64,000 bases of DNA. Origin: an uncultured delta proteobacterium. Its GTDB lineage: Bacteria; Desulfobacterota; RBG-13-43-22. Below the pieces are notes generated by a model. The model worked only from the letters and a program-made list of their open reading frames with translations, did no database searches and was not told the DNA's origin. The stretch spans positions 96,001 to 160,000 of the forward strand of contig CAVUPH010000013.1 in NCBI GenBank assembly GCA_963743305.1. The letters are read 5' to 3'. The position numbers were made by a program, and so were the translations under genes. Shown here piece after piece: positions 1-64,000 of this stretch. Numbering within the stretch: position 1 is the stretch's first letter; every line of letters starts with the position of its first letter.

Positions 1-650
1 GCAATGCCTTTTACAAGAAATTTCAACCTAAGGAATTGGAGGCCGTCCAGGTTATGTATCTCCACGCCCATGGGCCTGGCATTTTGCATACCAAAAAACC
101 GGTGCACAAACTGGAGGACCTGAAAGGTATGAAAATCCGCTGCACCGGCACCACCGCCAAGTTAGTGGCCAAATTAGGGGGCATTCCGGTGGCCATGCCC
201 CAGACCGAGACGTATGACGCCCTTCAGAAAGGGGTGGTGGATGGCGTCATGAATCCCTTTGAAGCCTTAAAGGGCTGGAAAATTGCCGAAGTCATTAAAT
301 CGACCACGCTTAATTATGATTCCGCCTATTCCATGGCCTTTTTCGTCGTCATGAACAAACAGAAATGGAATGCCCTGCCCAAGGAGGTCCAGTCGGTAAT
401 TGAAAAGGTTAACGAAGAATGGATCGAAAAAACCGGCAAGGCCTGGGATGACATTGATAAAGGCGGAATGGAATTCACCAAGGCAAAAGGAAACCAGATC
501 ATCCCCCTGCCCCAGCAGGAAGACGAACGATGGGCCAAGATGGCTCAGCCGATCTTTGCCGAAACGGTCCAGGCCGTCAAAGCCAAGGGATTACCGGGTG
601 AGGAGGCCTTGAAGTTCATCCAGGACTTCCTGAAAAAGAACCCTAAATAA
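1..650 (+). CDS. dctP: TRAP transporter substrate-binding protein DctP (5' end outside window)
   Basis: Frame open from position 3; motifs DLKGMKIR, ETYDALQKGVVDG, VMNKQKWNALP; followed by dctQ/dctM. Confidence 0.92.
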   Translation, partial: NAFYKKFQPKELEAVQVMYLHAHGPGILHTKKPVHKLEDLKGMKIRCTGTTAKLVAKLGGIPVAMPQTETYDALQKGVVDGVMNPFEALKGWKIAEVIKSTTLNYDSAYSMAFFVVMNKQKWNALPKEVQSVIEKVNEEWIEKTGKAWDDIDKGGMEFTKAKGNQIIPLPQQEDERWAKMAQPIFAETVQAVKAKGLPGEEALKFIQDFLKKNPK

Positions 651-709
651 TTGTTCACCTCTCCTTCCCTCCCCCGCAAGGGGGAGGTGGTCGTCTTGAG
701 GAGTCCTGC

Positions 710-1186
710 ATGAAAATGATCGTTTCCATTATTAACGGCCTTTCCCGTTTTATGTACTGGATTGCCGGGGCCTCCCTGGCGGGGATTGTGTTCCTGACCG
801 TGGCCGATGTTATTTTGAGGCTTTTTGACCATCCAATACTCGGGTCCTATGATATTGTGTCCATATTAGGGGCCGTCGTCATCGGGTTTGCCATTCCCCA
901 GACCTCCTTGGAGAGAGGACACGTATTGATGGAATTTTTGATTGAAAAGCTTCCCTTCGGGGGGCAAAAGGTGTTTCATTTCCTGACCAGACTATTGGCC
1001 ATCGGCACCTTTCTTATTATTGGCTGGAACCTCATATCCTACGGAAATGATTTAAGACAAACCGGAGAGGTTTCCATGACGCTGAGATGGCCTGAATATC
1101 CCATTGCCTACGGTATCGGGCTCTGTTGTTTCATCGAATGTCTGGTCCTGGCTTCCAATATGGTTTTTAAAAAGGAGGGGGAATGA
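710..1186 (+). CDS. dctQ: TRAP transporter small permease DctQ
   Basis: 158 aa, about 4 TM segments, ADVILR and GHV motifs, between dctP and dctM. Confidence 0.9.
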   Translation: MKMIVSIINGLSRFMYWIAGASLAGIVFLTVADVILRLFDHPILGSYDIVSILGAVVIGFAIPQTSLERGHVLMEFLIEKLPFGGQKVFHFLTRLLAIGTFLIIGWNLISYGNDLRQTGEVSMTLRWPEYPIAYGIGLCCFIECLVLASNMVFKKEGE

Positions 1187-2487
1187 TGAGCCTGGAAATG
1201 ATCAGCCTTTTAACTGTGATACTCCTTTTTGTTTTTTTTCTCATGGGCCTGGAGATCGGGTTTTCCATGGCCTTGGCCGGCTTTATCGGTTTTTCCTGGA
1301 TCGTGGGACTCCAACCTGCCTTGAGCCTGATGGCCAGGGATATATACCAGGTCTTTTCTAATTATGGGTTCACGGTCATACCTCTCTTTGTCCTTATGGG
1401 TCAGGTGGGCGCCAGCGGCGGTATTGCCCGCAGTTTGTATGATTCGGGGTATAAATTTATGGGTCATATCCCCGGGGGCCTGGCCATCGGCACCGTTGCC
1501 GCGGCTACGGCCTTCAAGGCCATTTGCGGCTCTTCACCGGCCACGGCGGCCACCTTTGCCACCATTGCCGTGCCGGAAATGGACCGCTACGGCTATGATA
1601 AACGATTGTCCTGCGGGACCGTGGCGACGGTGGGAACCTTAGGGGTGCTTATCCCGCCCAGCGTCACCTTGATTATTTACGGCATCCTGACGGAAACGTC
1701 CATCGGTAAGCTTTTCCTGGCCGGAATCATCCCCGGTTTAATTGTCGCCTTTTCATTTGTCATTACCTTGTACGGCTGGTGCAAGATTAATCCCAAAATG
1801 GGACCGAAGGGGCAAAAATCGACCTGGAAGGAACGGTTCGCCTCTCTTCCACCGGTTCTATTGGTTCTGGTCATTTTTATCGTGGTGGTCGGCGGCCTGA
1901 TGAAGGGATATTTCACGCCCACGGAAGCCGGCAGTGTGGGCACCTTTGCCGTTTTGCTTCTGACCCTGGCCAAGAGGGATATGAATTTAAAAAAGTTTAT
2001 CAAATCCATCAATGACACCCTGCGCATCGGCTGTATGGTCATCACCTTGATCGCCGGGGCCACCATTCTGGGCCATTTTTTCGCCGTGACCCGAACCCCT
2101 TATATGGCGGCTGATTTCCTGGGAAACCTCGACGTTAACCGGAACATCATTATGGTCCTGATCTTTGCGGTCTATCTCATCGGCGGTTCTTTTATTGAAG
2201 ATATGGCCTTTCTGATTCTAGCCACTCCTATATTCCTGCCCCTGGTCTTAAAATTGGGTTACGACCCGGTGTGGTTCGGCGTTATCGTTTGCGTAATCAC
2301 CATGATCGGCATCATTCTACCCCCCATGGCCATCAACGTGTTTGTTGTGGCCGGGATTACGAAAGTGCCTATTAACACGATCTATAAGGGGATTTACCCT
2401 TATATCGTCGGGATGTATATTTGCCTGTTTATCTTTTTGTTCTTCCCTCAAATCTCCCTCTGGCTCCCCGGTTTGTTTTTTAAATGA
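1183..2487 (+). CDS. dctM: TRAP transporter large permease DctM
   Basis: 434 aa polytopic protein; GTLGVLIPPS, FTPTEAG, GYDPVWFGV motifs. Confidence 0.93.
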   Translation: MMSLEMISLLTVILLFVFFLMGLEIGFSMALAGFIGFSWIVGLQPALSLMARDIYQVFSNYGFTVIPLFVLMGQVGASGGIARSLYDSGYKFMGHIPGGLAIGTVAAATAFKAICGSSPATAATFATIAVPEMDRYGYDKRLSCGTVATVGTLGVLIPPSVTLIIYGILTETSIGKLFLAGIIPGLIVAFSFVITLYGWCKINPKMGPKGQKSTWKERFASLPPVLLVLVIFIVVVGGLMKGYFTPTEAGSVGTFAVLLLTLAKRDMNLKKFIKSINDTLRIGCMVITLIAGATILGHFFAVTRTPYMAADFLGNLDVNRNIIMVLIFAVYLIGGSFIEDMAFLILATPIFLPLVLKLGYDPVWFGVIVCVITMIGIILPPMAINVFVVAGITKVPINTIYKGIYPYIVGMYICLFIFLFFPQISLWLPGLFFK

Positions 2488-2706
2488 TTTTGAGTTAATA
2501 TTTGAATAAGGGCCCACCACCAAGGCCAGGCCCTTGGCTGGCGGTGCGGGGGGAGGGATGCGGGCCGCTTTGCTCGGACCTCCAATAAGATGGCCGGCCG
2601 TTGTCTGCGAACCATCAAAAAAATAGAAAACCTCGTTGAACTCGATGGGACGAGGTGATAGAGTTTTTTTAAGAGAAAAAACTATCATCAACGAGGTGAA
2701 AGCATT

Positions 2707-4227
2707 ATGGCACAAGGGGTTCTTTCATTCAAGTATGAAGAGGAGAAGAAAGCGACGGGGATGACGGCGTTGGGGGGATTACCGGTTTATCTGGACTTAG
2801 CCGCGGTCGTGGGGATAGCGGGCAGCATCGAGAGGCACTTACACCTAAAGAAGCAAGGCTGGACGGATACCCAGACGGTACTCTCGTTGCTATTGATGAA
2901 TCTTGCCGGCGGGGATTGTGTAGAGGATTTACGCCGGTTGGAGGGGGATGAAGGATTTTGTCAGGTAGTAAGGCGTATAGAACACCAAGGGCTGAAACGA
3001 CGGGAGCGGCGAGAGGCGGAGCGGCGTTGGCGAAAGGAACGGAGGCGAACCGTGCCTTCCGCCTCTGCAGTTTTTCGATATTTATCATCCTTTCACGATG
3101 CGGAGCAGGAGAAGAAACGGGTGGCGGGGAAGGCGTTCATACCGGTCCAGAATGAGGCCCTAAGGGGATTAGCGAAAGTGAACGGGGACCTGGTTGCTTT
3201 TATGCAGCAGCAGAATCCCCAAAAGGTAGCCACGCTGGATCAGGATGCGACCTTGGTGGAGACGGCGAAGCGGGAGGCTTTATATGGGTACAAAGGATAC
3301 AAGGCCTACCAGCCATTGAACACCTGGTGGGCGGAACAGGAGATGGTCTTACATACGGAGTTTCGGGATGGGAATGTTCCGGCGGGGCATGAGCAGTTAC
3401 GCGTTTTGAAGGAAGCCTTGGCCTTACTACCGGAAGGGGTTGAACAAGTCCGTTTACGTTCCGATACGGCCGGATATCAGCATGAGTTACTCCGATACTG
3501 TGAAGAAGGGGAAGAGGAGCGATTTGGTCGGATCGAGTTTGCGATTGGCTGTGATGTGACCCCGGAGTTTAAGCGGGCGGTTTTGGAAGTAGCGGAACCA
3601 GAATGGAAGGTGATTTACAAGGAGGCGGAAGGGTATCGGATCAAGACGAATCAAGAATGGGCCGAAGTCTGTTTTGTCCCTGGAAAGATAGGTTATAGCA
3701 AGAAGTCTCCGGTGTATCGGTACTTGGCCATCCGGGAGGCAATGGGGTCGATGACGCTACCCGGGATGGCCGTAGTACAGCAGTCATTACCCTTTCCGAC
3801 GATGGAGATCGGCAGGCAAGGGTACAAGCTTTTTGGGGTGGTGACGAATATGGATTGGGAGGGGGGGGCCTTGATTGACTGGCATCGAAAGCGTTGCGGG
3901 AAGTCCGAGGAGGCCCATTCGGTAATGAAGGGAGATTTGGCCGGGGGGCAATTACCTTCTGGTGATTTCGGTGAGAATGCCGCCTGGTTTTGGATCATGA
4001 TTTTGGCCTTGAACCTTAATAGCGCTATGAAGCAGTTGGTCTTAGGGAAGTCCTGGGTATCCAAACGAATGAAGGCGATTCGGTTTTCGTTGATTAACTT
4101 ACCCGGGCGCATTGTTGAACGTTCCCGAGAGTTGATCATTCGGTTGGTGAAGGGGCATCCGGCGTTTGATCTCCTTCTGGAGGCCAGAGGCCGGATCATG
4201 GCCCTTGATCCGGTGCCGTCAGGGTAA
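2707..4227 (+). mobile_element. IS1380-family DDE transposase
   Basis: 506 aa with TLDQDAT, FRDGNVPA, LRSDTAGY and RKRCGKSE..H...K.D motifs typical of IS1380 transposases; inserted between dctM and glgA; probable right end near 4460 (GGTGGTGGATTCAGG); left end unclear (CCACCACC core at 2514-2521). Confidence 0.85.
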
Positions 4228-4537
4228 TGGGGCATAACCATTAACTCGAAAGCATTCGCTGGGCTCAAATGGTTGGGGTAATTTTCCAGGAAAGGGAGGC
4301 GGTGCGCCCATCTCGAGCCCACCGAGCTACGGGAGGATGCTTTTCCATAAATAATTGATCAAACAGGGCCTCTTCCGAGGCCACAGGCTTTAACCGGCAT
4401 GAAAAATAGTGTTGAAAAATAGAAAAAGCAACCTGTGAAAAATTAGGTGGTGGATTCAGGCTCTCTTCCTTCCTTGACCCCCCCGGTTCTTTCCAGTAAA
4501 ATACCCAAACAAATTCCAAGATCGAGGCGAGGTGGCT

Positions 4538-6008
4538 ATGAATCCCTTTAAGGTGCTGTTCGTTTCACCGGAAGTCGTTCCTTTTGCCAAAACCGGCGGG
4601 TTGGCCGATGTGGCCGGTTCACTGCCCAAGGCGTTGAAAAAATTAGGCTGCGATGTCCGTCTGGTCATGCCGCTCTACCGCATGGTCCGGCAGGGCAATT
4701 TTCCTCTAAAGAAAACACTGGAGGGAGTCCGGGTCCCGGTGGGTGGACGGGCCATGGAAGTGGATATTTACGAATCGACCCTGGAGGAAGGACTGCCTGT
4801 TTATTTTATTGAACGGGATGAATTTTTCGATCGCGAGTAATCTGTACGGCACTTCTCGAGGGGACTATTTTGACAACGACCAGCGCTTCGTCCTCTTCTG
4901 CCAGGCAACCCTGGCCCTGGCTCCCCGGATCTCCTTTCAACCGGATGTCTTTCATGGCCACGACTGGCAGACGGGTTTGATTCCGGCCTATTTGCACTTC
5001 CTTCGGACCCGGGACCCCTTTTGGGCCAACACGGCCAGTATTTTCACCATCCACAATATCGCCTATCAGGGGATATTTGATCCAGACATCATCCCTCTGG
5101 CCGGCCTGCCTTGGGAGACCTACAACCCTTCCGGGCTGGAATTTTGGGGATCGGTCAACCTCTTGAAGTCCGGGATCGTCTACAGCCAGATCATCAATAC
5201 CGTGAGCCGGCAATACGGTGAGGAAATCCAAACCGAAGAATACGGATACGGTTTGGAGGGGATTCTCTCGTACCGTCGGAATGACCTTTTCGGCATCATC
5301 AATGGCGTTGATTATGAGTCCTGGAACCCCCAAACAGACCCCTTAATCGCCGCCGCTTTTGGGGCAGACGACCTTTCGGGAAAAAGGGCCTGCAAGGTCG
5401 ATCTGCTGAAGCAATTCAACCTTTCGGAGGAACGGCAGGTCTATCCGCTCTTGGGGGTTATCTCCCGCCTGGCCGACCAGAAAGGGTTTGACCTGCTGGC
5501 CGCAGTCATGGACCGGCTGATCGAGAAAGAGGTAACCCTGGTGGTTCTGGGAACAGGTGAGGAGAAATACCATCAACTCTTTTCCGAGCTGGCGGCGAAG
5601 GTCCCCCAAAAAATCGGCCTGCGATTGGCTTATGATAACACCCTGGCTCACAAAATTGAGGCCGGGAGCGATATGTTCCTCATGCCTTCCCGTTACGAAC
5701 CCTGTGGGTTGAATCAGATATACAGCCTGAAATACGGAACGATTCCCATTGTGCGGGCTACCGGCGGCCTGGACGATACCATCCAGCCTTTCAAATCCCT
5801 GGATCAGTCGGGTACCGGGTTTAAATTCCAGGAATACCAGGCCGAGGCCTTCTGGCAGTCTCTGGAGGAGGCCTTAGAAACCTATGAAATTCCCCATCTC
5901 TGGCGGGCGCTGATGCGCAATGCCATGTCCCAGGACTTTTCCTGGGAGAATTCCGCCCGCGAGTACCTGGGCCTGTATCAAAGGGCCCGGGATCGTCTTA
6001 GCGCTTGA
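4538..6008 (+). CDS. glgA: Glycogen synthase (one +1 frameshift near 4838, probably a sequencing error)
   Basis: N-part has [11 protein letters not shown]; C-part has [30 protein letters not shown]; removing one A from GAGTAATCTG restores DREYLYG. Confidence 0.92.
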
Positions 6009-6049
6009 GAAAATCGGCAGGGAGGTTCGACCTGAGCGATTCGACTGAT

Positions 6050-6088
6050 CCTTTTCGGCAAGCTCAAGGCCCTGAGCCTGTCGAAGGG
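6050..6088. repeat. Short palindromic REP-like element (CCCTTCGACAGGCTCAGG type)
   Basis: CCTTTTCGGCAAGCTCA...TGAGCCTGTCGAAGGG imperfect inverted repeat; related element at 63953-64000. Confidence 0.6.
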
Positions 6089-6131
6089 CTCGGGTCGCCG
6101 GCCGATACAAAAACGAGGCTCTAAAATCCAA

Positions 6132-6671
6132 ATGGTCATAACCAGCATGGTTCGATTTTTGAAGATAGTTCTCCGCTCGCGGCTGTGGACGGGAACTTTG
6201 ACGCTGATCCTGGTTTACGGCCTGGGTGCCGGCCTTTCCACGGCCGGGCCACCCGATAGGGAGTGGGAAAGCGGGTCGGATAAGTTGAACTTGACTGACG
6301 ATCAGGCGCAAACTCTTCAGGAACTTGGGAACAGGTTTCGTCAGGAAATGATTCAGGTCCGGAAAAAAATGGCGAGTAAGCGGTTGGAACTGCGGACCTT
6401 GAGTGAAGAAGAATTTCAAGGCCCTCGAGGGGAAGAAATTCGAAAAGAACTCCAGACCCTTTTCCTGAACGGCCGGGAAAGGGCTTTGGTGTATCAATCG
6501 GAGGCCCTGAAGATTCTGCGGGCGGACCAGAAAGAGAAACTTCCTCCCGGAAGCGACCTGGGTTTTCGCTGCCATTGGGGTTTTTTCATGGGGGGAGGCT
6601 TCGGCAGGGATTTCCATAGAAACCGAAACCATCCTGGTCTTCCGTCGGGGAACCCCCCCAGCCGACCCTGA
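6132..6671 (+). CDS. Periplasmic Spy/CpxP/ZraP-like helical protein
   Basis: Signal peptide, LNLTDDQ motif, helical body, Gly-rich tail; directly upstream of a sensor kinase. Confidence 0.7.
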   Translation: MVITSMVRFLKIVLRSRLWTGTLTLILVYGLGAGLSTAGPPDREWESGSDKLNLTDDQAQTLQELGNRFRQEMIQVRKKMASKRLELRTLSEEEFQGPRGEEIRKELQTLFLNGRERALVYQSEALKILRADQKEKLPPGSDLGFRCHWGFFMGGGFGRDFHRNRNHPGLPSGNPPSRP

Positions 6672-6735
6672 ATTGAGAATCAGATATTTTAGGGTAGGAA
6701 GCCTTCCCGTTAATCCTTAGAACAGACTCCGGGCC

Positions 6736-8478
6736 ATGAATCAACGACCTTTTCATTATGCCTACTATTTGCTTCCGGTCCTGGCGGTTCTGATCCTGTT
6801 GCTGTTGATCAACGGATATTTTGAAATTCAGCGAACCCGAGCCCAGTTGTTCGACCTCCTGGAGACGGAAGGACAACTGCTCATCCGGGGGATTGACACC
6901 AATGCCACCAATCTGATCAAACGTTTTCTGGACGCCGGCCGCCAGTCGCCGGTCACGAATCTTCGGGAGACCCTGGAAACGGAACCGTTGCTCGGGCTGG
7001 AGGATATCCTCATCGAGCGACTGGTCGACCTGGGCCTGCGGTTGGATCAGGAAGCGGCGAAGAAATCCGGAGATTCCGGATATCAGAGCGGGTTGATAGC
7101 CAAGACCGGATTGGCGCATATCGAATTTATCGCCCCGCCCCGGGAAGACCGGTCCTTGATGCCGCGTTACCGGGAGTTCTTGAAAAATCCATCTTTTCAG
7201 AAGCTGTTAAACGGCCAATCCCGGCTTTTTCTTTCTCGAGAAGAGCCGGGAAAGGAGAGTCCTTTTCCCCTGACGCTGGCCCTGGCCCGGCGTTTTGACC
7301 GAGGCTTTATTCTGATCCGTATCTCCCCGGAGGAATACCGCTTCCTGGGGGAGCAGATCATTATCCAGGGATTGATCAATGAATTTTTCGGGAAAGGAAA
7401 TCTGGCTTACCTGGAAATCCTGGATTCCCGAAAACGGGTTTTGGGAGAAGCAGGGAACGGGTCAGCGTCCAACCCGCCAACGGTTGAATGGAAAAAACCC
7501 TGGCCGGGGAAAGAAGCCCCTTTGGCTTGGATAAAAAGATCCGATGGTGAATTTTTAGAACTGTCCCGGGCCTTCGCCCCGGACGGACGGTCTCCGGGTT
7601 CTATCCGGCTGGGTCTATCCCTCAAGGGAATCACTCCCATCCTCTATCAATCCCAGAATCGTATTCTCCTCATGACCGCCGTGCTTTTGGCCTTGGGCAT
7701 AGTCAGTTTTATTATCATTTTTCAAATCCAAAATCGCCATTTCAGCAAAATAAAGGAACTGGAGGAGCGGATGCGACTTCAGGATGAACTGTCGGCCATG
7801 GGCCAACTGGCGGCCGGTGTGGCCCATGAGATCAAAAACCCCCTGAACGCCATCGGCCTGGTTGTGCAACGTCTTCAAAAAGAGTTCCGCTGGGTGGACC
7901 CTCAAGCGCAGCAGGAATACGAGCGGTTTACCGGAATCGTCCGGGACGAGATCAGCCGGGTCAATAAAATCATTGAACAGTTTCTATTTGTGGCCCGGCC
8001 TTTCCAGTCGGAATTCAAAGAGCAGGCAGTAGATGAAATTTTGGATTACGTCTTGAGTCTGCTGGAGGAGACCATAAAAGGCAGCGGGATAGCCCTGGAG
8101 AAAAATTGGGAAAAGAATCTTCCGCCCGTGCTGGGGGATCGCTCCCAGTTGACTCAGGCCTTCCTGAACCTGCTCAATAACGCGCTGGAAGCGATGCCCC
8201 GTGGCGGTCGATTGAAGGTGGTCTCAAAATCAATCCCGGGATCAAAATCCATCGAATTGCGGATCGAGGACAGCGGGTCCGGGATTCCCCCGGAAGATCT
8301 GAAAAAGGTCTTTGCCCACTATTTTACCACCAAGGAAAAGGGGATTGGCTTGGGTCTGGCCATCACCCAAAAGATCATCCAGGGACATAAAGGCCGCCTG
8401 GAAGTACGCAGCCTCCCGGGACAGGGGACGACGGTCAGGATTCGCCTCCCGGTAATGGAGAAGAAAATGAATGCCTAA
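6736..8478 (+). CDS. Membrane sensor histidine kinase (ZraS/NtrB-like)
   Basis: Two TM segments; H-box GVAHEIKNPL; NLLNNALEAM, DSGSGI, FTTKEKGIGLGL boxes. Confidence 0.92.
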   Translation: MNQRPFHYAYYLLPVLAVLILLLLINGYFEIQRTRAQLFDLLETEGQLLIRGIDTNATNLIKRFLDAGRQSPVTNLRETLETEPLLGLEDILIERLVDLGLRLDQEAAKKSGDSGYQSGLIAKTGLAHIEFIAPPREDRSLMPRYREFLKNPSFQKLLNGQSRLFLSREEPGKESPFPLTLALARRFDRGFILIRISPEEYRFLGEQIIIQGLINEFFGKGNLAYLEILDSRKRVLGEAGNGSASNPPTVEWKKPWPGKEAPLAWIKRSDGEFLELSRAFAPDGRSPGSIRLGLSLKGITPILYQSQNRILLMTAVLLALGIVSFIIIFQIQNRHFSKIKELEERMRLQDELSAMGQLAAGVAHEIKNPLNAIGLVVQRLQKEFRWVDPQAQQEYERFTGIVRDEISRVNKIIEQFLFVARPFQSEFKEQAVDEILDYVLSLLEETIKGSGIALEKNWEKNLPPVLGDRSQLTQAFLNLLNNALEAMPRGGRLKVVSKSIPGSKSIELRIEDSGSGIPPEDLKKVFAHYFTTKEKGIGLGLAITQKIIQGHKGRLEVRSLPGQGTTVRIRLPVMEKKMNA

Positions 8479-8704
8479 TTTTTTCTGTTGACAATTGGAC
8501 TAGATATGCTGTTTATTGAATAGCATTCGTAATTCGCTGTGACTTTATATAAAGTTCTCCACCTAATCTGAACTGACCAAGGATCTGGAAATGACGTGGG
8601 AGTATCGCCAGGTTCCGGCAGGAAGCCTCCGGGGGGTCAAACCCATTGGTAGGCTTTTTTTATTTAGGCTATCCAAAAATTTTCCAAGTTAGGGAGGCGC
8701 CAGG

Positions 8705-9277
8705 ATGCTGCTAAAAAGGTTTGCCCTTCGCATGTTGGGCGTGGTTTTCTTCATTTTGATCAGTATGCACTGTTCATTGATTTACTCGGCCGAGACCCTT
8801 CCCCCGGGAAGTAAAATTCCGGATTTTGAATTAAAAGGTCCTGCCTCACCCCAAACAAAGGCCTATCTAGAGGTTAGTGATGAAAAGCTATTTTCTTTAT
8901 CGCAGATTAAGACGAAAGTCGTTTTGATCGAATTTTTCGACGTATTCTGACCCGTGTGTCAAAAAAACGCGCCTGTGGTCAACAGGGTCTATAATTTATT
9001 TAAGGAAGACAAAAAGTTGAGTAAAGATTTCAAAATGATCGGCATTGCCATCGGAAATCAGCCCGAAGACGTGTCCTCTTATAAAAAGGCTTTTAAAATA
9101 GACTTTCCCTTGTATGTCGACCCCAAGAAAGAAATCGCCAAAAAGGCAAAAGTGCCAGCCGTCCCCCTTACCATTTTGGTGGACAAGAACGGTAAAGTCC
9201 TCATGAGTCACTCCGGTCCCATAGGGAACTTTGATGCTTACCTAATGGAGATCAAAAAAAAGTTACAGGCGCAATAG
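8705..9277 (+). CDS. TlpA/peroxiredoxin-like thioredoxin-fold selenoprotein (UxxC)
   Basis: ORFs 8705-8950 and 8954-9277 are in frame across TGA 8948-8950, giving EFFDVF-U-PVCQ, the CxxC site of TlpA-like proteins; hairpin CCTGT-GGTCA-ACAGG at 8972-8986; N-terminal signal peptide. Confidence 0.85.
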
Positions 9278-9483
9278 CCTGACCCGGGGGGGTAATACGA
9301 AAATAGAACCGGGTACCGCAAAGCCTTTATTAAAAATTAATAAGGAACAAGTGATTATTAATTATTAATGTCAATCAGTTAGGCTTATGTCTCGCTCCTT
9401 TATTTTCATGCTTCGCGGGTACCTCTCGGGGCCTGGGGGGTGGTTAAGATTTCCAATCCGTTTAGTTTGATTGCGAGGTTATA

Positions 9484-10407
9484 ATGCCCGTAAATGAAGA
9501 CGCGGCGGAAGTCCTGGCCCAAAGCCCGGTTTTTAAAGAGTTGCCCCAGAATGCGCTGGAGGCCATCGCCGGGGCGGTAGATGCTCTGGTGGTGCCCCAC
9601 AACTCGATTATCCTCAGACAGGGCGATCCCGCTGATTGCCTCTACATCATCCGCTCCGGGTCCGTAAGGATCTTCAGGAGAAACCCAGAGGGGTTGAATT
9701 TAGACATTTCCATCAAGGGGCAAGGGGAGACCTTTGGGGAAATAGCGCTCCTGACCGGAGAACCCAGGTCAGCCGACGTGGAGACGTTGGAAGAGACCCA
9801 CCTGATGGTTCTCTCCAAAGATCAACTGGATCGAATCATGAGCGAATTTCCCGACATCTCCAAAATGTTCGTCAGACAGATGCGGAGTTGGCTGATCAGC
9901 GATGAAAAGCGTCTTGAGATCCAGGCCCAAGAAGTACGCAAGTCTTGGCGGATTACCTGGTTTGATTTTCTTCTGATTATGGTCGTCAGCGTTATCCTGG
10001 CCACGATTTTCAACTACTCCAATCCTAACGGAATCCCTCTTTTCCCCGAATATCCCGACAGAAACGCTTTCCCGACAATAAGTCCTGCGGCGGCCTGGGA
10101 AGAATTCCGCAGCCGTCAATCGCTATTTTTAGATGCCCGACCCGCCAATTTTTATCAAGAGCGCCACATTAAAGGGGCGGTCAATTTTCCTTTGGCACTT
10201 TTCGATATCCTTTACCTGATGACCTTCGCCAAAGAAGACAAGGAAAGGAAAATTATTGTCTATGGAGGAACGGTCAGCAAACTCTATGACTTGGAGTTGG
10301 CCGGGAAGCTGATCCTCCGAGGCTACGAGAAAGTCAGGGTCCTGGAAGGGGGGCTGGCGGCCTGGGAGGAAAAAGGATTTCCCCTGGAAGAAAAGGAGAA
10401 GGAATGA
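9484..10407 (+). CDS. Cyclic-nucleotide-binding domain, TM helix and rhodanese-like domain protein
   Basis: GETFGEIALL and PRSADV (cNMP); FLDARP..Y..HIKGA and LEGGLAAW (rhodanese). Confidence 0.85.
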   Translation: MPVNEDAAEVLAQSPVFKELPQNALEAIAGAVDALVVPHNSIILRQGDPADCLYIIRSGSVRIFRRNPEGLNLDISIKGQGETFGEIALLTGEPRSADVETLEETHLMVLSKDQLDRIMSEFPDISKMFVRQMRSWLISDEKRLEIQAQEVRKSWRITWFDFLLIMVVSVILATIFNYSNPNGIPLFPEYPDRNAFPTISPAAAWEEFRSRQSLFLDARPANFYQERHIKGAVNFPLALFDILYLMTFAKEDKERKIIVYGGTVSKLYDLELAGKLILRGYEKVRVLEGGLAAWEEKGFPLEEKEKE

Positions 10408-10907
10408 TCGGGCCGCACCTCCGGGGAATATTGACGAGCAAATATTTGGCTTTCGCGCTCCGGTTGTGCGTGGGAGGATTTTTCCTCTACGCCAGCATGA
10501 GCAAGATCGTTTATCCGGCTCAGTTTGCGGAGGCAACGGCTGATTACCGACTTTTGCCCTATTGGCTGCTTAACCCGGTGGCGGTGATTTTGCCGTGGGT
10601 GGAGTTTGTCTGCGGGCTGTTTCTGGTCATCGGATTCACCTCGAGGGCTTCCGTCGTCCTTATAGGACTATTGCTGGTGATGTTCAATATGATGGTACTG
10701 ATCAACATGTACTGGGGGGCCTCCATCAGTTGCGGGTGTTACGATACTGTCGGTGAGCCCATCGGCTGGAAGAAAATCGCTGAAAACATCCTGTTGCTGA
10801 TTTTTACCATCCACATCTACTATTTTGATCGACTCTTGCTGTTTCGCCGGGGAGGCCGGACTGATCCGGCAAAAATCATGGTCCCTTCTCCTAATACTTC
10901 ACGATAG
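10404..10907 (+). CDS. MauE/DoxX family redox-associated membrane protein
   Basis: LPWVE, ISCGCY motif, about 4 TM segments; overlaps upstream stop. Confidence 0.85.
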   Translation: MIGPHLRGILTSKYLAFALRLCVGGFFLYASMSKIVYPAQFAEATADYRLLPYWLLNPVAVILPWVEFVCGLFLVIGFTSRASVVLIGLLLVMFNMMVLINMYWGASISCGCYDTVGEPIGWKKIAENILLLIFTIHIYYFDRLLLFRRGGRTDPAKIMVPSPNTSR

Positions 10908-10916
10908 GGGTCTCCC

Positions 10917-11261
10917 ATGGGTGTAACTCCAAAATCCATTTTTCATTACCGGTTGCCGACTCTTTTTCTGCTATTGATCCTCGTATCCGCCTGCGGCTCG
11001 AAAAACGAAGTCGCCGGAAATTACCAGGCCTCGGGAAAAGACTTCCCCGGAGAGGCCACGACCGTCCTGGAGCTCAAGGCCAATGGAGAAGGCGCCTGGA
11101 AATCAGGCGGTGAAGAAATACCCTTCTCCTGGTACCTTAAGGGCGCTGAGCTTAGAATTAACACCAAAGGGGGCGGAGTCATCGTCGGCGACATCGAAAG
11201 GGATACGATTCGCCTAACCCTTCCCGGCAGTAAGCAGTTAACTTTTCGGAAAATCAGGTAA
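10917..11261 (+). CDS. Hypothetical lipoprotein
   Basis: Lipobox VSAC followed by a small beta-rich domain. Confidence 0.7.
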   Translation: MGVTPKSIFHYRLPTLFLLLILVSACGSKNEVAGNYQASGKDFPGEATTVLELKANGEGAWKSGGEEIPFSWYLKGAELRINTKGGGVIVGDIERDTIRLTLPGSKQLTFRKIR

Positions 11262-11317
11262 CCAAGGCTTTATCCGATTGCTGAAGGCCTGAAATTCGGC
11301 TTTACCGGCAGAGAAAC

Positions 11318-12115
11318 ATGGATTGGAAAAACGACCCGGCCTATCACGGTAAAATACTAACCGGCCATTACAGCCAGGCGCTCAAAGAGCGGGTGGCAAA
11401 ATGTATAGCCGATAATCGCGTTTTCGAAGATACGGGAAACCCTGCTATCTGTTATATCGCCGCCTGGCACGAAAAAGATCGCATCATCTGGTACGAATTC
11501 GCCAGCAGTCGGTTAAGCGAGTTACTGGATTGTGAAGCTGGGCAAGTAGCCGAAGTCTTCCGCAAGAGCGTGATCGAACGGCGCGTCTACAAATACCAAA
11601 CGGATGAACCTGGAATAAAGAAAGAAATCATCCACCGACCGGAACTGACCAGTTTCCGAAAACAGTTGCGCGAGGAGGTAAAAAAGACCGGTGTCATCGA
11701 GGCGGTTTATAAACTTTCTTTACCCGCCGGTCGATCTTTTTGGCTGAAGGATCAGGCCGAGATAGAAAGGCATCCAAGGGACCACTCCAGCATCTCCCTT
11801 GGCTGCCTGACCGAGGTCTCCAAGGAAATGGAAGCCGCGGAAGAACGGGAGAGGCTGGTGGTAGAGCTTCAGGAGGCTTTATCCAAGGTCAAACAGCTTA
11901 GCGGTTTGCTGCCCATCTGTGCTTCCTGCAAAAAAATACGGGACGACCAAGGATATTGGAATCAGATCGAAGAATATATTCGGAATCACTCCGAAGCCGA
12001 TTTCAGTCATGGCCTTTGCCCCCCCTGCATCGAAAAACTTTACCCCGATTATGTCCAAGATAAAAGCAACAGGGATGAAATGGCAAAAAAAACGGGCAGA
12101 AAAAATTTCACTTGA
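11318..12115 (+). CDS. PAS-like domain protein with C-terminal Cys-rich (LPICASCKKIRDD...SHGLCPPC) domain
   Basis: Conserved C-terminal motif common on deltaproteobacterial signalling proteins; PAC-like FWLKDQA segment. Confidence 0.7.
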   Translation: MDWKNDPAYHGKILTGHYSQALKERVAKCIADNRVFEDTGNPAICYIAAWHEKDRIIWYEFASSRLSELLDCEAGQVAEVFRKSVIERRVYKYQTDEPGIKKEIIHRPELTSFRKQLREEVKKTGVIEAVYKLSLPAGRSFWLKDQAEIERHPRDHSSISLGCLTEVSKEMEAAEERERLVVELQEALSKVKQLSGLLPICASCKKIRDDQGYWNQIEEYIRNHSEADFSHGLCPPCIEKLYPDYVQDKSNRDEMAKKTGRKNFT

Positions 12116-12140
12116 AATCACAGCAAAGGAGGAAACCAAG

Positions 12141-12845
12141 ATGACCCAGACGATCACCCGGGATAAGACTTTTCAGGTTGTTATGAAACGAATGGTGGAA
12201 AAGGGGCGGGCCCCGCATTATACGGAAATTGCGTCGGAGTTGAGGGTTTCAGTCGAAGAAGGCAGGAAGGCCCTTCACGACCTCCATTTCCCGGGATTTC
12301 CCGGTTGGCTGGCTCCCAATACGGATTATATCTCGTCATTTCCGCCATTCAGCAACCTGCCCACACAATACCGCATCACTATTGAGGGTCGGCAGGATTG
12401 GTTCGGCCAATGAGGGTTTGAGTCGCTGGCGGTCAGCTGGCTCTTCCCCGGGAAAACGGTCCAGGTCGATGCCCCTTGCCTCGATTGCGGTTCTCCGATC
12501 AGGATCCGTATGAAAGATGGTAGATTAGAAAGTACCGATCCCGAAAACCTGGTAGCCTACACCTCGGTCCCATTCCGGGAATGGTTTAATAACCTCCCCT
12601 ACGCCTGAAGCACCATGAATCTCTTCCGGTCGGAAGAGCACGTTCGTAACTGGAGTGGATTTAAAACGAAGACCGAGGAAGGCATCATTCCTTTATCCGC
12701 AATGGTCAATGTCTTCTCGGGAAATTTCTTCGCGAAGAGGCTGGATCCGGATTATATGTCGCACTTTCAGGAGTATATTGGTGAATTCATTTCGACGGTC
12801 AAGGAAATCGGGAAATCCCGTCCATTTTGGGCACCCGAGTCTTAG
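12141..12845 (+). CDS. MerB (organomercurial lyase)-like protein with two predicted selenocysteines
   Basis: AAGGAGG RBS at 12126-12132; one reading frame through TGA 12411-12413 (WFGQ-U-GFE) and TGA 12606-12608 (PYA-U-STMNLFRSEEH), 234 aa; N-terminal HTH-like region, PTQYRITIEG (like MerB TPHRFxVDG) and CLDC; hairpins after both TGAs. Confidence 0.82.
12420..12443 (+). promoter_or_regulatory. Putative bacterial SECIS element for TGA 12411
   Basis: GAGTC-GCTGGCGGTCAGC-T-GGCTC stem-loop with GGTC 17 nt after the TGA. Confidence 0.6.
12621..12638 (+). promoter_or_regulatory. Putative bacterial SECIS element for TGA 12606
   Basis: Perfect CTCTTCC-GGTC-GGAAGAG hairpin starting 12 nt after the TGA. 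Confidence 0.75.
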
Positions 12846-12938
12846 AGGGAACCCCATCTTTGCGGAGACAGTACGGCAATCCGCGGCCAGGAGGCGTACG
12901 GAGCCAGATTTCCCCATAATAAAGAGTGAGGGCGGACA

Positions 12939-13403
12939 ATGTATTTCGAGGAATTTGTGGTTGGGGCTGAATTCGCTACTGGCCCGCGGCAGATAATCAA
13001 TGCCGAGGTGACCGCTTTTTTGGATCTCTCCTTGCTTAAAAACCCGATTTTTATGGATGACCAGGCCGCCCGGACCGTTGGGCACCCGAAACGCATTCTT
13101 CCGGCCCCGTTACTCATTAGTATGGCCATGGGCTTATGTCAGCAACGGGGGCTTTTCGACCATATGGTCGCAGTCTTGGAGTTCGAATACGTCAAGTTCC
13201 AGAGACCCAGCTATCTCGGCGATTCGGTCCAGGTAAAAAGCCGGGTAGTCCTGGCCCGACCGACCAAGAACCTTCACCGGGGACTGGTCAAAATACGTTT
13301 TGAGCTCCACAATCAACGCCGGGAGTCCGTATTGGAAATGCAGGCGGTATATTTGATGGTGCGCCGGCCACCCGAGAAATCCATTTTGCCAATCACCCCT
13401 TGA
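12939..13403 (+). CDS. MaoC/PaaZ-like hot-dog fold dehydratase
   Basis: MYFEEFVVG, NPIFMD, VKFQRPSYLGD motifs. Confidence 0.8.
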   Translation: MYFEEFVVGAEFATGPRQIINAEVTAFLDLSLLKNPIFMDDQAARTVGHPKRILPAPLLISMAMGLCQQRGLFDHMVAVLEFEYVKFQRPSYLGDSVQVKSRVVLARPTKNLHRGLVKIRFELHNQRRESVLEMQAVYLMVRRPPEKSILPITP

Positions 13404-13438
13404 AGAAGCAATAGGGCTTATTAAGAAAATCTCCTGGC

Positions 13439-14281
13439 ATGGACAAACTGATCATTACCGCGGCTTTGACCGGCGCCGCCCCCACCAAGGAGCAAAATCC
13501 CGCCGTTCCTTACAGCCCGGAGGAAATCGCGACCGAAGCCCTGCGGTCCTGGCGGGCCGGGGCCGCTATCGTGCATATCCATGTTCGCGATCCCCAAAGC
13601 GGGAAGCCGGCCTTTAAAAAGGAACTCTTCGCCGAGGTAGTGGATCGAATCCGGGCGGAGAGCGATGTGCTCATCAACCTGACTGCCAGCGCTTTTAACC
13701 TGGAAGGACCGGAAGTGGGCCTCCGGCGTCTCATGCCTTTGGAGCTGGAACCCGACCTCTGTTCCCTGGATGTGGGCAGCCTCAATTTCCGTGGCGGCCG
13801 GGTCTTTGTCAATCCTCCGGATTGGGTGGAACTGGCGGCTGTGGAAATGCGGAAGGCCGGGGTAAAACCGGAGCTGGAAGTCTTTGACCTGGGACATGTC
13901 CGCCAGGCCGTCGATCTGCTGGAAAGAGGTCTTCTGGACGATCCGCCCTATTTTCAGATTTGCCTGGGTGTGCCCTGGGGGATAAACGGCGACCTGGAGG
14001 GACTTCTGGCCATGAAAAATCGCCTGCCCCCAGAATGCCAGTGGTCCGTAATGGGGGTAGGGCCCACGCAGCTCCCGTTGACCACCCAGGCGCTGCTTCT
14101 GGGCGGACACGTCCGGGTGGGGTTTGAAGACAATCTCTACCTGAGCCGGGGGATGAAGGCCGACTCCAATGCCCGGTTTGTGGAACGGTCCGTCGCTCTG
14201 GCGAAGCTGCTGAACCGGGAGGTGGCTTCCTGCACCGAGGCGCGGGAAATCCTCAGGCTTCCTTCCCGCGGGAACTCCTGA
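13439..14281 (+). CDS. Beta-keto acid cleavage enzyme (3-keto-5-aminohexanoate cleavage family)
   Basis: IITAALTGA, GAAIVHIHVRD, KPELEVFD, GGHVRVGFEDN motifs. Confidence 0.92.
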   Translation: MDKLIITAALTGAAPTKEQNPAVPYSPEEIATEALRSWRAGAAIVHIHVRDPQSGKPAFKKELFAEVVDRIRAESDVLINLTASAFNLEGPEVGLRRLMPLELEPDLCSLDVGSLNFRGGRVFVNPPDWVELAAVEMRKAGVKPELEVFDLGHVRQAVDLLERGLLDDPPYFQICLGVPWGINGDLEGLLAMKNRLPPECQWSVMGVGPTQLPLTTQALLLGGHVRVGFEDNLYLSRGMKADSNARFVERSVALAKLLNREVASCTEAREILRLPSRGNS

Positions 14282-14430
14282 TCATCTGAATTTATACCTC
14301 ACACCATTGCGGTGTGGTTAGATAAAGAAGGCTTTTAAGACAAATTAATAATCAATAATGATGGTTTGCAAGATTGTCAATTATTAACCGTTTCGGTTCT
14401 ATGTACATATTAATGAGGGGCTGATTATTC

Positions 14431-15366
14431 ATGCCTGAAATTGGAATTATCGGCGCCGGGACCATGGGCCACGGCATCGCCCAGTGCTTTGCCGTCAAAG
14501 GGTGGCAGGTCAGGCTATATGATGTCAACCGGGAGGTCCTTGACAGCGCCCCGGTCCGCATCCGTTCCAATCTGGAACTCTTTATGGAATGTGGATGGGC
14601 TCAACCGGAGTCCGTCGAGGCAGCTCTTCGGAATATTGCTTTATCTGAAGACCTGCCTTCGACCGTCCGGACCCCTGAGCTGATCATCGAATCGGTCAGC
14701 GAAGAATTGGACCTCAAGCGCCGTCTCTTTGCGGAATTGGAGGAGCTGACCATTCCGGAGACCATTCTCTGCAGCAATACCTCGGCCTTGAGCATTACCT
14801 CCATCAGCCGAGGTCTGAAACACCCGGAACGGGTCCTCGGCACCCATTTCTGGAACCCGCCCCATATCCTGCCCTGCGTGGAAGTAATCAAAAGCGAAAC
14901 CACTTCCGACCGGGTTTTTGAAGAAGTCGTCTTCCTGTTGGCCGGTTTGGGCAAGGAACCGATCCGGGTGCTCCGGGATGTGCCCGGGTTCGTAGGCAAC
15001 CGCATGCAACACGCCCTGCAGCGGGAGGCCATGAACTTGGTGGACCAGGGGATTGCCGCGCCGGAGGAGGTGGACCGGGTGGTCAAATTCGGCTTTGGCT
15101 TGCGTCTGGCCCTGATGGGACCGCTGGAGCGTTCCGACTGGGGTGGGCTGGACATCACTTACCGGGTCCAAAAATATCTGCTGCCCTACCTCTGCAATGA
15201 TACCAACCCCTCACCGCTGCTGACCCGGAAAGTGGCAGCCGGGGAGTTGGGAGCCAAAACCGGGCAGGGCTGGTATGACTGGCCGGAGGAGAAAAAGGCT
15301 CGGGCTATTAAAGAGAGAGATCGGCGATTGATTGAACTCATTCGATTGACGCGCCAGGAAGGATGA
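14431..15366 (+). CDS. 3-hydroxyacyl-CoA dehydrogenase
   Basis: GAGTMGHGIA, SNTS, GTHFWNPP, PGFVGNR motifs. Confidence 0.92.
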   Translation: MPEIGIIGAGTMGHGIAQCFAVKGWQVRLYDVNREVLDSAPVRIRSNLELFMECGWAQPESVEAALRNIALSEDLPSTVRTPELIIESVSEELDLKRRLFAELEELTIPETILCSNTSALSITSISRGLKHPERVLGTHFWNPPHILPCVEVIKSETTSDRVFEEVVFLLAGLGKEPIRVLRDVPGFVGNRMQHALQREAMNLVDQGIAAPEEVDRVVKFGFGLRLALMGPLERSDWGGLDITYRVQKYLLPYLCNDTNPSPLLTRKVAAGELGAKTGQGWYDWPEEKKARAIKERDRRLIELIRLTRQEG

Positions 15367-15507
15367 TTTCGCAGAAAATTCCAAACTGACATACCGATCG
15401 AAGTTGTTTACCACCAAAACCCCCGTCTAAAAACCCTTTGCCTTCCCGTCTGGTTTGAATAATAATCAGTAACTCGGCTAACGTTTCTAAATGCAAAAGG
15501 AATATCC

Positions 15508-18192
15508 ATGGACCAACGGAAAGTGCTCTACCTGATTGATGGCAGTTCCTATATCTACCGGGCCTTTTACGCCATTGCCCACCTGTCCAACAGCAAAGGG
15601 ATGCCCACCCAGGCCATTTACGGGTTCGTCCAGATGGTGAACAAAGTTTTGGAAGAGCAAGCGCCCCAATACCTGGCCCTGATATTTGATGCCAAAGGCC
15701 CCACCTTTCGCCACGAGATCTTTCCGGATTACAAGGCCACCCGGCCCCCCATGCCGGAGGCCCTCCAGGTCCAGATTCCTTATATTAAGGAGGTCAGCCG
15801 GGGTTACGGCTTTCCTATCTTAGAAAAGGCGGGGATGGAGGCCGATGACTTGATCGGCACCCTGGCCCTGGAGGCGGAAAAAAAAGGATTTGAGGTAGTC
15901 ATCGTTTCCGGAGATAAGGACCTGATGCAGCTTATTTCCAAAAAGGTCTGGATGTGGGACACCCTGAAGGATCAGGTCTTTGACTTGAACACCGTCCAGG
16001 AACGCTTCGGCACCACCCCTAATCATGTCCCCGACGTGATGGGCCTATCGGGCGACAACAGTGACAATATCCCCGGTGTCCCGGGCATCGGGGAGAAAAC
16101 CGCGAAGAAACTGATCCAGGCCCATGGTTCGCTGGATAAGCTGCTGGCGAACCTGCCCAACGTCACTCCGCCCAAGATACGGGAGAAAATCGTCGCCTTT
16201 CGGGAACAGGCCCTCCTGTCCCGGCGTCTGGCCACGATCGACACCGGTGTTTCCCTGGACCTTTCCGTAGAGGAACTGAAGCCGGGGCCGGCGGATTTGG
16301 AAAAATTGAAGGCGCTGTTTACCGAACTGGAGTTCAAGAAATTCCTGGACGGGCTGGGCGAGGTGACGGAGGTGCGCGACCACCCCCGGGACTATCAAGG
16401 GGTTTTCGAGCAAAAAGACCTGGAGCGGATCATCCAGCAGATCAAGAAAGCCGGCCGGGTATCCCTGGACCTGGAAACGACCTCGGCGGACCCCATCCGG
16501 GCCGAGATCGTGGGCATCGCCCTCTCCTGGAAAGAGGGTGAAGGTTTTTATGTCCCCGTAGGCCACACTTATTTAGGCGTCCCCGATCAACTACCGCGGG
16601 ACCGGGTGCTGGCCGAACTGACCGACCTGATTCAAGATTCCCGGATCGCCAAAATCGGTCAAAATATCAAGTACGAATGGCTGGTTCTGCGCCGTTACGG
16701 GTTGGATTACCAGGGGATCGCCTTCGACACCATGCTGGCTTCCTACCTGCTCAACCCCGGCCGCCGGGCGCATAACCTGAATCAGATCGCCTGGGAACAC
16801 CTCAATCAAAAACTGATCACCTACAAGGAAGTGGTGGGCTCGGGTCCCAAGGCCTTGAATTTCAGTGCCGTGCCGGTGAACCGAGCCGTGGAGTACGCGG
16901 CTGAGGATGCGGAGGTCACCCTGACGCTGGCGGACTTGCTGGGACCGCTGCTGACCAGGGAGGGGTTGGACGATCTGTTCAGGGAAATGGAAATGCCTTT
17001 GATCACCGTGCTGGCCGAAATGGAGTGGCAGGGTATTCGGATCGACAGCCGGTCTCTCAGCGATCTGTCCAAGGAGTTGGAGGGGAAATTAAATCAGATC
17101 GAGGAGCAGGTCTACACCCTGGCCGGGGAACGCTTCAATCTCAACTCCCCGCAGCAGATGAGCCGGATCTTGTTCGAAAAACTGCAACTGCCCTCCGCCA
17201 AGAAAACCAAGGGTAAAAGCCACAGCTCCACGGACGCCGAGGTCCTCCGGGACCTGGCCGTGCAATACCCGATCGCCGCGGAAATCTGGAACTATCGTAC
17301 CTTAAGCAAGCTGAAATCCACCTACGTCGACGCCCTACCGAAGCTGATCAACCCGGAGACCGGGCGGCTGCATACCTCCTTCAACCAGACCGTGACGGCT
17401 ACCGGTCGGTTGAGCAGCAGCGAGCCCAATCTGCAGAATATCCCGGTACGCACCGAGGAGGGGCGCCGCATCCGACAGGCCTTTGTGGCCGAACCCGGTT
17501 GGGTGCTGCTGTCGGCCGACTATTCCCAGATCGAACTGCGGGTCATGGCCCATTACAGTCAGGACCCCAACTTGATGGCCGCCTTTCAAGCCGGGGAGGA
17601 TGTGCATACCCGCACGGCCGTCGAATTGTTCAACGTGCCTTCCGGTGAGGTGACCGCGGATATGCGTCGTCAGGCCAAGGTGATCAATTTCGGGATCATC
17701 TACGGCATGAGCGCCTTCGGTTTATCCAAGGAATTGGGGATCGGGGCCCGGGAGGCCCAGGAAATGATCGACCAGTACTTTTTAAAATATGAAGGCGTAA
17801 AACGCTTTTTGGATCAGACGCTGGCGGAAGCCCGGGAAAACAGGTTTGTCACCACCCTCTTCAACCGGCGCCGGATCATCGAGGAAATCAACAGCTCCAA
17901 CCGGGTGGCCCGTCAGTTCGCCGAGCGCACGGCCATCAACACCCCCATTCAGGGGAGCGCCGCCGACCTGATCAAGATGGCCATGATTGTGATCGACCGG
18001 GAAATGAAAAAGCAGGGTCTGCGGGCCCGAATGCTCCTTCAGGTGCATGACGAACTGGTGTTCGAAGCGCCGGAGCAGGAAGTCGAGGCGCTGAAAAAAC
18101 TGGTCAGGCAGCACATGGAAGCGGCCATGGAATTGCGGGTCCCGCTGTTGGTGCAGATCTCCACGGGGCGGAATTGGGCCGAGTTAAAATAA
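15508..18192 (+). CDS. polA: DNA polymerase I
   Basis: 894 aa; DGSSYIYRAF (5'-3' exo), DLETT (3'-5' exo), TGRLSSSEPNLQNIP, DYSQIELR, QVHDELV. Confidence 0.98.
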   Translation: MDQRKVLYLIDGSSYIYRAFYAIAHLSNSKGMPTQAIYGFVQMVNKVLEEQAPQYLALIFDAKGPTFRHEIFPDYKATRPPMPEALQVQIPYIKEVSRGYGFPILEKAGMEADDLIGTLALEAEKKGFEVVIVSGDKDLMQLISKKVWMWDTLKDQVFDLNTVQERFGTTPNHVPDVMGLSGDNSDNIPGVPGIGEKTAKKLIQAHGSLDKLLANLPNVTPPKIREKIVAFREQALLSRRLATIDTGVSLDLSVEELKPGPADLEKLKALFTELEFKKFLDGLGEVTEVRDHPRDYQGVFEQKDLERIIQQIKKAGRVSLDLETTSADPIRAEIVGIALSWKEGEGFYVPVGHTYLGVPDQLPRDRVLAELTDLIQDSRIAKIGQNIKYEWLVLRRYGLDYQGIAFDTMLASYLLNPGRRAHNLNQIAWEHLNQKLITYKEVVGSGPKALNFSAVPVNRAVEYAAEDAEVTLTLADLLGPLLTREGLDDLFREMEMPLITVLAEMEWQGIRIDSRSLSDLSKELEGKLNQIEEQVYTLAGERFNLNSPQQMSRILFEKLQLPSAKKTKGKSHSSTDAEVLRDLAVQYPIAAEIWNYRTLSKLKSTYVDALPKLINPETGRLHTSFNQTVTATGRLSSSEPNLQNIPVRTEEGRRIRQAFVAEPGWVLLSADYSQIELRVMAHYSQDPNLMAAFQAGEDVHTRTAVELFNVPSGEVTADMRRQAKVINFGIIYGMSAFGLSKELGIGAREAQEMIDQYFLKYEGVKRFLDQTLAEARENRFVTTLFNRRRIIEEINSSNRVARQFAERTAINTPIQGSAADLIKMAMIVIDREMKKQGLRARMLLQVHDELVFEAPEQEVEALKKLVRQHMEAAMELRVPLLVQISTGRNWAELK

Positions 18193-18220
18193 AAAACCGC
18201 ACCCTCGGGTGCGATTTTTT
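18192..18220. terminator. Bidirectional intrinsic terminator between polA and vapC
   Basis: A-tract, CGCACC-CTCG-GGTGCG hairpin, T-tract. Confidence 0.75.
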
Positions 18221-18644
18221 ATGAAGGGACCCGCCATTTCAGCCCCGGGAACCGGGCATAGTCGCGGTCGAGGGTAATCCATTCACAGCCCGACTCGATG
18301 GCCAGGGCCGCAAACCAGGCATCCGGGGCCAGGTTGCCGCGGGCGTCTGCCTCGAGGCATAGGCGGGTAAATATCCCCCAGTGCCGTTCCCCCGGTTGGA
18401 TGATCAGACCTTGGGGTTGGGCTAACAGGATTTCACAGAATCCGACAACCTCGTCCAGGCCACTCGGCTCCTTAAACACCTTCGGATGGGTGGTAATTCG
18501 AATAAGACCGCTCAAAACCTGGGGAGACATCCCAAAACGTCCCTCACCGTTGACGACCTCCTGAAGCCACTTTCTGCAAACCGAATGGTGCGAGGCATCG
18601 GACCGGAAGGCGTGAACCAGGATGTTGACATCGGGAAGAATCAC
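18219..18644 (-). CDS. vapC: PIN-domain VapC toxin
   Basis: MILPDVNILVHA, PDAWFAALAIE, TLDRDYARFPGL. Confidence 0.9.
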   Translation of the reverse strand: MILPDVNILVHAFRSDASHHSVCRKWLQEVVNGEGRFGMSPQVLSGLIRITTHPKVFKEPSGLDEVVGFCEILLAQPQGLIIQPGERHWGIFTRLCLEADARGNLAPDAWFAALAIESGCEWITLDRDYARFPGLKWRVPS

Positions 18645-18881
18645 GGCTTATCCATAACTTCTTCCAGTTCCCCTGACCGATTGAGGTCCACACCCGGAAG
18701 GACTCCCTCCCGAGGCCTTAGATATCGGCAACTGAACCCGCTTCCGGCGGTCACCCTTCGCTGGGGACAGGACCATGGTCAGACCCTCTTCGATCACCGA
18801 GGTGAGGGCTCTTCCCTCATCGGCCGCCCGCTTTTTTGCCCGTCGCAGGAGATCGTCTTTTATTCGAACGGTTGTTCTCAT
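18641..18881 (-). CDS. vapB: VapB/CopG-like antitoxin (one +1 frameshift near 18706)
   Basis: MRTTVRIKDDLLRRAK RHH start; removing one G gives ...SGGVLPGVDLNRSGELEEVMDKP* overlapping the vapC start. Confidence 0.8.
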
Positions 18882-19063
18882 GCATATAAACATATAAATA
18901 TTGCATCAATATGTCAAGTAGAAAAAACCGGACCGATAGGGGTAAAAAATTTTAATTGATATTATAGTAAAAATCCGATAAAAAAGCAGGTGATTCAGAT
19001 TACAAAAAGAGAGTCATCGTTAACCCTCACCCTGGAGGAAGGCGATCCAAACCAAAGCCTCGT

Positions 19064-19091
19064 TCTAAATTCTTAAAACGGGGCTTTTTTT
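19064..19091. terminator. Intrinsic terminator-like hairpin
   Basis: AAAGCCTCGTT...AACGGGGCTTTTTTT. Confidence 0.55.
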
Positions 19092-19103
19092 ATAACAAGA
19101 AAA

Positions 19104-19445
19104 CTAAAGAGCCAGGCTTAATCTAAGTGCCTGGTCAACCTCTTCCATTTTCTTCTCTTCAATGAGGCCCAATCTTTTTTCCAGTCGATCTTTGGAAACC
19201 GTGAGGATTTGGCCGGCTTTTACGATGGAGGGTTTAGTCAATCCTCCCTGGGGTGGTTCGATCAAGACATTCATGGGATAAATTCTGATGGCGGCCGAAA
19301 GGGCGGCGACAATCGTGGTGGAGGCATGTTCATTGCCAATATCGTTTTGAATAACCAGCGCGGGCCTTTTCCCCGCCTGTTCGTTTCCGCGGGCAGGATT
19401 CCAGTTGACCAGCCAAATTTCACCGCGTCGGGGAAAGGGATTCAT
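19104..19445 (-). CDS. mazF: MazF/PemK endoribonuclease toxin
   Basis: RRGEIWLV, GNEQAGKRPALVIQND, QILTVSKDRL. Confidence 0.92.
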   Translation of the reverse strand: MNPFPRRGEIWLVNWNPARGNEQAGKRPALVIQNDIGNEHASTTIVAALSAAIRIYPMNVLIEPPQGGLTKPSIVKAGQILTVSKDRLEKRLGLIEEKKMEEVDQALRLSLAL

Positions 19446-19675
19446 CGCAACATTTTCCTTTGGACCTCAAAAGCCCATTCGGCCCATTGCCTGTCTTCTT
19501 CCGCCATTTCCCGGTATCCCTTCCTCATCAAAGTCCCAGTCTGCTTTGTTAACCACAGGGAAAGGGCTTCCTGGGCTACTTGGCTGCGAGCCATCTTAAA
19601 ACGCTTGCTGGCTTGGTCAATAGCCGTGCATAATCCTTCGTCGATGGTAATCGTTATTTTCTTTTTGGTTTGCAT
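19442..19675 (-). CDS. Ribbon-helix-helix antitoxin (MazE/NdoAI-like)
   Basis: KITITID RHH strand, MRKGYREMA tail; 4-nt overlap with the toxin gene. Confidence 0.85.
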   Translation of the reverse strand: MQTKKKITITIDEGLCTAIDQASKRFKMARSQVAQEALSLWLTKQTGTLMRKGYREMAEEDRQWAEWAFEVQRKMLR

Positions 19676-19781
19676 AATACCCCCAATAAATCAGATTTTT
19701 TATAAGATATTATGACATATTAATTATCCTGTCAATTTCTATATTTTAAACGGGACTTTCTGGTTAGGAAAGGTCATCGAA

Positions 19782-22700
19782 ATGACACTGACAAGAAATA
19801 CCCCAAGCAGAAGCAGTCGCCCAATCCTCCGGAAAGCTGTTCCCCGGGAGCGGCTTTTTGAGCGGCTGGACCGCTTTTGGGAAGGCCCGGTCATCTGGAT
19901 CTCCGGTCCGGGGGGCTGCGGCAAGACCACCATGGCCAGTTCCTACCTGCAGGAACGGGGTATCCCCAGCCTCTGGTACCAGGTCGAGGAGGCCGACAAA
20001 GACCTGGCCACCTTCTTTTATCATTTGGGAGCCGCCTTTAGCAGTGCTTTCCCTAAACGAAAAAAAACCCTGCCCCTTTTGACCTCGGAATATCTTCAGG
20101 GCATCCCCACCTTTGCCAGGCGTTTTTTTAAGGAAGCCTTCAGCCGCTTGAAACCCGGGACCACACTCGTTTTCGACAATGCCCAGTTCATTCCGGAAAA
20201 TTCAATCGTCCAGGAGGTTGTTCTCCTGGGGGTGAACGAAATCCCCCAGGACAAGCACCTGGTGCTGATCAGCCGGGGGACCCCGCCCCCATCCTGGATC
20301 AGGCTTCAGGCTAACCAGCAATTGGGGCTCTTGACCTGGGAGGACCTGCGCCTGACCTTAGAGGAAACAGTGGAGATCGCCCGACTGCGAGGCGACCGGG
20401 ACGCTCCCGCAAGAGACGATTGAACACGTGCACGCCCTGGCGGACGGCTGGGCGGCGGGATTGATGCTGATGTTGGACAGCCTGAGCCAGAGGGATCGAT
20501 CTCCCGGCGGTGGAGGAAACCACCCGGGAGGGGATCTTCCATTATTTTGGAAATGAGATCTTTGCCAGGATCAGCCCGGAGGTTCAGGATTTTTTTCTGC
20601 GGACAGCCTTTCTGCCTCAAATGACCATCGGTATGGCGGAAGACTCTGACAGGCCTCCCCCAGGCCGGTTCCATCCTGTCCGCGGTGATGCGGAACAATT
20701 ATTTTATCGAGCAGCGATACCTCCAAGAGCCGGTTTACCAGTACCACCCTTTGTTCAGAACATTTTTACGCCGTAAGGCCAAGGTCATTTTTGACCCGGA
20801 ACCTTTCAAGGAATTAAGCCGGAAAGCCATTCACCTTCTGGAAACGGACGGGCAGATCGAAGAAGCTTTCCATCTGGCCCGGGAAGCGGATGACCGGGAA
20901 ATGATAAAGCGGATCATCCTTCAGCAGGCCCCAACACTGCTGTGGCAGGGAAGGTACCTTCTGCTGGCGGAATGGCTGGACGGCTTACCAGGCGATCAGA
21001 TTGAACAGGATGCCTGGCTTCTGTTCTGGAAAGGAACCGCCCGGTATCTTTATGATCCAGTTCCAAGCCGGGATCTCCTGGAGCGGTCTTATGAAAAGTT
21101 CAAGCAAAATGAGGAAATAGACGGGATGCTGCTGGCCTGGTCCACGGTCATTCGAGCCATCATTCAATGCACGTATGACCAGTTGGACCATTGGATTGAT
21201 GAACTTGAACTCCATATCCGGGATCCTTTCCAGGAATTTCCTTCTCCCTGGATAGGGTCCCAGGTTTCCACCTGTATGTTTTCGGCCCTGACCCAGAGAC
21301 AGTCCGGTCATCCGGAGATAGAGCAATGGGCGGATCGCGCCTTGGCCCTGACGGAGGCCCCTGAATTTAAATACGATAGAATGATGGTTCTATTCCATCT
21401 GATACTTTACGGAATCTATGCCGCCCGTTTTGATAAGGCCACCCTGGCGCTGGAACTGCTCAACTCGTTGAACCAGACTCTGGAAATACAGTCGGTCAAT
21501 CGTGCCTGGGGCTACCTTGGAGAGGCCATATTTTTTGACATGGCGGGCTTCCCGGAGAAATGCGAAAAGGCCGTTTCCGAGGGTCTTGAGTTTTCCCGAA
21601 CCTTGGGCTTCCATGCCGCGGACGATTTATTGCTGTTTCACGCCATCCAGAATTCATTGAATATGAATGACACCGAAAAGGCGCGCCTGTTCATTAACCG
21701 GTTGTCAACCTCCTCGAACAGCCCGGGGATGGAAAACAGGGCTATGGCCACCCGTGATCAATACTTATATTGTTTAAGTTTAGCCAGAGAAGAACTTATT
21801 CGGGGAGCCTACGATCAAGCCGCCATTCATGGAGAGGAGGCCCTGCGTTACGGGATCGAGACCGGCGCTCCGTTCATTTTCGGGGTCGCTTATTTGCTGA
21901 ACGCCGTTATTCTGAATCACCGCGGGATGGATGATAAGGCCCGGGAATACCTTTCCCAGGGCTTGGCCTCCTCCCGACAGATCAAGAGCCCATTCCTGGA
22001 ATTCAATGCCCGGCTGCAGCAGGCCTATATGGCCTTCAAGAACCAGGAGGAGAACCAGGGCCTCATGTTTCTCCGGGAAGCGTTGATCCTGGGGAAGGAA
22101 GCGAAGTTATTGAATACCTACATTGATTGTCCGGCCGATACCGCCTTTCTCTGCGAGAAGGCGCTGGAAGAGGGGATCGAGGTGGAATATGTCCAGGAAA
22201 TCATCCGCCGGAGACGACTGGTGCCGGAAAGCCCTCCGGTTCATCTGGAAAATTGGCCCTGGCCGTTAAAGGTGTACACCCTGGGGCAATTCAAAATTTA
22301 TAAAGATGGGCAGCCCCTCCGTTTCTCCCGCAAGGCCCAACAGAAGCCCCTCGATCTGCTCCAGGTCCTCATTGCCACCGGGGACAGAGGCATCCGGGAT
22401 GAGGAATTGGCCGATGCCCTCTGGCCGGAGGCCGACGGGGATGCAGCGGCCCAAACGTTAAAGACCACGCTGTATCGGCTTCGCCTGCTGATCGGCAAGG
22501 ACGAGGTGGTTAAGGTCCGCGAAGGGCGGGTGAGCCTCGATTACCGTCATTGCTGGACCGACGCCTGGGCCTTTGAACAGCTTCTAGGAGAGGCTGATCG
22601 GAGCAATTCCCAGGCCGCCCTTCCGCTGCTGGAAAAGGCCATCGGGTTATACCAAGGCCCTTTTCTGGTCCGGGGAATGGAGGAGCCCTGGCTGCTGTCC

Positions 22701-22997
22701 GCTGCGGAAAGGCTGCGCAGCAAGTTCCTGCGCGGGGTTGAAAAATTGGGATCTTTCTGGAGCCGAGGCGGGGAGTGGGAGAAGGCCCGTGAGTGTTACC
22801 GGAAAGGGCTGGAAGTGGACGGGTTAGCCGAGGAATTCTGCCAGGGCTTGATGCTGTGCTGCCAAAACCTGGACTTGAAGGCCGAGGCTCTATCTCTATA
22901 CAAGAATTTTGAGAAGAGACTTAAAACGGAACTGGGAATCGAACCGGCCGCCAAAACCAGGGCCTTACGGGACAGCTTGCTGGGAGGGGCGTTATGA
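19782..22997 (+). CDS. MalT-like ATP-dependent regulator with C-terminal SARP/BTAD domain (three +1 frameshifts at about 20410, 20505, 20642)
   Basis: Walker A GPGGCGKTT, WEDLRLT, GWAAGL, YQYHPLFR, TPR-like core, TLGQF..wHTH, LWPE, LYQGPFL, ELGIEP; consecutive pieces in frames 0, 1, 2, 0. Confidence 0.85.
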
Positions 22998-23109
22998 GGG
23001 GAGTAGAGAGAAGACAGAACAGAGAAGAGAGATAAAAGATGGAAGATGGAAGAAAAAGACAGGGGGAAGAGGGAAGAGTGAAGAAAAAATTAGACAGGCC
23101 GGAGGCCAT

Positions 23110-23250
23110 AGCGGTGAAGGAAGCCTTGACCAGCCTCAAGGGTATGGTTCCCAAACCTGAAAAGAAATTGTCGTTGGAGGAGATGGACGAGGCTATTGCT
23201 CAAGAAACCAACCGGTGATCGGGTTGGACGCTAATGTCCTGGCCTTATGA
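23110..23250 (+). pseudogene. Remnant AbrB-like antitoxin C-terminus and PIN toxin N-terminus
   Basis: SLKGMVPKPEKKLSLEEMDEAIA* overlapping GTG ATC GGG TTG GAC GCT AAT GTC CTG (MIGLDANVL), then a stop. Confidence 0.6.
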
Positions 23251-23479
23251 TCAGGAAGCGGCGGAAGACGATCTGTTTCGCCTTGTCCCGCTTTGATCTG
23301 CCCGGCTTGGTCGACCACTTCCACCCCGGTTACCCTGGTCCCACCACTCCAACTGGATCCGCTTCGCTTGATCCACCATAACATAGATACTCTCTTCTCT
23401 TTTCTCTCGTCTTCCTTTCCAATCCGGGTCCAGCGGCCAATAAAATTCAATCCCCTCACTTTTTTTCCATTTCCCTCTA

Positions 23480-23516
23480 ATCTGTAACCTATCTGTAACC
23501 TCACCCCGGGTAATCT
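23480..23516 (+). promoter_or_regulatory. Tandem 11-bp direct repeat with candidate -10 box (SARP/wHTH-type site)
   Basis: ATCTGTAACCT x2 (23480-23501), then TAATCT at 23511-23516. Confidence 0.55.
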
Positions 23517-23682
23517 ACCGCCATTCGCAGAATGCAATCCCTTTTCCCCGCCCTCTCCAGCATGGAGGTAAATAAAGGGATAAGGAGGTGATTATTTAAC
23601 GGGAAAAAAGGTTGGACGGATGGTCAACCGAATAGAAAACACCACCCAGGTTCCGTTTAACACCAAAAAGGAGGATGCGAAC

Positions 23683-23982
23683 ATGGTAAGATGGACAAGA
23701 AGTGTTAGGATTGCGCGTGGAAAACCCTTAGAAGCCATGCAATGGGCCAAGGAGATAACGGAATGGATCAACAAAAAATACAACCTCCAGACGAAAGTTT
23801 ACGTGGACTCCTTCGGCGAGGTTGGAACCCTACGCTGGTTCGTTGACCACGAAAGTCTTGCCGTCCTGGAGAAGAGTTGGGATCAGTTGCTTGGAGACCA
23901 AGAATACTGGCAAAAAGTCAACCAAAGTAATGACCTATTCGTTGAAGATAGCCTCTTTGACACCGTCATGCGCACTATCTGA
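23683..23982 (+). CDS. Small dimeric alpha/beta barrel (NIPSNAP-like) protein
   Basis: AAGGAGG RBS; 99 aa; pattern ARGK..EA..WAKE...DHESLA..E...DQEYW. Confidence 0.65.
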   Translation: MVRWTRSVRIARGKPLEAMQWAKEITEWINKKYNLQTKVYVDSFGEVGTLRWFVDHESLAVLEKSWDQLLGDQEYWQKVNQSNDLFVEDSLFDTVMRTI

Positions 23983-24002
23983 GTTGACCTAAGGCCAAGA
24001 GC

Positions 24003-24045
24003 AAAGGCAGGGCCGAAAACGGGTATTTGGCCCTGCCTTTTTTTT
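24003..24045 (+). terminator. Intrinsic terminator
   Basis: AAAGGCAGGGCC...GGCCCTGCCTTT followed by a T-tract. Confidence 0.85.
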
Positions 24046-24123
24046 AAAAAGACTCAATCCTTAAACGTCCTTTTGGGTCGGCAGATTCAGGCAAAGTTAG
24101 CCTGCTGGGTCGATTGAGGGGTC

Positions 24124-24302
24124 ATGAATCCGGTCGTCAATTACATCATTCGGATCTACCGGTGCGAAAAGGACCGACCCCAAAGTCTGGTGGGGGTCGT
24201 GGAAGAGGCGGGAAAAAGGGGAAAAAGGCCTTTCAGAGCTATGATGAGCTTTGGGATATTTTGAATTCACCAAAAAAAAGCGAAACATCTAAGGAAGGAT
24301 GA
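24124..24302 (+). CDS. Small conserved hypothetical protein, about 59 aa (one -1 frameshift in an A-run near 24225)
   Basis: NYIIRIYRCEKDRPQSLVGVVEE joins KAFQSYDELWDILN after adding one A. Confidence 0.6.
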
Positions 24303-24377
24303 GGAGGTGATCAGGTAACGGGTAAATAGATTTGGCGGATAGTCAACCGAATAGAGAAAATTAGAAGGAGGTGTCCC

Positions 24378-26085
24378 ATGCCAAAGAACTTTAATGGCCT
24401 GGCCGAAGGGCTTTCCCAGAAATCAATATTATCCGGGAAAACCTATTTTTTCCATCCTGGAACAAACGGCAAAAAGGGTCCCCAATCGACTGGCCATCAT
24501 TTTCGCCGGTACCGAAATCACCTATGCCGAACTCAAGGAACTTGCCGAACGCTTCGCCTCGGCCCTTGTTGATCTGGGAGTTCAAAAGGGCGACCGGGTT
24601 TCCATTCATCTGGTAAACTGCCCCCAATTCGCCATTGCCTATTACGCCATCATGAGAATCGGTGCGGTTTTCACGCCTCTCAGCCCGCTTTCTTCGCCCA
24701 GAGAATTCACCTATCAGCTCAATGATTGCGGGGCCGAAACTTTAATTACCCTGGACCTCTTGTATCCTGGGATCGCTTCGGCCATTCCTCAGACCAAGGT
24801 CAAACGGATGATCACCACCAGCCTGGCCGACTGTTTTAACCCGATTACCGCTCCGCTCAAACCCCTGGGCAAGATGGTTGTACCGGACACCCTCGATATG
24901 GCCCCTCTCTTGATAAAATACCCACCTTTCACCGCCCAGGTGGATATCGATACGGCGAACGATGTGGCCCACCTGGCCTATACCGGAGGCACGACAGGAC
25001 TTTCAAAGGGTGTTGTTCTAACCCATGCCAATGTCGAGGCCAATGTCCTTCAATTCGGGAACTGGAGCAGCGGCGCCGTTGTGAAGGAAATAGACGGTGT
25101 CTGGGAAGCGGTGTACCCGGACGGTGTTGAACTATCTGCTTTGCCGATCCGGCAGGACGAGGAAACCTCCATCGTGGTTGTGCCCTGGTTTCATGCCATG
25201 GGAACCGTTGGGTATCTTAACGCCCAGATATATGGCGGATATACCATGGTGGTGCTGCCGAGGTTCGATCCCCAAGAGTATCTGGATGCCATTGTCAAAT
25301 ACAAGGCGACCTTTATCGGCGGCGCCCCGCAGTTGTATATTCCCTTAATGAATCATCCGGATTTTGAGAAATACGACCTTTCCCACATAAAGAGAGCCGT
25401 TTCAGGCGCCGCACCGCTTCCTGTGGCGATATTCGAAAAACTTGCCGGTGCTTTCGGCGTGGAATACATCAGCGAAGCCTATGGCTTGACCGAGTGTACC
25501 ATGGGGGCCACGATGACTCCTCCGAGCGCAGCGGGCGCCCGGGCGGGATCCGTCGGTCTGCCGGTTTTTGATACCGAAATCAAAATCGTGGAGGTCACCA
25601 CCGGAAACGAACTTCCGGCCGGACAGGAAGGTGAGGTTTGGATCAAGGGTCCCCAGGTCATGAAAGGGTATTACAACAAACCGGAAGCCACCGCGGAAGT
25701 GCTGAAAGACGGATGGCTTCATACCGGTGACATCGGCAGGATGGATGAAGATGGATACCTTTTCATTACGGACAGATTGAAGGACATGATCATCTACAAG
25801 GGCTACAACGTCTATCCAAGAGAACTCGAAGAGATCCTCTTCCGGCATCCCGCCGTTGAACAATGTGCTGTGGTGGGTAAACCCGATCCGGATGCGGGGG
25901 AGATCCCGGTAGCTTTCATCAAGCTCGCTCCGGGCAAGGAGGCCATCCGTGAAGAAGTAATGCAATTTTTGAATACTGAGGTGGCGGCCTACAAAAAAAT
26001 CAGGGAGGTGATTTTTCTGAAGGAAATTCCCGTAAGCGGAGCTGGAAAGGTCCTGAAACGAGAACTGAGAGAACAATTGAAATAA
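24378..26085 (+). CDS. Long-chain fatty acid--CoA ligase (AMP-binding)
   Basis: YTGGTTGLSKG, EAYGLTE, GWLHTGDIG, GKVLKREL; the RBS favours ATG 24378 with a +1 slip near 24393, otherwise ATG 24394. Confidence 0.92.
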
Positions 26086-26208
26086 TAACGGGGCGATCCA
26101 TCATTTCTTTCAAGGGAAGAAGAAAGGAGGTGAGGGGCTTGGTTCTGTCGGCAGGGTAGATGTTGGATACCAATAACCATTAATGAACTCATTAAAGGAG
26201 GGAACATC

Positions 26209-26904
26209 ATGAATAGTTCAAAAATAACGAAGTGCTGCTTTATCGCAGCCGCCATCGCGCTACTAGCTGTGTTCGTGGCCGTTCCGGCCGGGGCGGGGGG
26301 CCTGGACCGAAGGCTCTACGGGGACTATACCTATAATGTAGCCGCAACTTGCGCATACGCTGTATGCGGCCCGGACCAAAACGGCAAATACGACTGCCAA
26401 TCCACTCCGGGGCTCAACCCGGATAATTTAGTGCGATTAATAACAGGAAGATCGCAAAGCTATAACGTCCTGGGTGTGATTCACTTTGACGGCCATGGGA
26501 AATCGACCCTTAAGGGGGAGGTCATGACTGTGCGTATTAGTCCGTCCACGGACCCGGTTGATATTCCGGCGACCCAGTCTGCCCTGGATTGCGTCGGCAC
26601 CTACGTAGTAGATTCTGAAGGCAATGAACTGTTTGTTGACATCACATTCACCAACTGCACTGGCAAGATCAAGCAGCCGGCGATCTTAGGGGCTTGGGAG
26701 TTTAATCTTACTGGTTCCACCACTGTCCGGGGACGGTTGGACACTGTCACTGGGAGCAGCACTGTGATCATAAGCAACACGTTACCCTACATAGAAGAAT
26801 TAGAGTATACTGCGGGACCCGCTAGCGGCATGAAAGAACAAAGAATCTGCAATAACATGGGAACCATAGTGAAGCTTTCACCGTGGCACTGGTTCTCAAA
26901 ATAG
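26209..26904 (+). CDS. Secreted hypothetical beta-rich protein with several Cys
   Basis: AAGGAGG RBS, signal peptide ending near PAGA, 231 aa. Confidence 0.7.
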   Translation: MNSSKITKCCFIAAAIALLAVFVAVPAGAGGLDRRLYGDYTYNVAATCAYAVCGPDQNGKYDCQSTPGLNPDNLVRLITGRSQSYNVLGVIHFDGHGKSTLKGEVMTVRISPSTDPVDIPATQSALDCVGTYVVDSEGNELFVDITFTNCTGKIKQPAILGAWEFNLTGSTTVRGRLDTVTGSSTVIISNTLPYIEELEYTAGPASGMKEQRICNNMGTIVKLSPWHWFSK

Positions 26905-27059
26905 CAAACGGACGACTCGAAAACTAAAAATTAGCCATTAAAGTTTGTCTCCAATTCCGGCAGGGCCGCCCTCGGCCCTGCCTCCCCTTTTTCCGGGGAA
27001 TAGAACCCATAAAGAAGCCAGCCGAGAATGACCTGTTCCGACCATTTTCCAGATGCTTC

Positions 27060-27195
27060 GTGAAAAAAGGTCGAGAGATCGAAAGGCTACCAGGTCAAGT
27101 TTGGAGTACATTTGGATGATCTCGAAATGATTATCGAGGGTCAATAACCTCAGACCGTTTTCAATAGCGACTTGGGCAATCAGGAGATCAACCAC
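27060..27195 (-). pseudogene. C-terminal fragment of a PIN/VapC toxin
   Basis: DLLIAQVAIENGLRLLTLDNHF with no N-terminal PIN half. Confidence 0.65.
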
Positions 27196-27219
27196 TCCTA
27201 CTGGCGAGGCAAATAGGGT

Positions 27220-28069
27220 CTATTGAATTCCCATTCGAAAGCGGTAACCTTGAAATCGAAAGACGATGCCCTTTGGATATATTTCCTCCACCCTGCAGCC
27301 CTTCGGTTGAAACCTGTCCTTCATGGAGAAGCTGCTCGTTGACCTGAACCAAGCGGTTCTGCGGCTCGGGGCTGTAAACGTGAGCCGAGATCTTCAACGG
27401 TGGTAGGGCGCTGCGGATATCGGCCGGCAAGTCGTTCAGGTTGAAAACCCGGTCGCTTGGCAGCGCCGCCGTTTTTGACGCCTTCCGGGGCGGCACCTTG
27501 GCCTGATCGGAGGTGGAGGCCTTTTTATCCGGAGGCGGTGGAGTTTTCTCCGGTTCGGTTGCCGGCACCCGCGCTTGGGGCGGTCCGGGAGAGGGTAGGT
27601 CCACCGGACTCTTGGGTGTCGCCGGAAACGAGGGCCGCTTCTCGGCAGGTATCGCCGTCTTGACCGGGTCGGAAACCGGCAATTTCTCCGGAGGGGCGAT
27701 TGAGGTTTTCCGGTCTTCCGGGCCCTTGGAGCCCGCCGGAGTCGGGGTCCGCTCCGAGGACTTCTTTTGGCGGTCTGCGTCCTGGACGAGAGAGGTCACA
27801 GGAGGGGGGGCGGCCGTGGGGCCCTGTTTGACGAGGGCCCGCTGGGGGAGTAGCGGGGCGGGTCGGGGCGGTCGGTATGGTCCCCGGAAAACAATCCACC
27901 AGAGCAGGACCATTACGTTGAGGATCAGCCCCACCGCGACCAGGGTTGGCCAATGGGCCCTGGGGCGGGCTTTCGGCAGGGTTGCGTCCGCCAGGGTCAG
28001 GGTTGGACGTTTTTCCCCCTGTTGCCTCTTCCGTTCGAGTTTTTTCAGGGCTTCCGGGATATAGGACAT
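27220..28069 (-). CDS. gspB: GspB/ExeB type II secretion accessory protein (+1 frameshift near 27292)
   Basis: MSYIPEALKKLERKR, TM helix, Pro-rich linker, LKISAHVYS; removing one G restores VEEIYPKGIVFRFQGYRF*. Confidence 0.8.
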
Positions 28070-28071
28070 AC

Positions 28072-28590
28072 CTAAAAGGACCCTTTCCCGTCGTGAAGCA
28101 CCGGGTCGTCGGTATCGGATGCACGACTCAACGGCATGATCGTCAGGGTGCCGACGATCCCGTCGGGCACCAGGCCCACGGACAGTTGGAATCGTTTGAT
28201 CTCCCGACCCAATGTTTGGTCATATTCGGGGTCCTTTTCGGTTGGTGAGGTTCGCCCCTGGGCCAGCGCCAGGTGACGCTTCAACCAGGCCACGATGGGA
28301 CCCCGGCTTCCTGGTTTCACGTCTCCCCGGTAATTAGGGGGTGCCCGCCAAAGCAGCAGGTATTCGCCTGTCCAACTCCGGTTAATTTCCTCGAGTTCAA
28401 CGACCCTGGCCCCCGTTTCGAGTACCACGTTGGCCGTTTTCCCCCGGAGGGAGGATGGCGCGTCGGCTCCGGCTGTGAATGGCCAGGAGATAGTCATGGA
28501 TGCCGGAGACCAGTGTCTGGTTCGTGGCCGGGCCCTCGGGCGGGCTGATCCCGAACTCCCGGCAGAGGGTAAACAGCAATTCCACTAGGA
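28072..28590 (-). pseudogene. Internally deleted ExeA/GspA remnant
   Basis: AAA-domain fragment (ELLFTLCREFGI...LLAIHSRSRRAIL) joined out of frame near 28451 to the C-terminal WTGEYLLLWRAPP and PG-binding (FQ...GL.PDGIVG) part. Confidence 0.75.
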
Positions 28591-28740
28591 ATTCAATATA
28601 CTATAGAAAAGATTGAAAAGGAAGCCTGGAAGGGGAACCATCGGGTTACGGTTCCGTGTAAAGATCGAGATTGCTTGGGGAGGACCTGGTGTGAACGTAA
28701 ATAGTTAAGTCCATTTAAAGGCAGTATAGGATAATTCGTA

Positions 28741-28769
28741 TTGACAATTATGATTTTAGATGCTAAAAA
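28741..28769 (+). promoter_or_regulatory. sigma70 promoter with overlapping palindromic MarR operator candidate
   Basis: TTGACA 28741-28746; palindrome TTTTAG-ATG-CTAAAA 28754-28768. Confidence 0.55.
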
Positions 28770-28775
28770 CAAAAC

Positions 28776-29225
28776 ATGTCCTTGCAAATCCTCAAGATAG
28801 CCGCGCAGATTCGCCGAGTTATCAACCGGTCCATGTTCCTGGAGAAACGGACCATTTTGCGCCATGAAGCCCTGCGGCTTTATCCCTCGGAAATCCATCT
28901 GCTGCAGGTCATCCACGAATCCCCGGAACTGAGCGCCGGGGAAATGGCTCGGAAGTTGGGCATCAGCATTGGAGCCGTGTCCCAGACCCTGAATCGGCTG
29001 GAGAAAAAAGGGGTTATCCATAAGACCAAGGACCCGGCCCTTAAAAACAGGCTGTCGGCCAGATTGACCGGGGTCGGACAAACGGCTATCCGGCAATTCG
29101 AACAAGGGCAGGAGGTTACGATGAAGGCGTTTTCCAGCTACCTGGGCGGATTGTCAAACGGAGAAAGAAAGGTTGTCGAGGGATTTCTATCCCACTTGGA
29201 GGAATTCTTGAAACGCCTGGAGTAA
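28776..29225 (+). CDS. MarR family transcriptional regulator
   Basis: LYPSEIHLL, EMARKLGISIGAVSQTLNRLEKKG, LT..G. Confidence 0.9.
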   Translation: MSLQILKIAAQIRRVINRSMFLEKRTILRHEALRLYPSEIHLLQVIHESPELSAGEMARKLGISIGAVSQTLNRLEKKGVIHKTKDPALKNRLSARLTGVGQTAIRQFEQGQEVTMKAFSSYLGGLSNGERKVVEGFLSHLEEFLKRLE

Positions 29226-29275
29226 TTTTTTTTGTAATATGTTTATAGTATCTAAAATCAAAAAGGAGGATGATT

Positions 29276-30019
29276 ATGAACAACAGTTTGCTGACCGGCT
29301 TTTGGCGTACCATGGTGGGAGTGCCTCCCTTTCTTTGGGAGAAACAGATTAAAAAGACAAGACAAAAAGTTACAAAGGCCATGGCTTTCATGTCACCGGA
29401 CCATCGCCGGGTTCATCACTATGTGGTCCGGGAGTTGCCGCGGATAGGGGGTCCGCTGGAGGCGGAAAGGGTGGCCCGGGATCTGGTCTTGTCCGTGGAG
29501 CGGACCATTGAAATTTTACAGGATCTGGAGAAGCATTTGACCTTTCTGGTTCGGAACGAGCAGGGGCAGGTCGTCTGGGCCTACCCGGTTACTGTGGAGA
29601 AAACCCCACACCGGATCAGCTTTGGATCAGGGGAGCAATTGTATTCTGCCTGAGCGGTGGACGCTTTCGCGACGCCCTTCGTGCAAGGGCGACTGAGACA
29701 GGAGCAGGTGGTTATTCAGGTGGAAACGGAATGCGCCCATTGTAAAGAGCCCATGCGCCTGGAAATCGACAGCGATATGCATTGCCATGGCCAGGAGTCC
29801 GGAGACAACTTGATTATTTTTGTCCCCGACGTGGATTTCGGACGCCTGAAAGATCCCACCATCATCGAGGCCTTCTGAAAAGAAAGCGTTTTCTTCCGGT
29901 CGGAAGAGCACGCCAGGGCGTTTCGAAGGAAAGAGCATCGAATCCGTGGTGCGTATTTCACCACCGTTCAGATCGCTTATTTAAATAAGGCCATCCAAAG
30001 CGCCATCTTTGGCTGGTGA
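29276..30019 (+). CDS. Second MerB-like protein with two predicted selenocysteines
   Basis: AGGAGG RBS; single frame through TGA 29651-29653 (AYPVT..TPHRI...LYSA-U-AVDA) and TGA 29876-29878 (IIEAF-U-KESVFFRSEEH), 247 aa; CAHC; hairpins after both TGAs. Confidence 0.85.
29673..29691 (+). promoter_or_regulatory. Putative SECIS for TGA 29651
   Basis: Perfect CGCCCTT-CGTGC-AAGGGCG hairpin 19 nt after the TGA. Confidence 0.55.
29886..29913 (+). promoter_or_regulatory. Putative SECIS for TGA 29876
   Basis: TTCTTCC-GGTC-GGAAGAG 12 nt after the TGA, extended by GCGT/ACGC; nearly identical to 12621-12638. Confidence 0.75.
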
Positions 30020-30037
30020 ATATCGGGGCGGAAGGAA

Positions 30038-31264
30038 TTAATCGGAGAATCGCTTTGAACTGCGATTATCCCCCAAGAGCCTTTTTTTGCGAACCGACTG
30101 AATGGCCCCGTCCAGACGTTGTAGGAAGAGGGATCGATCTTTCTTTTGGAAAGGCGCCGGTCCGCCGGCCAGGGATCCGGCATCGCGTAATTGGGAAAGG
30201 AGATCGCGGGTGGCCAAGGCATCCCCGATGTTCTCTTCGGTAAAGGGGCGGCCTGTAGGCCGGAGCACCAGAGCCCCCCTCCCCAGACAGCGGGCGGCCA
30301 GGGGGATATCCCCGGAGATGACAATATCATCTGCTTCCAGGTGATCGACGATATAGTTGTCCGCCGCGTCAAAGTGATTGGTGACGATGACCAGTTCAAT
30401 CCAGTCCTCCACCGGGGTGCGCATCCGGGAATTGGCCACCAGGATGACCCGTAATCCGTAGCGTTCGGCCACCCGGTATATTTCTTCTTTCACCGGACAG
30501 GCATCGGCATCGACAAAGATGTCTAGCAAGAAGGGTCCTTCCGCGGGCGACTTTTTTTGGGTCTGCGGCGCCGGCAGCGATCCCATCGATCGCCGGTCGT
30601 GAATCGGGGCCAGCCAGATGGTGTGTCGTCTCCTGCCCAGATGGCCCCAGGGCCGCACTTCCTCCACCCCGAAATCCGCGCGACGCAGGCGCTGGGCAAA
30701 GGCCTGATCGGGTCCGGCCGACCAAACGGCTAGGATCCCGTCCGGCCGGAGGGCCCTCCGAATGACCTCCAGACCGGTGACGTCGTAGATCCGGTTATTA
30801 CCTTTACTGATCAGGTCCGCGGGGCCGTTGTCCACGTCCAGCAAAATGGCGTCGTAAGCCTGGTATTCGGATTGGAGTATTTTGACGACGTCCTCTTCCC
30901 GGACACGGACCCGTGGGTCTTGAAGCGGGTTGCCGGCCAAATGGGCCAGGGGGCCCCGGAGCCACCGGACCACCGCCGGCACCAGTTCGGCTACCACCAC
31001 TCGGCCCTGAGGTCCGATCCGGCGCAGAACCGCCGCCGTCGTGAACCCCAGACCCAACCCCCCGACCAGGATTCGGGGGCCGGCCCGGTCGGCGATCCGG
31101 GCGCAAGCCAATTCGCCCAAGGCGTCCTCCGAACTGTGGGCGGTGCTGTTCATGATTTCCCGGCCCTCCATCCGGATCGAAAACTCCTCCCCGCGCTTAT
31201 ACAGACGCAGCTCTTGGTCGTTTCCGGGTACCGAGGCGGTATCGAGTAATTCCCAGGGAATCAT
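30038..31264 (-). CDS. Fusion of a spermidine-synthase-like SAM methyltransferase and YaiI/YqxD (DUF188)
   Basis: GGLGLGFT, LLDVDNGP (N-part); IFVDADACPVK, DAADNYI, DIPLAA (C-part). Confidence 0.8.
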   Translation of the reverse strand: MIPWELLDTASVPGNDQELRLYKRGEEFSIRMEGREIMNSTAHSSEDALGELACARIADRAGPRILVGGLGLGFTTAAVLRRIGPQGRVVVAELVPAVVRWLRGPLAHLAGNPLQDPRVRVREEDVVKILQSEYQAYDAILLDVDNGPADLISKGNNRIYDVTGLEVIRRALRPDGILAVWSAGPDQAFAQRLRRADFGVEEVRPWGHLGRRRHTIWLAPIHDRRSMGSLPAPQTQKKSPAEGPFLLDIFVDADACPVKEEIYRVAERYGLRVILVANSRMRTPVEDWIELVIVTNHFDAADNYIVDHLEADDIVISGDIPLAARCLGRGALVLRPTGRPFTEENIGDALATRDLLSQLRDAGSLAGGPAPFQKKDRSLFLQRLDGAIQSVRKKRLLGDNRSSKRFSD

Positions 31265-31544
31265 GAGCGTTTCACCAAAGCAGCGGATGACGGTTTAAAG
31301 GCCAACGGGGAGAGATCAATGATTAATAGCCTCATAATTGTATTTACACGCTGATAAAAAGGGATTCTTCGCTCTCGCTCAGAATGACAAACTTGATCTG
31401 ACCGACTTATTCCGAGTCTGTCAATAACTAAGTTACCAGAAGTGCCAATCGAAGGCAAGCCGCCGGGGTTGTCGTTCACCTGCGCTGCCTGCGGGACCGG
31501 GGTGGCCGAATTGAGGACCCTCCGCTTGTTTGCCGGATCGAGGA

Positions 31545-32348
31545 TCACTTGCCGTGAGTCAGGGCGATCTTCTCGAACATGGTCACCAACCCCACGCAGA
31601 GCGAATAGATCGATTCGATTTTGAGGTTTTCCTCCGCGGTGACGTCAAAGAACAGGTGCAGCGAAGAATCCATACCGTCCTCTTTTTTCCAGTAACACAA
31701 TAAAACGGGCAGTCGGGGCAGGGGATGGATGACTACGGCGATATCCGAATTGAAGCGGTCGGGTGCGGGTTCACCCGCGAAAATTTCGATCAGCAGCTCA
31801 AGAAGTTCGGTATATTCGTCGATGACTTTTTTTAACGGCTTTTCGCAACGCTGCTCGAAAAGGCGCCACCAGTCCGCTCCGCCCTTGGTGTCTCTAAGCG
31901 GAAGCCACTCCCCTCGGGGCTCTCGACCGGCGCAATCCAGGAGATAGTTCAAAATCGGAATGGAAACCCAGCGGTTCACGTGGCAATCGGAATGGATGAC
32001 GCCTTCGGCATCAACGCTGAAAGGCTTGCCTAAACAGGTGAGGGTCATCTTCCCCTGATTGTAAATAGCGCCGCATCGTTCCGCGGCCTGGCCCAGATCG
32101 ATCTCCCGGATGCGCTGCCGCAGGTTTTCCAACGCCTTCCGGCTGTCCCTTTCAATCGAGCCTCCTTCCCCGGCGTCCCGCCGGGACTCAGGCGAGCTTT
32201 CCTCTACCAGATAAGGGCAGTCTCCGAGCGTTTTTTTGCCTTGGAACACCGCCACGGAAAAAGCCAGGCAACTGGCTTGGCGGCATTCCCGGCAGTTTGT
32301 CTTGGGAAGCCGGTTCAAGACCTCTAAGTGACTGGTTACGCGGGACAT
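31545..32348 (-). CDS. Fe-S domain plus DUF3786 protein
   Basis: LPKTNCRECRQASCLAF...CPY; PLPRLP..L.FD. Confidence 0.8.
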   Translation of the reverse strand: MSRVTSHLEVLNRLPKTNCRECRQASCLAFSVAVFQGKKTLGDCPYLVEESSPESRRDAGEGGSIERDSRKALENLRQRIREIDLGQAAERCGAIYNQGKMTLTCLGKPFSVDAEGVIHSDCHVNRWVSIPILNYLLDCAGREPRGEWLPLRDTKGGADWWRLFEQRCEKPLKKVIDEYTELLELLIEIFAGEPAPDRFNSDIAVVIHPLPRLPVLLCYWKKEDGMDSSLHLFFDVTAEENLKIESIYSLCVGLVTMFEKIALTHGK

Positions 32349-32373
32349 GATATTTCCTCCTGAGCTAAGAGAT

Positions 32374-32772
32374 TCAGGGATTCGAAATGCGGACGGTGAA
32401 CACCACGGTTTTATCGGAGGGCGTGGCCTCCCAGGATCTCTTGTAGGTCAACCTTATCTCAGTAGTTCCCGCTTTGAGGGCCTTGAAGTGATAACGTTGC
32501 TCTCCACCCGATCCCGGACGCTGGGGGTGGGCCGGCTGGTAGGGACTGCCGGTGAGTTCGAGATAGGAACGGTCGAACTGTTCGTTGCCCCTCCAGGTGT
32601 ATCCGGTCGTTTCATTGGCCTCGAGCCTGATCGTGAAAACCGTCCCCACCTTGGCCTGGATGTCCAGGTCCTTTTCGGAATAGAGGGCGCCGCCCTTTTC
32701 CCCCGAGGTGGTGGCAGCGCAACCCAGGATTAGAAACATCACCACGATTCCGATACTGATTACCATGGGCAT
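32374..32772 (-). CDS. Chagasin/I42 protease inhibitor family lipoprotein
   Basis: ILGC lipobox; N.TTGYTW, GSGG, YKRSWE motifs; start uncertain. Confidence 0.8.
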   Translation of the reverse strand: MPMVISIGIVVMFLILGCAATTSGEKGGALYSEKDLDIQAKVGTVFTIRLEANETTGYTWRGNEQFDRSYLELTGSPYQPAHPQRPGSGGEQRYHFKALKAGTTEIRLTYKRSWEATPSDKTVVFTVRISNP

Positions 32773-32929
32773 CGTCTTCTCATCCTTTCTCTCCTTTTCT
32801 CCAACGCTCACCTCTGCCCGGCCGCCTGGAACATACCGCTCGTCTTTCACCGTTTTGGACTGTTTGGATAGGTGGCTGCCCGGTTCAGTAGCGATGCCCT
32901 TGACGGCGAAGTTTGGAGCCATGGCCGGA

Positions 32930-33880
32930 TTATCCCTGTCTGGATTCCAGGGCCTTGACCAAAGCCCTGATGGTGGTGTTAAACGGAGTTTCGATTCCGG
33001 CCTGTCTCCCGTACTCGATAAACTTCCCGTTGATGAAATCGATTTCCGTCCGGCGCCGCTGTTCCACGTCCACCAGCATGGAGGGTTTATGAGGTCCCGC
33101 GCTTTCCATATATTCCCTGGCGAACGAATAAAAGTCCCACCCTACGGCGATTTCATTGGCCCGGGCCACCCGGATGCACTCTTTCAGTAAGGAATCGATC
33201 AATTGGAATATGATCGGATCCTCCAAGGCCTGCTTCATCGTTTGACCGGTGACCGCGCAAACCGGGTTCATGCAGGCGTTCATGACCGCTTTCCGCCAGA
33301 CCAGGGGGATAATCTGATCGGTGTGTTCGGTGGCCAGTCCCGAGCGGGTCAGGGTCTCGGCCAGGGCCTTGGCCGAAGACCGAGTTTCCGGGGCCAGCTC
33401 TTGAAGGTAATGGGGGGGATGATGAAAAACCAGCCGGACCCGGCCTGGTTGAATCAGTCCGCAGCCGTAATTTACCACGGCCCGCATCACCGGGGCCCGC
33501 CCTAAGACCCGGGCGACTTCAACTTCCGTGTCGATCCCGTTTTGCCAACTCACTACGACCATTCCCTTTCGGTAAAAAGTCTCGATCGCCGAAGCGATCA
33601 GCGGAATGGCCGAAGCCTTGACGGTCAGGAAAATTACGGTCGGACGGTATTGGGCCAGTTCGTCGACATGAATGCAGGTGGCGAACACTTTTTGTTGCAG
33701 CCTGGCCGCGCCTTCGATGGTTATCCCCGGATCAAGAGCAGGTTTAATCAGGTCCGGGTTGATATCGCAGAGGATGACTTTTTCCCCTTCCTTGGCCAGG
33801 AAAGCGGCCAGGGTGCAGCCCACCGGCCCGGCGCCTATCACCGCTATCGTGCTGGGAACTAATATTCCTTTCGGTTTCAT
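32930..33880 (-). CDS. panE: Ketopantoate reductase family protein
   Basis: GAGPVG, QNGI, WRK..MN..MNP, SMLVD...RRTEIDFING. Confidence 0.85.
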   Translation of the reverse strand: MKPKGILVPSTIAVIGAGPVGCTLAAFLAKEGEKVILCDINPDLIKPALDPGITIEGAARLQQKVFATCIHVDELAQYRPTVIFLTVKASAIPLIASAIETFYRKGMVVVSWQNGIDTEVEVARVLGRAPVMRAVVNYGCGLIQPGRVRLVFHHPPHYLQELAPETRSSAKALAETLTRSGLATEHTDQIIPLVWRKAVMNACMNPVCAVTGQTMKQALEDPIIFQLIDSLLKECIRVARANEIAVGWDFYSFAREYMESAGPHKPSMLVDVEQRRRTEIDFINGKFIEYGRQAGIETPFNTTIRALVKALESRQG

Positions 33881-33892
33881 GGGAGGCCCTTT

Positions 33893-34324
33893 CTACGAAG
33901 ACTCAAAAGAAGTGGGATCCAGCAGTCTGATCCCGTGCCCTTGAAGCAGGGCTATAGCCCGGTCACTATCGTTAAAGCGGAAAATCATGATCGCCTTTCC
34001 GGTGGGGGCGCCGACCAGTCCATAGGCGTAGTTGATACTGATCCCTCCTTCCAGGAGTGGTTTCAATATCCGGGCCAAGCCGCCCGGTTGATCTTCAATT
34101 TCCACGGCGATCACTTCGTCCACCCGGGCGGGCATATTCCCGGTCATCAAGATCTGCATGGCCAGGGTGACATTCGAGACCAGTAGGCGAAGGACTCCGA
34201 ATTCCCCCACATCGGCTATCTGTAGGGCCCGGATGCTGATCCCGGCTTCCCCCAAGGCCTGAGCGACCTGAAATAATCGCCCCGGGGCGTTTTCGATAAA
34301 AACGGATAATTGTTTAATTTTCAT
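33893..34324 (-). CDS. Tandem ACT domain protein
   Basis: QLSVFIENAPGRL, FGVLRLLV, DQPGGL. Confidence 0.88.
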   Translation of the reverse strand: MKIKQLSVFIENAPGRLFQVAQALGEAGISIRALQIADVGEFGVLRLLVSNVTLAMQILMTGNMPARVDEVIAVEIEDQPGGLARILKPLLEGGISINYAYGLVGAPTGKAIMIFRFNDSDRAIALLQGHGIRLLDPTSFESS

Positions 34325-34511
34325 GTTTCCTCCTTTTTATCGGCTTTTTCCACTCGGCTGGCGCCGAAGAGAGGGGATTGGGCTAATCGTATTCCCATTC
34401 TAAATCAGATCGTCTTTTTTTGACCACAAAATCTTTCAGGTGGATTATAATTTCGACAAACCCCCATGCTCAGGGCGGGCACCCGTGAAGCAGGAAAAAA
34501 ACAGACCCCGG

Positions 34512-34610
34512 GTCATTGCGAGGAGCGAAGTGACGAAAGCAATCCCCCAGTTGGCTTACAACGCCCCCCCAAGCCCTACCGGGGGATTGCTTCGCTTCGC
34601 TCGCAATGAC
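34512..34610. repeat. Palindromic MITE/RPE-like element
   Basis: GTCATTGCGAG...GCAATCCCCC...GGGGGATTGC...CTCGCAATGAC; second copy at 63457-63546. Confidence 0.8.
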
Positions 34611-34652
34611 ACACTTGTTTGGGGCTTATTTTCGTATTATAAGGAGAAGATC

Positions 34653-35528
34653 ATGATTGACGACTGGCTGGCCAATGCCTATGAAGGGATGTCCCGGCGG
34701 CAGTTTCTCGCGCGGATGAGCGCTGCGGGTTTCGGCCTGGCCGGATTCGCGCTCGCCGCCGATCCGGTGGAGGGCGAGGTCATCACCACATCCGCCCAGG
34801 GACTTGAAACGGCCGAAGGGGAAGTTCCCCGTGGCGATTTCCAGATTCCGATCTACGAGGCCCGTCCCGCTGCTCCGGGGAGGTATCCGGTCGTGCTTGT
34901 CCTCCCCGAGATTTTCGGGCTGCATGCCCACATCAAGGATGTCACCCGCCGGTTTGCTCGGGAAGGCTTCCTGGGCCTCACCTTTGAGCCTTACGCGCGG
35001 GAAGGCGGCGTTCTGCAGCTTCCCGACATGGCCGCCGTGCGGAAGGTGACGGATCGGATTCCGGACGCGCGGGTCATGGAGGACCTGGACGCTCTGGTGG
35101 CCTATGCCCGGCGGCACCCGGCCGGGCAGGGGGATCGGATCGGAGTGACGGGGTTCTGCCGCGGGGGAATGTACACCTTGCTCTTCGCGGCCCATAGTCA
35201 CAAGCTGAAGGCCGCTGTTGCCTGGTACGGCCAGATCCGGCCTGCCAAAATTCCGGGCGTCCGTTCAGCCGGACCCCTCGATCTGGCCGCCCAAATTAAA
35301 ATACCCGTCCTCGGCCTATATGGTGAGGCGGACCTGGGGATTCCTGCGGATGACGTCAAGGAGATGGAGGCGGCCCTCAAGGCTTCCGGCACAACGACCG
35401 AGTTCGTGCTTTACCCTGAGGCGCCGCACGCCTTTTTCGCGGATTATCGTCCCAGCTTTCGGCCGGAAGCGGCCGTTGATGCCTGGCGTCGCTGCCTGGC
35501 CTGGTTCAATAAATACTTGAAAGTTTAA
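34653..35528 (+). CDS. Dienelactone hydrolase family protein with Tat-like signal
   Basis: AAGGAG RBS; SRRQFL; EIFG, GFCRGG, HAFFADYRPS. Confidence 0.9.
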   Translation: MIDDWLANAYEGMSRRQFLARMSAAGFGLAGFALAADPVEGEVITTSAQGLETAEGEVPRGDFQIPIYEARPAAPGRYPVVLVLPEIFGLHAHIKDVTRRFAREGFLGLTFEPYAREGGVLQLPDMAAVRKVTDRIPDARVMEDLDALVAYARRHPAGQGDRIGVTGFCRGGMYTLLFAAHSHKLKAAVAWYGQIRPAKIPGVRSAGPLDLAAQIKIPVLGLYGEADLGIPADDVKEMEAALKASGTTTEFVLYPEAPHAFFADYRPSFRPEAAVDAWRRCLAWFNKYLKV

Positions 35529-35534
35529 CCGGGA

Positions 35535-36075
35535 TCATTCCTTCCGGGTTAAAGTCATCTCCATCATCTTTTCTTCTTTGCCCCCCTTGGCGGTGATGAA
35601 CATTTCATAGGCCACGGTATTGTCATTAATGATCCTGGAGACACTACGCCAAGTCATGGGACCCCGGACCGGGTCGTCGTAGCGGCTTACCTGGGTAATG
35701 GTCTTGCCGTTCGGACTGGCAGTCCCTTCAAAAAAATAGATACCGGTGCTCATGGAGTCGATCCAGGTTGACACATATTTCTTGGTATGGTTGTCATACC
35801 CGATGACATTGATGCCTTTGAAGGTACGTTCCCATCATCTTGCCGGTATAGACCTGCTCCAGGAATCGTCCATCAAGGATCATCTTTTGTTTGCAGGTCC
35901 CTGTGGATTCCACGGGGGGCTTATCGGGCTCCATCCAGCCCTTGGTCTTAGTAATCCAACTTCCCGCCTGACGCGCCAGCCGCTTGTGCGGCGCGCCCGG
36001 AGTTCCCACCTTCTGATAGACTTTCATGATCGCCTGCATGTCCATCTTGCCTGCCTGTTTTTTCTCTTTTGCCAT
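35535..36075 (-). CDS. DUF1579 family protein (+1 frameshift near 35826)
   Basis: PGAPHKRL..GSW, ILDGRFL, restored FKGINVIGYDNHTKKYVSTWIDSMSTG. Confidence 0.8.
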
Positions 36076-36278
36076 CGCATACCTCCTTATGGATGTGGCC
36101 ACCCGGGTCCGCCGCCGGACTGCGGCCTGGTGAACAAGTTAATACCCTCCGGCGTAGTTTCCCCTTCGAGATTATCTTTTAATTCTTACGCATGATCCCA
36201 TTTAAATAAATGGTGTAAACAATGTATTTTTTGAGAAAAAAAAGAGTATTTTTCTTTGAAAAAGGACGGCACAACCGC

Positions 36279-37619
36279 TCAGGAAGGAAAACACCGGGCG
36301 AATTGTTTCATCAACCGCGGGGATCCCTTGATGCGGATCTTCCGTTGGATCAGGGCCGGGAGGAGGCTTTTTTCTTTAGCCAGAAAATCCACCCAGGTCC
36401 GGCTGTCCGCCGTGAGCCGCAGGTCCGCTTTTCCGACGTGTCCGGGTTGAACCAAAATCTGTTGGTCTTTGATGACCGCTGTGCCGGTCAATTCTTCAGC
36501 CCCGGTAAAAGTGAAATGGTAGGTGGCGTTCAATCCTTCGGATTGTCCCCGTTGGAAAATCAAGGGCAGGCTTTCCAAGAAACTCTTCGCGGAGCCGGCC
36601 CTAAGGCCGTTGCCGATCAGCCTGGCTTTCTTATGAGGAAAACGCTTGGCCAGGTATTGTTCGGCATCCGAACCGGGCACTACAAAAATGGCTTCTTCTT
36701 TGTTTTGAAAAGGTTTGACCACCTCGTCCAAATAGGTTTGACGGTCGTCCAGAAAAGGACCGATGACCTCCTCCCCGGCGGGACAGACAGCCAGGCAGTA
36801 GGAGGATTTGTTGCATATGCCGTAACTCAGGGACTGCCACATGGAGGTCGTCTCGGAATCGCCGACTTTCCGGCGATAAGCGGCCACGTCCCGGCTGGTG
36901 ACCACCCGCTCCACCCAATCCTGAAAACCACCCAACCGGTCGCGGTAGTTGTGGGTCATACAGGCAGTAAAATTGAAATGACCGTCCGGGGAGATGGCCC
37001 CGACCGGGCAGACGGCAACACAAAGTCGGCATTCCACACAGGGGTTATAATCCAGGGGTTGGTCATAGGCGGTGGCTTCCCGGTCCAGCAGGATGGTGCC
37101 TAAAACAATAAAGCTGCCGAACCGGGGATGGATCACCAGGCGGTGGTGCCCAATCTTTCCCAATCCCGCGGCCTCGGCGATGGTTTTGTGGGAAATCGGC
37201 CACATCTTCCCGGGCCATTTGGCCATATTCATGGGAAACCCGCCCGAGAGGTATAGTGCCCGGATGCCGTCCGCTTCCAGCCTGCCGGCCAAACGGCGTG
37301 TCGCTTCGTTGATTTTTTCAAAGGTCCGCAAGAACTCCAGATCAGATACGTCTCGGGAGGGGCAACGGATATTCTCACGATTCATCTTGCAGACCAGGCT
37401 GACCAGGCTTTTTGTCCGGGGGAAGATCTCCAGGATGTCCGCGCGCTGATCATTTATTCCCGGGCGGTCCAGTTCGACGACGGCGGCATCGTCGGCACCG
37501 GCTTCCAGCGCCAGGGTCTTAAGCCGGTCGGCATCTATTTTTTCCAGGGTCAAGGAGGGAGAATGGGCGGAGGCCTTCTCCCGGTAGCGTTTTACCGTCG
37601 GGTGCTCGTTGAGTTGCAT
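36279..37619 (-). CDS. Epoxyqueuosine reductase/reductive dehalogenase-like Fe-S protein with C-terminal SCP2 domain
   Basis: SHK..AEAAGLG.IG, HPRFG, CVECRLCVAVCPVGA, C..VCP; SCP2 tail (LIQRKIRIKG). Confidence 0.8.
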   Translation of the reverse strand: MQLNEHPTVKRYREKASAHSPSLTLEKIDADRLKTLALEAGADDAAVVELDRPGINDQRADILEIFPRTKSLVSLVCKMNRENIRCPSRDVSDLEFLRTFEKINEATRRLAGRLEADGIRALYLSGGFPMNMAKWPGKMWPISHKTIAEAAGLGKIGHHRLVIHPRFGSFIVLGTILLDREATAYDQPLDYNPCVECRLCVAVCPVGAISPDGHFNFTACMTHNYRDRLGGFQDWVERVVTSRDVAAYRRKVGDSETTSMWQSLSYGICNKSSYCLAVCPAGEEVIGPFLDDRQTYLDEVVKPFQNKEEAIFVVPGSDAEQYLAKRFPHKKARLIGNGLRAGSAKSFLESLPLIFQRGQSEGLNATYHFTFTGAEELTGTAVIKDQQILVQPGHVGKADLRLTADSRTWVDFLAKEKSLLPALIQRKIRIKGSPRLMKQFARCFPS

Positions 37620-37645
37620 CGAATGATCTCCCTTTTTGGCCGAAG

Positions 37646-38083
37646 TTAGGCTTCCCAGACCTCCGGCGGAACCATGCCCATGGACTGATATTCGATTCGG
37701 TACGGAGTGATTTTGCAGACCACAAAGTTGGGGTCTTCGGGTCCGGAAAATACATTCTTGAGGTGGTCGAACCAAACCGTTTTCTTACTTCGTTCATCGG
37801 TCAGGATTTCCGCCCGGCCCTGGATCTGTAAATAGGATTCAGCCGTTTCCATGGTAGCCACACCGGTGGTCAGGTGGACCTCCGGGTTTTTCTTGATTTG
37901 GGCAACTTTTCGGGAACCCAGGAAGGTGGCCATCCAAAGGGTCAGGTCTTCATCGGCGAAAGGGGTGACATAGCGAACCCAGGGTTTACCGTCTTCAGTC
38001 AGCGTTCCCAGGGCGCAAAGGGTCGGTCCGGTCAGTTTAGCCAAAATTTTCTTTTTAAGTTCCTCGTTGGACGAGTGGGCCAT
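37646..38083 (-). CDS. Pyridoxamine 5'-phosphate oxidase-like FMN-binding protein
   Basis: GKPWVR, SRKVAQIKKNPEV, GPEDP. Confidence 0.85.
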   Translation of the reverse strand: MAHSSNEELKKKILAKLTGPTLCALGTLTEDGKPWVRYVTPFADEDLTLWMATFLGSRKVAQIKKNPEVHLTTGVATMETAESYLQIQGRAEILTDERSKKTVWFDHLKNVFSGPEDPNFVVCKITPYRIEYQSMGMVPPEVWEA

Positions 38084-38142
38084 TTTCTTCCTCCTTATTC
38101 CATATTTAAAAGTTATTTATAAGGCACATTAATAAATATCAA

Positions 38143-38727
38143 TTAACCTTTTAATATATATTTAAAAATAGATTTGAGGTGATTTTCCAGAGGGGCAGGA
38201 CCCTTGACCGCTTTCATGTGCATGAGTGCCCCATGCCAACTATAAACCAGAAAATAGGCCGCCTCCCGCACCTCCAGGCCCTTTGATAAATCTCCGGATT
38301 CCTGTGCTTCGGCCAGCACGTCAGCGTATAAATCCACCATAGCTTCCAGCCCTTGCCTGAGCTTCTCCCTGAAAGCCGGGCTTAAGTCCCCCATTTCCTG
38401 GGCCAGGTTGCCTATCGGACAGCCATAAGCAAAAGCTTTCGATTTGAAGAATTGAATAAACCAGCCGAGAAAATTCCTGACCCGGTCCAACGGCGGAACA
38501 GCGCGGTCCCCGAGGGCCTCTTTGGCTAGCTTTGAATAAAATTGCATAAAATAATCGATTACTTGAATGCCAAAATCTTCCTTATTCTTGAAATAATTAT
38601 AAAATGATCCTTTGGGCACTCCCGCCGCACGCAGCACTTCCTGAACGCCGGTATGGTTGAACCCTTTGAGGTGGATGATCTCGGCCCCGCACTCTAAAAT
38701 TCTGGTTTTGGTATCTTCCTTCATCAT
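38143..38727 (-). CDS. TetR family regulator (NemR-like)
   Basis: AGVPKGSFYNYFKNKEDFG, GCPIGNLAQEM. Confidence 0.92.
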   Translation of the reverse strand: MMKEDTKTRILECGAEIIHLKGFNHTGVQEVLRAAGVPKGSFYNYFKNKEDFGIQVIDYFMQFYSKLAKEALGDRAVPPLDRVRNFLGWFIQFFKSKAFAYGCPIGNLAQEMGDLSPAFREKLRQGLEAMVDLYADVLAEAQESGDLSKGLEVREAAYFLVYSWHGALMHMKAVKGPAPLENHLKSIFKYILKG

Positions 38728-38760
38728 CGGTTATGGCTTTTTCTATTTTAGCTTGACATA

Positions 38761-38789
38761 ATAATAGACCGGTCGTCTCAAGGTGTCAA
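38761..38789 (-). promoter_or_regulatory. sigma70 promoter with NemR-like operator in the spacer
   Basis: Minus strand TTGACA-N17-TATTAT; AGACC-GGT-CGTCT palindrome between the boxes. Confidence 0.75.
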
Positions 38790-39040
38790 TTAGATTTATT
38801 CCGGGTGGATGTGCCTGCCTCTGAATTTAAGGCCTCCCTTTCCTTCCGTTTATCACTCGGGTTCTCTGGGATTTGAAGGCGGTGCAACCTGAAAGAACCC
38901 GGGTAGTGGGTAGTCCGCCCCATGATCGATCCCGGCTACAACCCGAACTCCTTCTTACTGGTCACCGGCAGCAAGGAATGCCTGAAAATTCTGGAAGGTT
39001 AGGTCTAAGAATGGTAGATTAACCCGGAATTGGGACTCCG

Positions 39041-39261
39041 TGGCCGTCGGGTCTCGGCGATAGGGGTTCCTCCCACTTCGGGGGACTTTTCAGGTTCTCC
39101 CCCGGCCCCCGGGTTATTAAATCTTTCCGGAGGCCGGGTCCGCCTTGATGGCGCCAAAATTCTCTGAGATGGGGACTGCTTTAAATAGAATTTGTAAGAT
39201 CGGCTCGGATTCGAATTCCGGAGAACCTTTGGAAAACCCTTTCGCCGAGACCCGACGGCCA
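39041..39261. repeat. Long inverted-repeat element
   Basis: Perfect 20-bp IR TGGCCGTCGGGTCTCGGCGA / TCGCCGAGACCCGACGGCCA plus inner AGGTTCTCC/GGAGAACCT pair. Confidence 0.75.
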
Positions 39262-39313
39262 TACCAGATAGGGGGGTCACCCACCCCAAGGGGCGAAGCG
39301 TCAAAAAGAATTA

Positions 39314-39919
39314 TTAAGCCCGGGTGATTACGAATTCCCCATAATCGTCTCCCACTTCAATCCCTTTGGTCTGGACGGACTTGAAGGTGTTGAGGCCGGT
39401 TTTTCCGGTGGGATCGAAGGGGCCGCCATAAGCCAGGTCCATAAAAGCGGCGGATACTCCCTGGATCATGTAAGCCGTGGGCCTGCCGGCTTTACCATAC
39501 AGGACCACGTCGCTTTCATAATAATCATAAGCCCGGATTACCATTCTTTCGTTGGGCACCAGTTCGGCGACCTCGGATTTGGCCCACCCCCAGGCGGTGA
39601 AGACGGCAAAAGCCCCGTGCAGCACATCCTCCGGGGCCTGCTCGATCATCGGGCCCACGACCTGATTCCAGATGTCCGAGGTGATGATCCCATAGCCGGT
39701 GAAATAACCGCACTCGTGGGCGCAGTTGACCAGGAGGGTTTCGGCCGTTTCGATCAGGTCTTCCGGCACCGAATTGACGATGCGCCGGGCAAAGCCGTTC
39801 CAAAATTCGGCCGGCAGTTGTTGCACATATACCCCAAAGGCCGGGATCATCCCTTCCTGATCTCCCAGTACCGTTACTTTCGACATCTCGGCGATGATTT
39901 TCTTTCTATCAATGGCCAT
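39314..39919 (-). CDS. V4R (4-vinyl reductase)-like domain protein
   Basis: AWGWA, YDYYES, YMIQGVSAAFM, QTKGIEVGDDYGEF. Confidence 0.65.
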   Translation of the reverse strand: MAIDRKKIIAEMSKVTVLGDQEGMIPAFGVYVQQLPAEFWNGFARRIVNSVPEDLIETAETLLVNCAHECGYFTGYGIITSDIWNQVVGPMIEQAPEDVLHGAFAVFTAWGWAKSEVAELVPNERMVIRAYDYYESDVVLYGKAGRPTAYMIQGVSAAFMDLAYGGPFDPTGKTGLNTFKSVQTKGIEVGDDYGEFVITRA

Positions 39920-39929
39920 GATTTCCTCC

Positions 39930-40466
39930 TTATCGTACTACGGCTTTGAAAACGGATTTTTCATCCCCGCAAACCAGACTCTTGATCTCCTTGGCTTGGA
40001 AACTCCGGGGGGGTTTGTTGTTGGTCAGATCGGCTACGGCGGCGACAAACCCGGTCGTGAAAAAATTAACCGGTTGATCATAGCTGCCCCATTTTTTCAA
40101 CCAGCCTTCATCCAGATGGCTGTACTCCATTTCCGCCGTGACCGCGTATTTTCCGATGGCGCTGAATTTGATGATTCCCATGCCGGAGATTTTCCAATAT
40201 TCCTCCGCAACGGCGACCTTCTCGGCGATAGTTTGGATGTTTCGGGCCTGATAATAGCGGTTCAGGACATCATAAAAAACATCCTCCGCATTCTCCACCA
40301 GATGCCGAACCCCTTCAAATTCGGTGGCGTCCAGGGCCAACTGGACATAGAGCGTGGAATAATGATGGCAATGAAGCACCGTGCAGTCCCCGTTCAGGGA
40401 ATGCCGGTTCTTCACCGGATCAAAGGTGTGTTCAATTTCAAATTCGGTCTTTTTTTCAATGGCCAT
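39930..40466 (-). CDS. V4R-like domain protein with HCHH motif
   Basis: VLHCHHY, SGMG, GFVAAV, EIKSLVCGDEKSVF. Confidence 0.65.
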   Translation of the reverse strand: MAIEKKTEFEIEHTFDPVKNRHSLNGDCTVLHCHHYSTLYVQLALDATEFEGVRHLVENAEDVFYDVLNRYYQARNIQTIAEKVAVAEEYWKISGMGIIKFSAIGKYAVTAEMEYSHLDEGWLKKWGSYDQPVNFFTTGFVAAVADLTNNKPPRSFQAKEIKSLVCGDEKSVFKAVVR

Positions 40467-40484
40467 GTTCTTTCTCCCTTTCCT

Positions 40485-40673
40485 TTACAATTTTATGTCC
40501 TTACCTGTGATTTCCTTGAAGACCTTTTCCATCTTGCTCAGATTCTCCGGGCTGTCCGGGGCCGCTCCGGCTTTGTCGGAACTCATCCCGGACTTCATGG
40601 CCAGACGCATCTGGGCCTGCAAGCCCCCGTGGTCCTTGGCCAAACTAAACGCTTTCACAAGCTTGGCTCCCAT
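40485..40673 (-). CDS. Small conserved 62-aa protein
   Basis: AAGGAGG RBS; GGLQAQMRLAMKSG..S..A...PDSPEN. Confidence 0.75.
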   Translation of the reverse strand: MGAKLVKAFSLAKDHGGLQAQMRLAMKSGMSSDKAGAAPDSPENLSKMEKVFKEITGKDIKL

Positions 40674-40695
40674 AATGTGTAACCCTCCTTAGCTT

Positions 40696-41808
40696 TTATT
40701 TACTTCTTTCTGATACTAATCGTAACATTGGGCCGGATTGTACCGGGATGACTGTTTTTATCTGATCTGGAAAAATCTCTTCTCCGGTTTCGTAGGTCGT
40801 CTGGCCGGCCATGCTCTTCAGCGAAAAAATCCAGTCCTTCATTTGTCCGGTCTGGGTATTCATCTCTTCAGCGGCGCTGGCCAGCTCTTCGGTCTGGGCC
40901 GCCGTCTGTTGGATAACCCGATTGACTTCATTTACTCCCCTATTGACCTGTTCAAGGCCCTGGGATTGTTCCAGGGAGGCAGCGGCGATTTCAGTTACAA
41001 AGGTATTCACTTTGTCGGTGTTGTCGCTCACTTTGGAGAATTCATCGATGGTAACGATCGCGTCATCCATGGCCTCGTTGATTTTTCGACTGATATCCTC
41101 GATCTGGCCGGTGGTTTTTTTGGCCGCGTCGGCCGCCCGCAAGGCTAAGTTGCGGACTTCATCGGCCACCACGGCAAAGCCGGCCCCGGCCTCACCCGCC
41201 CGGGCGGCTTCTACTGCCGCGTTCAGGGCCAGCAGATTGGTTTGAAAGGCGATTTCATCAATTGTTTTAACGATTTTTTGAGTATCGAGACTGGCCTCGC
41301 TCACCTGCCCTATGGCTGCCGCCATGTTTTGCATGGAATTGGAACAGGAATCGGTCGTGTTTTTATTTTCCAAGGACAGGATTTTGGCTTGTTGGGCATG
41401 TTCCGCATTTTGTTTGGTCATGGAGGAAATTTCCTCCAGGGAGGAAGAGGTTTCTTCAAGAGCGGCCGCCATTTCCGAGGCCCCGCTGGCCAGAGATTGG
41501 CTGGAGACCGACACCTCGTGGGAAGCCAGGGTCACTTGATCGACGGCCTCATTAAGACCCTGGATTAGTCCGCCGAGATCCCTGGCCAGGGAACGCCAAA
41601 TCCACAGGCTGAGCCCCACCAGAGCGGCCGTTTCCACAAAAAGAAAGACCCCAAACAGCCCTGTTGACGTTTCTCCGAAAACCCGATATCCAAGGAATCC
41701 GACACCAACCAGTTGCAGGACCAGGAATCCCAACCCGACCAAAAGACGTTTTTGAATTGATAAATTCATAAGGAACGGTCTCCCAATTGAACCAAAGTTA
41801 AAGGGCAC
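40696..41808 (-). CDS. Methyl-accepting chemotaxis protein with no periplasmic sensor domain
   Basis: [37 protein letters not shown]; two adjacent TM helices; start may be 41769. Confidence 0.92.
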
Positions 41809-41920
41809 TTCAATTCTTAAGGGGTTGATGAATCGAATGCCTTTCTAGGACAGAATGAATTACTACTTGAAATACTTTTCTTATTTCATAGGCAATTCAT
41901 TCTTTATGGTGTTAAAGGTC

Positions 41921-41947
41921 TTATCGGCAAAAAGCAGTCGGGCTTGA
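41921..41947 (-). promoter_or_regulatory. sigma-28 (FliA) promoter
   Basis: Minus strand TCAA-N15-GCCGATAA upstream of the MCP. Confidence 0.8.
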
Positions 41948-42213
41948 ATAGTATCGGAAAATCCCGAGGGATTTCTTTGGGGAGGGACCCATTGTTTTTT
42001 CGGACCGGTGCCGGTTTTAGCCTGTTACCCGAAGCGGGAAAGAAGGGAAAAGTGGGGTGCGGCCTGTAAGAGAGGAGTTGGAAAGGATGAGGGGATGGTC
42101 AGCGGGGTAAGTGTTTATCCTCCCCGGAGGCATTTCAACCCAAATATCGGGACCATCCGGGGTGGAATCGGAGTGAAGGGGCGGTTCGTGCCGCTAATAT
42201 CAGGGGTCCCGCT

Positions 42214-42480
42214 TTAAAGACTGTTGATACGCGGCGGGTCGATCTCCTTCAGAACCTGAATCCCTTTCGTCCTCAGGGTCTCGAGGGCCTTGGCTGTAGT
42301 GTCGGGCGCTACGCCCTTGCTCAGACCTTCGATGACGACAACATTGTAGCCGTTGGCGGCAGCATCGACGGCGGTGGCCAGGACGCGGTAATCAGTGGCC
42401 GGTTCATACACCACCAGCTTCTTGATGCCCGCTGCTTTGAGGATGGAGTCCACCTCGGTCTTGGCCCCCCCCGTCATCCT
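42214..42480 (-). pseudogene. C-terminal fragment of an isochorismatase/nicotinamidase
   Basis: GIKKLVVYEPATDYRVLATAVDA (degenerate GLATDYCV); no N-terminus. Confidence 0.65.
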
Positions 42481-42541
42481 GGAAACCTGAGTAGCTGGTG
42501 AATATCGGGTTCTGTCCTTGTTCTTCCTCCTTGTTTTTATT

Positions 42542-42775
42542 TTAAAACCATGATTTGGCGCGATAGGAACGATAGGCTTCACCGAAACGGGACTCCAAAT
42601 CCCGCTCCTCCAGTCTCCGCCAGAAGATAATACTGCCTATTCCTAGGAATCCGGGGATTAGGCTGAGGGTTGCTCCGTGGTAAAGACTCCAACCGAAGAT
42701 CCAAAGCTCGTAGCTGTTCCGAATCACCAATCCAGCCAGGAAGAGGCCCAGGAGTAACGAAAAGTCAATTCTCAT
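42542..42775 (-). pseudogene. Internally deleted PEMT/ICMT-like methyltransferase
   Basis: N-terminal TM joined directly to C-terminal EERDLESRFGEAYRSY; only 77 aa. Confidence 0.6.
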
Positions 42776-42790
42776 AAGGATACTCCAACA

Positions 42791-44941
42791 CTATTCCCAG
42801 CCCCCCGGATGCTCTTTGGGTCTTTGCGCTGAGGACCAATTTTCGGTCGCTATATCAAACGGCCAAGAGGCCCGAATAGTCGTTCCTCCTTCTCCGGATT
42901 CGACGGCGAAAGCCCCATTCGAGAGCTCCGCCCGTTCTCTCATGGTGGATAGGCCGAATCCTCTAACGACCTCGCTCAGCTCAAATCCCCGGCCGTTGTC
43001 TTGAATAGTCAATTCTATTCCATCGCCCACCTTTTGCAGAGAGAGACAGACCCGGCTGGCCTGACTGTGCTTGGCGATATTGTTCAGCGCTTCCTGGGAA
43101 ATGCGAAAGATCGGGGTCTTCAGAGAATCAGGCAATTCCTCTTCCGCCAGGCCGATTTGGCCTTCAACCCCGATAGAGGAATAGGTTTTTTGAAACTCTC
43201 GGCAGAACCAATTCATGGCGGAAATGATCCCCAGGTCATCAAGAATGGCCGGGCGCAAATCGGCCATGATCCTTCGGGTCTCCACGATGGTTTGTTGAAC
43301 CGCCGCCACCAGACCGTGAAAGGATTCGATTTGAGTCAGGCCCTGCTCCATATCGGCTTGAGTCTTTTCAATGCTGTATTTGATAGCGGCCAGGGAAGAG
43401 GCAATGCTATCGTGAAGCTCTCCCGCAATTCTCTTCCTCTCCGTCTCCTGAGAAGTGAGGCACTGAGAGGCAAAAAACCGCACCTGTTGCTCCGATTGGC
43501 GCAGCGTTTCTTCCAATCGCCGGCGCTGGAGAATTTCTTGCTGCAGCATACCGACGGCTTCCGTTAATTCCGCCGTTCTTATCTGAACCCGTGCCTCTAG
43601 CTCGGCATTGATTTGCTCGACCTCCCGGCGGGCTTCGACGGCGTCTTGCATGAGATTGAGCGCGGCCAGCCGGGAGGCGCGCAAGGCTTCCTCGGCCTGT
43701 TTGCGCTCCGTAACGTCGAGAAAGACCACCCCAAAACATCCTCTCTCGGTCTGAAAAGCGCTCACCTCAAAATGCCGCCCCAGGGCCTCGCTCCATTGGT
43801 CGAAGTGGGCCGGCTGACCGGTCAGGGCGACCGATCCGTACCGTTCCACCCAGAGGCTTTCCGCTTGGGGCAGGACCTCAGAGAGTGTTCGCCCCACGAG
43901 GTCTGTGGCCTTAAGTCCGGTCAGTCGCTCGAAACCCGGATTCACCTGCAGGAAGCGGTAGTCGCAGGGCCGGCCCTCGTCGTTACAGATGATTTCGTGG
44001 ACGGCGAAGCCTTCGGTCATGGTTTCAAACAGCTTTCGAAACCGATCCTCGCTTTGCGCGAGTTCCCGGAACAAGGTCCGATAGGGGCGCTGGAGGCCGG
44101 TTTCGATAATGGCCTTATACAGCAGGGCATAAGCCACGATTTTCAGGAAATGGCCCAATTCATTGAACAGGCCGTAAACGTTTCCATACCAGGTGAAGGA
44201 CAGCTCCGAGACGATGCTTACGCCTATGGCGGCCATCACCAAGCGCAGCACCGAAGGGTCCAGGTGCTGCCGTCGCCGGGAGACGAAGAAGATCGCCCCG
44301 GCCAGCAAAACGCAGATGAGGTATTCGCTGATGATTTTAAAGGGCGTTAGACCCTGCCCTTCGACAAAACAGGCCGGGAACCATCCGCCGAACACCATGG
44401 CCAGAAACAACGCCGTTATCAGGCCGTAGGCCGACAGCAGCCTCAGGGCGCTGACCCGTCGCGTCAGGTATAGGGGCGCCACCACCAGGGACACCGCCTC
44501 CAGGCTTCGCGCGGCAATCCACAACTGCGTCGGCAAGTCGGCCGTTGCGCCGGGAAACACGCCCATGCCCTTGTAAGCCAGCAGGTGAAGGAGGTCGAAG
44601 GCGCCCACTGTCAGAAAGGCCACACCCAAAAACAGAAAAAAACCGTGGGCGATGAGCCGGCGGGAATTCCAGGCCAGGATGAACATTCCCCAGGCCACTA
44701 AAACCGAAAACAACTCCGCCAAACTATGAAACAGCAGATAACTGACGCGGCCCGTCAGCCATAGCCCGACGATGCCGACACCCACGGCAGCCATAATGAG
44801 GGCCTTGTCTATGGCTTTTGTCGGCGCCGTACCGGCTTCCCTCTGGGTCTTCTCGGAGGGATCCTGCGACTTTTGGCCCGGCCGGCTTTTTTCTGGGCTT
44901 TGGTCGGTGACCTGGTTCGTTCCGTTCTTCCGGTCCTTCAT
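42791..44941 (-). CDS. MASE3-PAS sensor histidine kinase (HisKA_3/NarX type)
   Basis: YLLFHSLAELFS, DLLHLLAYKGMG (MASE3); ERKRIAGELHDS; QEALNNIAKHS; DNGRGF. Confidence 0.9.
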   Translation of the reverse strand: MKDRKNGTNQVTDQSPEKSRPGQKSQDPSEKTQREAGTAPTKAIDKALIMAAVGVGIVGLWLTGRVSYLLFHSLAELFSVLVAWGMFILAWNSRRLIAHGFFLFLGVAFLTVGAFDLLHLLAYKGMGVFPGATADLPTQLWIAARSLEAVSLVVAPLYLTRRVSALRLLSAYGLITALFLAMVFGGWFPACFVEGQGLTPFKIISEYLICVLLAGAIFFVSRRRQHLDPSVLRLVMAAIGVSIVSELSFTWYGNVYGLFNELGHFLKIVAYALLYKAIIETGLQRPYRTLFRELAQSEDRFRKLFETMTEGFAVHEIICNDEGRPCDYRFLQVNPGFERLTGLKATDLVGRTLSEVLPQAESLWVERYGSVALTGQPAHFDQWSEALGRHFEVSAFQTERGCFGVVFLDVTERKQAEEALRASRLAALNLMQDAVEARREVEQINAELEARVQIRTAELTEAVGMLQQEILQRRRLEETLRQSEQQVRFFASQCLTSQETERKRIAGELHDSIASSLAAIKYSIEKTQADMEQGLTQIESFHGLVAAVQQTIVETRRIMADLRPAILDDLGIISAMNWFCREFQKTYSSIGVEGQIGLAEEELPDSLKTPIFRISQEALNNIAKHSQASRVCLSLQKVGDGIELTIQDNGRGFELSEVVRGFGLSTMRERAELSNGAFAVESGEGGTTIRASWPFDIATENWSSAQRPKEHPGGWE

Positions 44942-44950
44942 GAGCACACC

Positions 44951-45379
44951 TTATGAATCCGCTGATTGGGGGAGCACCGGCTTGATATCGACGAGCGGCG
45001 TTCCATCGATCGCCTCCAGCGGTCCCACCTTGATTCTGTTCCCGGCGATTTCCAGAACCGTAACGCGATGTAATCCCAATGGATTGGGTCTGTGGGGCGA
45101 CCGGGTGGCAAAGACGCCGGTCAGGGGCCGGTTTGGATCCCGACGCGGGTGGACCTTCAGTTTGTCGCGCTGCGCCTGGTGAAGCCAGGTGATTAAGACC
45201 ATTTCATCGCCCGGCGCAATTCCTTCGAGCCCCTCGGCAACCTCCGCCTGCACATCGAGCCAGGCGTCGGGCGCCCCTTCAGATCCCTGGCGGGGCGCCG
45301 CCTCGCGACCAGTCAGGTCGGAGCGGATGACCCCAATGGGTTTAATCGTAAAGCGGGCTTCGATCATAGCGCTGCTCAC
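44951..45379 (-). CDS. tsaA: tRNA (m6t6A37) methyltransferase TrmO/TsaA family
   Basis: GVFATRSPHRPNPLG, DGTPLVDIKP. Confidence 0.88.
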   Translation of the reverse strand: MSSAMIEARFTIKPIGVIRSDLTGREAAPRQGSEGAPDAWLDVQAEVAEGLEGIAPGDEMVLITWLHQAQRDKLKVHPRRDPNRPLTGVFATRSPHRPNPLGLHRVTVLEIAGNRIKVGPLEAIDGTPLVDIKPVLPQSADS

Positions 45380-46140
45380 GGGAAAATCTGACCTGTGGGA
45401 CGTATCGTCACTTCGTTCACGTTGACGTGCGGCGGCAACCTGAGGAGCCAGTGAATACCATCCGCGATGACCTGGGGTTCAAGAAGTTGGCCGAAGGGAG
45501 CGACGGCCTTACTGAAATTTTCCTCGTCATACCCGGCCACGGCCTGAAATTCACTGACGACGATGCCCGGCAACACCAGGGAAACGCGTACCCCCTGGGG
45601 ACAAACCTCACGGCGAAGCGATTCGGCCAGCGCACCGACAGCGAACTTGCTGGAACCGTAGAACCCGCTGAAGGGCGAAATATTCCGGCCCACCGCTGAA
45701 CCAATGACCACGATGTCCCCGCGTTTTTGTTTGACCAGGTATTGTCCCGCCCGCCGCATCAGGCTGGCCGCGCCGAGCACGTTGACTTGGTATAGGTCCC
45801 GCCACTGGGATTCATCGCTGCCGAGGATACCGCCTGCCAGTCCGCGACCGGCATTGATGACCACAATCTCAAACGTGCCGCCGCCTTCATTCCAGGCCAA
45901 GGTTCGCTCCAGCAAACGATCAATATCCTCCGGAGCGCCCGCATTGCCCGCCACGGCCAGGGCTTTCCCCCCTTGGGCGATAATCTCCGAGACAACCGTA
46001 TCCAGCCGGTCTTGGCGTCGGGCCTGGATGACGACCGCCGCGCCGGCCCTGGCCAGGGTAGCCGCCGTAGCTCGTCCTATTCCGGAGCTGGCACCGGTAA
46101 CAATGGCCGTCTTGCCAGAAAAATAGCTATCTTTTTCCAT
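45376..46140 (-). CDS. Short-chain dehydrogenase/reductase
   Basis: TGASSGIG, INAG, YGSSK. Confidence 0.92.
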   Translation of the reverse strand: MEKDSYFSGKTAIVTGASSGIGRATAATLARAGAAVVIQARRQDRLDTVVSEIIAQGGKALAVAGNAGAPEDIDRLLERTLAWNEGGGTFEIVVINAGRGLAGGILGSDESQWRDLYQVNVLGAASLMRRAGQYLVKQKRGDIVVIGSAVGRNISPFSGFYGSSKFAVGALAESLRREVCPQGVRVSLVLPGIVVSEFQAVAGYDEENFSKAVAPFGQLLEPQVIADGIHWLLRLPPHVNVNEVTIRPTGQIFP

Positions 46141-46249
46141 AAAATCCTCCTCGGTGGCGTACCAGGTAGAGTTTGTTTTTAAGGATTTAGGCGGCCGGAC
46201 CCCATCCCGTCACCTTACGCTCTTTAGTCCTGGAATCAAATGCTGGCTG

Positions 46250-46699
46250 TCATTCCAGCGGAAGCCGGAATCCGGCGCTGGAATTGGATGAAGACGGGTC
46301 TCGCCTCCAGAGGCGATCTCCGCTCCAGGCCCCTCCTCCAGCGAAGGCCAGATATAGGAAAACAAAGCACAAGACCACGGCCAGGTCCCCTCCATTCCTC
46401 AAGGGCCAGAACCCCTTCGGCGCGTGCACCAGGAAGTAGGCCACGGCCATTTCTCCTGAGAGGATGAAGGCTACGGGACGGGTGAACAGCCCGAGCAAAA
46501 TAAACAGCCCGCCGAAAAACTCCAGCACCCCGGCCAGGCCGAGCAGAGACATCAACGGGGGCAAGACGGCGTGCTCGGGGGAAAGGAAGCCGAAGAGCTT
46601 CTGGGCCCCGTGCTGCAGGAAGAGGAAGGCCGTAACGATCCGCAGGACGCTCAGCAGGCGCGACGACCACCGGGAACAAAAGGATTCGAGATAAAGCAT
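46250..46699 (-). CDS. DoxX family membrane protein
   Basis: HGAQKLFG, GLFTRPVAFILSGEMAVAYF. Confidence 0.88.
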   Translation of the reverse strand: MLYLESFCSRWSSRLLSVLRIVTAFLFLQHGAQKLFGFLSPEHAVLPPLMSLLGLAGVLEFFGGLFILLGLFTRPVAFILSGEMAVAYFLVHAPKGFWPLRNGGDLAVVLCFVFLYLAFAGGGAWSGDRLWRRDPSSSNSSAGFRLPLE

Positions 46700-47061
46700 A
46701 AACACCTCCTCGTTGGTCTATTTGGACGCGGTCCTTTATGTGGCGGGATCTGTTTTCACGCGGGACGACTTAATAGAAAATAGGCTTTCCCTTTTAGCAT
46801 TTATTTTCTATTTTGTCATTAAATCAGATCATTGTCAAATAAACTGGTGACCAGGCCCAACTCAGCTATTCGGCGAAATTAGGGAAAGAAGACGGGCGGT
46901 TAGGAGCGGAAGGGAGTCCTCCCCCTTAGCATCCGGTTTTCTGGAGTCCGAGCTTTGGGGTCGGATTTTTCCCTATGTAGAGCGAAGGGTTTCAGTTGAC
47001 GAAAAGGGACTTCTTGTAATACCATCTCTAATCAAGGTCAGGAAATTGAAAAGGAGGAGCC

Positions 47062-47634
47062 ATGGATCTTTTTGCCGCCATCAAGGAAAGACGCAGTTGT
47101 AGAAGCTTTTTGAGTGACCCGATAGAGGAGGTCACCCTGGAGAAGATCATAGAAGCCGGGACCTGGGCGCCTTCGCCGATGAACGCCCAACCCTGGGAAT
47201 TCATCGTGGTCACCAGCCCGGAGATGAAAGAGAAGATTTATGCGGAGGCGGAGCGCTGTCGCCGGTGGGCCTTGAGCGCCAGCGGCTGGAAGTGGCTGGA
47301 CAAATACCGGATCGAATTCCTGAAATCCGCCCCGGTGCTGGTAGTGGTGGTCGGCGATCCTAAAAAAACCGGGGTCGACCAATTCATGGAGGACGGTTCG
47401 ACGGGCTATCAATACGCCTGCGCCGCGGCCGTCCAGAATATGATGCTGGCCGCCCAGGTCCTGGGCTTAGGCAGCCTTTGGTTTACGTTGTTCGACCGAA
47501 AAAATGTGGGCGAAGTCTTGGGCGTCGCTCCCGAAAAAAAGGTGCTGTCCCTCGTTTGCCTGGGCAAGCCGGAAGGGACGGTGGCTCCGGTGTCGCGCAA
47601 ACCGACGGCAGAGAAAATGACGTACTTCCGGTAA
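47062..47634 (+). CDS. Nitroreductase family protein
   Basis: RRSCRSF, APS.MNAQPWEF, QNMMLAA..LGLGSLW. Confidence 0.92.
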   Translation: MDLFAAIKERRSCRSFLSDPIEEVTLEKIIEAGTWAPSPMNAQPWEFIVVTSPEMKEKIYAEAERCRRWALSASGWKWLDKYRIEFLKSAPVLVVVVGDPKKTGVDQFMEDGSTGYQYACAAAVQNMMLAAQVLGLGSLWFTLFDRKNVGEVLGVAPEKKVLSLVCLGKPEGTVAPVSRKPTAEKMTYFR

Positions 47635-47668
47635 GGGGAACCGGCCTTGGCCCGCGCGATCCTTCCTT

Positions 47669-48880
47669 TTACCCGCTGGTTTGTGCGGCCCAAGAAGGGG
47701 GTGATCCCGGTGGAAAAGATTCTTTCCTAACCGCGGAGCCCGCGGTTTTTAAGACCTCTGCGCTTAATCTCGGTTCAGCCATCCGAACAATGCGAATGGC
47801 CCGGCGCCGCTCTACGGGAAAATATAAAATAAAGCTGGCGCCTTGTCCTGGTTCGGATTCAACTTCGATGCGGCCTCCGTGAAGGGCCAGGATTCGTTTG
47901 ACCGTCGCCAGATCGATTCCGGCCCCATTGTCCTTGGTGCTGAAAAACGGGTTAAAGATAAAGGGCAGGTCCCTCTTCAGGATCCCGATCCCGTTGTCGG
48001 TTACCCTGACCCAGTGATGCCGGCCGTCCGATCCGCTCGTAAAGGTGAGCTCCCCGAATTCTTCCAGGGCCTCAATGGCATTTTCAATCAAAATCATAAA
48101 GGCCCTCACCGAAAGATTTCTATCCACCCGCAGAGAAATTTCCGCAAGATCCTTATTGACGGCGATCGTTTTGCTTTTCAGCGGGTAGGTAAATAACCGG
48201 AGGGCCTCCTCGATGAGCTCTTCCAGGGGTTCATTGGTGAAAGAGGGCTTCGGCAGCGTGGCAAAGGAATCGGTTTTTTTCACCAGCCGTTCTATTTTTT
48301 GCAGGTCGCTTAAAATGTACCGGTAATACCGCTCGTTGTCTTCGTTTCGCTCGCAGGCGGCATGGAGCTTCTTGCAGTAGCCGCCGATACCGGCCAGGGG
48401 ATTCCGAAGTTCATGGGCCACTCCCCCGGCGATTTGGATCAGATCTTCATAATGGCCATCCAGGAGGATTTTTTCGAGTTGCTTCTCCTGGTCCATATTC
48501 TGGATGCAGATGAAAATCAGGGCATGCCCCCGGGCGGGTTCAGACATGGCCTGCATATTGATGAAGGCGAAAAAACGGGTCTGGTCCTTTCGCTGGAGCA
48601 TCAGCTCGCCCTCATAGGGACAATTCTTTTGGGCCAGGTCCATCAAATTGGAAAATAGATAGGTCACATCCTCCGGTGTAAATAAGAGGGAAAGCATTTC
48701 CCCCTCCATCTCGTCCGGGGTAAACCCGAAAAGATTTTCCACTACCGGACTGGTGAAACAGATGCGACCGCTCAGGTCGGTTACAATAACCGCCTGTTTG
48801 AGGCAGGCCAGAATGCTTTCCAGCATTTCCCAAGAGTCACAATACGTTAGCGGCCAGGCCAAGTTGGTATTTTTATTCAT
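47669..48880 (-). CDS. Cytoplasmic PAS histidine kinase
   Basis: PAS domain, GVAHELRNPL, DNGIGI, NPFFSTK. Confidence 0.88.
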   Translation of the reverse strand: MNKNTNLAWPLTYCDSWEMLESILACLKQAVIVTDLSGRICFTSPVVENLFGFTPDEMEGEMLSLLFTPEDVTYLFSNLMDLAQKNCPYEGELMLQRKDQTRFFAFINMQAMSEPARGHALIFICIQNMDQEKQLEKILLDGHYEDLIQIAGGVAHELRNPLAGIGGYCKKLHAACERNEDNERYYRYILSDLQKIERLVKKTDSFATLPKPSFTNEPLEELIEEALRLFTYPLKSKTIAVNKDLAEISLRVDRNLSVRAFMILIENAIEALEEFGELTFTSGSDGRHHWVRVTDNGIGILKRDLPFIFNPFFSTKDNGAGIDLATVKRILALHGGRIEVESEPGQGASFILYFPVERRRAIRIVRMAEPRLSAEVLKTAGSAVRKESFPPGSPPSWAAQTSG

Positions 48881-48962
48881 CGGCTACTCCTTCGCTGTTG
48901 CCAAGCAACGAATAAAAAAAAGGTGGTTTCCCTTAGCAGGGGGTTGGCCTTTGCGGGGCTCA

Positions 48963-50036
48963 TCACAGCCCCGACGCTAAGGTAGGTTTAATCAATCCCA
49001 GGTTTCCCAGAGTGGGTTCGATTTCCTGAGCGGTGAAAAGCCAGGAATCCGTCCCCGGCCTGGAAAGGGCGAGGCTGGTTATCTGTCCTAACCGCTCGAG
49101 AAAAAATTCCTCCCGATGGGTGAGTTGTTGTTTAAGGGTATTGATCCAGAGGTAGAGGGTGCCCAGTTTTTTGTGGTCAAAGGATAGGGGCATGGTTTTC
49201 AAAAGGCTGGGCTGGGACTTTTGCCCGAAGGCCCCTCGGTCTTCCGCGTTCCCGAAGGGTTTCCCGGCTTTCAAGGATTTTTTGATGGCCGGAAACCGGG
49301 CCAGGTCCAAGACGATGGGTTCCGTTTCCGGAGAATCGTTGGAGGAAACCATTAAACCGCTTTTCTCCCGGGAATCCACAAAAATGGCCGAACAGCGAAC
49401 GATGGAAAATTTTTCGCAGATGATCCGGGTCAGTTGCAGCAGGTAGTCGGAAAAGCGTTTCCCCTGACCGATGGACTGGGCCACCTCGGTCAGCGCCTCC
49501 AACTCCAGATAGTCTTCCCTCAGGATCTCCTTTTCCAGCAGAAGACGGTTATAGGATTCGATCATGCCGTAGAAGAAAAAGGTCACAATAAATAGAAAGG
49601 GAAAGCGGAGCAAGGTCCCGGTACTCCAAAAATCGTTCGGGGATTTCAGATAAAGGGAAGTCCCGTAGATGACCAGAATTAACCCGAAGGCGGAACCGAT
49701 CAGTTTGAGTCGCCTCGAGGTGGCGGCCAATAAAAGAATCAGAAAGTAGATGACATAGAATTCCGAATCCGATTGCGCGGCAAAAAAAAGGGCCAGGGTG
49801 GTCAATAAGATATCAAGGGAAAGAATATAAAAAAGAAAACGTTTCTTTCGAAAGAGGGTTTGGGGAAAAAAAGTCAGTCCCAGGTTGCTCAAGGCGTATA
49901 GGGAAAAGCCGAAGATAAATGAGAGGGGCAGGTGCTCTTGCGAGAAGCTGAAGAGGAGGACATAGCCGACGATGATGATCAGCGCCCAACGCAGCAGCAA
50001 GATGGTCCTTTTGTTATATTCTTCTTTTAGCAACAT
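48963..50036 (-). CDS. Membrane protein with C-terminal GAF-like domain and no output domain
   Basis: About 5-6 TM helices, coiled coil, GAF-like segment. Confidence 0.6.
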   Translation of the reverse strand: MLLKEEYNKRTILLLRWALIIIVGYVLLFSFSQEHLPLSFIFGFSLYALSNLGLTFFPQTLFRKKRFLFYILSLDILLTTLALFFAAQSDSEFYVIYFLILLLAATSRRLKLIGSAFGLILVIYGTSLYLKSPNDFWSTGTLLRFPFLFIVTFFFYGMIESYNRLLLEKEILREDYLELEALTEVAQSIGQGKRFSDYLLQLTRIICEKFSIVRCSAIFVDSREKSGLMVSSNDSPETEPIVLDLARFPAIKKSLKAGKPFGNAEDRGAFGQKSQPSLLKTMPLSFDHKKLGTLYLWINTLKQQLTHREEFFLERLGQITSLALSRPGTDSWLFTAQEIEPTLGNLGLIKPTLASGL

Positions 50037-50064
50037 ACCGTTTTCCTCCCCCAGATAGAAGGTT

Positions 50065-50877
50065 TCAGGTCAGCTTGGCCCTTAATTTTGAACGGACCTG
50101 CGAATGAATTTGAGATACCCGTCCTTCGGAACAACCCAGAATGTGGCCGATCTCACTTCCGGAAAGTTCTTCGTAATAGTAGAGGGAAAGGAAGGTCTGC
50201 TCCCGCTGGGTGAGGCGATCAATGGCCTGGGCCAGGTGTTGTTTTAGATCCAGCAGAATGACCTGGAAGGACGGATCTTGTCTTTCATCCGCCGGTAAGG
50301 CCTCCAGCATCTGGTCGGAAGGATCACTGTCGGAGGAGTGCGGGGTCATTTTCAGGTTTTGAGCCGAAAGCCCATAGGCCTCCTTGACCAGCTTGTAAAA
50401 AAGATCCAGGGTTTTGCCGAGCGCCTGGGCCACTTCTTCGTCTTCCACCGGATAGCCTTTGGCTTGCTCCAACTCCCGCACCGTATTTTCCAGAAGCATT
50501 TTTTTGTGTCGGACGGATCGCGGGACCCAGTCCATGGCCCGCAGTTCGTCCAACATGGCTCCGCGGATGCGGTATTCCGCGTAGGTGGAAAAATTAACTT
50601 TTTTGTCCGGATCAAATTTTTGCAGGGCATCCATCAAACCGATCATCCCGACACTGATTAAGTCCTCTAGCGCAATATGATCCGGCAACCGCCTGACCAG
50701 TCGCTGGGCCACAAATTTTACCATAGGGCTGTGCTTGAGGATCAAGGCTTCCCGCTCGCTAAGGGAAATAGGGATGGCCTCGCAGACCGGCGGGGGCGTC
50801 TTCCCTTCTAATTTGTTGTATTCGCTTACGGTGGCTTTCACGTGTCCCTCCTGTTGCGTTCTCTGGCCAGGCAGCAT
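50065..50877 (-). CDS. fliA: FliA/WhiG (sigma-28) family sigma factor
   Basis: DLISVGMIGL, FSTYAEYRIRGAMLDELR.MDWVPRSVR, LYYYEEL, SEGRVSQIH. Confidence 0.88.
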   Translation of the reverse strand: MLPGQRTQQEGHVKATVSEYNKLEGKTPPPVCEAIPISLSEREALILKHSPMVKFVAQRLVRRLPDHIALEDLISVGMIGLMDALQKFDPDKKVNFSTYAEYRIRGAMLDELRAMDWVPRSVRHKKMLLENTVRELEQAKGYPVEDEEVAQALGKTLDLFYKLVKEAYGLSAQNLKMTPHSSDSDPSDQMLEALPADERQDPSFQVILLDLKQHLAQAIDRLTQREQTFLSLYYYEELSGSEIGHILGCSEGRVSQIHSQVRSKLRAKLT

Positions 50878-52092
50878 TTATACCCCCGGGCTGGTTTCCA
50901 AAACGGCAGTTTGGTTGATCAATCCCTGATCGAAAGGGGTGATCTCCGGATAATGTGGAAGTAGACCTGACCGTTCATCCCTTGGCGGTCCAAGGATCCT
51001 CCCCCCATCCGAGTGATCGGGAAAGCCGGTTGTTTGACCTTCTAATTTTTCCCAGGCTAGGCCGAAGTCCTTCCCCTTGAACAGGATCAAACAGGCTTCC
51101 ACCACCCGGGGATCAAAAAGCACGCCTGCTTGGGCCTCAATTTCCTCCAGGGCCTTGTCGATTCCCAAGGCCGGTCGGTAAGGCCGGTGGGAGGCGATGG
51201 CCTCCACCACGTCGGCCACCGCCAGTACTCTGGCCTCCAGGATAATCTCCGCTTTCGACAAGCCTTGAGGATATCCGCTACCGTCGATTCTTTCGTGGTG
51301 CTGATGCACGATATCGGCTATCGGCCAGGGGAAATCAATGGGCTCCAGCAACTGGTACCCCAATTGAGCATGGGATTTGACGATGGCGAATTCGATGGCT
51401 GATATTTTCCCCGGCTTGCTGAGGATCTCGGCGGGAATAAATATCTTGCCGACATCATGAACCAATCCGGCCATGCGGATTCCTTCGGTCTGAGGACGGG
51501 GAAGCCCCAGCTCGCCGGCAATCGCTGCGGCCAGCTTAGACACTCTTTGCTGGTGACCGGCGGTATAAGGATCCCTTATTTCTACGGTTGAGGCCACCAG
51601 ATTGATGGTCCCGGTGATGGATTTTTGCAGGTCATTTACGGTGGTCAGCAGGTCTTGGGTTCGTTCTCTGACCTTGGTTTCAAGGTTCTGAAGGTAGCGC
51701 CGGTTTTCAATCTCCAATTCGCGGCGGCGGAGGGCGTTCGACACCTGAATCATCAGTTGATTCAAACTAAAGGGTTTAATCAGGTATCCATAGGCGCCGA
51801 TAACCAAGGCTTCCTCCGCAGTCCGCAGGTCATCTATCCCGCTCTCCATGATAATGACCGTATCGGGATACCGATGGGCGACAAATTTAATCAATTCGAG
51901 ACCGGATTCCCCGGGCAGATTGATATCGCTGAGGATCAAGGAAAAGATCTGGCGCTGCAGGAGAGCCCGCGCTTCTTTGGCATTTCTGGCCAACTGGCAG
52001 ATATAACCATGCGAACGGAGCTCTTTAGCAATGAGTCGGAGGATATTTTCCTCGTCCTCTACGACCAAGATTGGATGTGAATCTATTTTCAT
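50878..52092 (-). CDS. Response regulator with HD-GYP phosphodiesterase domain
   Basis: REC (VVEDE, SDINLP); HDVGK, HHERIDGSGYP. Confidence 0.92.
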   Translation of the reverse strand: MKIDSHPILVVEDEENILRLIAKELRSHGYICQLARNAKEARALLQRQIFSLILSDINLPGESGLELIKFVAHRYPDTVIIMESGIDDLRTAEEALVIGAYGYLIKPFSLNQLMIQVSNALRRRELEIENRRYLQNLETKVRERTQDLLTTVNDLQKSITGTINLVASTVEIRDPYTAGHQQRVSKLAAAIAGELGLPRPQTEGIRMAGLVHDVGKIFIPAEILSKPGKISAIEFAIVKSHAQLGYQLLEPIDFPWPIADIVHQHHERIDGSGYPQGLSKAEIILEARVLAVADVVEAIASHRPYRPALGIDKALEEIEAQAGVLFDPRVVEACLILFKGKDFGLAWEKLEGQTTGFPDHSDGGRILGPPRDERSGLLPHYPEITPFDQGLINQTAVLETSPGV

Positions 52093-52139
52093 TTCATCTC
52101 CCGAAAGGTTGCATCTTAGACTTGTTAATGGAATTATAC

Positions 52140-52154
52140 TCAAGAACCATGCCA
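52140..52154 (-). promoter_or_regulatory. Putative sigma-54 promoter
   Basis: Minus strand TGGCAT-GGTTC-TTGA (near-consensus TGGCAC-N5-TTGC). Confidence 0.6.
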
Positions 52155-52240
52155 GGAAAGGCGAATATAGACAAAGGCTGGATTAACGAGGAGTTATTGA
52201 AGCAGGCCCACGGGGGTTGAACTCGATATCCGGTTTGGAC

Positions 52241-52275
52241 GAGACGATTTGTCTCACTTCTGAGAAATATGAGAC
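52241..52275. promoter_or_regulatory. Putative enhancer (UAS) for the adjacent sigma54 activator
   Basis: Overlapping GAGAC/GTCTC and TCTCA/TGAGA inverted repeats about 90-120 bp upstream of the sigma54 box. Confidence 0.5.
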
Positions 52276-52278
52276 GGA

Positions 52279-53604
52279 TTAATTATTTTGATTTCTTATT
52301 TTTTTCAGTTTCCGATAGAGCGTCGCCCGGGAGATCCCCAGGGCTTTGGCCGTCTGGGCGACTTCTCCTTGATGCTCCTTCAGGGTTGATAAGATGGCCG
52401 AGGCCTTGTTCCCCTGGTAGTCTTCAGGAGGGGTCCCGAGACTGGAGATAGGTTTGGTGCCCAATAAGCCGGGAAAATGCTCCTCGGCCAGGGGGGCGCC
52501 CCGTGATAGCAAACAGGCCCTTTCCAGGATATTTCGCAATTCCCTGACATTCCCGGGCCAGGGGTATTGTTGCAACAGCTTGATTATTTTCGTCGGCACC
52601 CCGATCTCGGATTTTGCCATTGAAGCCAGGAGGTGGGAGACCAGTCCCTCCATATCTTCCAGCCGTCTCCGTAAAGGAGGAATTTGAATGGGAAACACCT
52701 GTATGCGGAAAAACAGGTCCTTGCGGAATCGCTGTTGGGCAATCTCTTCTTCCAGATTTTTATTGGTCGCGCACAACAGCCGGAAGTCACTGTGGCGGGA
52801 TTTCACATCTCCAACCCGACGGAACCATTTATCTTCAATGACCTTAAGGAATTGGGCCTGAACCTCCAAGTCCATATCACCGATTTCGTCCAAGAAAAGG
52901 GTGCCCCGATCGGCAATCTCGATCAGTCCCTGCCGGTTCTGGATGGCCGAGGTAAAAGCCCCGCGAACAACGCCGAAAAGTTCGCTGGCCATCAGTGCTC
53001 CTTTCAGACCGGAACAATTCACTTCAACCAAAGGTTCGGATCCGCGCTGGCCGTGTTGGTGTATCCATTGGGCCAGCAATCCCTTTCCGGTTCCGGTTTC
53101 TCCCAAAATTAATATCGTGGAGTCATTCTCAGCCGCCAGAGAGGCGAGTTCTTTGACCAAGGCCATGCCCGGACTCGGCCCCCAAAAAAAATTCTCCCGG
53201 TAGTTCGATCGTTCTTTGGCCGTCCGCTGCCGGCGCAACGCGCCCCATTCCAGAGCCTTTTGGAGAAAAATCTGCAGGCCGGCCATTTCTACCGGCTTGG
53301 GCAGAAAATTATCCGCACCCCGGCGCATGGCTTCCACGGCTTTCGGGATGTCGCCTTCCCCGCTGATGACAATAATGGGTAGCCCGGGATAATTTTCCCG
53401 GAGTTCCGGTATCCAATCCAGCCCATTGCCGTCGGGAAGGTTTAAATCGAGCAAGAGGGCATCAAAGCGCCGGTTCAGGATGGTTTCCCGAGCTTCTTTC
53501 AAGGAGGAGGCTTCAGAGACGATAAAACCGGCTTCAGCCAGGTATTTATAAAACAATACCCGGATTGCCGGATCATCATCGACCACTAGAATTTGAGGAT
53601 TCAT
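52279..53604 (-). CDS. NtrC-type sigma54-dependent response regulator
   Basis: REC; GETGTGKG; GAFTSA; FLDEIG; WPGNVRELRN; Fis HTH. Confidence 0.93.
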   Translation of the reverse strand: MNPQILVVDDDPAIRVLFYKYLAEAGFIVSEASSLKEARETILNRRFDALLLDLNLPDGNGLDWIPELRENYPGLPIIVISGEGDIPKAVEAMRRGADNFLPKPVEMAGLQIFLQKALEWGALRRQRTAKERSNYRENFFWGPSPGMALVKELASLAAENDSTILILGETGTGKGLLAQWIHQHGQRGSEPLVEVNCSGLKGALMASELFGVVRGAFTSAIQNRQGLIEIADRGTLFLDEIGDMDLEVQAQFLKVIEDKWFRRVGDVKSRHSDFRLLCATNKNLEEEIAQQRFRKDLFFRIQVFPIQIPPLRRRLEDMEGLVSHLLASMAKSEIGVPTKIIKLLQQYPWPGNVRELRNILERACLLSRGAPLAEEHFPGLLGTKPISSLGTPPEDYQGNKASAILSTLKEHQGEVAQTAKALGISRATLYRKLKKIRNQNN

Positions 53605-53718
53605 CCTCATCCTCCTTGAAACGCCAAAGGCGGGTTTCTGCCGACCGAGTCTCGAACGGAAGTTCGGAAGCGACGGCGTCCTTTTGCCTTCAATCGCCTC
53701 CGGCCTTTTCCCCGGCAG

Positions 53719-54726
53719 TCATTCGAATTTGACCGCCCCTTTCTTGAACACGCGCAGACAAGCATCCACAACCCCGGGGTCGTAGAGTACGCCCCGGTTT
53801 CTGAGAATCTCATCCAGCGCGAGATCGGTTCCCCTGGCCGGGCGATAAGGCCGGTGGGAGGCCATGGCTTCCACTACGTCGGCAACACACAGGATCCGGG
53901 CCTCGAGAAGAATATCCTCTCCCGAAAGCCCCTGGGGATAGCCGCTGCCGTTCATTTTCTCGTGATGCTCTAATACTATTCGGGCGATCGGCCACGGAAA
54001 TTCAATATCGGCTATGATAGCATAGCCGGCTTGGGGGTGCGTCTTAATAAGCTCGAATTCATTTTCCGTCAACTCGTTCGGCTTGCTCAGTATCTGCGCG
54101 GGCACGGATATTTTTCCCAGATCATGTATCATTCCGGCCAGGCGAATCCCTTCCAGGCGATCTTTCGTCAGGTTCATTTCCGTGGCCAGGGCAGCGGCAA
54201 GATCGGCCACCCGCCGCTGATGGCCCGCGGTGTAGGGGTCCCGGGCTTCAACCGTCCGGGTCATCGCCTGTATGATCCCCTCCAGGGCCTTTTTCAGTTT
54301 GGCGGTTCGCTCCTCCACCATCTGCTCAAGCTCCTGGCGGTACATGCGGTTGGCGATCTCCAACTTTCGCCGCCGCAAGACATTCCGGATATTAATGAGG
54401 AGCTCGTGAAGATTAAAAGGCTTTAAAACATACCCCCAGGCCCCCAATTGGATGGCGGCGTCGGCGATTTTAGAATCATCCACCGCCGTCACGATGATGA
54501 CCGCTGTGTCCCCATACTCCGTCGCGATATGCCTGGCCAAATCAATGCCGGATTCCCCCGGCATGTTCACATCGCAGAGCGCCAGATTGAAGGTTTGTTC
54601 ACCCAGGCATTTTCGGGCTTCCGCCGCATTAGCGGCCAGGGTACAGGCATGACCGTTCGTCGAGAGTGTTCGGTCCAGCAAGCGACGCATCTGTTCTTCG
54701 TCGTCAACGATCAAGATACTTGCCAT
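53719..54726 (-). CDS. Response regulator with HD-GYP domain (paralog of 50878-52092)
   Basis: IVDDE, CDVNMP; HDLGK, HHEKMNGSGYP. Confidence 0.92.
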   Translation of the reverse strand: MASILIVDDEEQMRRLLDRTLSTNGHACTLAANAAEARKCLGEQTFNLALCDVNMPGESGIDLARHIATEYGDTAVIIVTAVDDSKIADAAIQLGAWGYVLKPFNLHELLINIRNVLRRRKLEIANRMYRQELEQMVEERTAKLKKALEGIIQAMTRTVEARDPYTAGHQRRVADLAAALATEMNLTKDRLEGIRLAGMIHDLGKISVPAQILSKPNELTENEFELIKTHPQAGYAIIADIEFPWPIARIVLEHHEKMNGSGYPQGLSGEDILLEARILCVADVVEAMASHRPYRPARGTDLALDEILRNRGVLYDPGVVDACLRVFKKGAVKFE

Positions 54727-55465
54727 GCGCTATCCTCAACCATTATCTTCCGATCGCGCGGGGTTTTTGGGGGGAGGGCCTCGTCGCTCGGCCTGGAAGG
54801 GCAGCCGCCGAACCCGTGGGACAGGATTGCCTTTCGACCGCGGGTCAGAGCGCTGGAGGTGACGGTGAGTACCGGAATGTCCCGCGGGGTGTCGTCCTGG
54901 TAAACCCCCTTGTCGGCCTACCTAAACCCTAATGTATCTATAAATTATACTGCTCCGGGAGACAAAAGCAAGTGAATTTGGTGCTGTAATGGCAGTTGCA
55001 ATGGCCTAAAAGGTCGTCGTAGTCGTATTCCTAGGTGTTGGGACACATCTGATGTATGGTGGTTGCATATAGTCATCCGGTCCTCCGTCTCCATCGATAC
55101 TCTGGCCTCAGAGACCGTTTTCGCTCGGAGCATCGCAGCCCCGTTTAGGCCAGAAGGTGAAAATATTTTTCACGGTCAGAGAAGGGACGCCACTCCAGGA
55201 TCTAAATGCCGACGGCAGGTAATTCCCGGAAGAGGCAGCGGAGATCTTTAGCGGGGCAGGATGATGATGGCCGAGGCCGTCAGCAGGAGCCCAACTACTT
55301 GGAAATGGTGAAGCATTTTTCCCAGGGCCACAGATATCCCGTATCGAAATTTGAAAAAAAATTTTATAATACCATCCCAATCAGAGACAAGGGAAAAAAA
55401 GAAAACGGCAGATTAAGCGGATAGTCAAACCATCCATCGGCAGAAACGGAAAAAGGGGTTACCAG

Positions 55466-55726
55466 ATGAAGAATAAATCAAGAATGGCTACCAACAAACG
55501 AAAAAAAATCTCGCCGCAGCTCGGGGAGGCGGACCCGGTCGAACGAAGGGAGTGCCTTTGCCTCCAGTGCGGTATATCGAATTATCTCGTACTGGCAGAT
55601 CTGCCTCCGGATGCCTGGGAACCTTCGGAAACCAAGGTTTTGGCCGGCATATTTTGTTCCGACTGCGGCGGCCCCTTGCTGGTCCGAGGGGCCGCCGGAG
55701 AAGAGCCTTTTTACCCAACCCAATAA
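55466..55726 (+). CDS. Small Zn-ribbon-like hypothetical protein
   Basis: CLQCG ... CSDCGG pairs. Confidence 0.45.
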   Translation: MKNKSRMATNKRKKISPQLGEADPVERRECLCLQCGISNYLVLADLPPDAWEPSETKVLAGIFCSDCGGPLLVRGAAGEEPFYPTQ

Positions 55727-55818
55727 CCGGAGGGATTTCCCATGAATCCGGCTTTTCGCCTATTGTTTTTCACCATAAATAGATCAACCTATCCCCATTT
55801 GATACCAGGAGGCCTGGA

Positions 55819-56469
55819 ATGAAAAAGCAAGGTTCGTTAACAGATTTTTGCCGGTTTTTGCTCTTGATTTTATTCTTGATCCCGATGCTATCCTTGTCTC
55901 CCGAAGCAGTCTATAATTCCCGATACAATAAATTTTGGGCCGCCTATGGGGGAGGATCGGCCACGAATCCCCTGGTGATCGCCGACAGCGGCCACCAGGT
56001 AATGAGCGGGGGATATCCCAACTTCTATAATCCTTATAAAAACATGGTGGATCAGGAATTGACAAGGCCGCCCCAGGCCCATGTGCAGGCCACCTGGCAT
56101 CGGACCGGCAACAAGGTTACCTTTTCCATCCAGGTGACTAACCAAAGCGGCGTCTCCCTGTCCTATGCGGAGAACAAGGCCGCGGTCCATGCCGTGGTCT
56201 ATGAAGACGCCAAGGTGGGGGTTACTTCCCGGTATGCGCGGTCGGCCGTATTTCAGAATCTCTCCACCGCACTGGCTTCGGGGGCCTCGGCGACCTTTAC
56301 GCTGGAGACGCCCGACCTGACCGTTGTGGATTGGAACAAGCTGCATTTTGTGGCCCTGGTGGATTACCGACCGGCCAGCAGTGGGGCCTATGACCTGCTC
56401 CAGGCGGCGGTGGCTCTACCGGCCGTGTCCGACCGGGCTAGCGGATTAAAAGAAGTTGGTCCGGTATAG
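55819..56469 (+). CDS. Exported Omp28-related/Ig-like protein, possibly internally deleted
   Basis: AGGAGG RBS, signal peptide, PLVIADSG, VHAVVYED, WNKLHFVALVD. Confidence 0.5.
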   Translation: MKKQGSLTDFCRFLLLILFLIPMLSLSPEAVYNSRYNKFWAAYGGGSATNPLVIADSGHQVMSGGYPNFYNPYKNMVDQELTRPPQAHVQATWHRTGNKVTFSIQVTNQSGVSLSYAENKAAVHAVVYEDAKVGVTSRYARSAVFQNLSTALASGASATFTLETPDLTVVDWNKLHFVALVDYRPASSGAYDLLQAAVALPAVSDRASGLKEVGPV

Positions 56470-56790
56470 ATGCCAGATTTCCTCTTCTTCGTCCTCGTGC
56501 AGCAGGATCAGCGGCCTGGCGCCCAGGTGGCACAGGAGGTTGGGAGCGGAGCCGAAGAGGCGGCAGATTAAGGGTCGGACCGGATAGATGGTGCAGCCTC
56601 GTTCGGAGACATAGGGGCAGGTAGTGCCCTCGGCTAACTTGAAAATGATTCCGTTGGTTTTTAGGTACTTTTTGATACGCCGGGTTTCTATCTTGGTCTG
56701 GGAAGGTATTCCAAAGGCCTGACAGCAGGCCGTACAACCCGGAAGGCAAGGGACCCCGGGGATCAGGGCATAAAGATCCTGGATTTTCAA
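56446..56790 (-). CDS. YkgJ-family Cys-cluster protein
   Basis: CLPGCTACC, CPY...CTIYPVRPLICRLFG. Confidence 0.85.
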   Translation of the reverse strand: MKIQDLYALIPGVPCLPGCTACCQAFGIPSQTKIETRRIKKYLKTNGIIFKLAEGTTCPYVSERGCTIYPVRPLICRLFGSAPNLLCHLGARPLILLHEDEEEEIWHLYRTNFF

Positions 56791-56805
56791 ATGAGGAGGG
56801 TGTCC

Positions 56806-57549
56806 TTAAGGAAGCAGTTCCTTTAGATCCTGCCAGTGGGAGATGCGAGGGACGTCGAAATCGGGTTCTTCCTCCCGGGCCGCGGTGTAGCCCGGAAAGG
56901 TCGGGACCTGGTTATCCCGGACATAGGTCATCCAAACCGGGTTCAGCCCGGCCTCCTTCGCCCCTTGGATGTCCGATTCCCAGTCGTCCCCGATAAAAAA
57001 AATTTGATCTCCTTCTACCCCCAATTCGCTGATCAGTTGTTCGAAAACCGAGAGATGGGGTTTCCGGTATCCTAAATCCCCGGAGATCAAGATTACCTCA
57101 AAATAAGAAGTCAGCCCAAAGTAGTCCAACAGGCCGCGGGCCGCGGGCGGGTGGGTGAAATTGGAGAGTAAGCCCAGCCGGTATTTGCCCTGTAGACCGG
57201 CCAACATCTCGCCCGTCCCGGGGATCAGACGGCAGAAGGGATAAAAGGCCGAGAAGTAGGCTTCCACGGCCGCGGCGACCCGGGCATCCTGCGGAACCAG
57301 GGGATACCCCATATCCGTTAACGCCGCGCTGATCCAGAATCGGTTGTGGGTTTCTTTTCCTTCCCGGTGAGCTTCTTGGATGAAGCGAACCGCCGCCTCG
57401 CGATAAACGGTCTGGAACCGGGCCGGATCAAGATCCAGCCCGTCGGCGCGAAGCTTGTCGGTGAGCCTAGTTAAAGCCTCCCCGACGGCCCCCGGTCCGG
57501 CCATGATCAGGGTGTTGAAGAGGTCAAACCCGATCGCTTTGATAGGCAA
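56806..57549 (-). CDS. HAD family hydrolase
   Basis: FDLFNTL, LSN, RKP, IGDDWESDIQGA. Confidence 0.9.
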   Translation of the reverse strand: MPIKAIGFDLFNTLIMAGPGAVGEALTRLTDKLRADGLDLDPARFQTVYREAAVRFIQEAHREGKETHNRFWISAALTDMGYPLVPQDARVAAAVEAYFSAFYPFCRLIPGTGEMLAGLQGKYRLGLLSNFTHPPAARGLLDYFGLTSYFEVILISGDLGYRKPHLSVFEQLISELGVEGDQIFFIGDDWESDIQGAKEAGLNPVWMTYVRDNQVPTFPGYTAAREEEPDFDVPRISHWQDLKELLP

Positions 57550-57553
57550 CGGG

Positions 57554-58003
57554 TTACTCTATTCTTCTCAGGTTAATGGTCAGGTTCTCCTTGGCCCCCG
57601 GGTAAACGTCGATAAACCGCAGATAATCCCGGTAGCCCCCTTTCTTGGCCTCCACCTTGTGCCGCCCCGCCAACACCCCTTCCTCATAGGTGTTGTCTTC
57701 CCGGGGATCCAGCTTGTGTCCGTCGATATACACCGCCGCTTCCGATGGTTCAACTTCGATAAAAATCCAGCCGGAACCTTTGGCCCCTTTGGTGCCCTGA
57801 TAATTGTCCGGGGTCGGGGGATAATAGCCGGGTGGATAATGGTTGGGGTAATATTGGACCGGGGTCAGGGCAGGGGGATTGATCGAGGGGACATCGATCA
57901 GAGCGGCTGCCTGCACCGTTCCGCCAGAACCTAAAATTAGCAGAGTGAGAATCAATAGAAAAGAGGAAACGACAAAGTGATCTTTTGTTACTCGGAAAAA
58001 CAT
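57554..58003 (-). CDS. Exported PEGA domain protein
   Basis: Signal/TM segment, VEPSEAAVYIDG, GRHKVEAKKGGY. Confidence 0.8.
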   Translation of the reverse strand: MFFRVTKDHFVVSSFLLILTLLILGSGGTVQAAALIDVPSINPPALTPVQYYPNHYPPGYYPPTPDNYQGTKGAKGSGWIFIEVEPSEAAVYIDGHKLDPREDNTYEEGVLAGRHKVEAKKGGYRDYLRFIDVYPGAKENLTINLRRIE

Positions 58004-58086
58004 AGTGACCCCCTCAGGGATTATCAAACCAGGGTGAAAATAGGATCTGAAGCTCAGCCCCACAGGCCTTGAACCGTCCAATCAAA

Positions 58087-58416
58087 TTAATCCAGGACCT
58101 CCATCAACTTGCCGCAGCAGGGAGGAATCCGGTCCCCTTTCTTGAGGTCCGCGTATTTGTTGCAGGTCTGGCAGTAGCAGCGGCCGTCCTTATCCATATG
58201 CACCTCCGCGTACTCCCCGGCTCCTTTTACTTCCAAGCCTTCAATAGCAAAGCGGGCAAATTTGTTTTTCTGGGGGAGAAATTCGCCGACCGGGACCAAC
58301 TTCTTACTGAAACGGACACAGTCGATCATGATTCTCCAGAGCGCTTCGATTTTTTTGGTTTCGTCGGCGGTTTCCGGAGTAAATTCCACCAAATTCTTTT
58401 CGATGTTGATTTGCAT
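58087..58416 (-). CDS. Small hypothetical protein with C-terminal CxxC...CC metal site
   Basis: GGAGG RBS; KKLVPVGE; CQTC...PCCGKLM. Confidence 0.75.
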   Translation of the reverse strand: MQINIEKNLVEFTPETADETKKIEALWRIMIDCVRFSKKLVPVGEFLPQKNKFARFAIEGLEVKGAGEYAEVHMDKDGRCYCQTCNKYADLKKGDRIPPCCGKLMEVLD

Positions 58417-58644
58417 GGGTCCACCTCCAAGTCATTAGGGGTTAATTTGATAACTATAAGGGATGCCACTCAAAAGGTCAAGGCAGGGTTAAAGAGACAT
58501 TCAACCGGGTAGCCATTCCAATAGCCTGGGCGCCGGGCATTGTCAATCAATGGATAGCCGAGTCTTTGGCCACTGGATGCTTTTTCATAGGGAACCAGCC
58601 GGGTTGATGGTATAGTGTTCTCAGGTAACTCTACATAATCAAAG

Positions 58645-59622
58645 GTGATGAATATGCCCGATGAAATCTATCCCGATCTCTACCGGCTGGAAATCCCCCT
58701 GCCGGAGAGCCCGCTCAAATACCTCAATTCCTATGTCCTCAAGAGTCCGGACCGGAACCTGATCATCGACACCGGCCTCAATCGACGGGAGTGCCTGGAG
58801 GCCATGCAGAGCGGCCTGGCGAAGTTGTCCGTCGATTTGAAGCGAACCGATATTTTCATCACCCACTTGCACGCCGACCACTTCGGGCTGGTTAACAAGC
58901 TGGCCACGGATTCCAACCGCATTTTCTTCAGCCGTCCCGAAAAGGAGCTGATCGAATCCTGGGAAGGCTTCGAGGCCATGATCGCCTACGGCGGCCGAAA
59001 CGGTTTTCCGGAAGAGCAATTGCGGGCCGCCCTGGATAAACACCCGGGGAAAAAATACGGCACCCAGTGGATACCGGACCTGAGCCTCCTGGACGACGGG
59101 GACCTCATCGAATGCGGTCGTTATTCATTCCGTTGCGTCACCACTCCCGGTCACACCCTGGGGCATATCTGCCTTTACGAGGCCGAGCGAAAGATTCTCA
59201 TCGCCGGCGACCATATCCTGGACGACATCACCCCCAACATTCAATGCTGGACCGATATTCAGAATCCTTTAAAATGGTACCTGGCCAGCCTCGATAAAAC
59301 GGCGGCCCTGGAAGTGGACCAGGTCCTGCCGGGACACCGGCGGCTCATCCGGGACCATCGCTCCCGGATCGACGAACTGAAGAGGCACCATAAAAATCGT
59401 TTGGCGGAAGTCCTGGAAATCCTCAATAGCGGACCCCAGAGCGCTTATCGCGTTGCCTCCCGGATGACCTGGGATATCAAGTGTGATTCCTGGGAGGCCT
59501 TCCCGGTGACCCAAAAATGGTTTGCCACCGGGGAAGCCATTTCTCATTTGAGATATCTGGAGGAAGAGGGTAAAATTTTAAAAGGGCAGCAAAGCGGAGC
59601 CATCCGATATAGCTCATCTTGA
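58645..59622 (+). CDS. Metallo-beta-lactamase fold hydrolase
   Basis: THLHADHFG, PGHT.GH, GDH, PGH. Confidence 0.92.
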   Translation: MMNMPDEIYPDLYRLEIPLPESPLKYLNSYVLKSPDRNLIIDTGLNRRECLEAMQSGLAKLSVDLKRTDIFITHLHADHFGLVNKLATDSNRIFFSRPEKELIESWEGFEAMIAYGGRNGFPEEQLRAALDKHPGKKYGTQWIPDLSLLDDGDLIECGRYSFRCVTTPGHTLGHICLYEAERKILIAGDHILDDITPNIQCWTDIQNPLKWYLASLDKTAALEVDQVLPGHRRLIRDHRSRIDELKRHHKNRLAEVLEILNSGPQSAYRVASRMTWDIKCDSWEAFPVTQKWFATGEAISHLRYLEEEGKILKGQQSGAIRYSSS

Positions 59623-59640
59623 ATAGGGGAGAACTCACCC

Positions 59641-60978
59641 GTGCAAAATGATGGTCAAAGCGATAGTAATGGAGGGAAAGGTCAAGGCCGAACGGCTCGG
59701 CCAAGGAGGCGATTGGCCGCCCTGATTGCTTTGGGGCTGATGATTTTCCTCTTTGGGGGACAGGATTGTCCGGCGGCAACGAATGACTTATTCCTGGAGG
59801 CGATCTTGCCCGATCGACTGGGGCAAGCGGAACCACCTTTTGTTAAGCGGTCCAGAGTGGCAAAAATCAACTGGCAGGCCTTAGAGGCTGGAGCGGTTCA
59901 AGAAAACGACGAAAAGGGGAAGAAAACCGTTCGGTTGAACTTGTTCCCAGACACCGTTTATACGGCTTGGGTCCGGCGGACCGAGGTCACCCCCAACCGG
60001 GAAACAATTTGGCAGGGGGGGCTGGAAGGGAACCCGGCCAGCGAAGTGACCCTGGTGATGAAGGACGGCCTTTTGGTGGGTAATGTCAGTTCTCCCGGGG
60101 GAAGGTTTCAGATACGCTTTCTGGGGGAGGGATTTCACCGCATTCGAGAAGTGGATCCCGGCGGTTATCCACAGGAGGGGGCTCCCATTCCGGTCCTGAC
60201 GGGGAAGGATGGGGCCGAAAAAATTCCCGAAAAGAAAGGGCTCGCGGTTATTTTTCAAAAACTTTTTCTGCCAGCGATCTTTAAGCCCCCGATAGTCGAT
60301 GTAATGGTGGGGTATACCTCGAGGGCGCTGGCAGCGGCCGGAGGAATCTCGGCCGTCAACGCCTTGATTGCCCTGGCGGTGAGTGAAACCAATACCGGTT
60401 ATGCCAACAGCGGGATCGACCAGCGGATCAACCTGGTCCACACCCTGGAAGTGGCCTACTCCGAAGCCTTTTTTGATTGGGATGTCACTCTGGACCGGTT
60501 GCAGGGGACGAACGACGGCTTCATGGACCAAGTGCATCCCCTGAGAGAGATCAACCGGGCGGATTTGGTGGTGCTCTTGGTGAACGATGGGAATTTTTGT
60601 GGACTGGGATACCTGATGACTACACCCTCGACAGCCTTCGCCCCTTTTGGGTTCAGCCTGGTGAACTGGGAGTGTGCCACCGGAAATTATTCCCTGGCCC
60701 ATGAAATGGGGCACAACATGGGCAGCGAACACGATCGGGCCAACGCGGGAGGTTCGGGGAGTTATCCCTATTCCTTTGGATATCAGGCCCCGGACCAATC
60801 TTTTCGGACTATTATGGCCTACGATTGCCCTTTGGGCTGTCCTCGGATCAACCACTGGTCCAATCCGGATGTTTTTTATAATGGCCGACCCACCGGCGTG
60901 GGGTCCAGCTCCCCGGTCTCCGCCGATAACCGGCGGTCGCTCAACAATACGGCTCCTTTTGTGGGCAATTTTCGATAA
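59641..60978 (+). CDS. Secreted M12/reprolysin-like zinc metallopeptidase
   Basis: HEMGHNMGSEH, RTIMAY Met-turn, WSNP. Confidence 0.88.
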   Translation: MQNDGQSDSNGGKGQGRTARPRRRLAALIALGLMIFLFGGQDCPAATNDLFLEAILPDRLGQAEPPFVKRSRVAKINWQALEAGAVQENDEKGKKTVRLNLFPDTVYTAWVRRTEVTPNRETIWQGGLEGNPASEVTLVMKDGLLVGNVSSPGGRFQIRFLGEGFHRIREVDPGGYPQEGAPIPVLTGKDGAEKIPEKKGLAVIFQKLFLPAIFKPPIVDVMVGYTSRALAAAGGISAVNALIALAVSETNTGYANSGIDQRINLVHTLEVAYSEAFFDWDVTLDRLQGTNDGFMDQVHPLREINRADLVVLLVNDGNFCGLGYLMTTPSTAFAPFGFSLVNWECATGNYSLAHEMGHNMGSEHDRANAGGSGSYPYSFGYQAPDQSFRTIMAYDCPLGCPRINHWSNPDVFYNGRPTGVGSSSPVSADNRRSLNNTAPFVGNFR

Positions 60979-61025
60979 TTATAAATTAATAACAATACCA
61001 AACGTGGCTGGCGTCTATTTTCGTG

Positions 61026-61580
61026 CTAAACCTTAAGCCCCTCGCGGATATACCTCGCCCCCTCCTGCAGCGCCGCGGAGTTGATGGGGATCATCTTGTG
61101 ATAGCGCTTGTCCAGGGCCTTGGTCAGGGAATGGATCAACGCGTCTAAGGAGACCACCCGACTTTCTTCCACAATGGCGCCCAGCATGGTCATATTGGCC
61201 ATGCGGCTCTCCCCGGCCTTGGCGGCCAGTTCCATCGTCGGTATGGGGACAATCTTCGGGCCTTCAAAGGAGGCATCCTGAAGATCAATCAGGGAAGAAT
61301 TAACAAATACCGTTCCTCCCGGCTGGACCATGGGCCCGAACCGGAGCAGGGAAGGTTTATTCAACACGGCCGCCGCGAGCGGATGATGGATAATCGGGGA
61401 GCCAATTTCCCGGTCCGAGACGACCACCGTGCAATTGGCCGTTCCGCCCCGCATTTCCACGCCGTACACCGGCATGTAGGTAACCTGCCGCCCCTCTTCC
61501 ATGGCGGCATAGGCCAGAAGGTTGCCGATGAACATGACTCCCTGCCCCCCAAATCCGGCGATAATAATATCGAAATACAT
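61026..61580 (-). CDS. 2-oxoacid:ferredoxin oxidoreductase gamma subunit
   Basis: AGFGGQGV, YGVEMRGGTA, ANMTMLGA. Confidence 0.92.
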   Translation of the reverse strand: MYFDIIIAGFGGQGVMFIGNLLAYAAMEEGRQVTYMPVYGVEMRGGTANCTVVVSDREIGSPIIHHPLAAAVLNKPSLLRFGPMVQPGGTVFVNSSLIDLQDASFEGPKIVPIPTMELAAKAGESRMANMTMLGAIVEESRVVSLDALIHSLTKALDKRYHKMIPINSAALQEGARYIREGLKV

Positions 61581-62321
61581 CTAAGCCTCCTTCTCTTTGA
61601 AAACACCCAACGGGAAATAGGGGATCATTTCGTTCTGGATCCGTTGGTTGGCCTTTTCCGGGCTCATCTTCCAGTTGGTGGGACAGCTCGACAAGAATTC
61701 GATAAAGGCAAAACCGAGTTTGTTGATTTGGACTTCGAAGGCTTTTTTTAACATCTTCTTGGCCGTCATCAAGTGTTTGGGTGTATGGACCGCCACTCGG
61801 GCGGAGAAGGCCGTTCCCTCCAATACAGCCATGATCTCCGCCATCCTGATCGGATAGCCTTCGTTGTGGAAATCCCGGCCGTAGGGGCTGGTGGTGGTGG
61901 ACTGCCCCAGCATGGTGGTGGGGGCCATCTGTCCCCCGGTCATGCCGTAAACGGTATTATTGACAAAGATGATGGTGACCCCTTCTCCCCGGTTGGCGCA
62001 GTGCAGGCTTTCGGCGATGCCTATGGAGGCCAGGTCTCCGTCGCCCTGATAGGTAAATACGAAATTATCCGGGCGGGCTCGTTTAATGCCAGTGGCCACC
62101 GCCGCGGCTCGGCCGTGAGGAGACTCGCAAACATCCACGTCAAAATAATCATACATGAAGACCGAGCAACCCACCGAGGCGGCGCAGATAGTCTTTTCCC
62201 GGAGATGATAGGTATCAATACATTCCGCCACCAGGCGGTGAATGATCCCGTGATGGCAGCCAGGGCAGAAATGGAAAGGGACGTCGATTAAACTCTCGGG
62301 GCGTTTGAATACTTGTTTCAT
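61581..62321 (-). CDS. 2-oxoacid:ferredoxin oxidoreductase beta (TPP-binding) subunit
   Basis: [31 protein letters not shown]. Confidence 0.93.
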
Positions 62322-62345
62322 TAGTAATACCTCTTGAAAAACATT

Positions 62346-63404
62346 TTAACCACACCGGTACACTTTTTTGATCTCATCGAACAATTCATTGGGCGTAGGG
62401 ATCGACCCGGGCGGACGTCCGTAAAAATCCACATCCGCCCCCTTGTCCACCGAGAGCTTGACGTCTTCCACCATCTGGCCGGTGTTCAGTTCCACCACAA
62501 AAAAACGGCGGATGCGGCGAGACAGTTCCCGGAGGGGTTCTTCCGGATAGGGGTACAGGGTGATGGGGCGGAAAAGTCCGACCTTCATCCCTTGCTCCCG
62601 GGCCATATCGATGGAGGACTTGATGATTCGGGCTACGGACCCGAAGGAGACCACCACCAGGTCGGCATCTTCGATCAAATAGGTCTGGTATTCGATCTCC
62701 GCCTTCATGCGCTGGTATTTCTGGAAGAGGTTCCAATTGTGGACGGTCAACTCCCCCTCGGTCAGATAAAGGCTTTTCAGATATTGGGCTTTGCGACCCA
62801 CGGCCCCGGTCAGGGCCCAGGGCTTGGGAAATTCTTTGGGCTGGTAAGGATGCAGAGTGACCGGTTCCTTAATCTGCCCCAGCAGGGCATCACCCAGGAC
62901 CATCACCGGGTTCCGGTACTGGTCGGCCAGGTCAAAGGCCTTCATGGTCAGGTCGTAATTCTCCTGGGCGGAAAAAGGGGCCAGGACCAGCGTCCGATAG
63001 TCGCCGTGGCCTCCCCCCCGGGTGGCCTGAAAGTAATCCCCCTGGGAAGGGGAAATACCCCCCAGGCCCGGTCCGCTGCGGCTCATGTTGACGATGACCC
63101 CCGGGATCTCGGAACCGGCCATATAGGAGATTCCTTCCTGCTTTAAGGAAATGCCCGGACTGGAGGAGGAGGTCATGGCCCGGGCGCCCGTGGCCGCAGC
63201 GCCCAGGAGCATATTGATGGAGGCCACTTCGCTCTCCGCCTGGATGAAAGTCCCTCCGGCCAGTGGCAGGTGCCGGGACATGTATTCCGGGATGTCGTTC
63301 TGGGGAGTTATGGGGTAGCCGAAGTAAAAGCGGCATCCGGCGGCAATGGCCCCCATGGCGATGGCTTCGTTGCCTTTGATTAAATCAGTGCTTGGTTTAG
63401 TCAT
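62346..63404 (-). CDS. vorB: 2-oxoacid:ferredoxin oxidoreductase alpha subunit (2-oxoisovalerate VorB-like)
   Basis: GYPITPQ, QAESE, TSSSSPGISLKQE, GGGHGDY. Confidence 0.9.
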   Translation of the reverse strand: MTKPSTDLIKGNEAIAMGAIAAGCRFYFGYPITPQNDIPEYMSRHLPLAGGTFIQAESEVASINMLLGAAATGARAMTSSSSPGISLKQEGISYMAGSEIPGVIVNMSRSGPGLGGISPSQGDYFQATRGGGHGDYRTLVLAPFSAQENYDLTMKAFDLADQYRNPVMVLGDALLGQIKEPVTLHPYQPKEFPKPWALTGAVGRKAQYLKSLYLTEGELTVHNWNLFQKYQRMKAEIEYQTYLIEDADLVVVSFGSVARIIKSSIDMAREQGMKVGLFRPITLYPYPEEPLRELSRRIRRFFVVELNTGQMVEDVKLSVDKGADVDFYGRPPGSIPTPNELFDEIKKVYRCG

Positions 63405-63456
63405 GCGATTCCCTATTTATTCAAATTAGAAGGTTTTGCAAAAATTCTCAAAAACC

Positions 63457-63546
63457 GTCATTGCGAGCGGAGCCAAGCAATCCTCCGGTGAAGCATATGA
63501 GTGCCGGCTTTGGGGATTGCTTCGTCGCTTCGCTCCTCGCAATGAC
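63457..63546. repeat. Palindromic MITE/RPE-like element inside the oxidoreductase operon
   Basis: GTCATTGCGAG...CTCGCAATGAC; inverted copy of 34512-34610. Confidence 0.8.
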
Positions 63547-63587
63547 AGCCAGTGGGTTCTTTTTGTGAATGCATAAAATCTGATCCA

Positions 63588-63791
63588 CTACTTCCAGACC
63601 TCTATCGCCACATCCGGGCACATCTCGGCGCAGAGGGCGCAACCGGTGCAGGAGGCCTCATCTTTCAGACAGGCCACGGTATATCCCTGGTTGTTGATCC
63701 GATCGCTTAAGGCAATGATTTTTTTCGGGCAGGCCAAGACGCAAAGCCGGCAGCCTTTACAACGTTCTTCTTGAAAATTGACTTTGGGCAT
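63588..63791 (-). CDS. 2x[4Fe-4S] ferredoxin (delta subunit)
   Basis: CKGCRLCVLACP and CTGCALCAEMCP. Confidence 0.93.
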   Translation of the reverse strand: MPKVNFQEERCKGCRLCVLACPKKIIALSDRINNQGYTVACLKDEASCTGCALCAEMCPDVAIEVWK

Positions 63792-63815
63792 AAAACGAAT
63801 CCTCTAAAATCTTAT

Positions 63816-63895
63816 ACTGGAGTAATGGGGTAATGGAGCAATGGGGGTGATGGAAGAAAGGTCTTTAAGGAAAACTCCAACACTCCAACACCCAT
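63816..63895. repeat. Low-complexity (GGAGTAATG)n/(ACTCCAAC)n intergenic repeat
   Basis: GGAGTAATGGGGTAATGGAGCAATGG ... ACTCCAACACTCCAACACCCC. Confidence 0.55.
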
Positions 63896-64000
63896 ATGTT
63901 TTGCTAAGAACCCGTAAAGGAATAAGCCATACCATGCCGCGGTATCTCCGTTCATGCTGAGCCAGTCGAAGCATGGCCGTATCGTTCACCCTTCGACTGC

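Follow-up and report, generated by a model that had tools for sequence, protein, structure and literature searches.

A MerB-fold protein with selenocysteine predicted at both catalytic cysteine positions, and its paralog

The gene at 12141 to 12845 of the window, which is the whole 64,000-nucleotide stretch of DNA analyzed here, very probably encodes a true selenoprotein with a MerB fold and two selenocysteine (Sec) residues, one at each of the two catalytic cysteine positions of MerB. We call this gene copy 1. The fuller statement, that it is a genuine two-Sec MerB-fold selenoprotein and acts by MerB-like protonolysis on an organometal(loid), is evenly balanced in our judgment. An earlier note, made from the sequence, had described a frame of 234 aa, preceded by a strong ribosome-binding site and interrupted by in-frame TGAs in the contexts WFGQ-U-GFE and PYA-U-STMNLFRSEEH. 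Translation confirmed this description, and the features of the gene and its downstream neighbors are as follows.

12126 to 12132, + strand: ribosome-binding site AAGGAGG of copy 1, 8 nt 5' of the ATG, read in the sequence
12141 to 12845, + strand: copy 1 coding sequence, a predicted 234-aa MerB-fold selenoprotein (Sec91, Sec156), with a TAG stop at 12843 to 12845
12411 to 12413, + strand: TGA 1, codon 91, predicted Sec91; MerB Cys96 equivalent by alignment
12420 to 12422, + strand: Glu94 codon, which aligns with MerB Asp99, the proton donor
12425 to 12441, + strand: SECIS-like hairpin 1, from the MFE fold, RNAalifold and synonymous-site suppression
12477 to 12488, + strand: CxxC motif, Cys113-Leu-Asp-Cys116 (CLDC), with Cys113 on MerB Cys117 by alignment
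12606 to 12608, + strand: TGA 2, codon 156, predicted Sec156; MerB Cys159 equivalent by alignment
12621 to 12638, + strand: SECIS-like hairpin 2, from the MFE fold, RNAalifold and frozen codons
12939 to 13403: MaoC-like gene, downstream of copy 1
13439 to 14281: BKACE gene, downstream of copy 1
14431 to 15366: 3-hydroxyacyl-CoA dehydrogenase gene, downstream of copy 1

Copy 1 matched the Pfam MerB domain PF03243 at 78.6 bits (E value, 5.2e-22), where the gathering threshold is 27 bits. Its AF2 model had a pLDDT of 87.4 and a pTM of 0.84. When this model was searched against the PDB with Foldseek, 11 matches had E values of 0.001 or lower, and all were MerB or MerB2 structures (E values of 6.5e-10 to 3.5e-7; TM scores of 0.46 to 0.67; 14 to 20% identity to the solved MerBs). 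The proposed MerB relationship was therefore upheld by both domain and fold, with MerB and MerB2 as the only significant structural matches. In phmmer, copy 1 matched the PDB MerB2 entry 5c17 with an E value of 4.6e-8, and it also matched MerB with the catalytic positions aligned. With MerB residues in the chain numbering of 3f2g, a C160S mutant, U91 falls on Cys96, U156 on Cys159, E94 on Asp99, and C113 on Cys117. This is the arrangement that had been read from the letters alone, with both TGAs at catalytic Cys positions, Glu in place of Asp99, and CLDC in the Cys117 region.

The TGAs themselves are strongly conserved. Exactly two TGAs, in the same two columns, were found in 25 of 26 matches from 16 of 41 related genomes. 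The 26th match is a 101-residue fragment; all 25 full-length relatives have both TGAs. As judged from the aligned sequences, two TGAs at the same columns in every full-length relative, across 16 genomes, are far beyond chance. A set of 80 public loci contained 81 copies, of which 78 were U/U, one was C/C, one was C/U, and one was a fragment. The TGA 1 column held TGA in 79 of these 81 copies and Cys in two, one of them Cys/Cys and the other Cys/Sec. A sample of 301 genomes of the phylum gave 38 matches, 29 with exactly two TGAs and one with three, and the two-TGA matches came from 28 of the genomes. Both TGAs persist at 43 to 86% protein identity, with the frame intact and the homology running the full length. 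The homologs that depart from TGA are few and have Cys at these columns, and TGG-coded Trp was never seen. The true stop is TAA or TAG in 62 of 75 family members and TGA in the remaining 13.

A SECIS-like hairpin follows each TGA. Hairpin 1 has a 6-bp stem (GCUGGC/GCUGGC) and the loop GGUCA, which lies 21 to 25 nt from the U of the UGA. Hairpin 2 has the stem CUCUUCC/GGAAGAG and the loop GGUC, 23 to 26 nt from the U of the UGA. We take this loop and spacing to resemble those of E. coli fdhF. For each hairpin, RNAalifold on 28 sequences gave 6 pairs with 1 broken cell and no double compensatory change. The stems are almost invariant; therefore, the support for the hairpins comes from conservation and frozen codons rather than from covariation. 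No other 8-codon window in the gene is as codon-frozen as codons 160 to 167, at hairpin 2. The major-codon fraction in the 11 codons after the two TGAs is 0.73 and 0.87, compared with 0.55 elsewhere (Mann-Whitney P value of 1.5e-7, for sequences that are related to each other). An Rfam scan of positions 12100 to 12900 at an E value of 10 or lower returned no SECIS family and three chance-level matches (E values of 2.4 to 3.9).

The genome encodes tRNA-Sec, selB, and selD, the last with an in-frame TGA of its own. selA was not found in the 90%-complete assembly with PF03841 or TIGR00474. However, 19 of 20 sister genomes of the family carry selA, so we read its absence as an assembly gap. The Sec machinery that the earlier note looked to was thus present in three of its parts and missing in selA. 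Other selenoprotein genes of this genome are a UxxC redoxin, which lies in the window, and a CU-motif HgcA. In the sequencing runs covering the TGAs, no read or contig had other letters at either site, and contigs from other samples had the same letters at both. No matched run had a word share above 0.19, all contigs on the gene were short, and gaps in the cover are uninformative. Contigs 95 to 99% alike to parts of the gene occur in metatranscriptome libraries X4 and X10; this is not proof of transcription.

Could the TGAs be something other than Sec codons, with copy 1 a pseudogene, a set of three small ORFs, an assembly error, or a case of Trp or Gly recoding? Public protein sets split the gene into distinct entries of about 90, 63, and 77 aa, and full-length public forms with W at both sites account for 42 of 119 among the matches listed. 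The missing selA also points this way. However, TGAs kept in frame across many genomes, Cys and never TGG-coded Trp at their columns in homologs, TGA in use as a true stop (also in copy 2, below), conserved hairpins with frozen codons, the three Sec machinery genes, and the unchanged letters in contigs of other samples all speak against it, and we give this explanation almost no credence. In the public protein sets searched, the family is always either fragmented or misread under code 4, with Trp placed at the catalytic sites; this bears out the expectation that gene callers would break up a two-Sec gene. On DNA, the family is common and gave 467 tblastn-confirmed stretches in a set with one genome per species (185,579 species).

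The window holds a second copy, as the numbering in the earlier note implied. A search of the genome with PF03243 gave exactly two matches, both in the window and both with two TGAs. A tblastn search with copy 1 had returned only chance-level matches because the paralog is too divergent. The features of copy 2 are as follows.

28776 to 29225, + strand: MarR-family regulator gene, directly 5' of copy 2 (Pfam MarR; E value, 3.4e-13)
29276 to 30019, + strand: copy 2 coding sequence, a paralog of 247 aa with 24% identity to copy 1
29651 to 29653, + strand: first predicted Sec of copy 2 (Y-S-A-U-A-V-D)
29876 to 29878, + strand: second predicted Sec of copy 2 (A-F-U-K-E-S-V-F-F-R-S)
29891 to 29908, + strand: SECIS-like hairpin after the second TGA of copy 2, UUCUUCC-GGUC-GGAAGAG, from the MFE fold
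30017 to 30019, + strand: real stop of copy 2, a TGA

We placed the start of copy 2 at 29276 rather than 29270 because GGAGG abuts 29270 and because the alignable N termini of the relatives start at the equivalent Met. Copy 2 scored 57.4 bits against the Pfam MerB domain. BLASTP against copy 1 aligned both Sec residues and both Cys residues of the CxxC motif, which reads ECAHC in copy 2. Its hairpin aligns with the hairpins of the copy 1 family, and the letters of hairpin 2 recur in it. Eight relatives share its two TGAs, one of them with a TAG right after FGW. A structure model of copy 2 from seven sequences had a pLDDT of 59 and was judged unreliable. A MarR gene lies 5' of the copy 2 ortholog in six of eight relatives' loci. 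The MarR gene beside copy 2 suggests inducible detoxification or turnover.

The MaoC, BKACE, and 3-hydroxyacyl-CoA dehydrogenase genes are present downstream as the earlier note had them, and a Pfam scan of 20 neighboring proteins found none of the mer genes (merA, merR, merT, and merP) whose absence nearby it had noted. In tblastn and blastp searches with the window neighbors, the MaoC/BKACE/3-hydroxyacyl-CoA dehydrogenase genes lay beside a family gene in 0 to 1 of 80 loci. Because they are not conserved neighbors, they say nothing about the function of copy 1, and a functional link to them was rejected. Neither these searches nor de novo clustering of the flanking ORFs revealed a conserved partner gene in the 80 loci. 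The top non-self flanking clusters were found in 17, 11, and 7 of 80 loci and were, by eye, signaling, acyl-CoA dehydrogenase, and AMP-ligase proteins, the best of them (17 loci) a sensor/cyclase-like family. Elsewhere in the window, a long read-through frame at 19209 to 23006 was tried and rejected: it has three internal TGAs, but the translation between them is junk, so they are not Sec codons.

Where MerB has the catalytic triad Cys/Asp/Cys, copy 1 has Sec/Glu/Sec and copy 2 has Sec/Asp/Sec. The pattern U-x-x-E...U, and with it the Glu94 equivalent, is invariant in 18 of 18 sequences of the copy 1 family; the copy 2 family keeps U-x-x-D...U with an invariant Asp. A count of 72 of 72 for Glu at the Asp99 position is partly by construction, in that the sequences were selected with a pattern requiring E or D there. 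C113, D115, and C116 lie outside that pattern, and 72 of 72 two-Sec sequences have them. In most Cys/Cys homologs, read by eye, the Asp99 position is D or E. The triad residues of both copies plausibly are chemically analogous to those of MerB, with the chemistry kept. It is from this conserved Sec-x-x-Glu/Asp...Sec triad that we infer a carbon-metal(loid) bond lyase, a call on which we stand at even chances for copy 1.

We suggest the following scenario. The GGUC-loop hairpin after each UGA would recruit SelB with Sec-tRNA(Sec), and the ribosome would insert Sec twice and terminate at the TAG. The selenolates of Sec91 and Sec156 may then grip the metal(loid) of the substrate between them; the prime candidate for this organometal(loid) is methylmercury or another organomercury. 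Glu94 would protonate the leaving carbon, as in MerB protonolysis. At physiological pH a selenolate is deprotonated, and it is a softer ligand than a thiolate; this may suit trace levels of substrate. Since no MerA is present, we propose that the invariant CxxC (Cys113 and Cys116) helps to pass on the tightly held metal. Copy 1 stands alone and is not part of a mer or SAO operon.

Two selenolates would give up bound Hg(II) only with extreme difficulty, which speaks for a different metal(loid), for a trap that works stoichiometrically, or for some further partner in release. The main rival reading is a two-Sec protein with the MerB fold but no lyase activity. It could be a high-affinity trap or chaperone for metal(loid)s such as Hg, Cd, As, or Cu, or it could be a redox protein that cycles a diselenide or selenenyl-sulfide with the CxxC; the MerB scaffold would then serve solely in binding or electron transfer. 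The protein has four invariant soft ligands (Sec91, Cys113, Cys116, and Sec156), one of which, Cys116, is absent from MerB, and there is no MerA to take the product. Known bacterial selenoproteins are described as mostly redox proteins (PMC9312934, PMC13188914), and a single change is reported to turn the MerB site into a copper binder (Haft and Gwadz). In addition, a cluster of UxxC redoxin, rhodanese, and MauE/DoxX genes is located 2.9 kb upstream of copy 1. However, this cluster is found beside a family gene in just 1 to 2 of 80 loci. The acidic residue at the Asp99 position is needed for protonolysis and not for mere binding, yet it is invariant, and the whole substrate-side fold of MerB is kept in the copy 1 model, at high model confidence. 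We consider a non-lyase role possible but somewhat doubtful.

As to the substrate of the proposed lyase, the genome of copy 1 also carries hgcA and hgcB, both scoring above their NCBIfam cut-offs. In the 301-genome sample, HgcA was found in 14 of 28 two-Sec carriers and in 77 of 273 noncarriers (odds ratio of 2.5; one-sided Fisher P value of 0.017), a co-occurrence confounded by relatedness and genome size; HgcA is absent from 12 to 14 of the 28 carriers. With TIGR02053, no MerA was found above the cut-off in the 90%-complete genome (best score, 378 versus 454 bits), and the matches under the cut-off are paralogous flavoprotein disulfide reductases. A mercury link of copy 1 is thus weakly supported, by hgcAB in the genome and by the modest co-occurrence. 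Selones that mimic MerB are described as cleaving the Hg-C bond faster than their sulfur analogs (PMC11639659), and a critical review treats the mechanism of methylmercury (MeHg) degradation in hgcAB-type anaerobes as unsettled (PMC10114901). Speculatively, the two-Sec family could be the missing mer-independent organomercury or organometal lyase of anaerobes, by which hgcAB Desulfobacterota would demethylate picomolar to nanomolar MeHg without MerA and pass the metal to the CxxC or to sulfide. We think this unlikely. If it were true, surveys of merB would have missed a major demethylation gene, split or misread with W by gene callers.

Replacement of both metal ligands of an active site by Sec is rare. 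In copy 1 it would give a naturally occurring bis-selenolate form of a textbook organometallic enzyme, which would bear on how Hg-C or other metal-carbon bonds are cleaved. Metagenomic surveys of mercury-cycling genes cannot see this family because its public entries are fragments or code-4 Trp misreads. A concrete candidate gene in hgcAB anaerobes makes the question of MeHg degradation testable. The family tree has at least nine site-state changes, with one Cys/Cys form inside the two-Sec clade, and such repeated Cys/Sec switches at both sites are a natural experiment on the benefit of selenium to an enzyme.

Among the closest known forms are Cys/Cys and Cys/Sec members of the same MerB-like subfamily, 47 to 65% identical to the two-Sec form. 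They include the natural Cys/Cys variant L081 (the same as P0172), P0203, and 155-aa "organomercurial lyase" entries from Dehalococcoidia and Rokubacteria MAGs, for which the Cys/Sec state is read from where the entries end and was seen on DNA for L096 only. They share with copy 1 the motifs Q-C/U-G-F-E and C/U-S-x-M-N-L-F-R-S, the CxxC, and the C-terminal F-W tail, and they differ in having Cys at one or both sites.

MerB itself (EC 4.99.1.2; 3F0O, 3F0P, and 3F2F; MerB2, 5C17) shares PF03243, the overall fold, and the aligned positions of Cys96, Asp99, Cys159, and Cys117 with copy 1. In contrast to MerB, copy 1 has predicted Sec at both catalytic Cys positions, Glu for Asp99, a CxxC at the Cys117 position owing to the additional Cys116, and a helical C-terminal extension of about 45 residues that ends in F-W. 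It also lacks a merA/R/T/P context, in a genome without MerA above the cut-off. Against the curated MerB equivalogs NF009710 and NF033555, copy 1 scored 31.2 and 24.6 bits and copy 2 scored 58 and 46.8 bits, where the cut-offs are 193 and 200. With these scores far under the cut-offs and the mer operon context absent, canonical MerB identity was rejected.

That Sec-containing MerB-like proteins had already been described holds for the single-Sec SaoL (NF040728), presented by Haft and Gwadz in 2022 as a MerB-like organometallic lyase selenoprotein of the SAO locus (bioRxiv 10.1101/2022.07.06.499078). According to the text of that preprint, the only Sec of SaoL belongs to a CU dipeptide at the Cys159 position, and the Cys96 position is still Cys; the preprint describes the SAO locus as a nine-gene neighborhood that includes the ABC transporter SaoABP and the efflux protein SaoE, and it notes that MerB binds other metals. 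NF040728 is the best NCBIfam match of copy 1 (E value, 1.6e-10). As described there, SaoL resembles copy 1 in being a MerB-like selenoprotein of anaerobes (strict anaerobes for SaoL) with Sec at the Cys159 equivalent, in having database entries truncated at the TGA, and in a proposed organometallic chemistry distinct from classical resistance. However, NF040728 scored only 41.2 bits for copy 1 and 45.5 bits for copy 2, where the cut-off is 140. In the two-Sec family, both sites are Sec and the CU dipeptide is absent; the motifs are Y-A-U-S and A-F-U-K. Both copies lie outside the nine-gene SAO neighborhood, with no SAO-type ABC transporter or efflux genes among the 20 neighbors in Pfam scans, and the family's neighborhood is not conserved across the 80 loci. 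Membership in SaoL was thus refuted by score, motif, and context, and it is very improbable that copy 1 is a SaoL ortholog working within the SAO system. The table of a 2026 review has SaoL, with one Sec, as its only MerB-like selenoprotein, and no two-Sec MerB relative was found in the literature searched, in which the Haft and Gwadz preprint was covered by its running text. As read from its sequence, copy 1 is neither a canonical MerB nor a SaoL, and its predicted two-Sec form appears to be new among MerB-like proteins.

Copy 1 encodes 234 residues when its two in-frame TGAs, codons 91 and 156, are read as selenocysteine (Sec, U). Translation places them in the contexts WFGQ-U-GFE and PYA-U-STMNLFRSEEH, and an AAGGAGG motif lies 8 nt 5' of the ATG; the frame, both TGAs and the strong ribosome-binding site are present as the earlier note described. 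The relevant genes are as follows.

8705-9277, plus strand: redoxin/ResA-like thiol-disulfide oxidoreductase, active site U-P-V-C (TGA at 8948-8950), secreted-looking
9484-10407: cNMP-binding/rhodanese gene, after the redoxin gene
10404-10907: MauE/DoxX gene, after the cNMP-binding/rhodanese gene
10917-11261, plus strand: gene just 5' of copy 1, no Pfam or NCBIfam match
11318-12115, plus strand: gene just 5' of copy 1, no Pfam or NCBIfam match
12141-12845, plus strand: copy 1 coding sequence, TAG stop
29276-30019, plus strand: copy 2 (paralog) coding sequence, TGA stop, PF03243 match

Copy 1 matches PF03243 at 78.6 bits (E 5.2e-22; gathering score 27). A phmmer search of PDB sequences found MerB2 (5c17, E 4.6e-8) and the E. 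coli plasmid MerB. In the chain numbering of 3f2g, a C160S mutant, the alignment pairs U91 with Cys96, E94 with Asp99, C113 with Cys117, and U156 with Cys159. This agrees with the earlier placement of both TGAs at the MerB catalytic Cys positions, with Glu at Asp99 and a CxxC at Cys117. The AlphaFold2 model, built from 18 family sequences, has a mean pLDDT of 87.4 and a pTM of 0.84. Each of its 11 Foldseek PDB matches at E <= 0.001 is to MerB or MerB2 (E 6.5e-10 to 3.5e-7, TM 0.46-0.67, identity 14-20%), and the next match is at E 0.24. Beyond what MerB has, the model adds helical structure at the C terminus (about residues 185-226), which ends in a conserved F-W. The U-x-x-E...U pattern is invariant in 18/18 copy 1 family sequences, and C113, D115, and C116 are kept in all 72 two-Sec sequences. 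Copy 1 falls outside the curated MerB equivalogs (31 and 25 bits versus cut-offs of 193 and 200) and outside SaoL (41 bits versus 140).

Copy 1 is very probably a two-Sec selenoprotein. Sixteen of 41 related genomes have a match; of the 26 matches (43-99% identity), all but one contain exactly two in-frame TGAs, the exception being an N-terminal fragment. When 20 loci were translated with read-through, the TGAs fell in the same two columns each time. A wide scan of 185,579 species, one genome each, confirmed 467 relatives, and their best 80 loci contain 81 copies: 78 with Sec at both sites (73 by strict pattern, the other 5 by eye), one Cys/Cys (locus L081), one Cys/Sec (locus L096), and one fragment. 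All are from metagenome-assembled genomes (MAGs), labelled as Deltaproteobacteria, Desulfobacterales, Syntrophobacterales, Desulfatiglandales, Desulfomonilaceae, Desulfarculales, or Thermodesulfobacteriota. Within a phylum sample of 301 evenly drawn genomes, 38 matches at E <= 1e-10 came from 33 genomes; exactly two TGAs were present in 29 of these matches and three in one, and the matches with two or more were spread over 28 genomes in at least 10 families. The true stop is TAA or TAG in 62/75 family members. The expected TGA/Cys conservation was observed, with Cys in a few homologs. TGC or TGG reads, which would have spoken against Sec, did not appear: no run covering either TGA shows another letter there.

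Each TGA is followed by a hairpin.

Loop +21 to +25 after TGA 1, plus strand: hairpin 1, 6-bp stem GCUGGC/GCUGGC, loop GGUCA
Loop +23 to +26 after TGA 2, plus strand: hairpin 2, 7-bp stem CUCUUCC/GGAAGAG, loop GGUC

In the classical fdhF SECIS of E. coli, the apical loop is likewise GGUC, at a distance of about 22-25 nt from the UGA. RNAalifold, with 28 sequences for each hairpin, recovered both stems, each with a single broken cell and a few G-U-compatible single changes, and found no double compensatory change in either. Over the 11 codons that follow the TGA, the major-codon fraction in 72 distinct two-Sec sequences was 0.73 (TGA 1) and 0.87 (TGA 2), versus 0.55 for 130 conserved columns elsewhere (Mann-Whitney p 1.5e-7, a generous value since the sequences are related). 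Codons 160-167, which form hairpin 2, are the most frozen 8-codon window in the whole gene, and the hairpin 2 letters are almost the same in copy 2 despite 24% protein identity. In a wetland metagenome (run X2), summed contig depth peaked at 190 over 12397-12450 and at 1345 over 12586-12666, and was 0-40 elsewhere. The peak segments comprise both TGAs and hairpins; their letters are common to many divergent relatives, while the remainder of the gene is below 85% likeness. This pile-up fits nucleotide-level conservation.

The Sec machinery that the earlier note called for was found in part. The window's own genome has one tRNA-Sec, a SelB-type gene (a frame of 657 aa that matches PF09107 at 76.5 bits), and selD, itself with an in-frame TGA; selA was not found with two models in this 90% complete assembly. 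It is above cut-off in 19/20 other family genomes, including all three of the genus. The selD gene (G000:C26:75850-76774, minus strand; L005/L006) is in two overlapping pieces, one spanning positions 2-135 of the model and containing one TGA, the other spanning positions 127-310; it encodes a Sec-containing SelD and may, in addition, have a frameshift or assembly error. The U-P-V-C redoxin gene is another selenoprotein gene, which standard calling cut down to 8954-9277. By eye, a large ATPase/TPR/BTAD-like regulator appears divided between two plus-strand frames (19782-20423 and 20685-22997). Read-through between them gives junk, making this a frameshift or pseudogene and not a case of Sec.

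The prediction that standard gene callers fragment the two-Sec gene is borne out. Searching 1.84 billion representative proteins with a profile returned 1162 matches at E <= 0.001. The best 150 are mostly pieces bounded by TGAs, of about 90-91 aa (profile 1-90), 63-74 aa (92-155), and 74-77 aa (159-233). We examined 119 of 120 proteins listed from a 5.8-billion-cluster collection, and none was named as a selenoprotein. Forty-two were full-length with Trp at both sites, from short contigs called with a TGA=Trp code, and 2 were full-length Cys/Cys. Another 55 had Cys at site 1 and stopped immediately short of site 2, at a length of about 155 aa; judged by this end point, these are probably Cys/Sec forms. 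Some such entries, from Dehalococcoidia and Rokubacteria MAGs, are labelled "organomercurial lyase."

A search of the whole own genome with PF03243 found just copy 1 and copy 2, each inside the window and each with two TGAs. Copy 2 contains, in order, Y-S-A-U-A-V-D, with Asp as in MerB, E-C-A-H-C, and A-F-U-K-E-S-V-F-F-R-S-E-E-H. BLASTP aligned it with copy 1 over 155 residues, matching both Sec and both CxxC cysteines. Both TGAs are kept in eight relatives, and a MarR-family gene lies directly 5' of copy 2 in the window and in 6/8 relatives' loci. Copy 2 is present in 10/21 family genomes, own genome counted, and is dispensable in some relatives. One ortholog (G020:C6:349399-350067, L115) looks decayed, with three TGAs and one TAA inside the match, and another (G001:C7:205994-206211, L116/L117) is left as two short fragments.

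We built an unrooted maximum-likelihood tree of 47 rows (11 copy 1 clade, 7 copy 2 clade, 21 Cys/Cys, and 8 truncated Cys-first), with proven MerB and SaoL not among them. Cys/Sec and Cys/Cys forms surround the copy 1 clade, which itself includes one Cys/Cys sequence; a long branch sets the copy 2 clade apart. The tree requires at least nine site-state changes, and therefore Cys and Sec were exchanged repeatedly at both positions. Catalytic or redox residues behave in this way. In the closest relative (86% identical), a truncated duplicate of the first ~100 codons (L008 911-1303 and L027) lies 5' of the copy 1 ortholog and adjoins a long poly-T/poly-G run (translated FFFFFFF/GGGGGG...); an artefact of the assembly or a local duplication may account for it.

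MerB has an established metal-binding Cys pair and an acid that protonates the leaving carbon. By analogy, the selenolates of Sec91 and Sec156 would hold the metal(loid) atom of an organometal substrate, Glu94 would protonate the leaving carbon, and the product may be handed on through the invariant CxxC. In MerB mimics, selenium analogs cleave Hg-C bonds faster than sulfur analogs (PMC11639659). The own genome encodes HgcA (455 bits; NCBIfam cut-off 275) and HgcB (123 bits; cut-off 99), the mercury-methylation proteins, on its locus L118 (G000:C17:97500-102500).

1463-2596 of L118: hgcA (NF040863), 455 bits
2750-3088 of L118: hgcB (NF040864), 123 bits

This HgcA carries an N-terminal A-C-U-P via an in-frame TGA. 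The C-U motif has been described, and most HgcA contain Sec (Haft and Gwadz, 10.1101/2022.07.06.499078). By these scores the source organism is a likely mercury methylator, and its own HgcA is a selenoprotein. HgcA occurs in 14/28 two-Sec carriers versus 77/273 non-carriers among the 301 genomes (odds ratio 2.5, one-sided p 0.017), a statistic that ignores relatedness and leaves half of the carriers without HgcA. A critical review reports that MerB homologs are frequent in anaerobes, mentions that a link to cohabitation with methylators has been proposed, and calls anaerobic demethylation still unsettled; it does not bring up selenocysteine (PMC10114901).

We suggest, with about even confidence, that copy 1 is a carbon-metal(loid) lyase. 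That it is instead a binder (trap or chaperone) or a redox protein seems rather doubtful to us, and a still smaller share of our confidence goes to some other function. The acidic residue retained in copy 2 (Asp) speaks for lyase activity. Several points speak against a mercury lyase. Hg(II) should be very hard to free from a bis-selenolate, and the whole genome, like the window in the earlier note, has no MerA above cut-off to accept Hg. Nor does operon context point to a substrate. Copy 1 lies among genes for a histidine kinase, the redoxin selenoprotein, the cNMP/rhodanese protein, MauE/DoxX, the two unknowns, MaoC, beta-keto acid cleavage enzyme, 3-hydroxyacyl-CoA dehydrogenase, and PolA, including the three metabolic genes already noted downstream. 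Each neighbour recurs in just 0-3 of 80 loci, the two unknowns in only 2, and de novo clustering around the 80 loci found no partner in more than 17.

In the literature searched, supplements and image tables aside, no MerB-like protein is described in which Sec occupies the two catalytic positions together. The Sec-containing MerB-like proteins said to occur in other lineages do exist in print, and only the single-Sec SaoL was found. SaoL has its Sec in a C-U dipeptide with Cys at the first site, and marks the nine-gene SAO locus (10.1101/2022.07.06.499078); it is tabulated in PMC9312934 and, as "CU, 1," in a 2026 review (PMC13188914). We regard the two-Sec MerB-like family as real, widespread, systematically mis-annotated, and chemically striking, with a candidate lyase function. 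In contrast to SaoL, copy 1 has Sec at both sites and lacks the C-U. It has the fold of MerB, and the three MerB catalytic positions align with Sec in place of both Cys and Glu in place of Asp99.

Follow-up and report, generated by a model that had tools for sequence, protein, structure and literature searches.

A two-UGA gene for a predicted MerB-fold selenoprotein downstream of a MarR-type regulator gene in an uncultured deltaproteobacterium

To our knowledge, MerB is the only enzyme known to break the mercury-carbon bond, and SaoL, which contains a single selenocysteine (Sec), is the one selenoprotein relative of MerB described so far. On the regulatory side, E. coli MarR is an example of a MarR-family autorepressor with palindromic operators over its own promoter. 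SaoL (NF040728), a selenoprotein encoded in the SAO locus, is presented as a MerB-like organometallic lyase in the accessible part of its description (bioRxiv 10.1101/2022.07.06.499078), and, in the portions available of two reviews (PMC13188914, PMC9312934), it is, with its one Sec, the only MerB-like selenoprotein. The term “MerB” is absent from the main texts of PMC2398784, PMC5029168, and BSepDB (PMC13326102). A MerB-like family with two Sec residues was not found described in the literature searched; Haft & Gwadz 2023 (PMC9879109) and Haft & Tolstoy 2025 (doi 10.1128/msystems.01417-24) might hold such a description.

The locus studied here lies in a window of 64 kb, i.e., the whole stretch of DNA analysed. 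On balance, we favour its interpretation as a two-gene unit consisting of a MarR-type repressor gene and, behind it, a gene encoding a MerB-fold enzyme with a proposed organometal chemistry. With SaoL, judged from the accessible text of the preprint (bioRxiv 10.1101/2022.07.06.499078), the encoded protein shares the MerB fold (PF03243), a Sec at the equivalent of MerB Cys159, and a retained equivalent of Asp99; both occur in anaerobes including deltaproteobacteria and both are truncated at UGA in databases. SaoL, however, is stated there to have one Sec in a C-U dipeptide and a Cys at the Cys96 position, whereas here Sec is predicted at both positions and the second stands in F-U-K, the residue after Sec201 being Lys and not Cys. 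The SaoL model gives our gene only 45.5 bits against a cut-off of 140, with a match restricted to residues 68-169. Furthermore, the same text describes the SaoL operon as comprising nine genes and encoding an ABC transporter, whereas here only a regulator adjoins, and no genes of the SAO neighbourhood were found directly beside the gene, either in the window or at 75 related loci. Compared with MerB (plasmid R831b; 1S6L, 3F0O, 3F0P) and MerB2 (5C17), the protein has the same fold over approximately 205-220 alignment columns at about 17% identity, but both ligand Cys are replaced by predicted Sec and Cys160 is lacking. It scores below the cut-offs of the NCBIfam models for canonical MerB (NF009710 / NF033555; 58 vs. 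193 and 46.8 vs. 200 bits), and the canonical context of merR/T/P/A is replaced by the MarR gene and a convergent unrelated gene.

The MerB-fold gene and its in-frame UGA codons

The features of the gene and its paralog are as follows.

29276..30019, + strand: MerB-fold selenoprotein gene (predicted), 247 aa plus stop TGA at 30017-30019
29651..29653, + strand: UGA 1, predicted Sec126, equivalent of MerB Cys96 in alignments to MerB and MerB2
29876..29878, + strand: UGA 2, predicted Sec201, equivalent of MerB Cys159 in alignments to MerB and MerB2
29674..29690, + strand: SECIS-like hairpin 1 (GCCCUU-CGUGC-AAGGGC), which begins 20 nt past UGA 1
29887..29912, + strand: SECIS-like hairpin 2, with an inner stem at 29891-29908 (UUCUUCC-GGUC-GGAAGAG) and an outer stem of 3 bp
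12141..12845, + strand: paralog 1, MerB-like gene with two predicted Sec codons (TGAs at 12411 and 12606), 234 aa

Translation of 29270-30019 with TGA read as U confirmed the 247-aa frame proposed in the initial annotation, which runs through LYSA-U-AVDA and IIEAF-U-KESVFFRSEEH and also contains WAYPVT, TPHR, and ECAHC. Translation probably begins with the ATG at 29276, which is preceded at a distance of 6 nt by the Shine-Dalgarno sequence GGAGG (29265-29269), and the third TGA is the stop. The Pfam family MerB (PF03243) matches residues 108-240, i.e., across both TGAs, with 57.4 bits against a cut-off of 27 (E 1.9e-15), and the gene also exceeds this cut-off in a genome-wide Pfam family search. 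A profile of 41 family members matches MerB2 (5c17, E 8.2e-8) and MerB (1s6l/3f0p, E 4.7e-6), placing U126 on Cys96, D129 on Asp99, U201 on Cys159, and C153 on Cys117, a residue of MerB that we take to be structural and not catalytic. The retention of the Asp99 equivalent (Asp129, codon 29660-29662), which had been claimed from the frame, is thus borne out, and this residue is invariant in all 80 related loci and in the 41 sequences of the family alignment; C153 is also invariant in that alignment and C156 is at least 90% conserved. The AlphaFold2 model (pLDDT 84.8, pTM 0.84) had MerB or MerB2 as each of its top 11 matches in a Foldseek search of the PDB (E 2.5e-11 to 6.5e-7, target TM 0.61-0.79). 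The AYPVT..TPHR pattern, initially regarded as a MerB signature, turned out to be a signature of the two-Sec family, since MerB differs at the aligned place.

We regard the gene as almost certainly a genuine two-Sec gene. Members of the family are present in anaerobes, in no fewer than 169 species genomes, and in the 80 loci kept from the 169 species genomes encoding a relative both TGAs are present without exception. The same holds for the 9 full-length orthologues among relatives, and in a sample of 401 genomes of the phylum all 25 matches contain two or more TGAs. Relatives with both TGAs go down to 47% identity and have conserved, intact sequence after each TGA; the region after TGA 29651, where a lack of conservation would have spoken against the initial proposal, is conserved in every relative examined. 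Several homologues (P0011, P0015, P0021, P0070, P0077, P0081, P0083, and P0096) have a Cys at site 1. There are homologues with Cys at site 1 that stop at site 2, and database proteins of 200 aa terminate exactly at UGA 2.

Hairpins follow both UGAs, and synonymous sites are frozen in them. For hairpin 1, three of the six pairs are identical in all 79 sequences compared and two more vary only to a G-U wobble, while the closing pair is broken in 6 of the 79; the codons CCC, TTC, GTG, and GGG are invariant in this set. Pair 22:27 of hairpin 2 covaries (U-A in 64, C-G in 13, U-G in 3, and broken in none), with the first base of an Arg/Trp codon changing together with a synonymous third base of Ser. 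The loops, CGUGC and GGUC, appear to fit the published bacterial SECIS model. A permissive Rfam search of 11000-31000 returned neither a SECIS nor another relevant family. No conserved hairpin was found after the stop TGA at 30017-30019. SelB with Sec-tRNA would read each UGA by way of that UGA's own SECIS hairpin, and the third UGA, which has no hairpin, would terminate translation. Judged from the sequences, this short bacterial gene would then combine two UGAs, each with a separate hairpin, with a third UGA that serves as stop.

The genome contains tRNA-Sec, selB, and selD, the latter with a UGA of its own. The alternative that the gene does not encode a selenoprotein, but is a pseudogene with two nonsense mutations, a set of three short ORFs, or a gene read in another code in which TGA means Trp or Gly, could draw on the failure to find selA in this genome, which is 90% complete, and on the frameshift that splits selD in this assembly. 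It also accords with how gene callers split or truncate the gene, so that most database entries of the family are 125-aa fragments labelled “hypothetical,” and with some JGI gene calls on short contigs, which print W at both sites. However, selA is present in all five sister genomes, and TGA terminates 482 of the 1325 open frames of 400 codons or more in this genome, which indicates that it is an ordinary stop here. Together with the retention of both TGAs in 80/80 and 25/25 relatives with intact downstream sequence, the conserved and covarying hairpins with their frozen synonymous sites, and the alignment of the TGA sites with Cys residues of MerB and of some homologues, this makes the alternative extremely improbable, and we rejected both its pseudogene and its alternative-code version.

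The initial annotation also supposed a second two-Sec paralog in the window with Glu in place of Asp. Paralog 1 (motifs U-G-F-E and U-STMNLFRSEEH) agrees with this and belongs to a conserved family, with 25 matches containing two TGAs in relatives. The two paralogs may, as initially proposed, have different substrates. Glu occurs at position +3 in 9 of the 9 loci that match the pattern, out of 12 loci examined, one of which is the window's own. The two proteins are only 24% identical; a protein search of the genome with gene 29276-30019 missed paralog 1, which was found by the Pfam family search only.

The MarR gene, its promoter, and the palindromes

Upstream of the MerB-fold gene the following features were located.

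28741..28746, + strand: -35-like TTGACA of the putative marR promoter, by direct reading
28752..28770, no strand assigned: operator-like palindrome 1, GATTTTAG-ATG-CTAAAAAC, core TTTTAG-ATG-CTAAAA at 28754-28768
28776..29225, + strand: MarR-family regulator gene, 149 aa, Pfam MarR E 3.4e-13, 49.7 bits vs. 24.6
29241..29259, no strand assigned: operator-like palindrome 2, GTTTATAG-TAT-CTAAAATC, core 29243-29257

The MarR gene (28776-29225) lies directly upstream, as the initial annotation stated, and the two related palindromes are exactly where that annotation had placed them. The core of palindrome 2 reads T(T)ATAG-TAT-CTAAA(A) (29243/4-29256/7), and it lies in the 50-nt spacer between the genes, just 3' of the marR stop and a T run. 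Within the 64-kb window the pattern TTWTAGNNNCTAAAA matches palindromes 1 and 2 only, against an expected 0.02, and none of 100 shuffles held three TTWTAGNNNCTAAAA matches, a perfect palindrome being counted on both strands. The looser TT[TA]TAG-N3-CTA[AT]AA has 3 sites on the + strand of the 4.9-Mb genome, the only strand to which this count applies. Both palindromes are conserved in the 19 MarR-linked loci examined: palindrome 1 shows the consensus GTTTTTAG-N3-CTAAAAAC in all 19, some left arms being imperfect, and palindrome 2 adjoins the marR stop in 19/19, including loci with a spacer of about 90 nt.

The putative marR promoter reads TTGACA-17-TAAAAA, with the -10-like TAAAAA at 28764-28769, and all 19 of these loci retain TTGAC with identical spacing. 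Palindrome 1 overlaps the -10-like element and ends 5 nt before the ATG of marR. A scan for consensus promoters and terminators listed neither a promoter on the + strand nor a terminator for the marR-lyase unit; it missed the marR promoter because TAAAAA does not have the T at position 6 that was required. Since the start codon follows about 6 nt after the -10 element, the marR mRNA would be nearly leaderless. No good -35 element was found 5' of palindrome 2; the MerB-fold gene may have a promoter of its own or be transcribed by read-through from marR.

This arrangement resembles that of MarR autorepressors such as E. coli MarR, with which the regulator shares the winged-helix MarR domain and inverted repeats over the -10 element, and in which the regulator gene likewise stands directly upstream of its presumed target. 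The nearest NCBIfam models are AdcR/ZitR and FabT, but no equivalog cut-off is reached (FabT 44.5 vs. 200; AdcR family 39.1 vs. 175). We consider it probable from the conserved palindromes that MarR controls the unit through palindromes 1 and 2. A MarR dimer would occupy GTTTTTAG-N3-CTAAAAAC at its own promoter, covering the -10 element, would also bind the second operator copy before the lyase gene, and would leave the DNA on binding a ligand that is sensed other than through cysteine, the protein itself containing no cysteine; E23 and H41 are invariant in the alignment of orthologues. The MarR together with its two conserved operators may offer a simple handle on the inducer and, thereby, on the substrate.

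The pairing of MarR with the MerB-like gene, whose absence elsewhere would have refuted the initial proposal, recurs: in 21 of 75 related loci a MarR gene precedes the MerB-like gene on the same strand, with both palindromes conserved. A quick tree groups the MarR-linked genes in a single clade (SH-aLRT 99), in which 23 of the 26 rows are MarR-linked. The idea of regulation by MarR rather than MerR stands for this clade but not for its sister clade, in which a MerR-type regulator is encoded directly upstream (16/75 loci). Conserved Cys residues are absent from both types of partner regulator, which counts against direct sensing of a thiophilic metal. Neither mer nor sao transport genes were found nearby, and in the 75 loci the downstream neighbours are heterogeneous, without a conserved partner.

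Possible function and co-occurrence with hgcA

For the function of the MerB-fold protein we give a carbon-metal(loid) lyase an even chance. The two selenolates would hold between them the soft metal or metalloid atom of an organometallic substrate, and the carbon-metal bond would break by Asp-mediated protonolysis, as in MerB. An organomercurial would be the most likely substrate of such a two-Sec lyase. A di-selenolate site would bind Hg(II) very tightly. A check for merA, suggested at the outset, revealed no gene in the genome that reaches the cut-off (best 378 bits vs. 454); the tight hold on Hg(II) and this result together leave product release by a lyase without explanation.

The same observations bear on a non-catalytic role, in which the MerB fold would act as a di-selenolate trap or metallochaperone that binds and retains, or passes on, a soft metal ion, e.g., Hg(II), Cu(I), or Cd(II), but cleaves no carbon-metal bond. 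Both Sec residues stand at the two metal-ligand positions, there is no merA to take the product, pathway partners are not conserved nearby, and MerB variants are said, in the accessible part of bioRxiv 10.1101/2022.07.06.499078, to bind other metals at the site. However, Asp129, which as proton donor would be required for protonolysis alone, does not vary (80/80 and 41/41), the Glu that paralog 1 has at this position is also an acid, and two costly Sec codons would be unusual for a stoichiometric binder. We therefore regard a trap as unlikely.

Somewhat less probable still is a redox enzyme that cycles between Se-Se and two selenols, e.g., a reductase or isomerase acting on a non-organometallic substrate with C153-x-x-C156 as a resolving or relay pair. 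Bacterial selenoproteins are, according to the available portion of PMC13188914, mostly redox proteins. The conservation of C153 and C156 and the lack of metal-type Cys ligands in the regulators would suit such an enzyme as well. Against it, the entire MerB active-site pattern including Asp is retained, the neighbourhood holds no conserved thioredoxin-like or reductase partner, and C153 falls on Cys117, the MerB residue assumed above to be structural.

The family is a candidate for anaerobic organometal turnover and a natural test of the effect of a di-selenolate site on carbon-metal chemistry. A more specific version, which we consider doubtful, is that the two-Sec family represents the methylmercury-degrading enzyme of strict anaerobes that have hgcAB but neither merA nor canonical merB. 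Its selenolates would speed the protonolysis of Hg-C at very low MeHg, and expression would be turned on by a dedicated regulator of the MarR or MerR type. In that case, the net amount of methylmercury formed in sediments would hinge on this gene and on the supply of selenium. Both metal ligands are predicted to be Sec here, and many lineages with the two-Sec family carry the methylation gene hgcA. The check for hgcAB, likewise suggested initially, revealed a modest co-occurrence: in the 401-genome sample of the phylum, in which genomes are related to each other, hgcA is present in 15 of the 25 genomes with the two-Sec gene vs. 112 of the 376 without it. We consider this link weak and did not use it as support. 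Among genomes that carry the gene outside the window's own family, hgcA was detected in 8 of 17.

Reading frame, recoding elements and conservation of the two UGA codons

With TGA translated as selenocysteine (Sec, U), positions 29270-30019 (+) form a single unbroken frame containing LYSA-U-AVDA, ETECAHC, IIEAF-U-KESVFFRSEEH and a C-terminal FGW followed by TGA; read with the standard code, the stretch breaks up into a 127-aa ORF, a 73-aa ORF and a tail. The preferred start of this MerB-like gene (hereafter the lyase gene) is ATG 29276, 6 nt past GGAGG (29265-29269), with which the starts of the orthologues coincide and which yields the 247 aa proposed in the initial annotation. The features concerned are:

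29651-29653 (+): Sec126 codon, the first in-frame TGA (UGA 1, site 1)
29674-29690 (+): hairpin 1, GCCCUU-CGUGC-AAGGGC, beginning 20 nt past UGA 1
29876-29878 (+): Sec201 codon, the second in-frame TGA (UGA 2, site 2)
29891-29908 (+): hairpin 2, UUCUUCC-GGUC-GGAAGAG plus a short outer stem, 3' of UGA 2

Full-length orthologues occur in 9 of 61 related genomes (53-77% identity); all nine retain both TGAs, and the protein sequence beyond each is well conserved. The possibility that the gene is simply broken was rejected because both TGAs and the sequence after them are conserved in relatives. When each species was represented by a single genome, relatives were found in 169 species, and the U-x-x-D ... 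U pattern was present in each of the 80 best loci (47-77% identity), which span the Syntrophales/Smithellaceae, Desulfomonilaceae, Desulfobacterales, Nitrospirota, Chloroflexota and Abyssobacteria. Of 401 genomes sampled evenly across the phylum, 25 gave matches at E <= 1e-20, all with at least two TGAs within the match (exactly two in 23, three in the relatives G020 and G195, with a TAA in addition in G020). Of the 1325 long open frames of the window's genome, 482 terminate at TGA, which is, therefore, a normal stop there.

The hairpins were compared among 79 (hairpin 1) and 80 (hairpin 2) non-identical sequences, whose proteins are ca. 47-77% identical to that of the window, and their nucleotides are nearly invariant. 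The codons CCC, TTC, GTG and GGG of hairpin 1 are used in 79/79 sequences, and TTC, TTC and GAA of hairpin 2 in 80/80. The closing pair of hairpin 2 is U-A in 64 sequences, C-G in 13, U-G in three and broken in none, the first base of an Arg/Trp codon covarying with the synonymous third base of a Ser codon. After the terminal TGA of the gene no conserved structure was found, and a search of Rfam gave no family matching the hairpins. Their loops and spacings would fit the published model of the bacterial SECIS. Each UGA is thus served by its own predicted recoding hairpin.

The window's genome contains tRNA-Sec, selB (363.5 bits) and selD, the latter (L006, G000:C26:74350-77907, ca. 721-2449, - strand) with its own Sec codon in G-U-A-S-K. 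In this assembly selD is broken into two frames by a frameshift; either the assembly is wrong here or the defect is genuine. Two models did not detect selA in this genome, which is 90% complete; it is present in all five sister genomes carrying the lyase gene. On these sequence data, it is almost certain that we are dealing with a real, intact two-selenocysteine MerB-like gene.

The G020 orthologue (L015, G020:C6:349399-350067), with three TGAs and one TAA in the match and an early end past ...ARKFRI, may be a decaying copy. In a sister genome (L016/L018, G001:C7, ca. 205994-206211) only residues 2-31 and 197-249 match, marR still being upstream, and this orthologue looks like the remnant of an internal deletion.

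Protein databases contain 779 representatives at E <= 0.001, and among the best 150 the majority are fragments that stop at residue 125. Full-length JGI entries of the family show W at both Sec sites because the genes were called under a TGA=Trp code. On short metagenome contigs, P0002-P0009 and P0013 (JGI) and P0010 (a Logan assembly) have W, once G, at these sites and would thus hide selenoproteins as seemingly full-length Trp proteins, TGA having been read under another code. The existence of Cys/Sec forms follows from eight database proteins that possess Cys at site 1 and end at site 2. In remoter relatives (27-40% identity) the two sites are occupied by Ser and Cys or by other residues. 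The full-length database proteins P0068, P0072 and P0076 (30-40% identity) have Ser at site 1, with Cys (P0068, P0072) or Arg (P0076) at site 2, and look like a separate selenium-free branch.

MerB fold and potential function

The lyase protein matches Pfam MerB with 57.4 bits (cut-off 27) over residues 108-240, spanning both TGAs, and a 41-member family profile matched the solved structures of MerB2 (5c17, E 8.2e-8) and MerB (1s6l/3f0p, E 4.7e-6). The profile alignment pairs U126 with Cys96, D129 with Asp99, U201 with Cys159, K202 with Cys160 and C153 with Cys117 of MerB; the U/Cys alignment was made both with this profile and with the single sequence. With an AlphaFold2 model built from the 41-member alignment (pLDDT 84.8, pTM 0.84), MerB and MerB2 made up all of the top 11 Foldseek hits in the PDB (E 2.5e-11 to 6.5e-7). 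As modeled, the protein has a MerB fold, with the TGAs at both predicted metal-ligand positions.

The one MerB-like selenoprotein described so far is SaoL. Going by an excerpt of its description (bioRxiv 10.1101/2022.07.06.499078), its only Sec is part of a C-U dipeptide and Cys is kept at the first site, where the lyase protein also has Sec, and it is encoded in a nine-gene operon, whereas the lyase gene has a regulator as its only regular neighbor. The lyase protein reaches 45.5 bits with the SaoL model, under its cut-off of 140, and remains under both NCBIfam MerB cut-offs. SaoL, with one Sec, is also the only MerB-like entry in excerpts of the selenoproteome reviews PMC13188914 and PMC9312934, and no description of a two-Sec MerB-like family was found in the main texts searched.

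MerB-like chemistry is favored by the combination of the conserved Sec-x-x-Asp ... Sec pattern with the MerB fold: the two selenolates would hold a soft metal and acid-assisted protonolysis would cleave the carbon-metal bond. The chances that the protein is a carbon-metal(loid) lyase seem to us evenly balanced; that it would be a metal trap is improbable, and that it would be a diselenide redox enzyme somewhat more so. As for mercury as the substrate of such a lyase, the genome encodes HgcA (L100, G000:C17:97597-101586; 455 bits, cut-off 275), which predicts mercury methylation by the organism, and the absence of any MerA over the cut-off also counts for mercury, but the regulators lack cysteine (none in MarR; none invariant in the alignment of the MerR-type partner), no transporter or reductase accompanies the gene, and Hg(II) release from two selenolates would be left without explanation. 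Furthermore, the gene and hgcA co-occur to a modest degree: hgcA is present in 15 of the 25 gene carriers vs. 112 of the 376 genomes lacking the gene, and outside the window's own family in 8 of 17 carriers, these genomes being related.

The window contains a second two-Sec paralog with Glu in place of Asp, as had been proposed initially:

12141-12845 (+): paralog 1, MerB-like, TGAs at 12411 and 12606

Downstream of each of its TGAs lies a hairpin whose loop contains GGU. Paralog 1 is 24% identical to the lyase gene (E 4e-6) and has 25 two-TGA matches in relatives, up to four per genome. The +3 residue is Glu in all nine pattern-matching loci of a set of 12 that includes the window's own. There are thus two distinct two-Sec subfamilies; that their substrates differ is conjecture. 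The ORF immediately preceding paralog 1 (11318-12115, +; 265 aa), which has a C-terminal Cys-rich motif (C-A-S-C-K-K-I-R ... H-G-L-C-P-P-C), may encode its sensor or regulator partner; it is neither a MarR nor a MerR.

Regulator partners and candidate operators

An upstream gene could be called in 75 loci; a same-strand MarR gene precedes the lyase gene in 21 of them, and in two further loci MarR lies 639 nt off or is cut by the contig end. A MerR-family protein of 172-199 aa takes the position of MarR in 16 loci (among them L046, L053, L055, L065, L067, L071-L075, L078, L081, L083, L096 and L098), and a divergent MFS transporter is found in four; the remainder have unrelated genes. Downstream neighbors show no pattern. 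A quick maximum-likelihood tree of all 81 rows groups the MarR-linked genes in one clade (26 rows, 23 with MarR, L026 and L028 being scored as MarR; SH-aLRT 99), with the MarR-linked L097 as a long-branch outlier outside it, and all 16 MerR-linked genes fall within another starred group of 35 rows. MarR is thus the partner in one clade only, and the MerR-family protein is the regular partner in the sister clade. Consequently, the earlier proposal of regulation by MarR rather than MerR holds for the MarR clade but not for the family. The MerR-type partner has a conserved, Trp/His/Glu-rich C-terminal part (W...WH.EFE.L.P..HQEFLEGLGI), for which no Pfam effector domain matched.

The regulatory features of the window are:

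28741-28746 (TTGACA) and 28764-28769 (TAAAAA) (+): candidate marR promoter, 17-nt spacer, read by eye
28776-29225 (+): marR, MarR-family gene, ending 50 nt upstream of the lyase gene

MarR (149 aa) reached no equivalog cut-off in NCBIfam; E23 and H41 are invariant across 16 orthologues. The marR ATG lies ca. 6 nt past the -10 element, which would leave the mRNA almost without a leader. Both palindromes noted initially were recovered at their positions: palindrome 1 (GATTTTAG-ATG-CTAAAAAC) spans the -10 element of the candidate promoter and palindrome 2 (GTTTATAG-TAT-CTAAAATC) lies just past the marR stop and a T run. Both are kept in all 19 MarR-linked loci displayed, some left arms being imperfect, and palindrome 2 adjoins the marR stop also in loci with a spacer of up to ca. 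90 nt. The core operator motif occurs in the window only at these two places (0.02 expected), and a slightly looser motif at three sites genome-wide. Control of the lyase gene by MarR via these candidate sites is, on sequence grounds, fairly probable. The third genomic match, TTTTAG-GGA-CTAAAA at G000:C8:78781, is at a different place in the genome and could be another MarR target.
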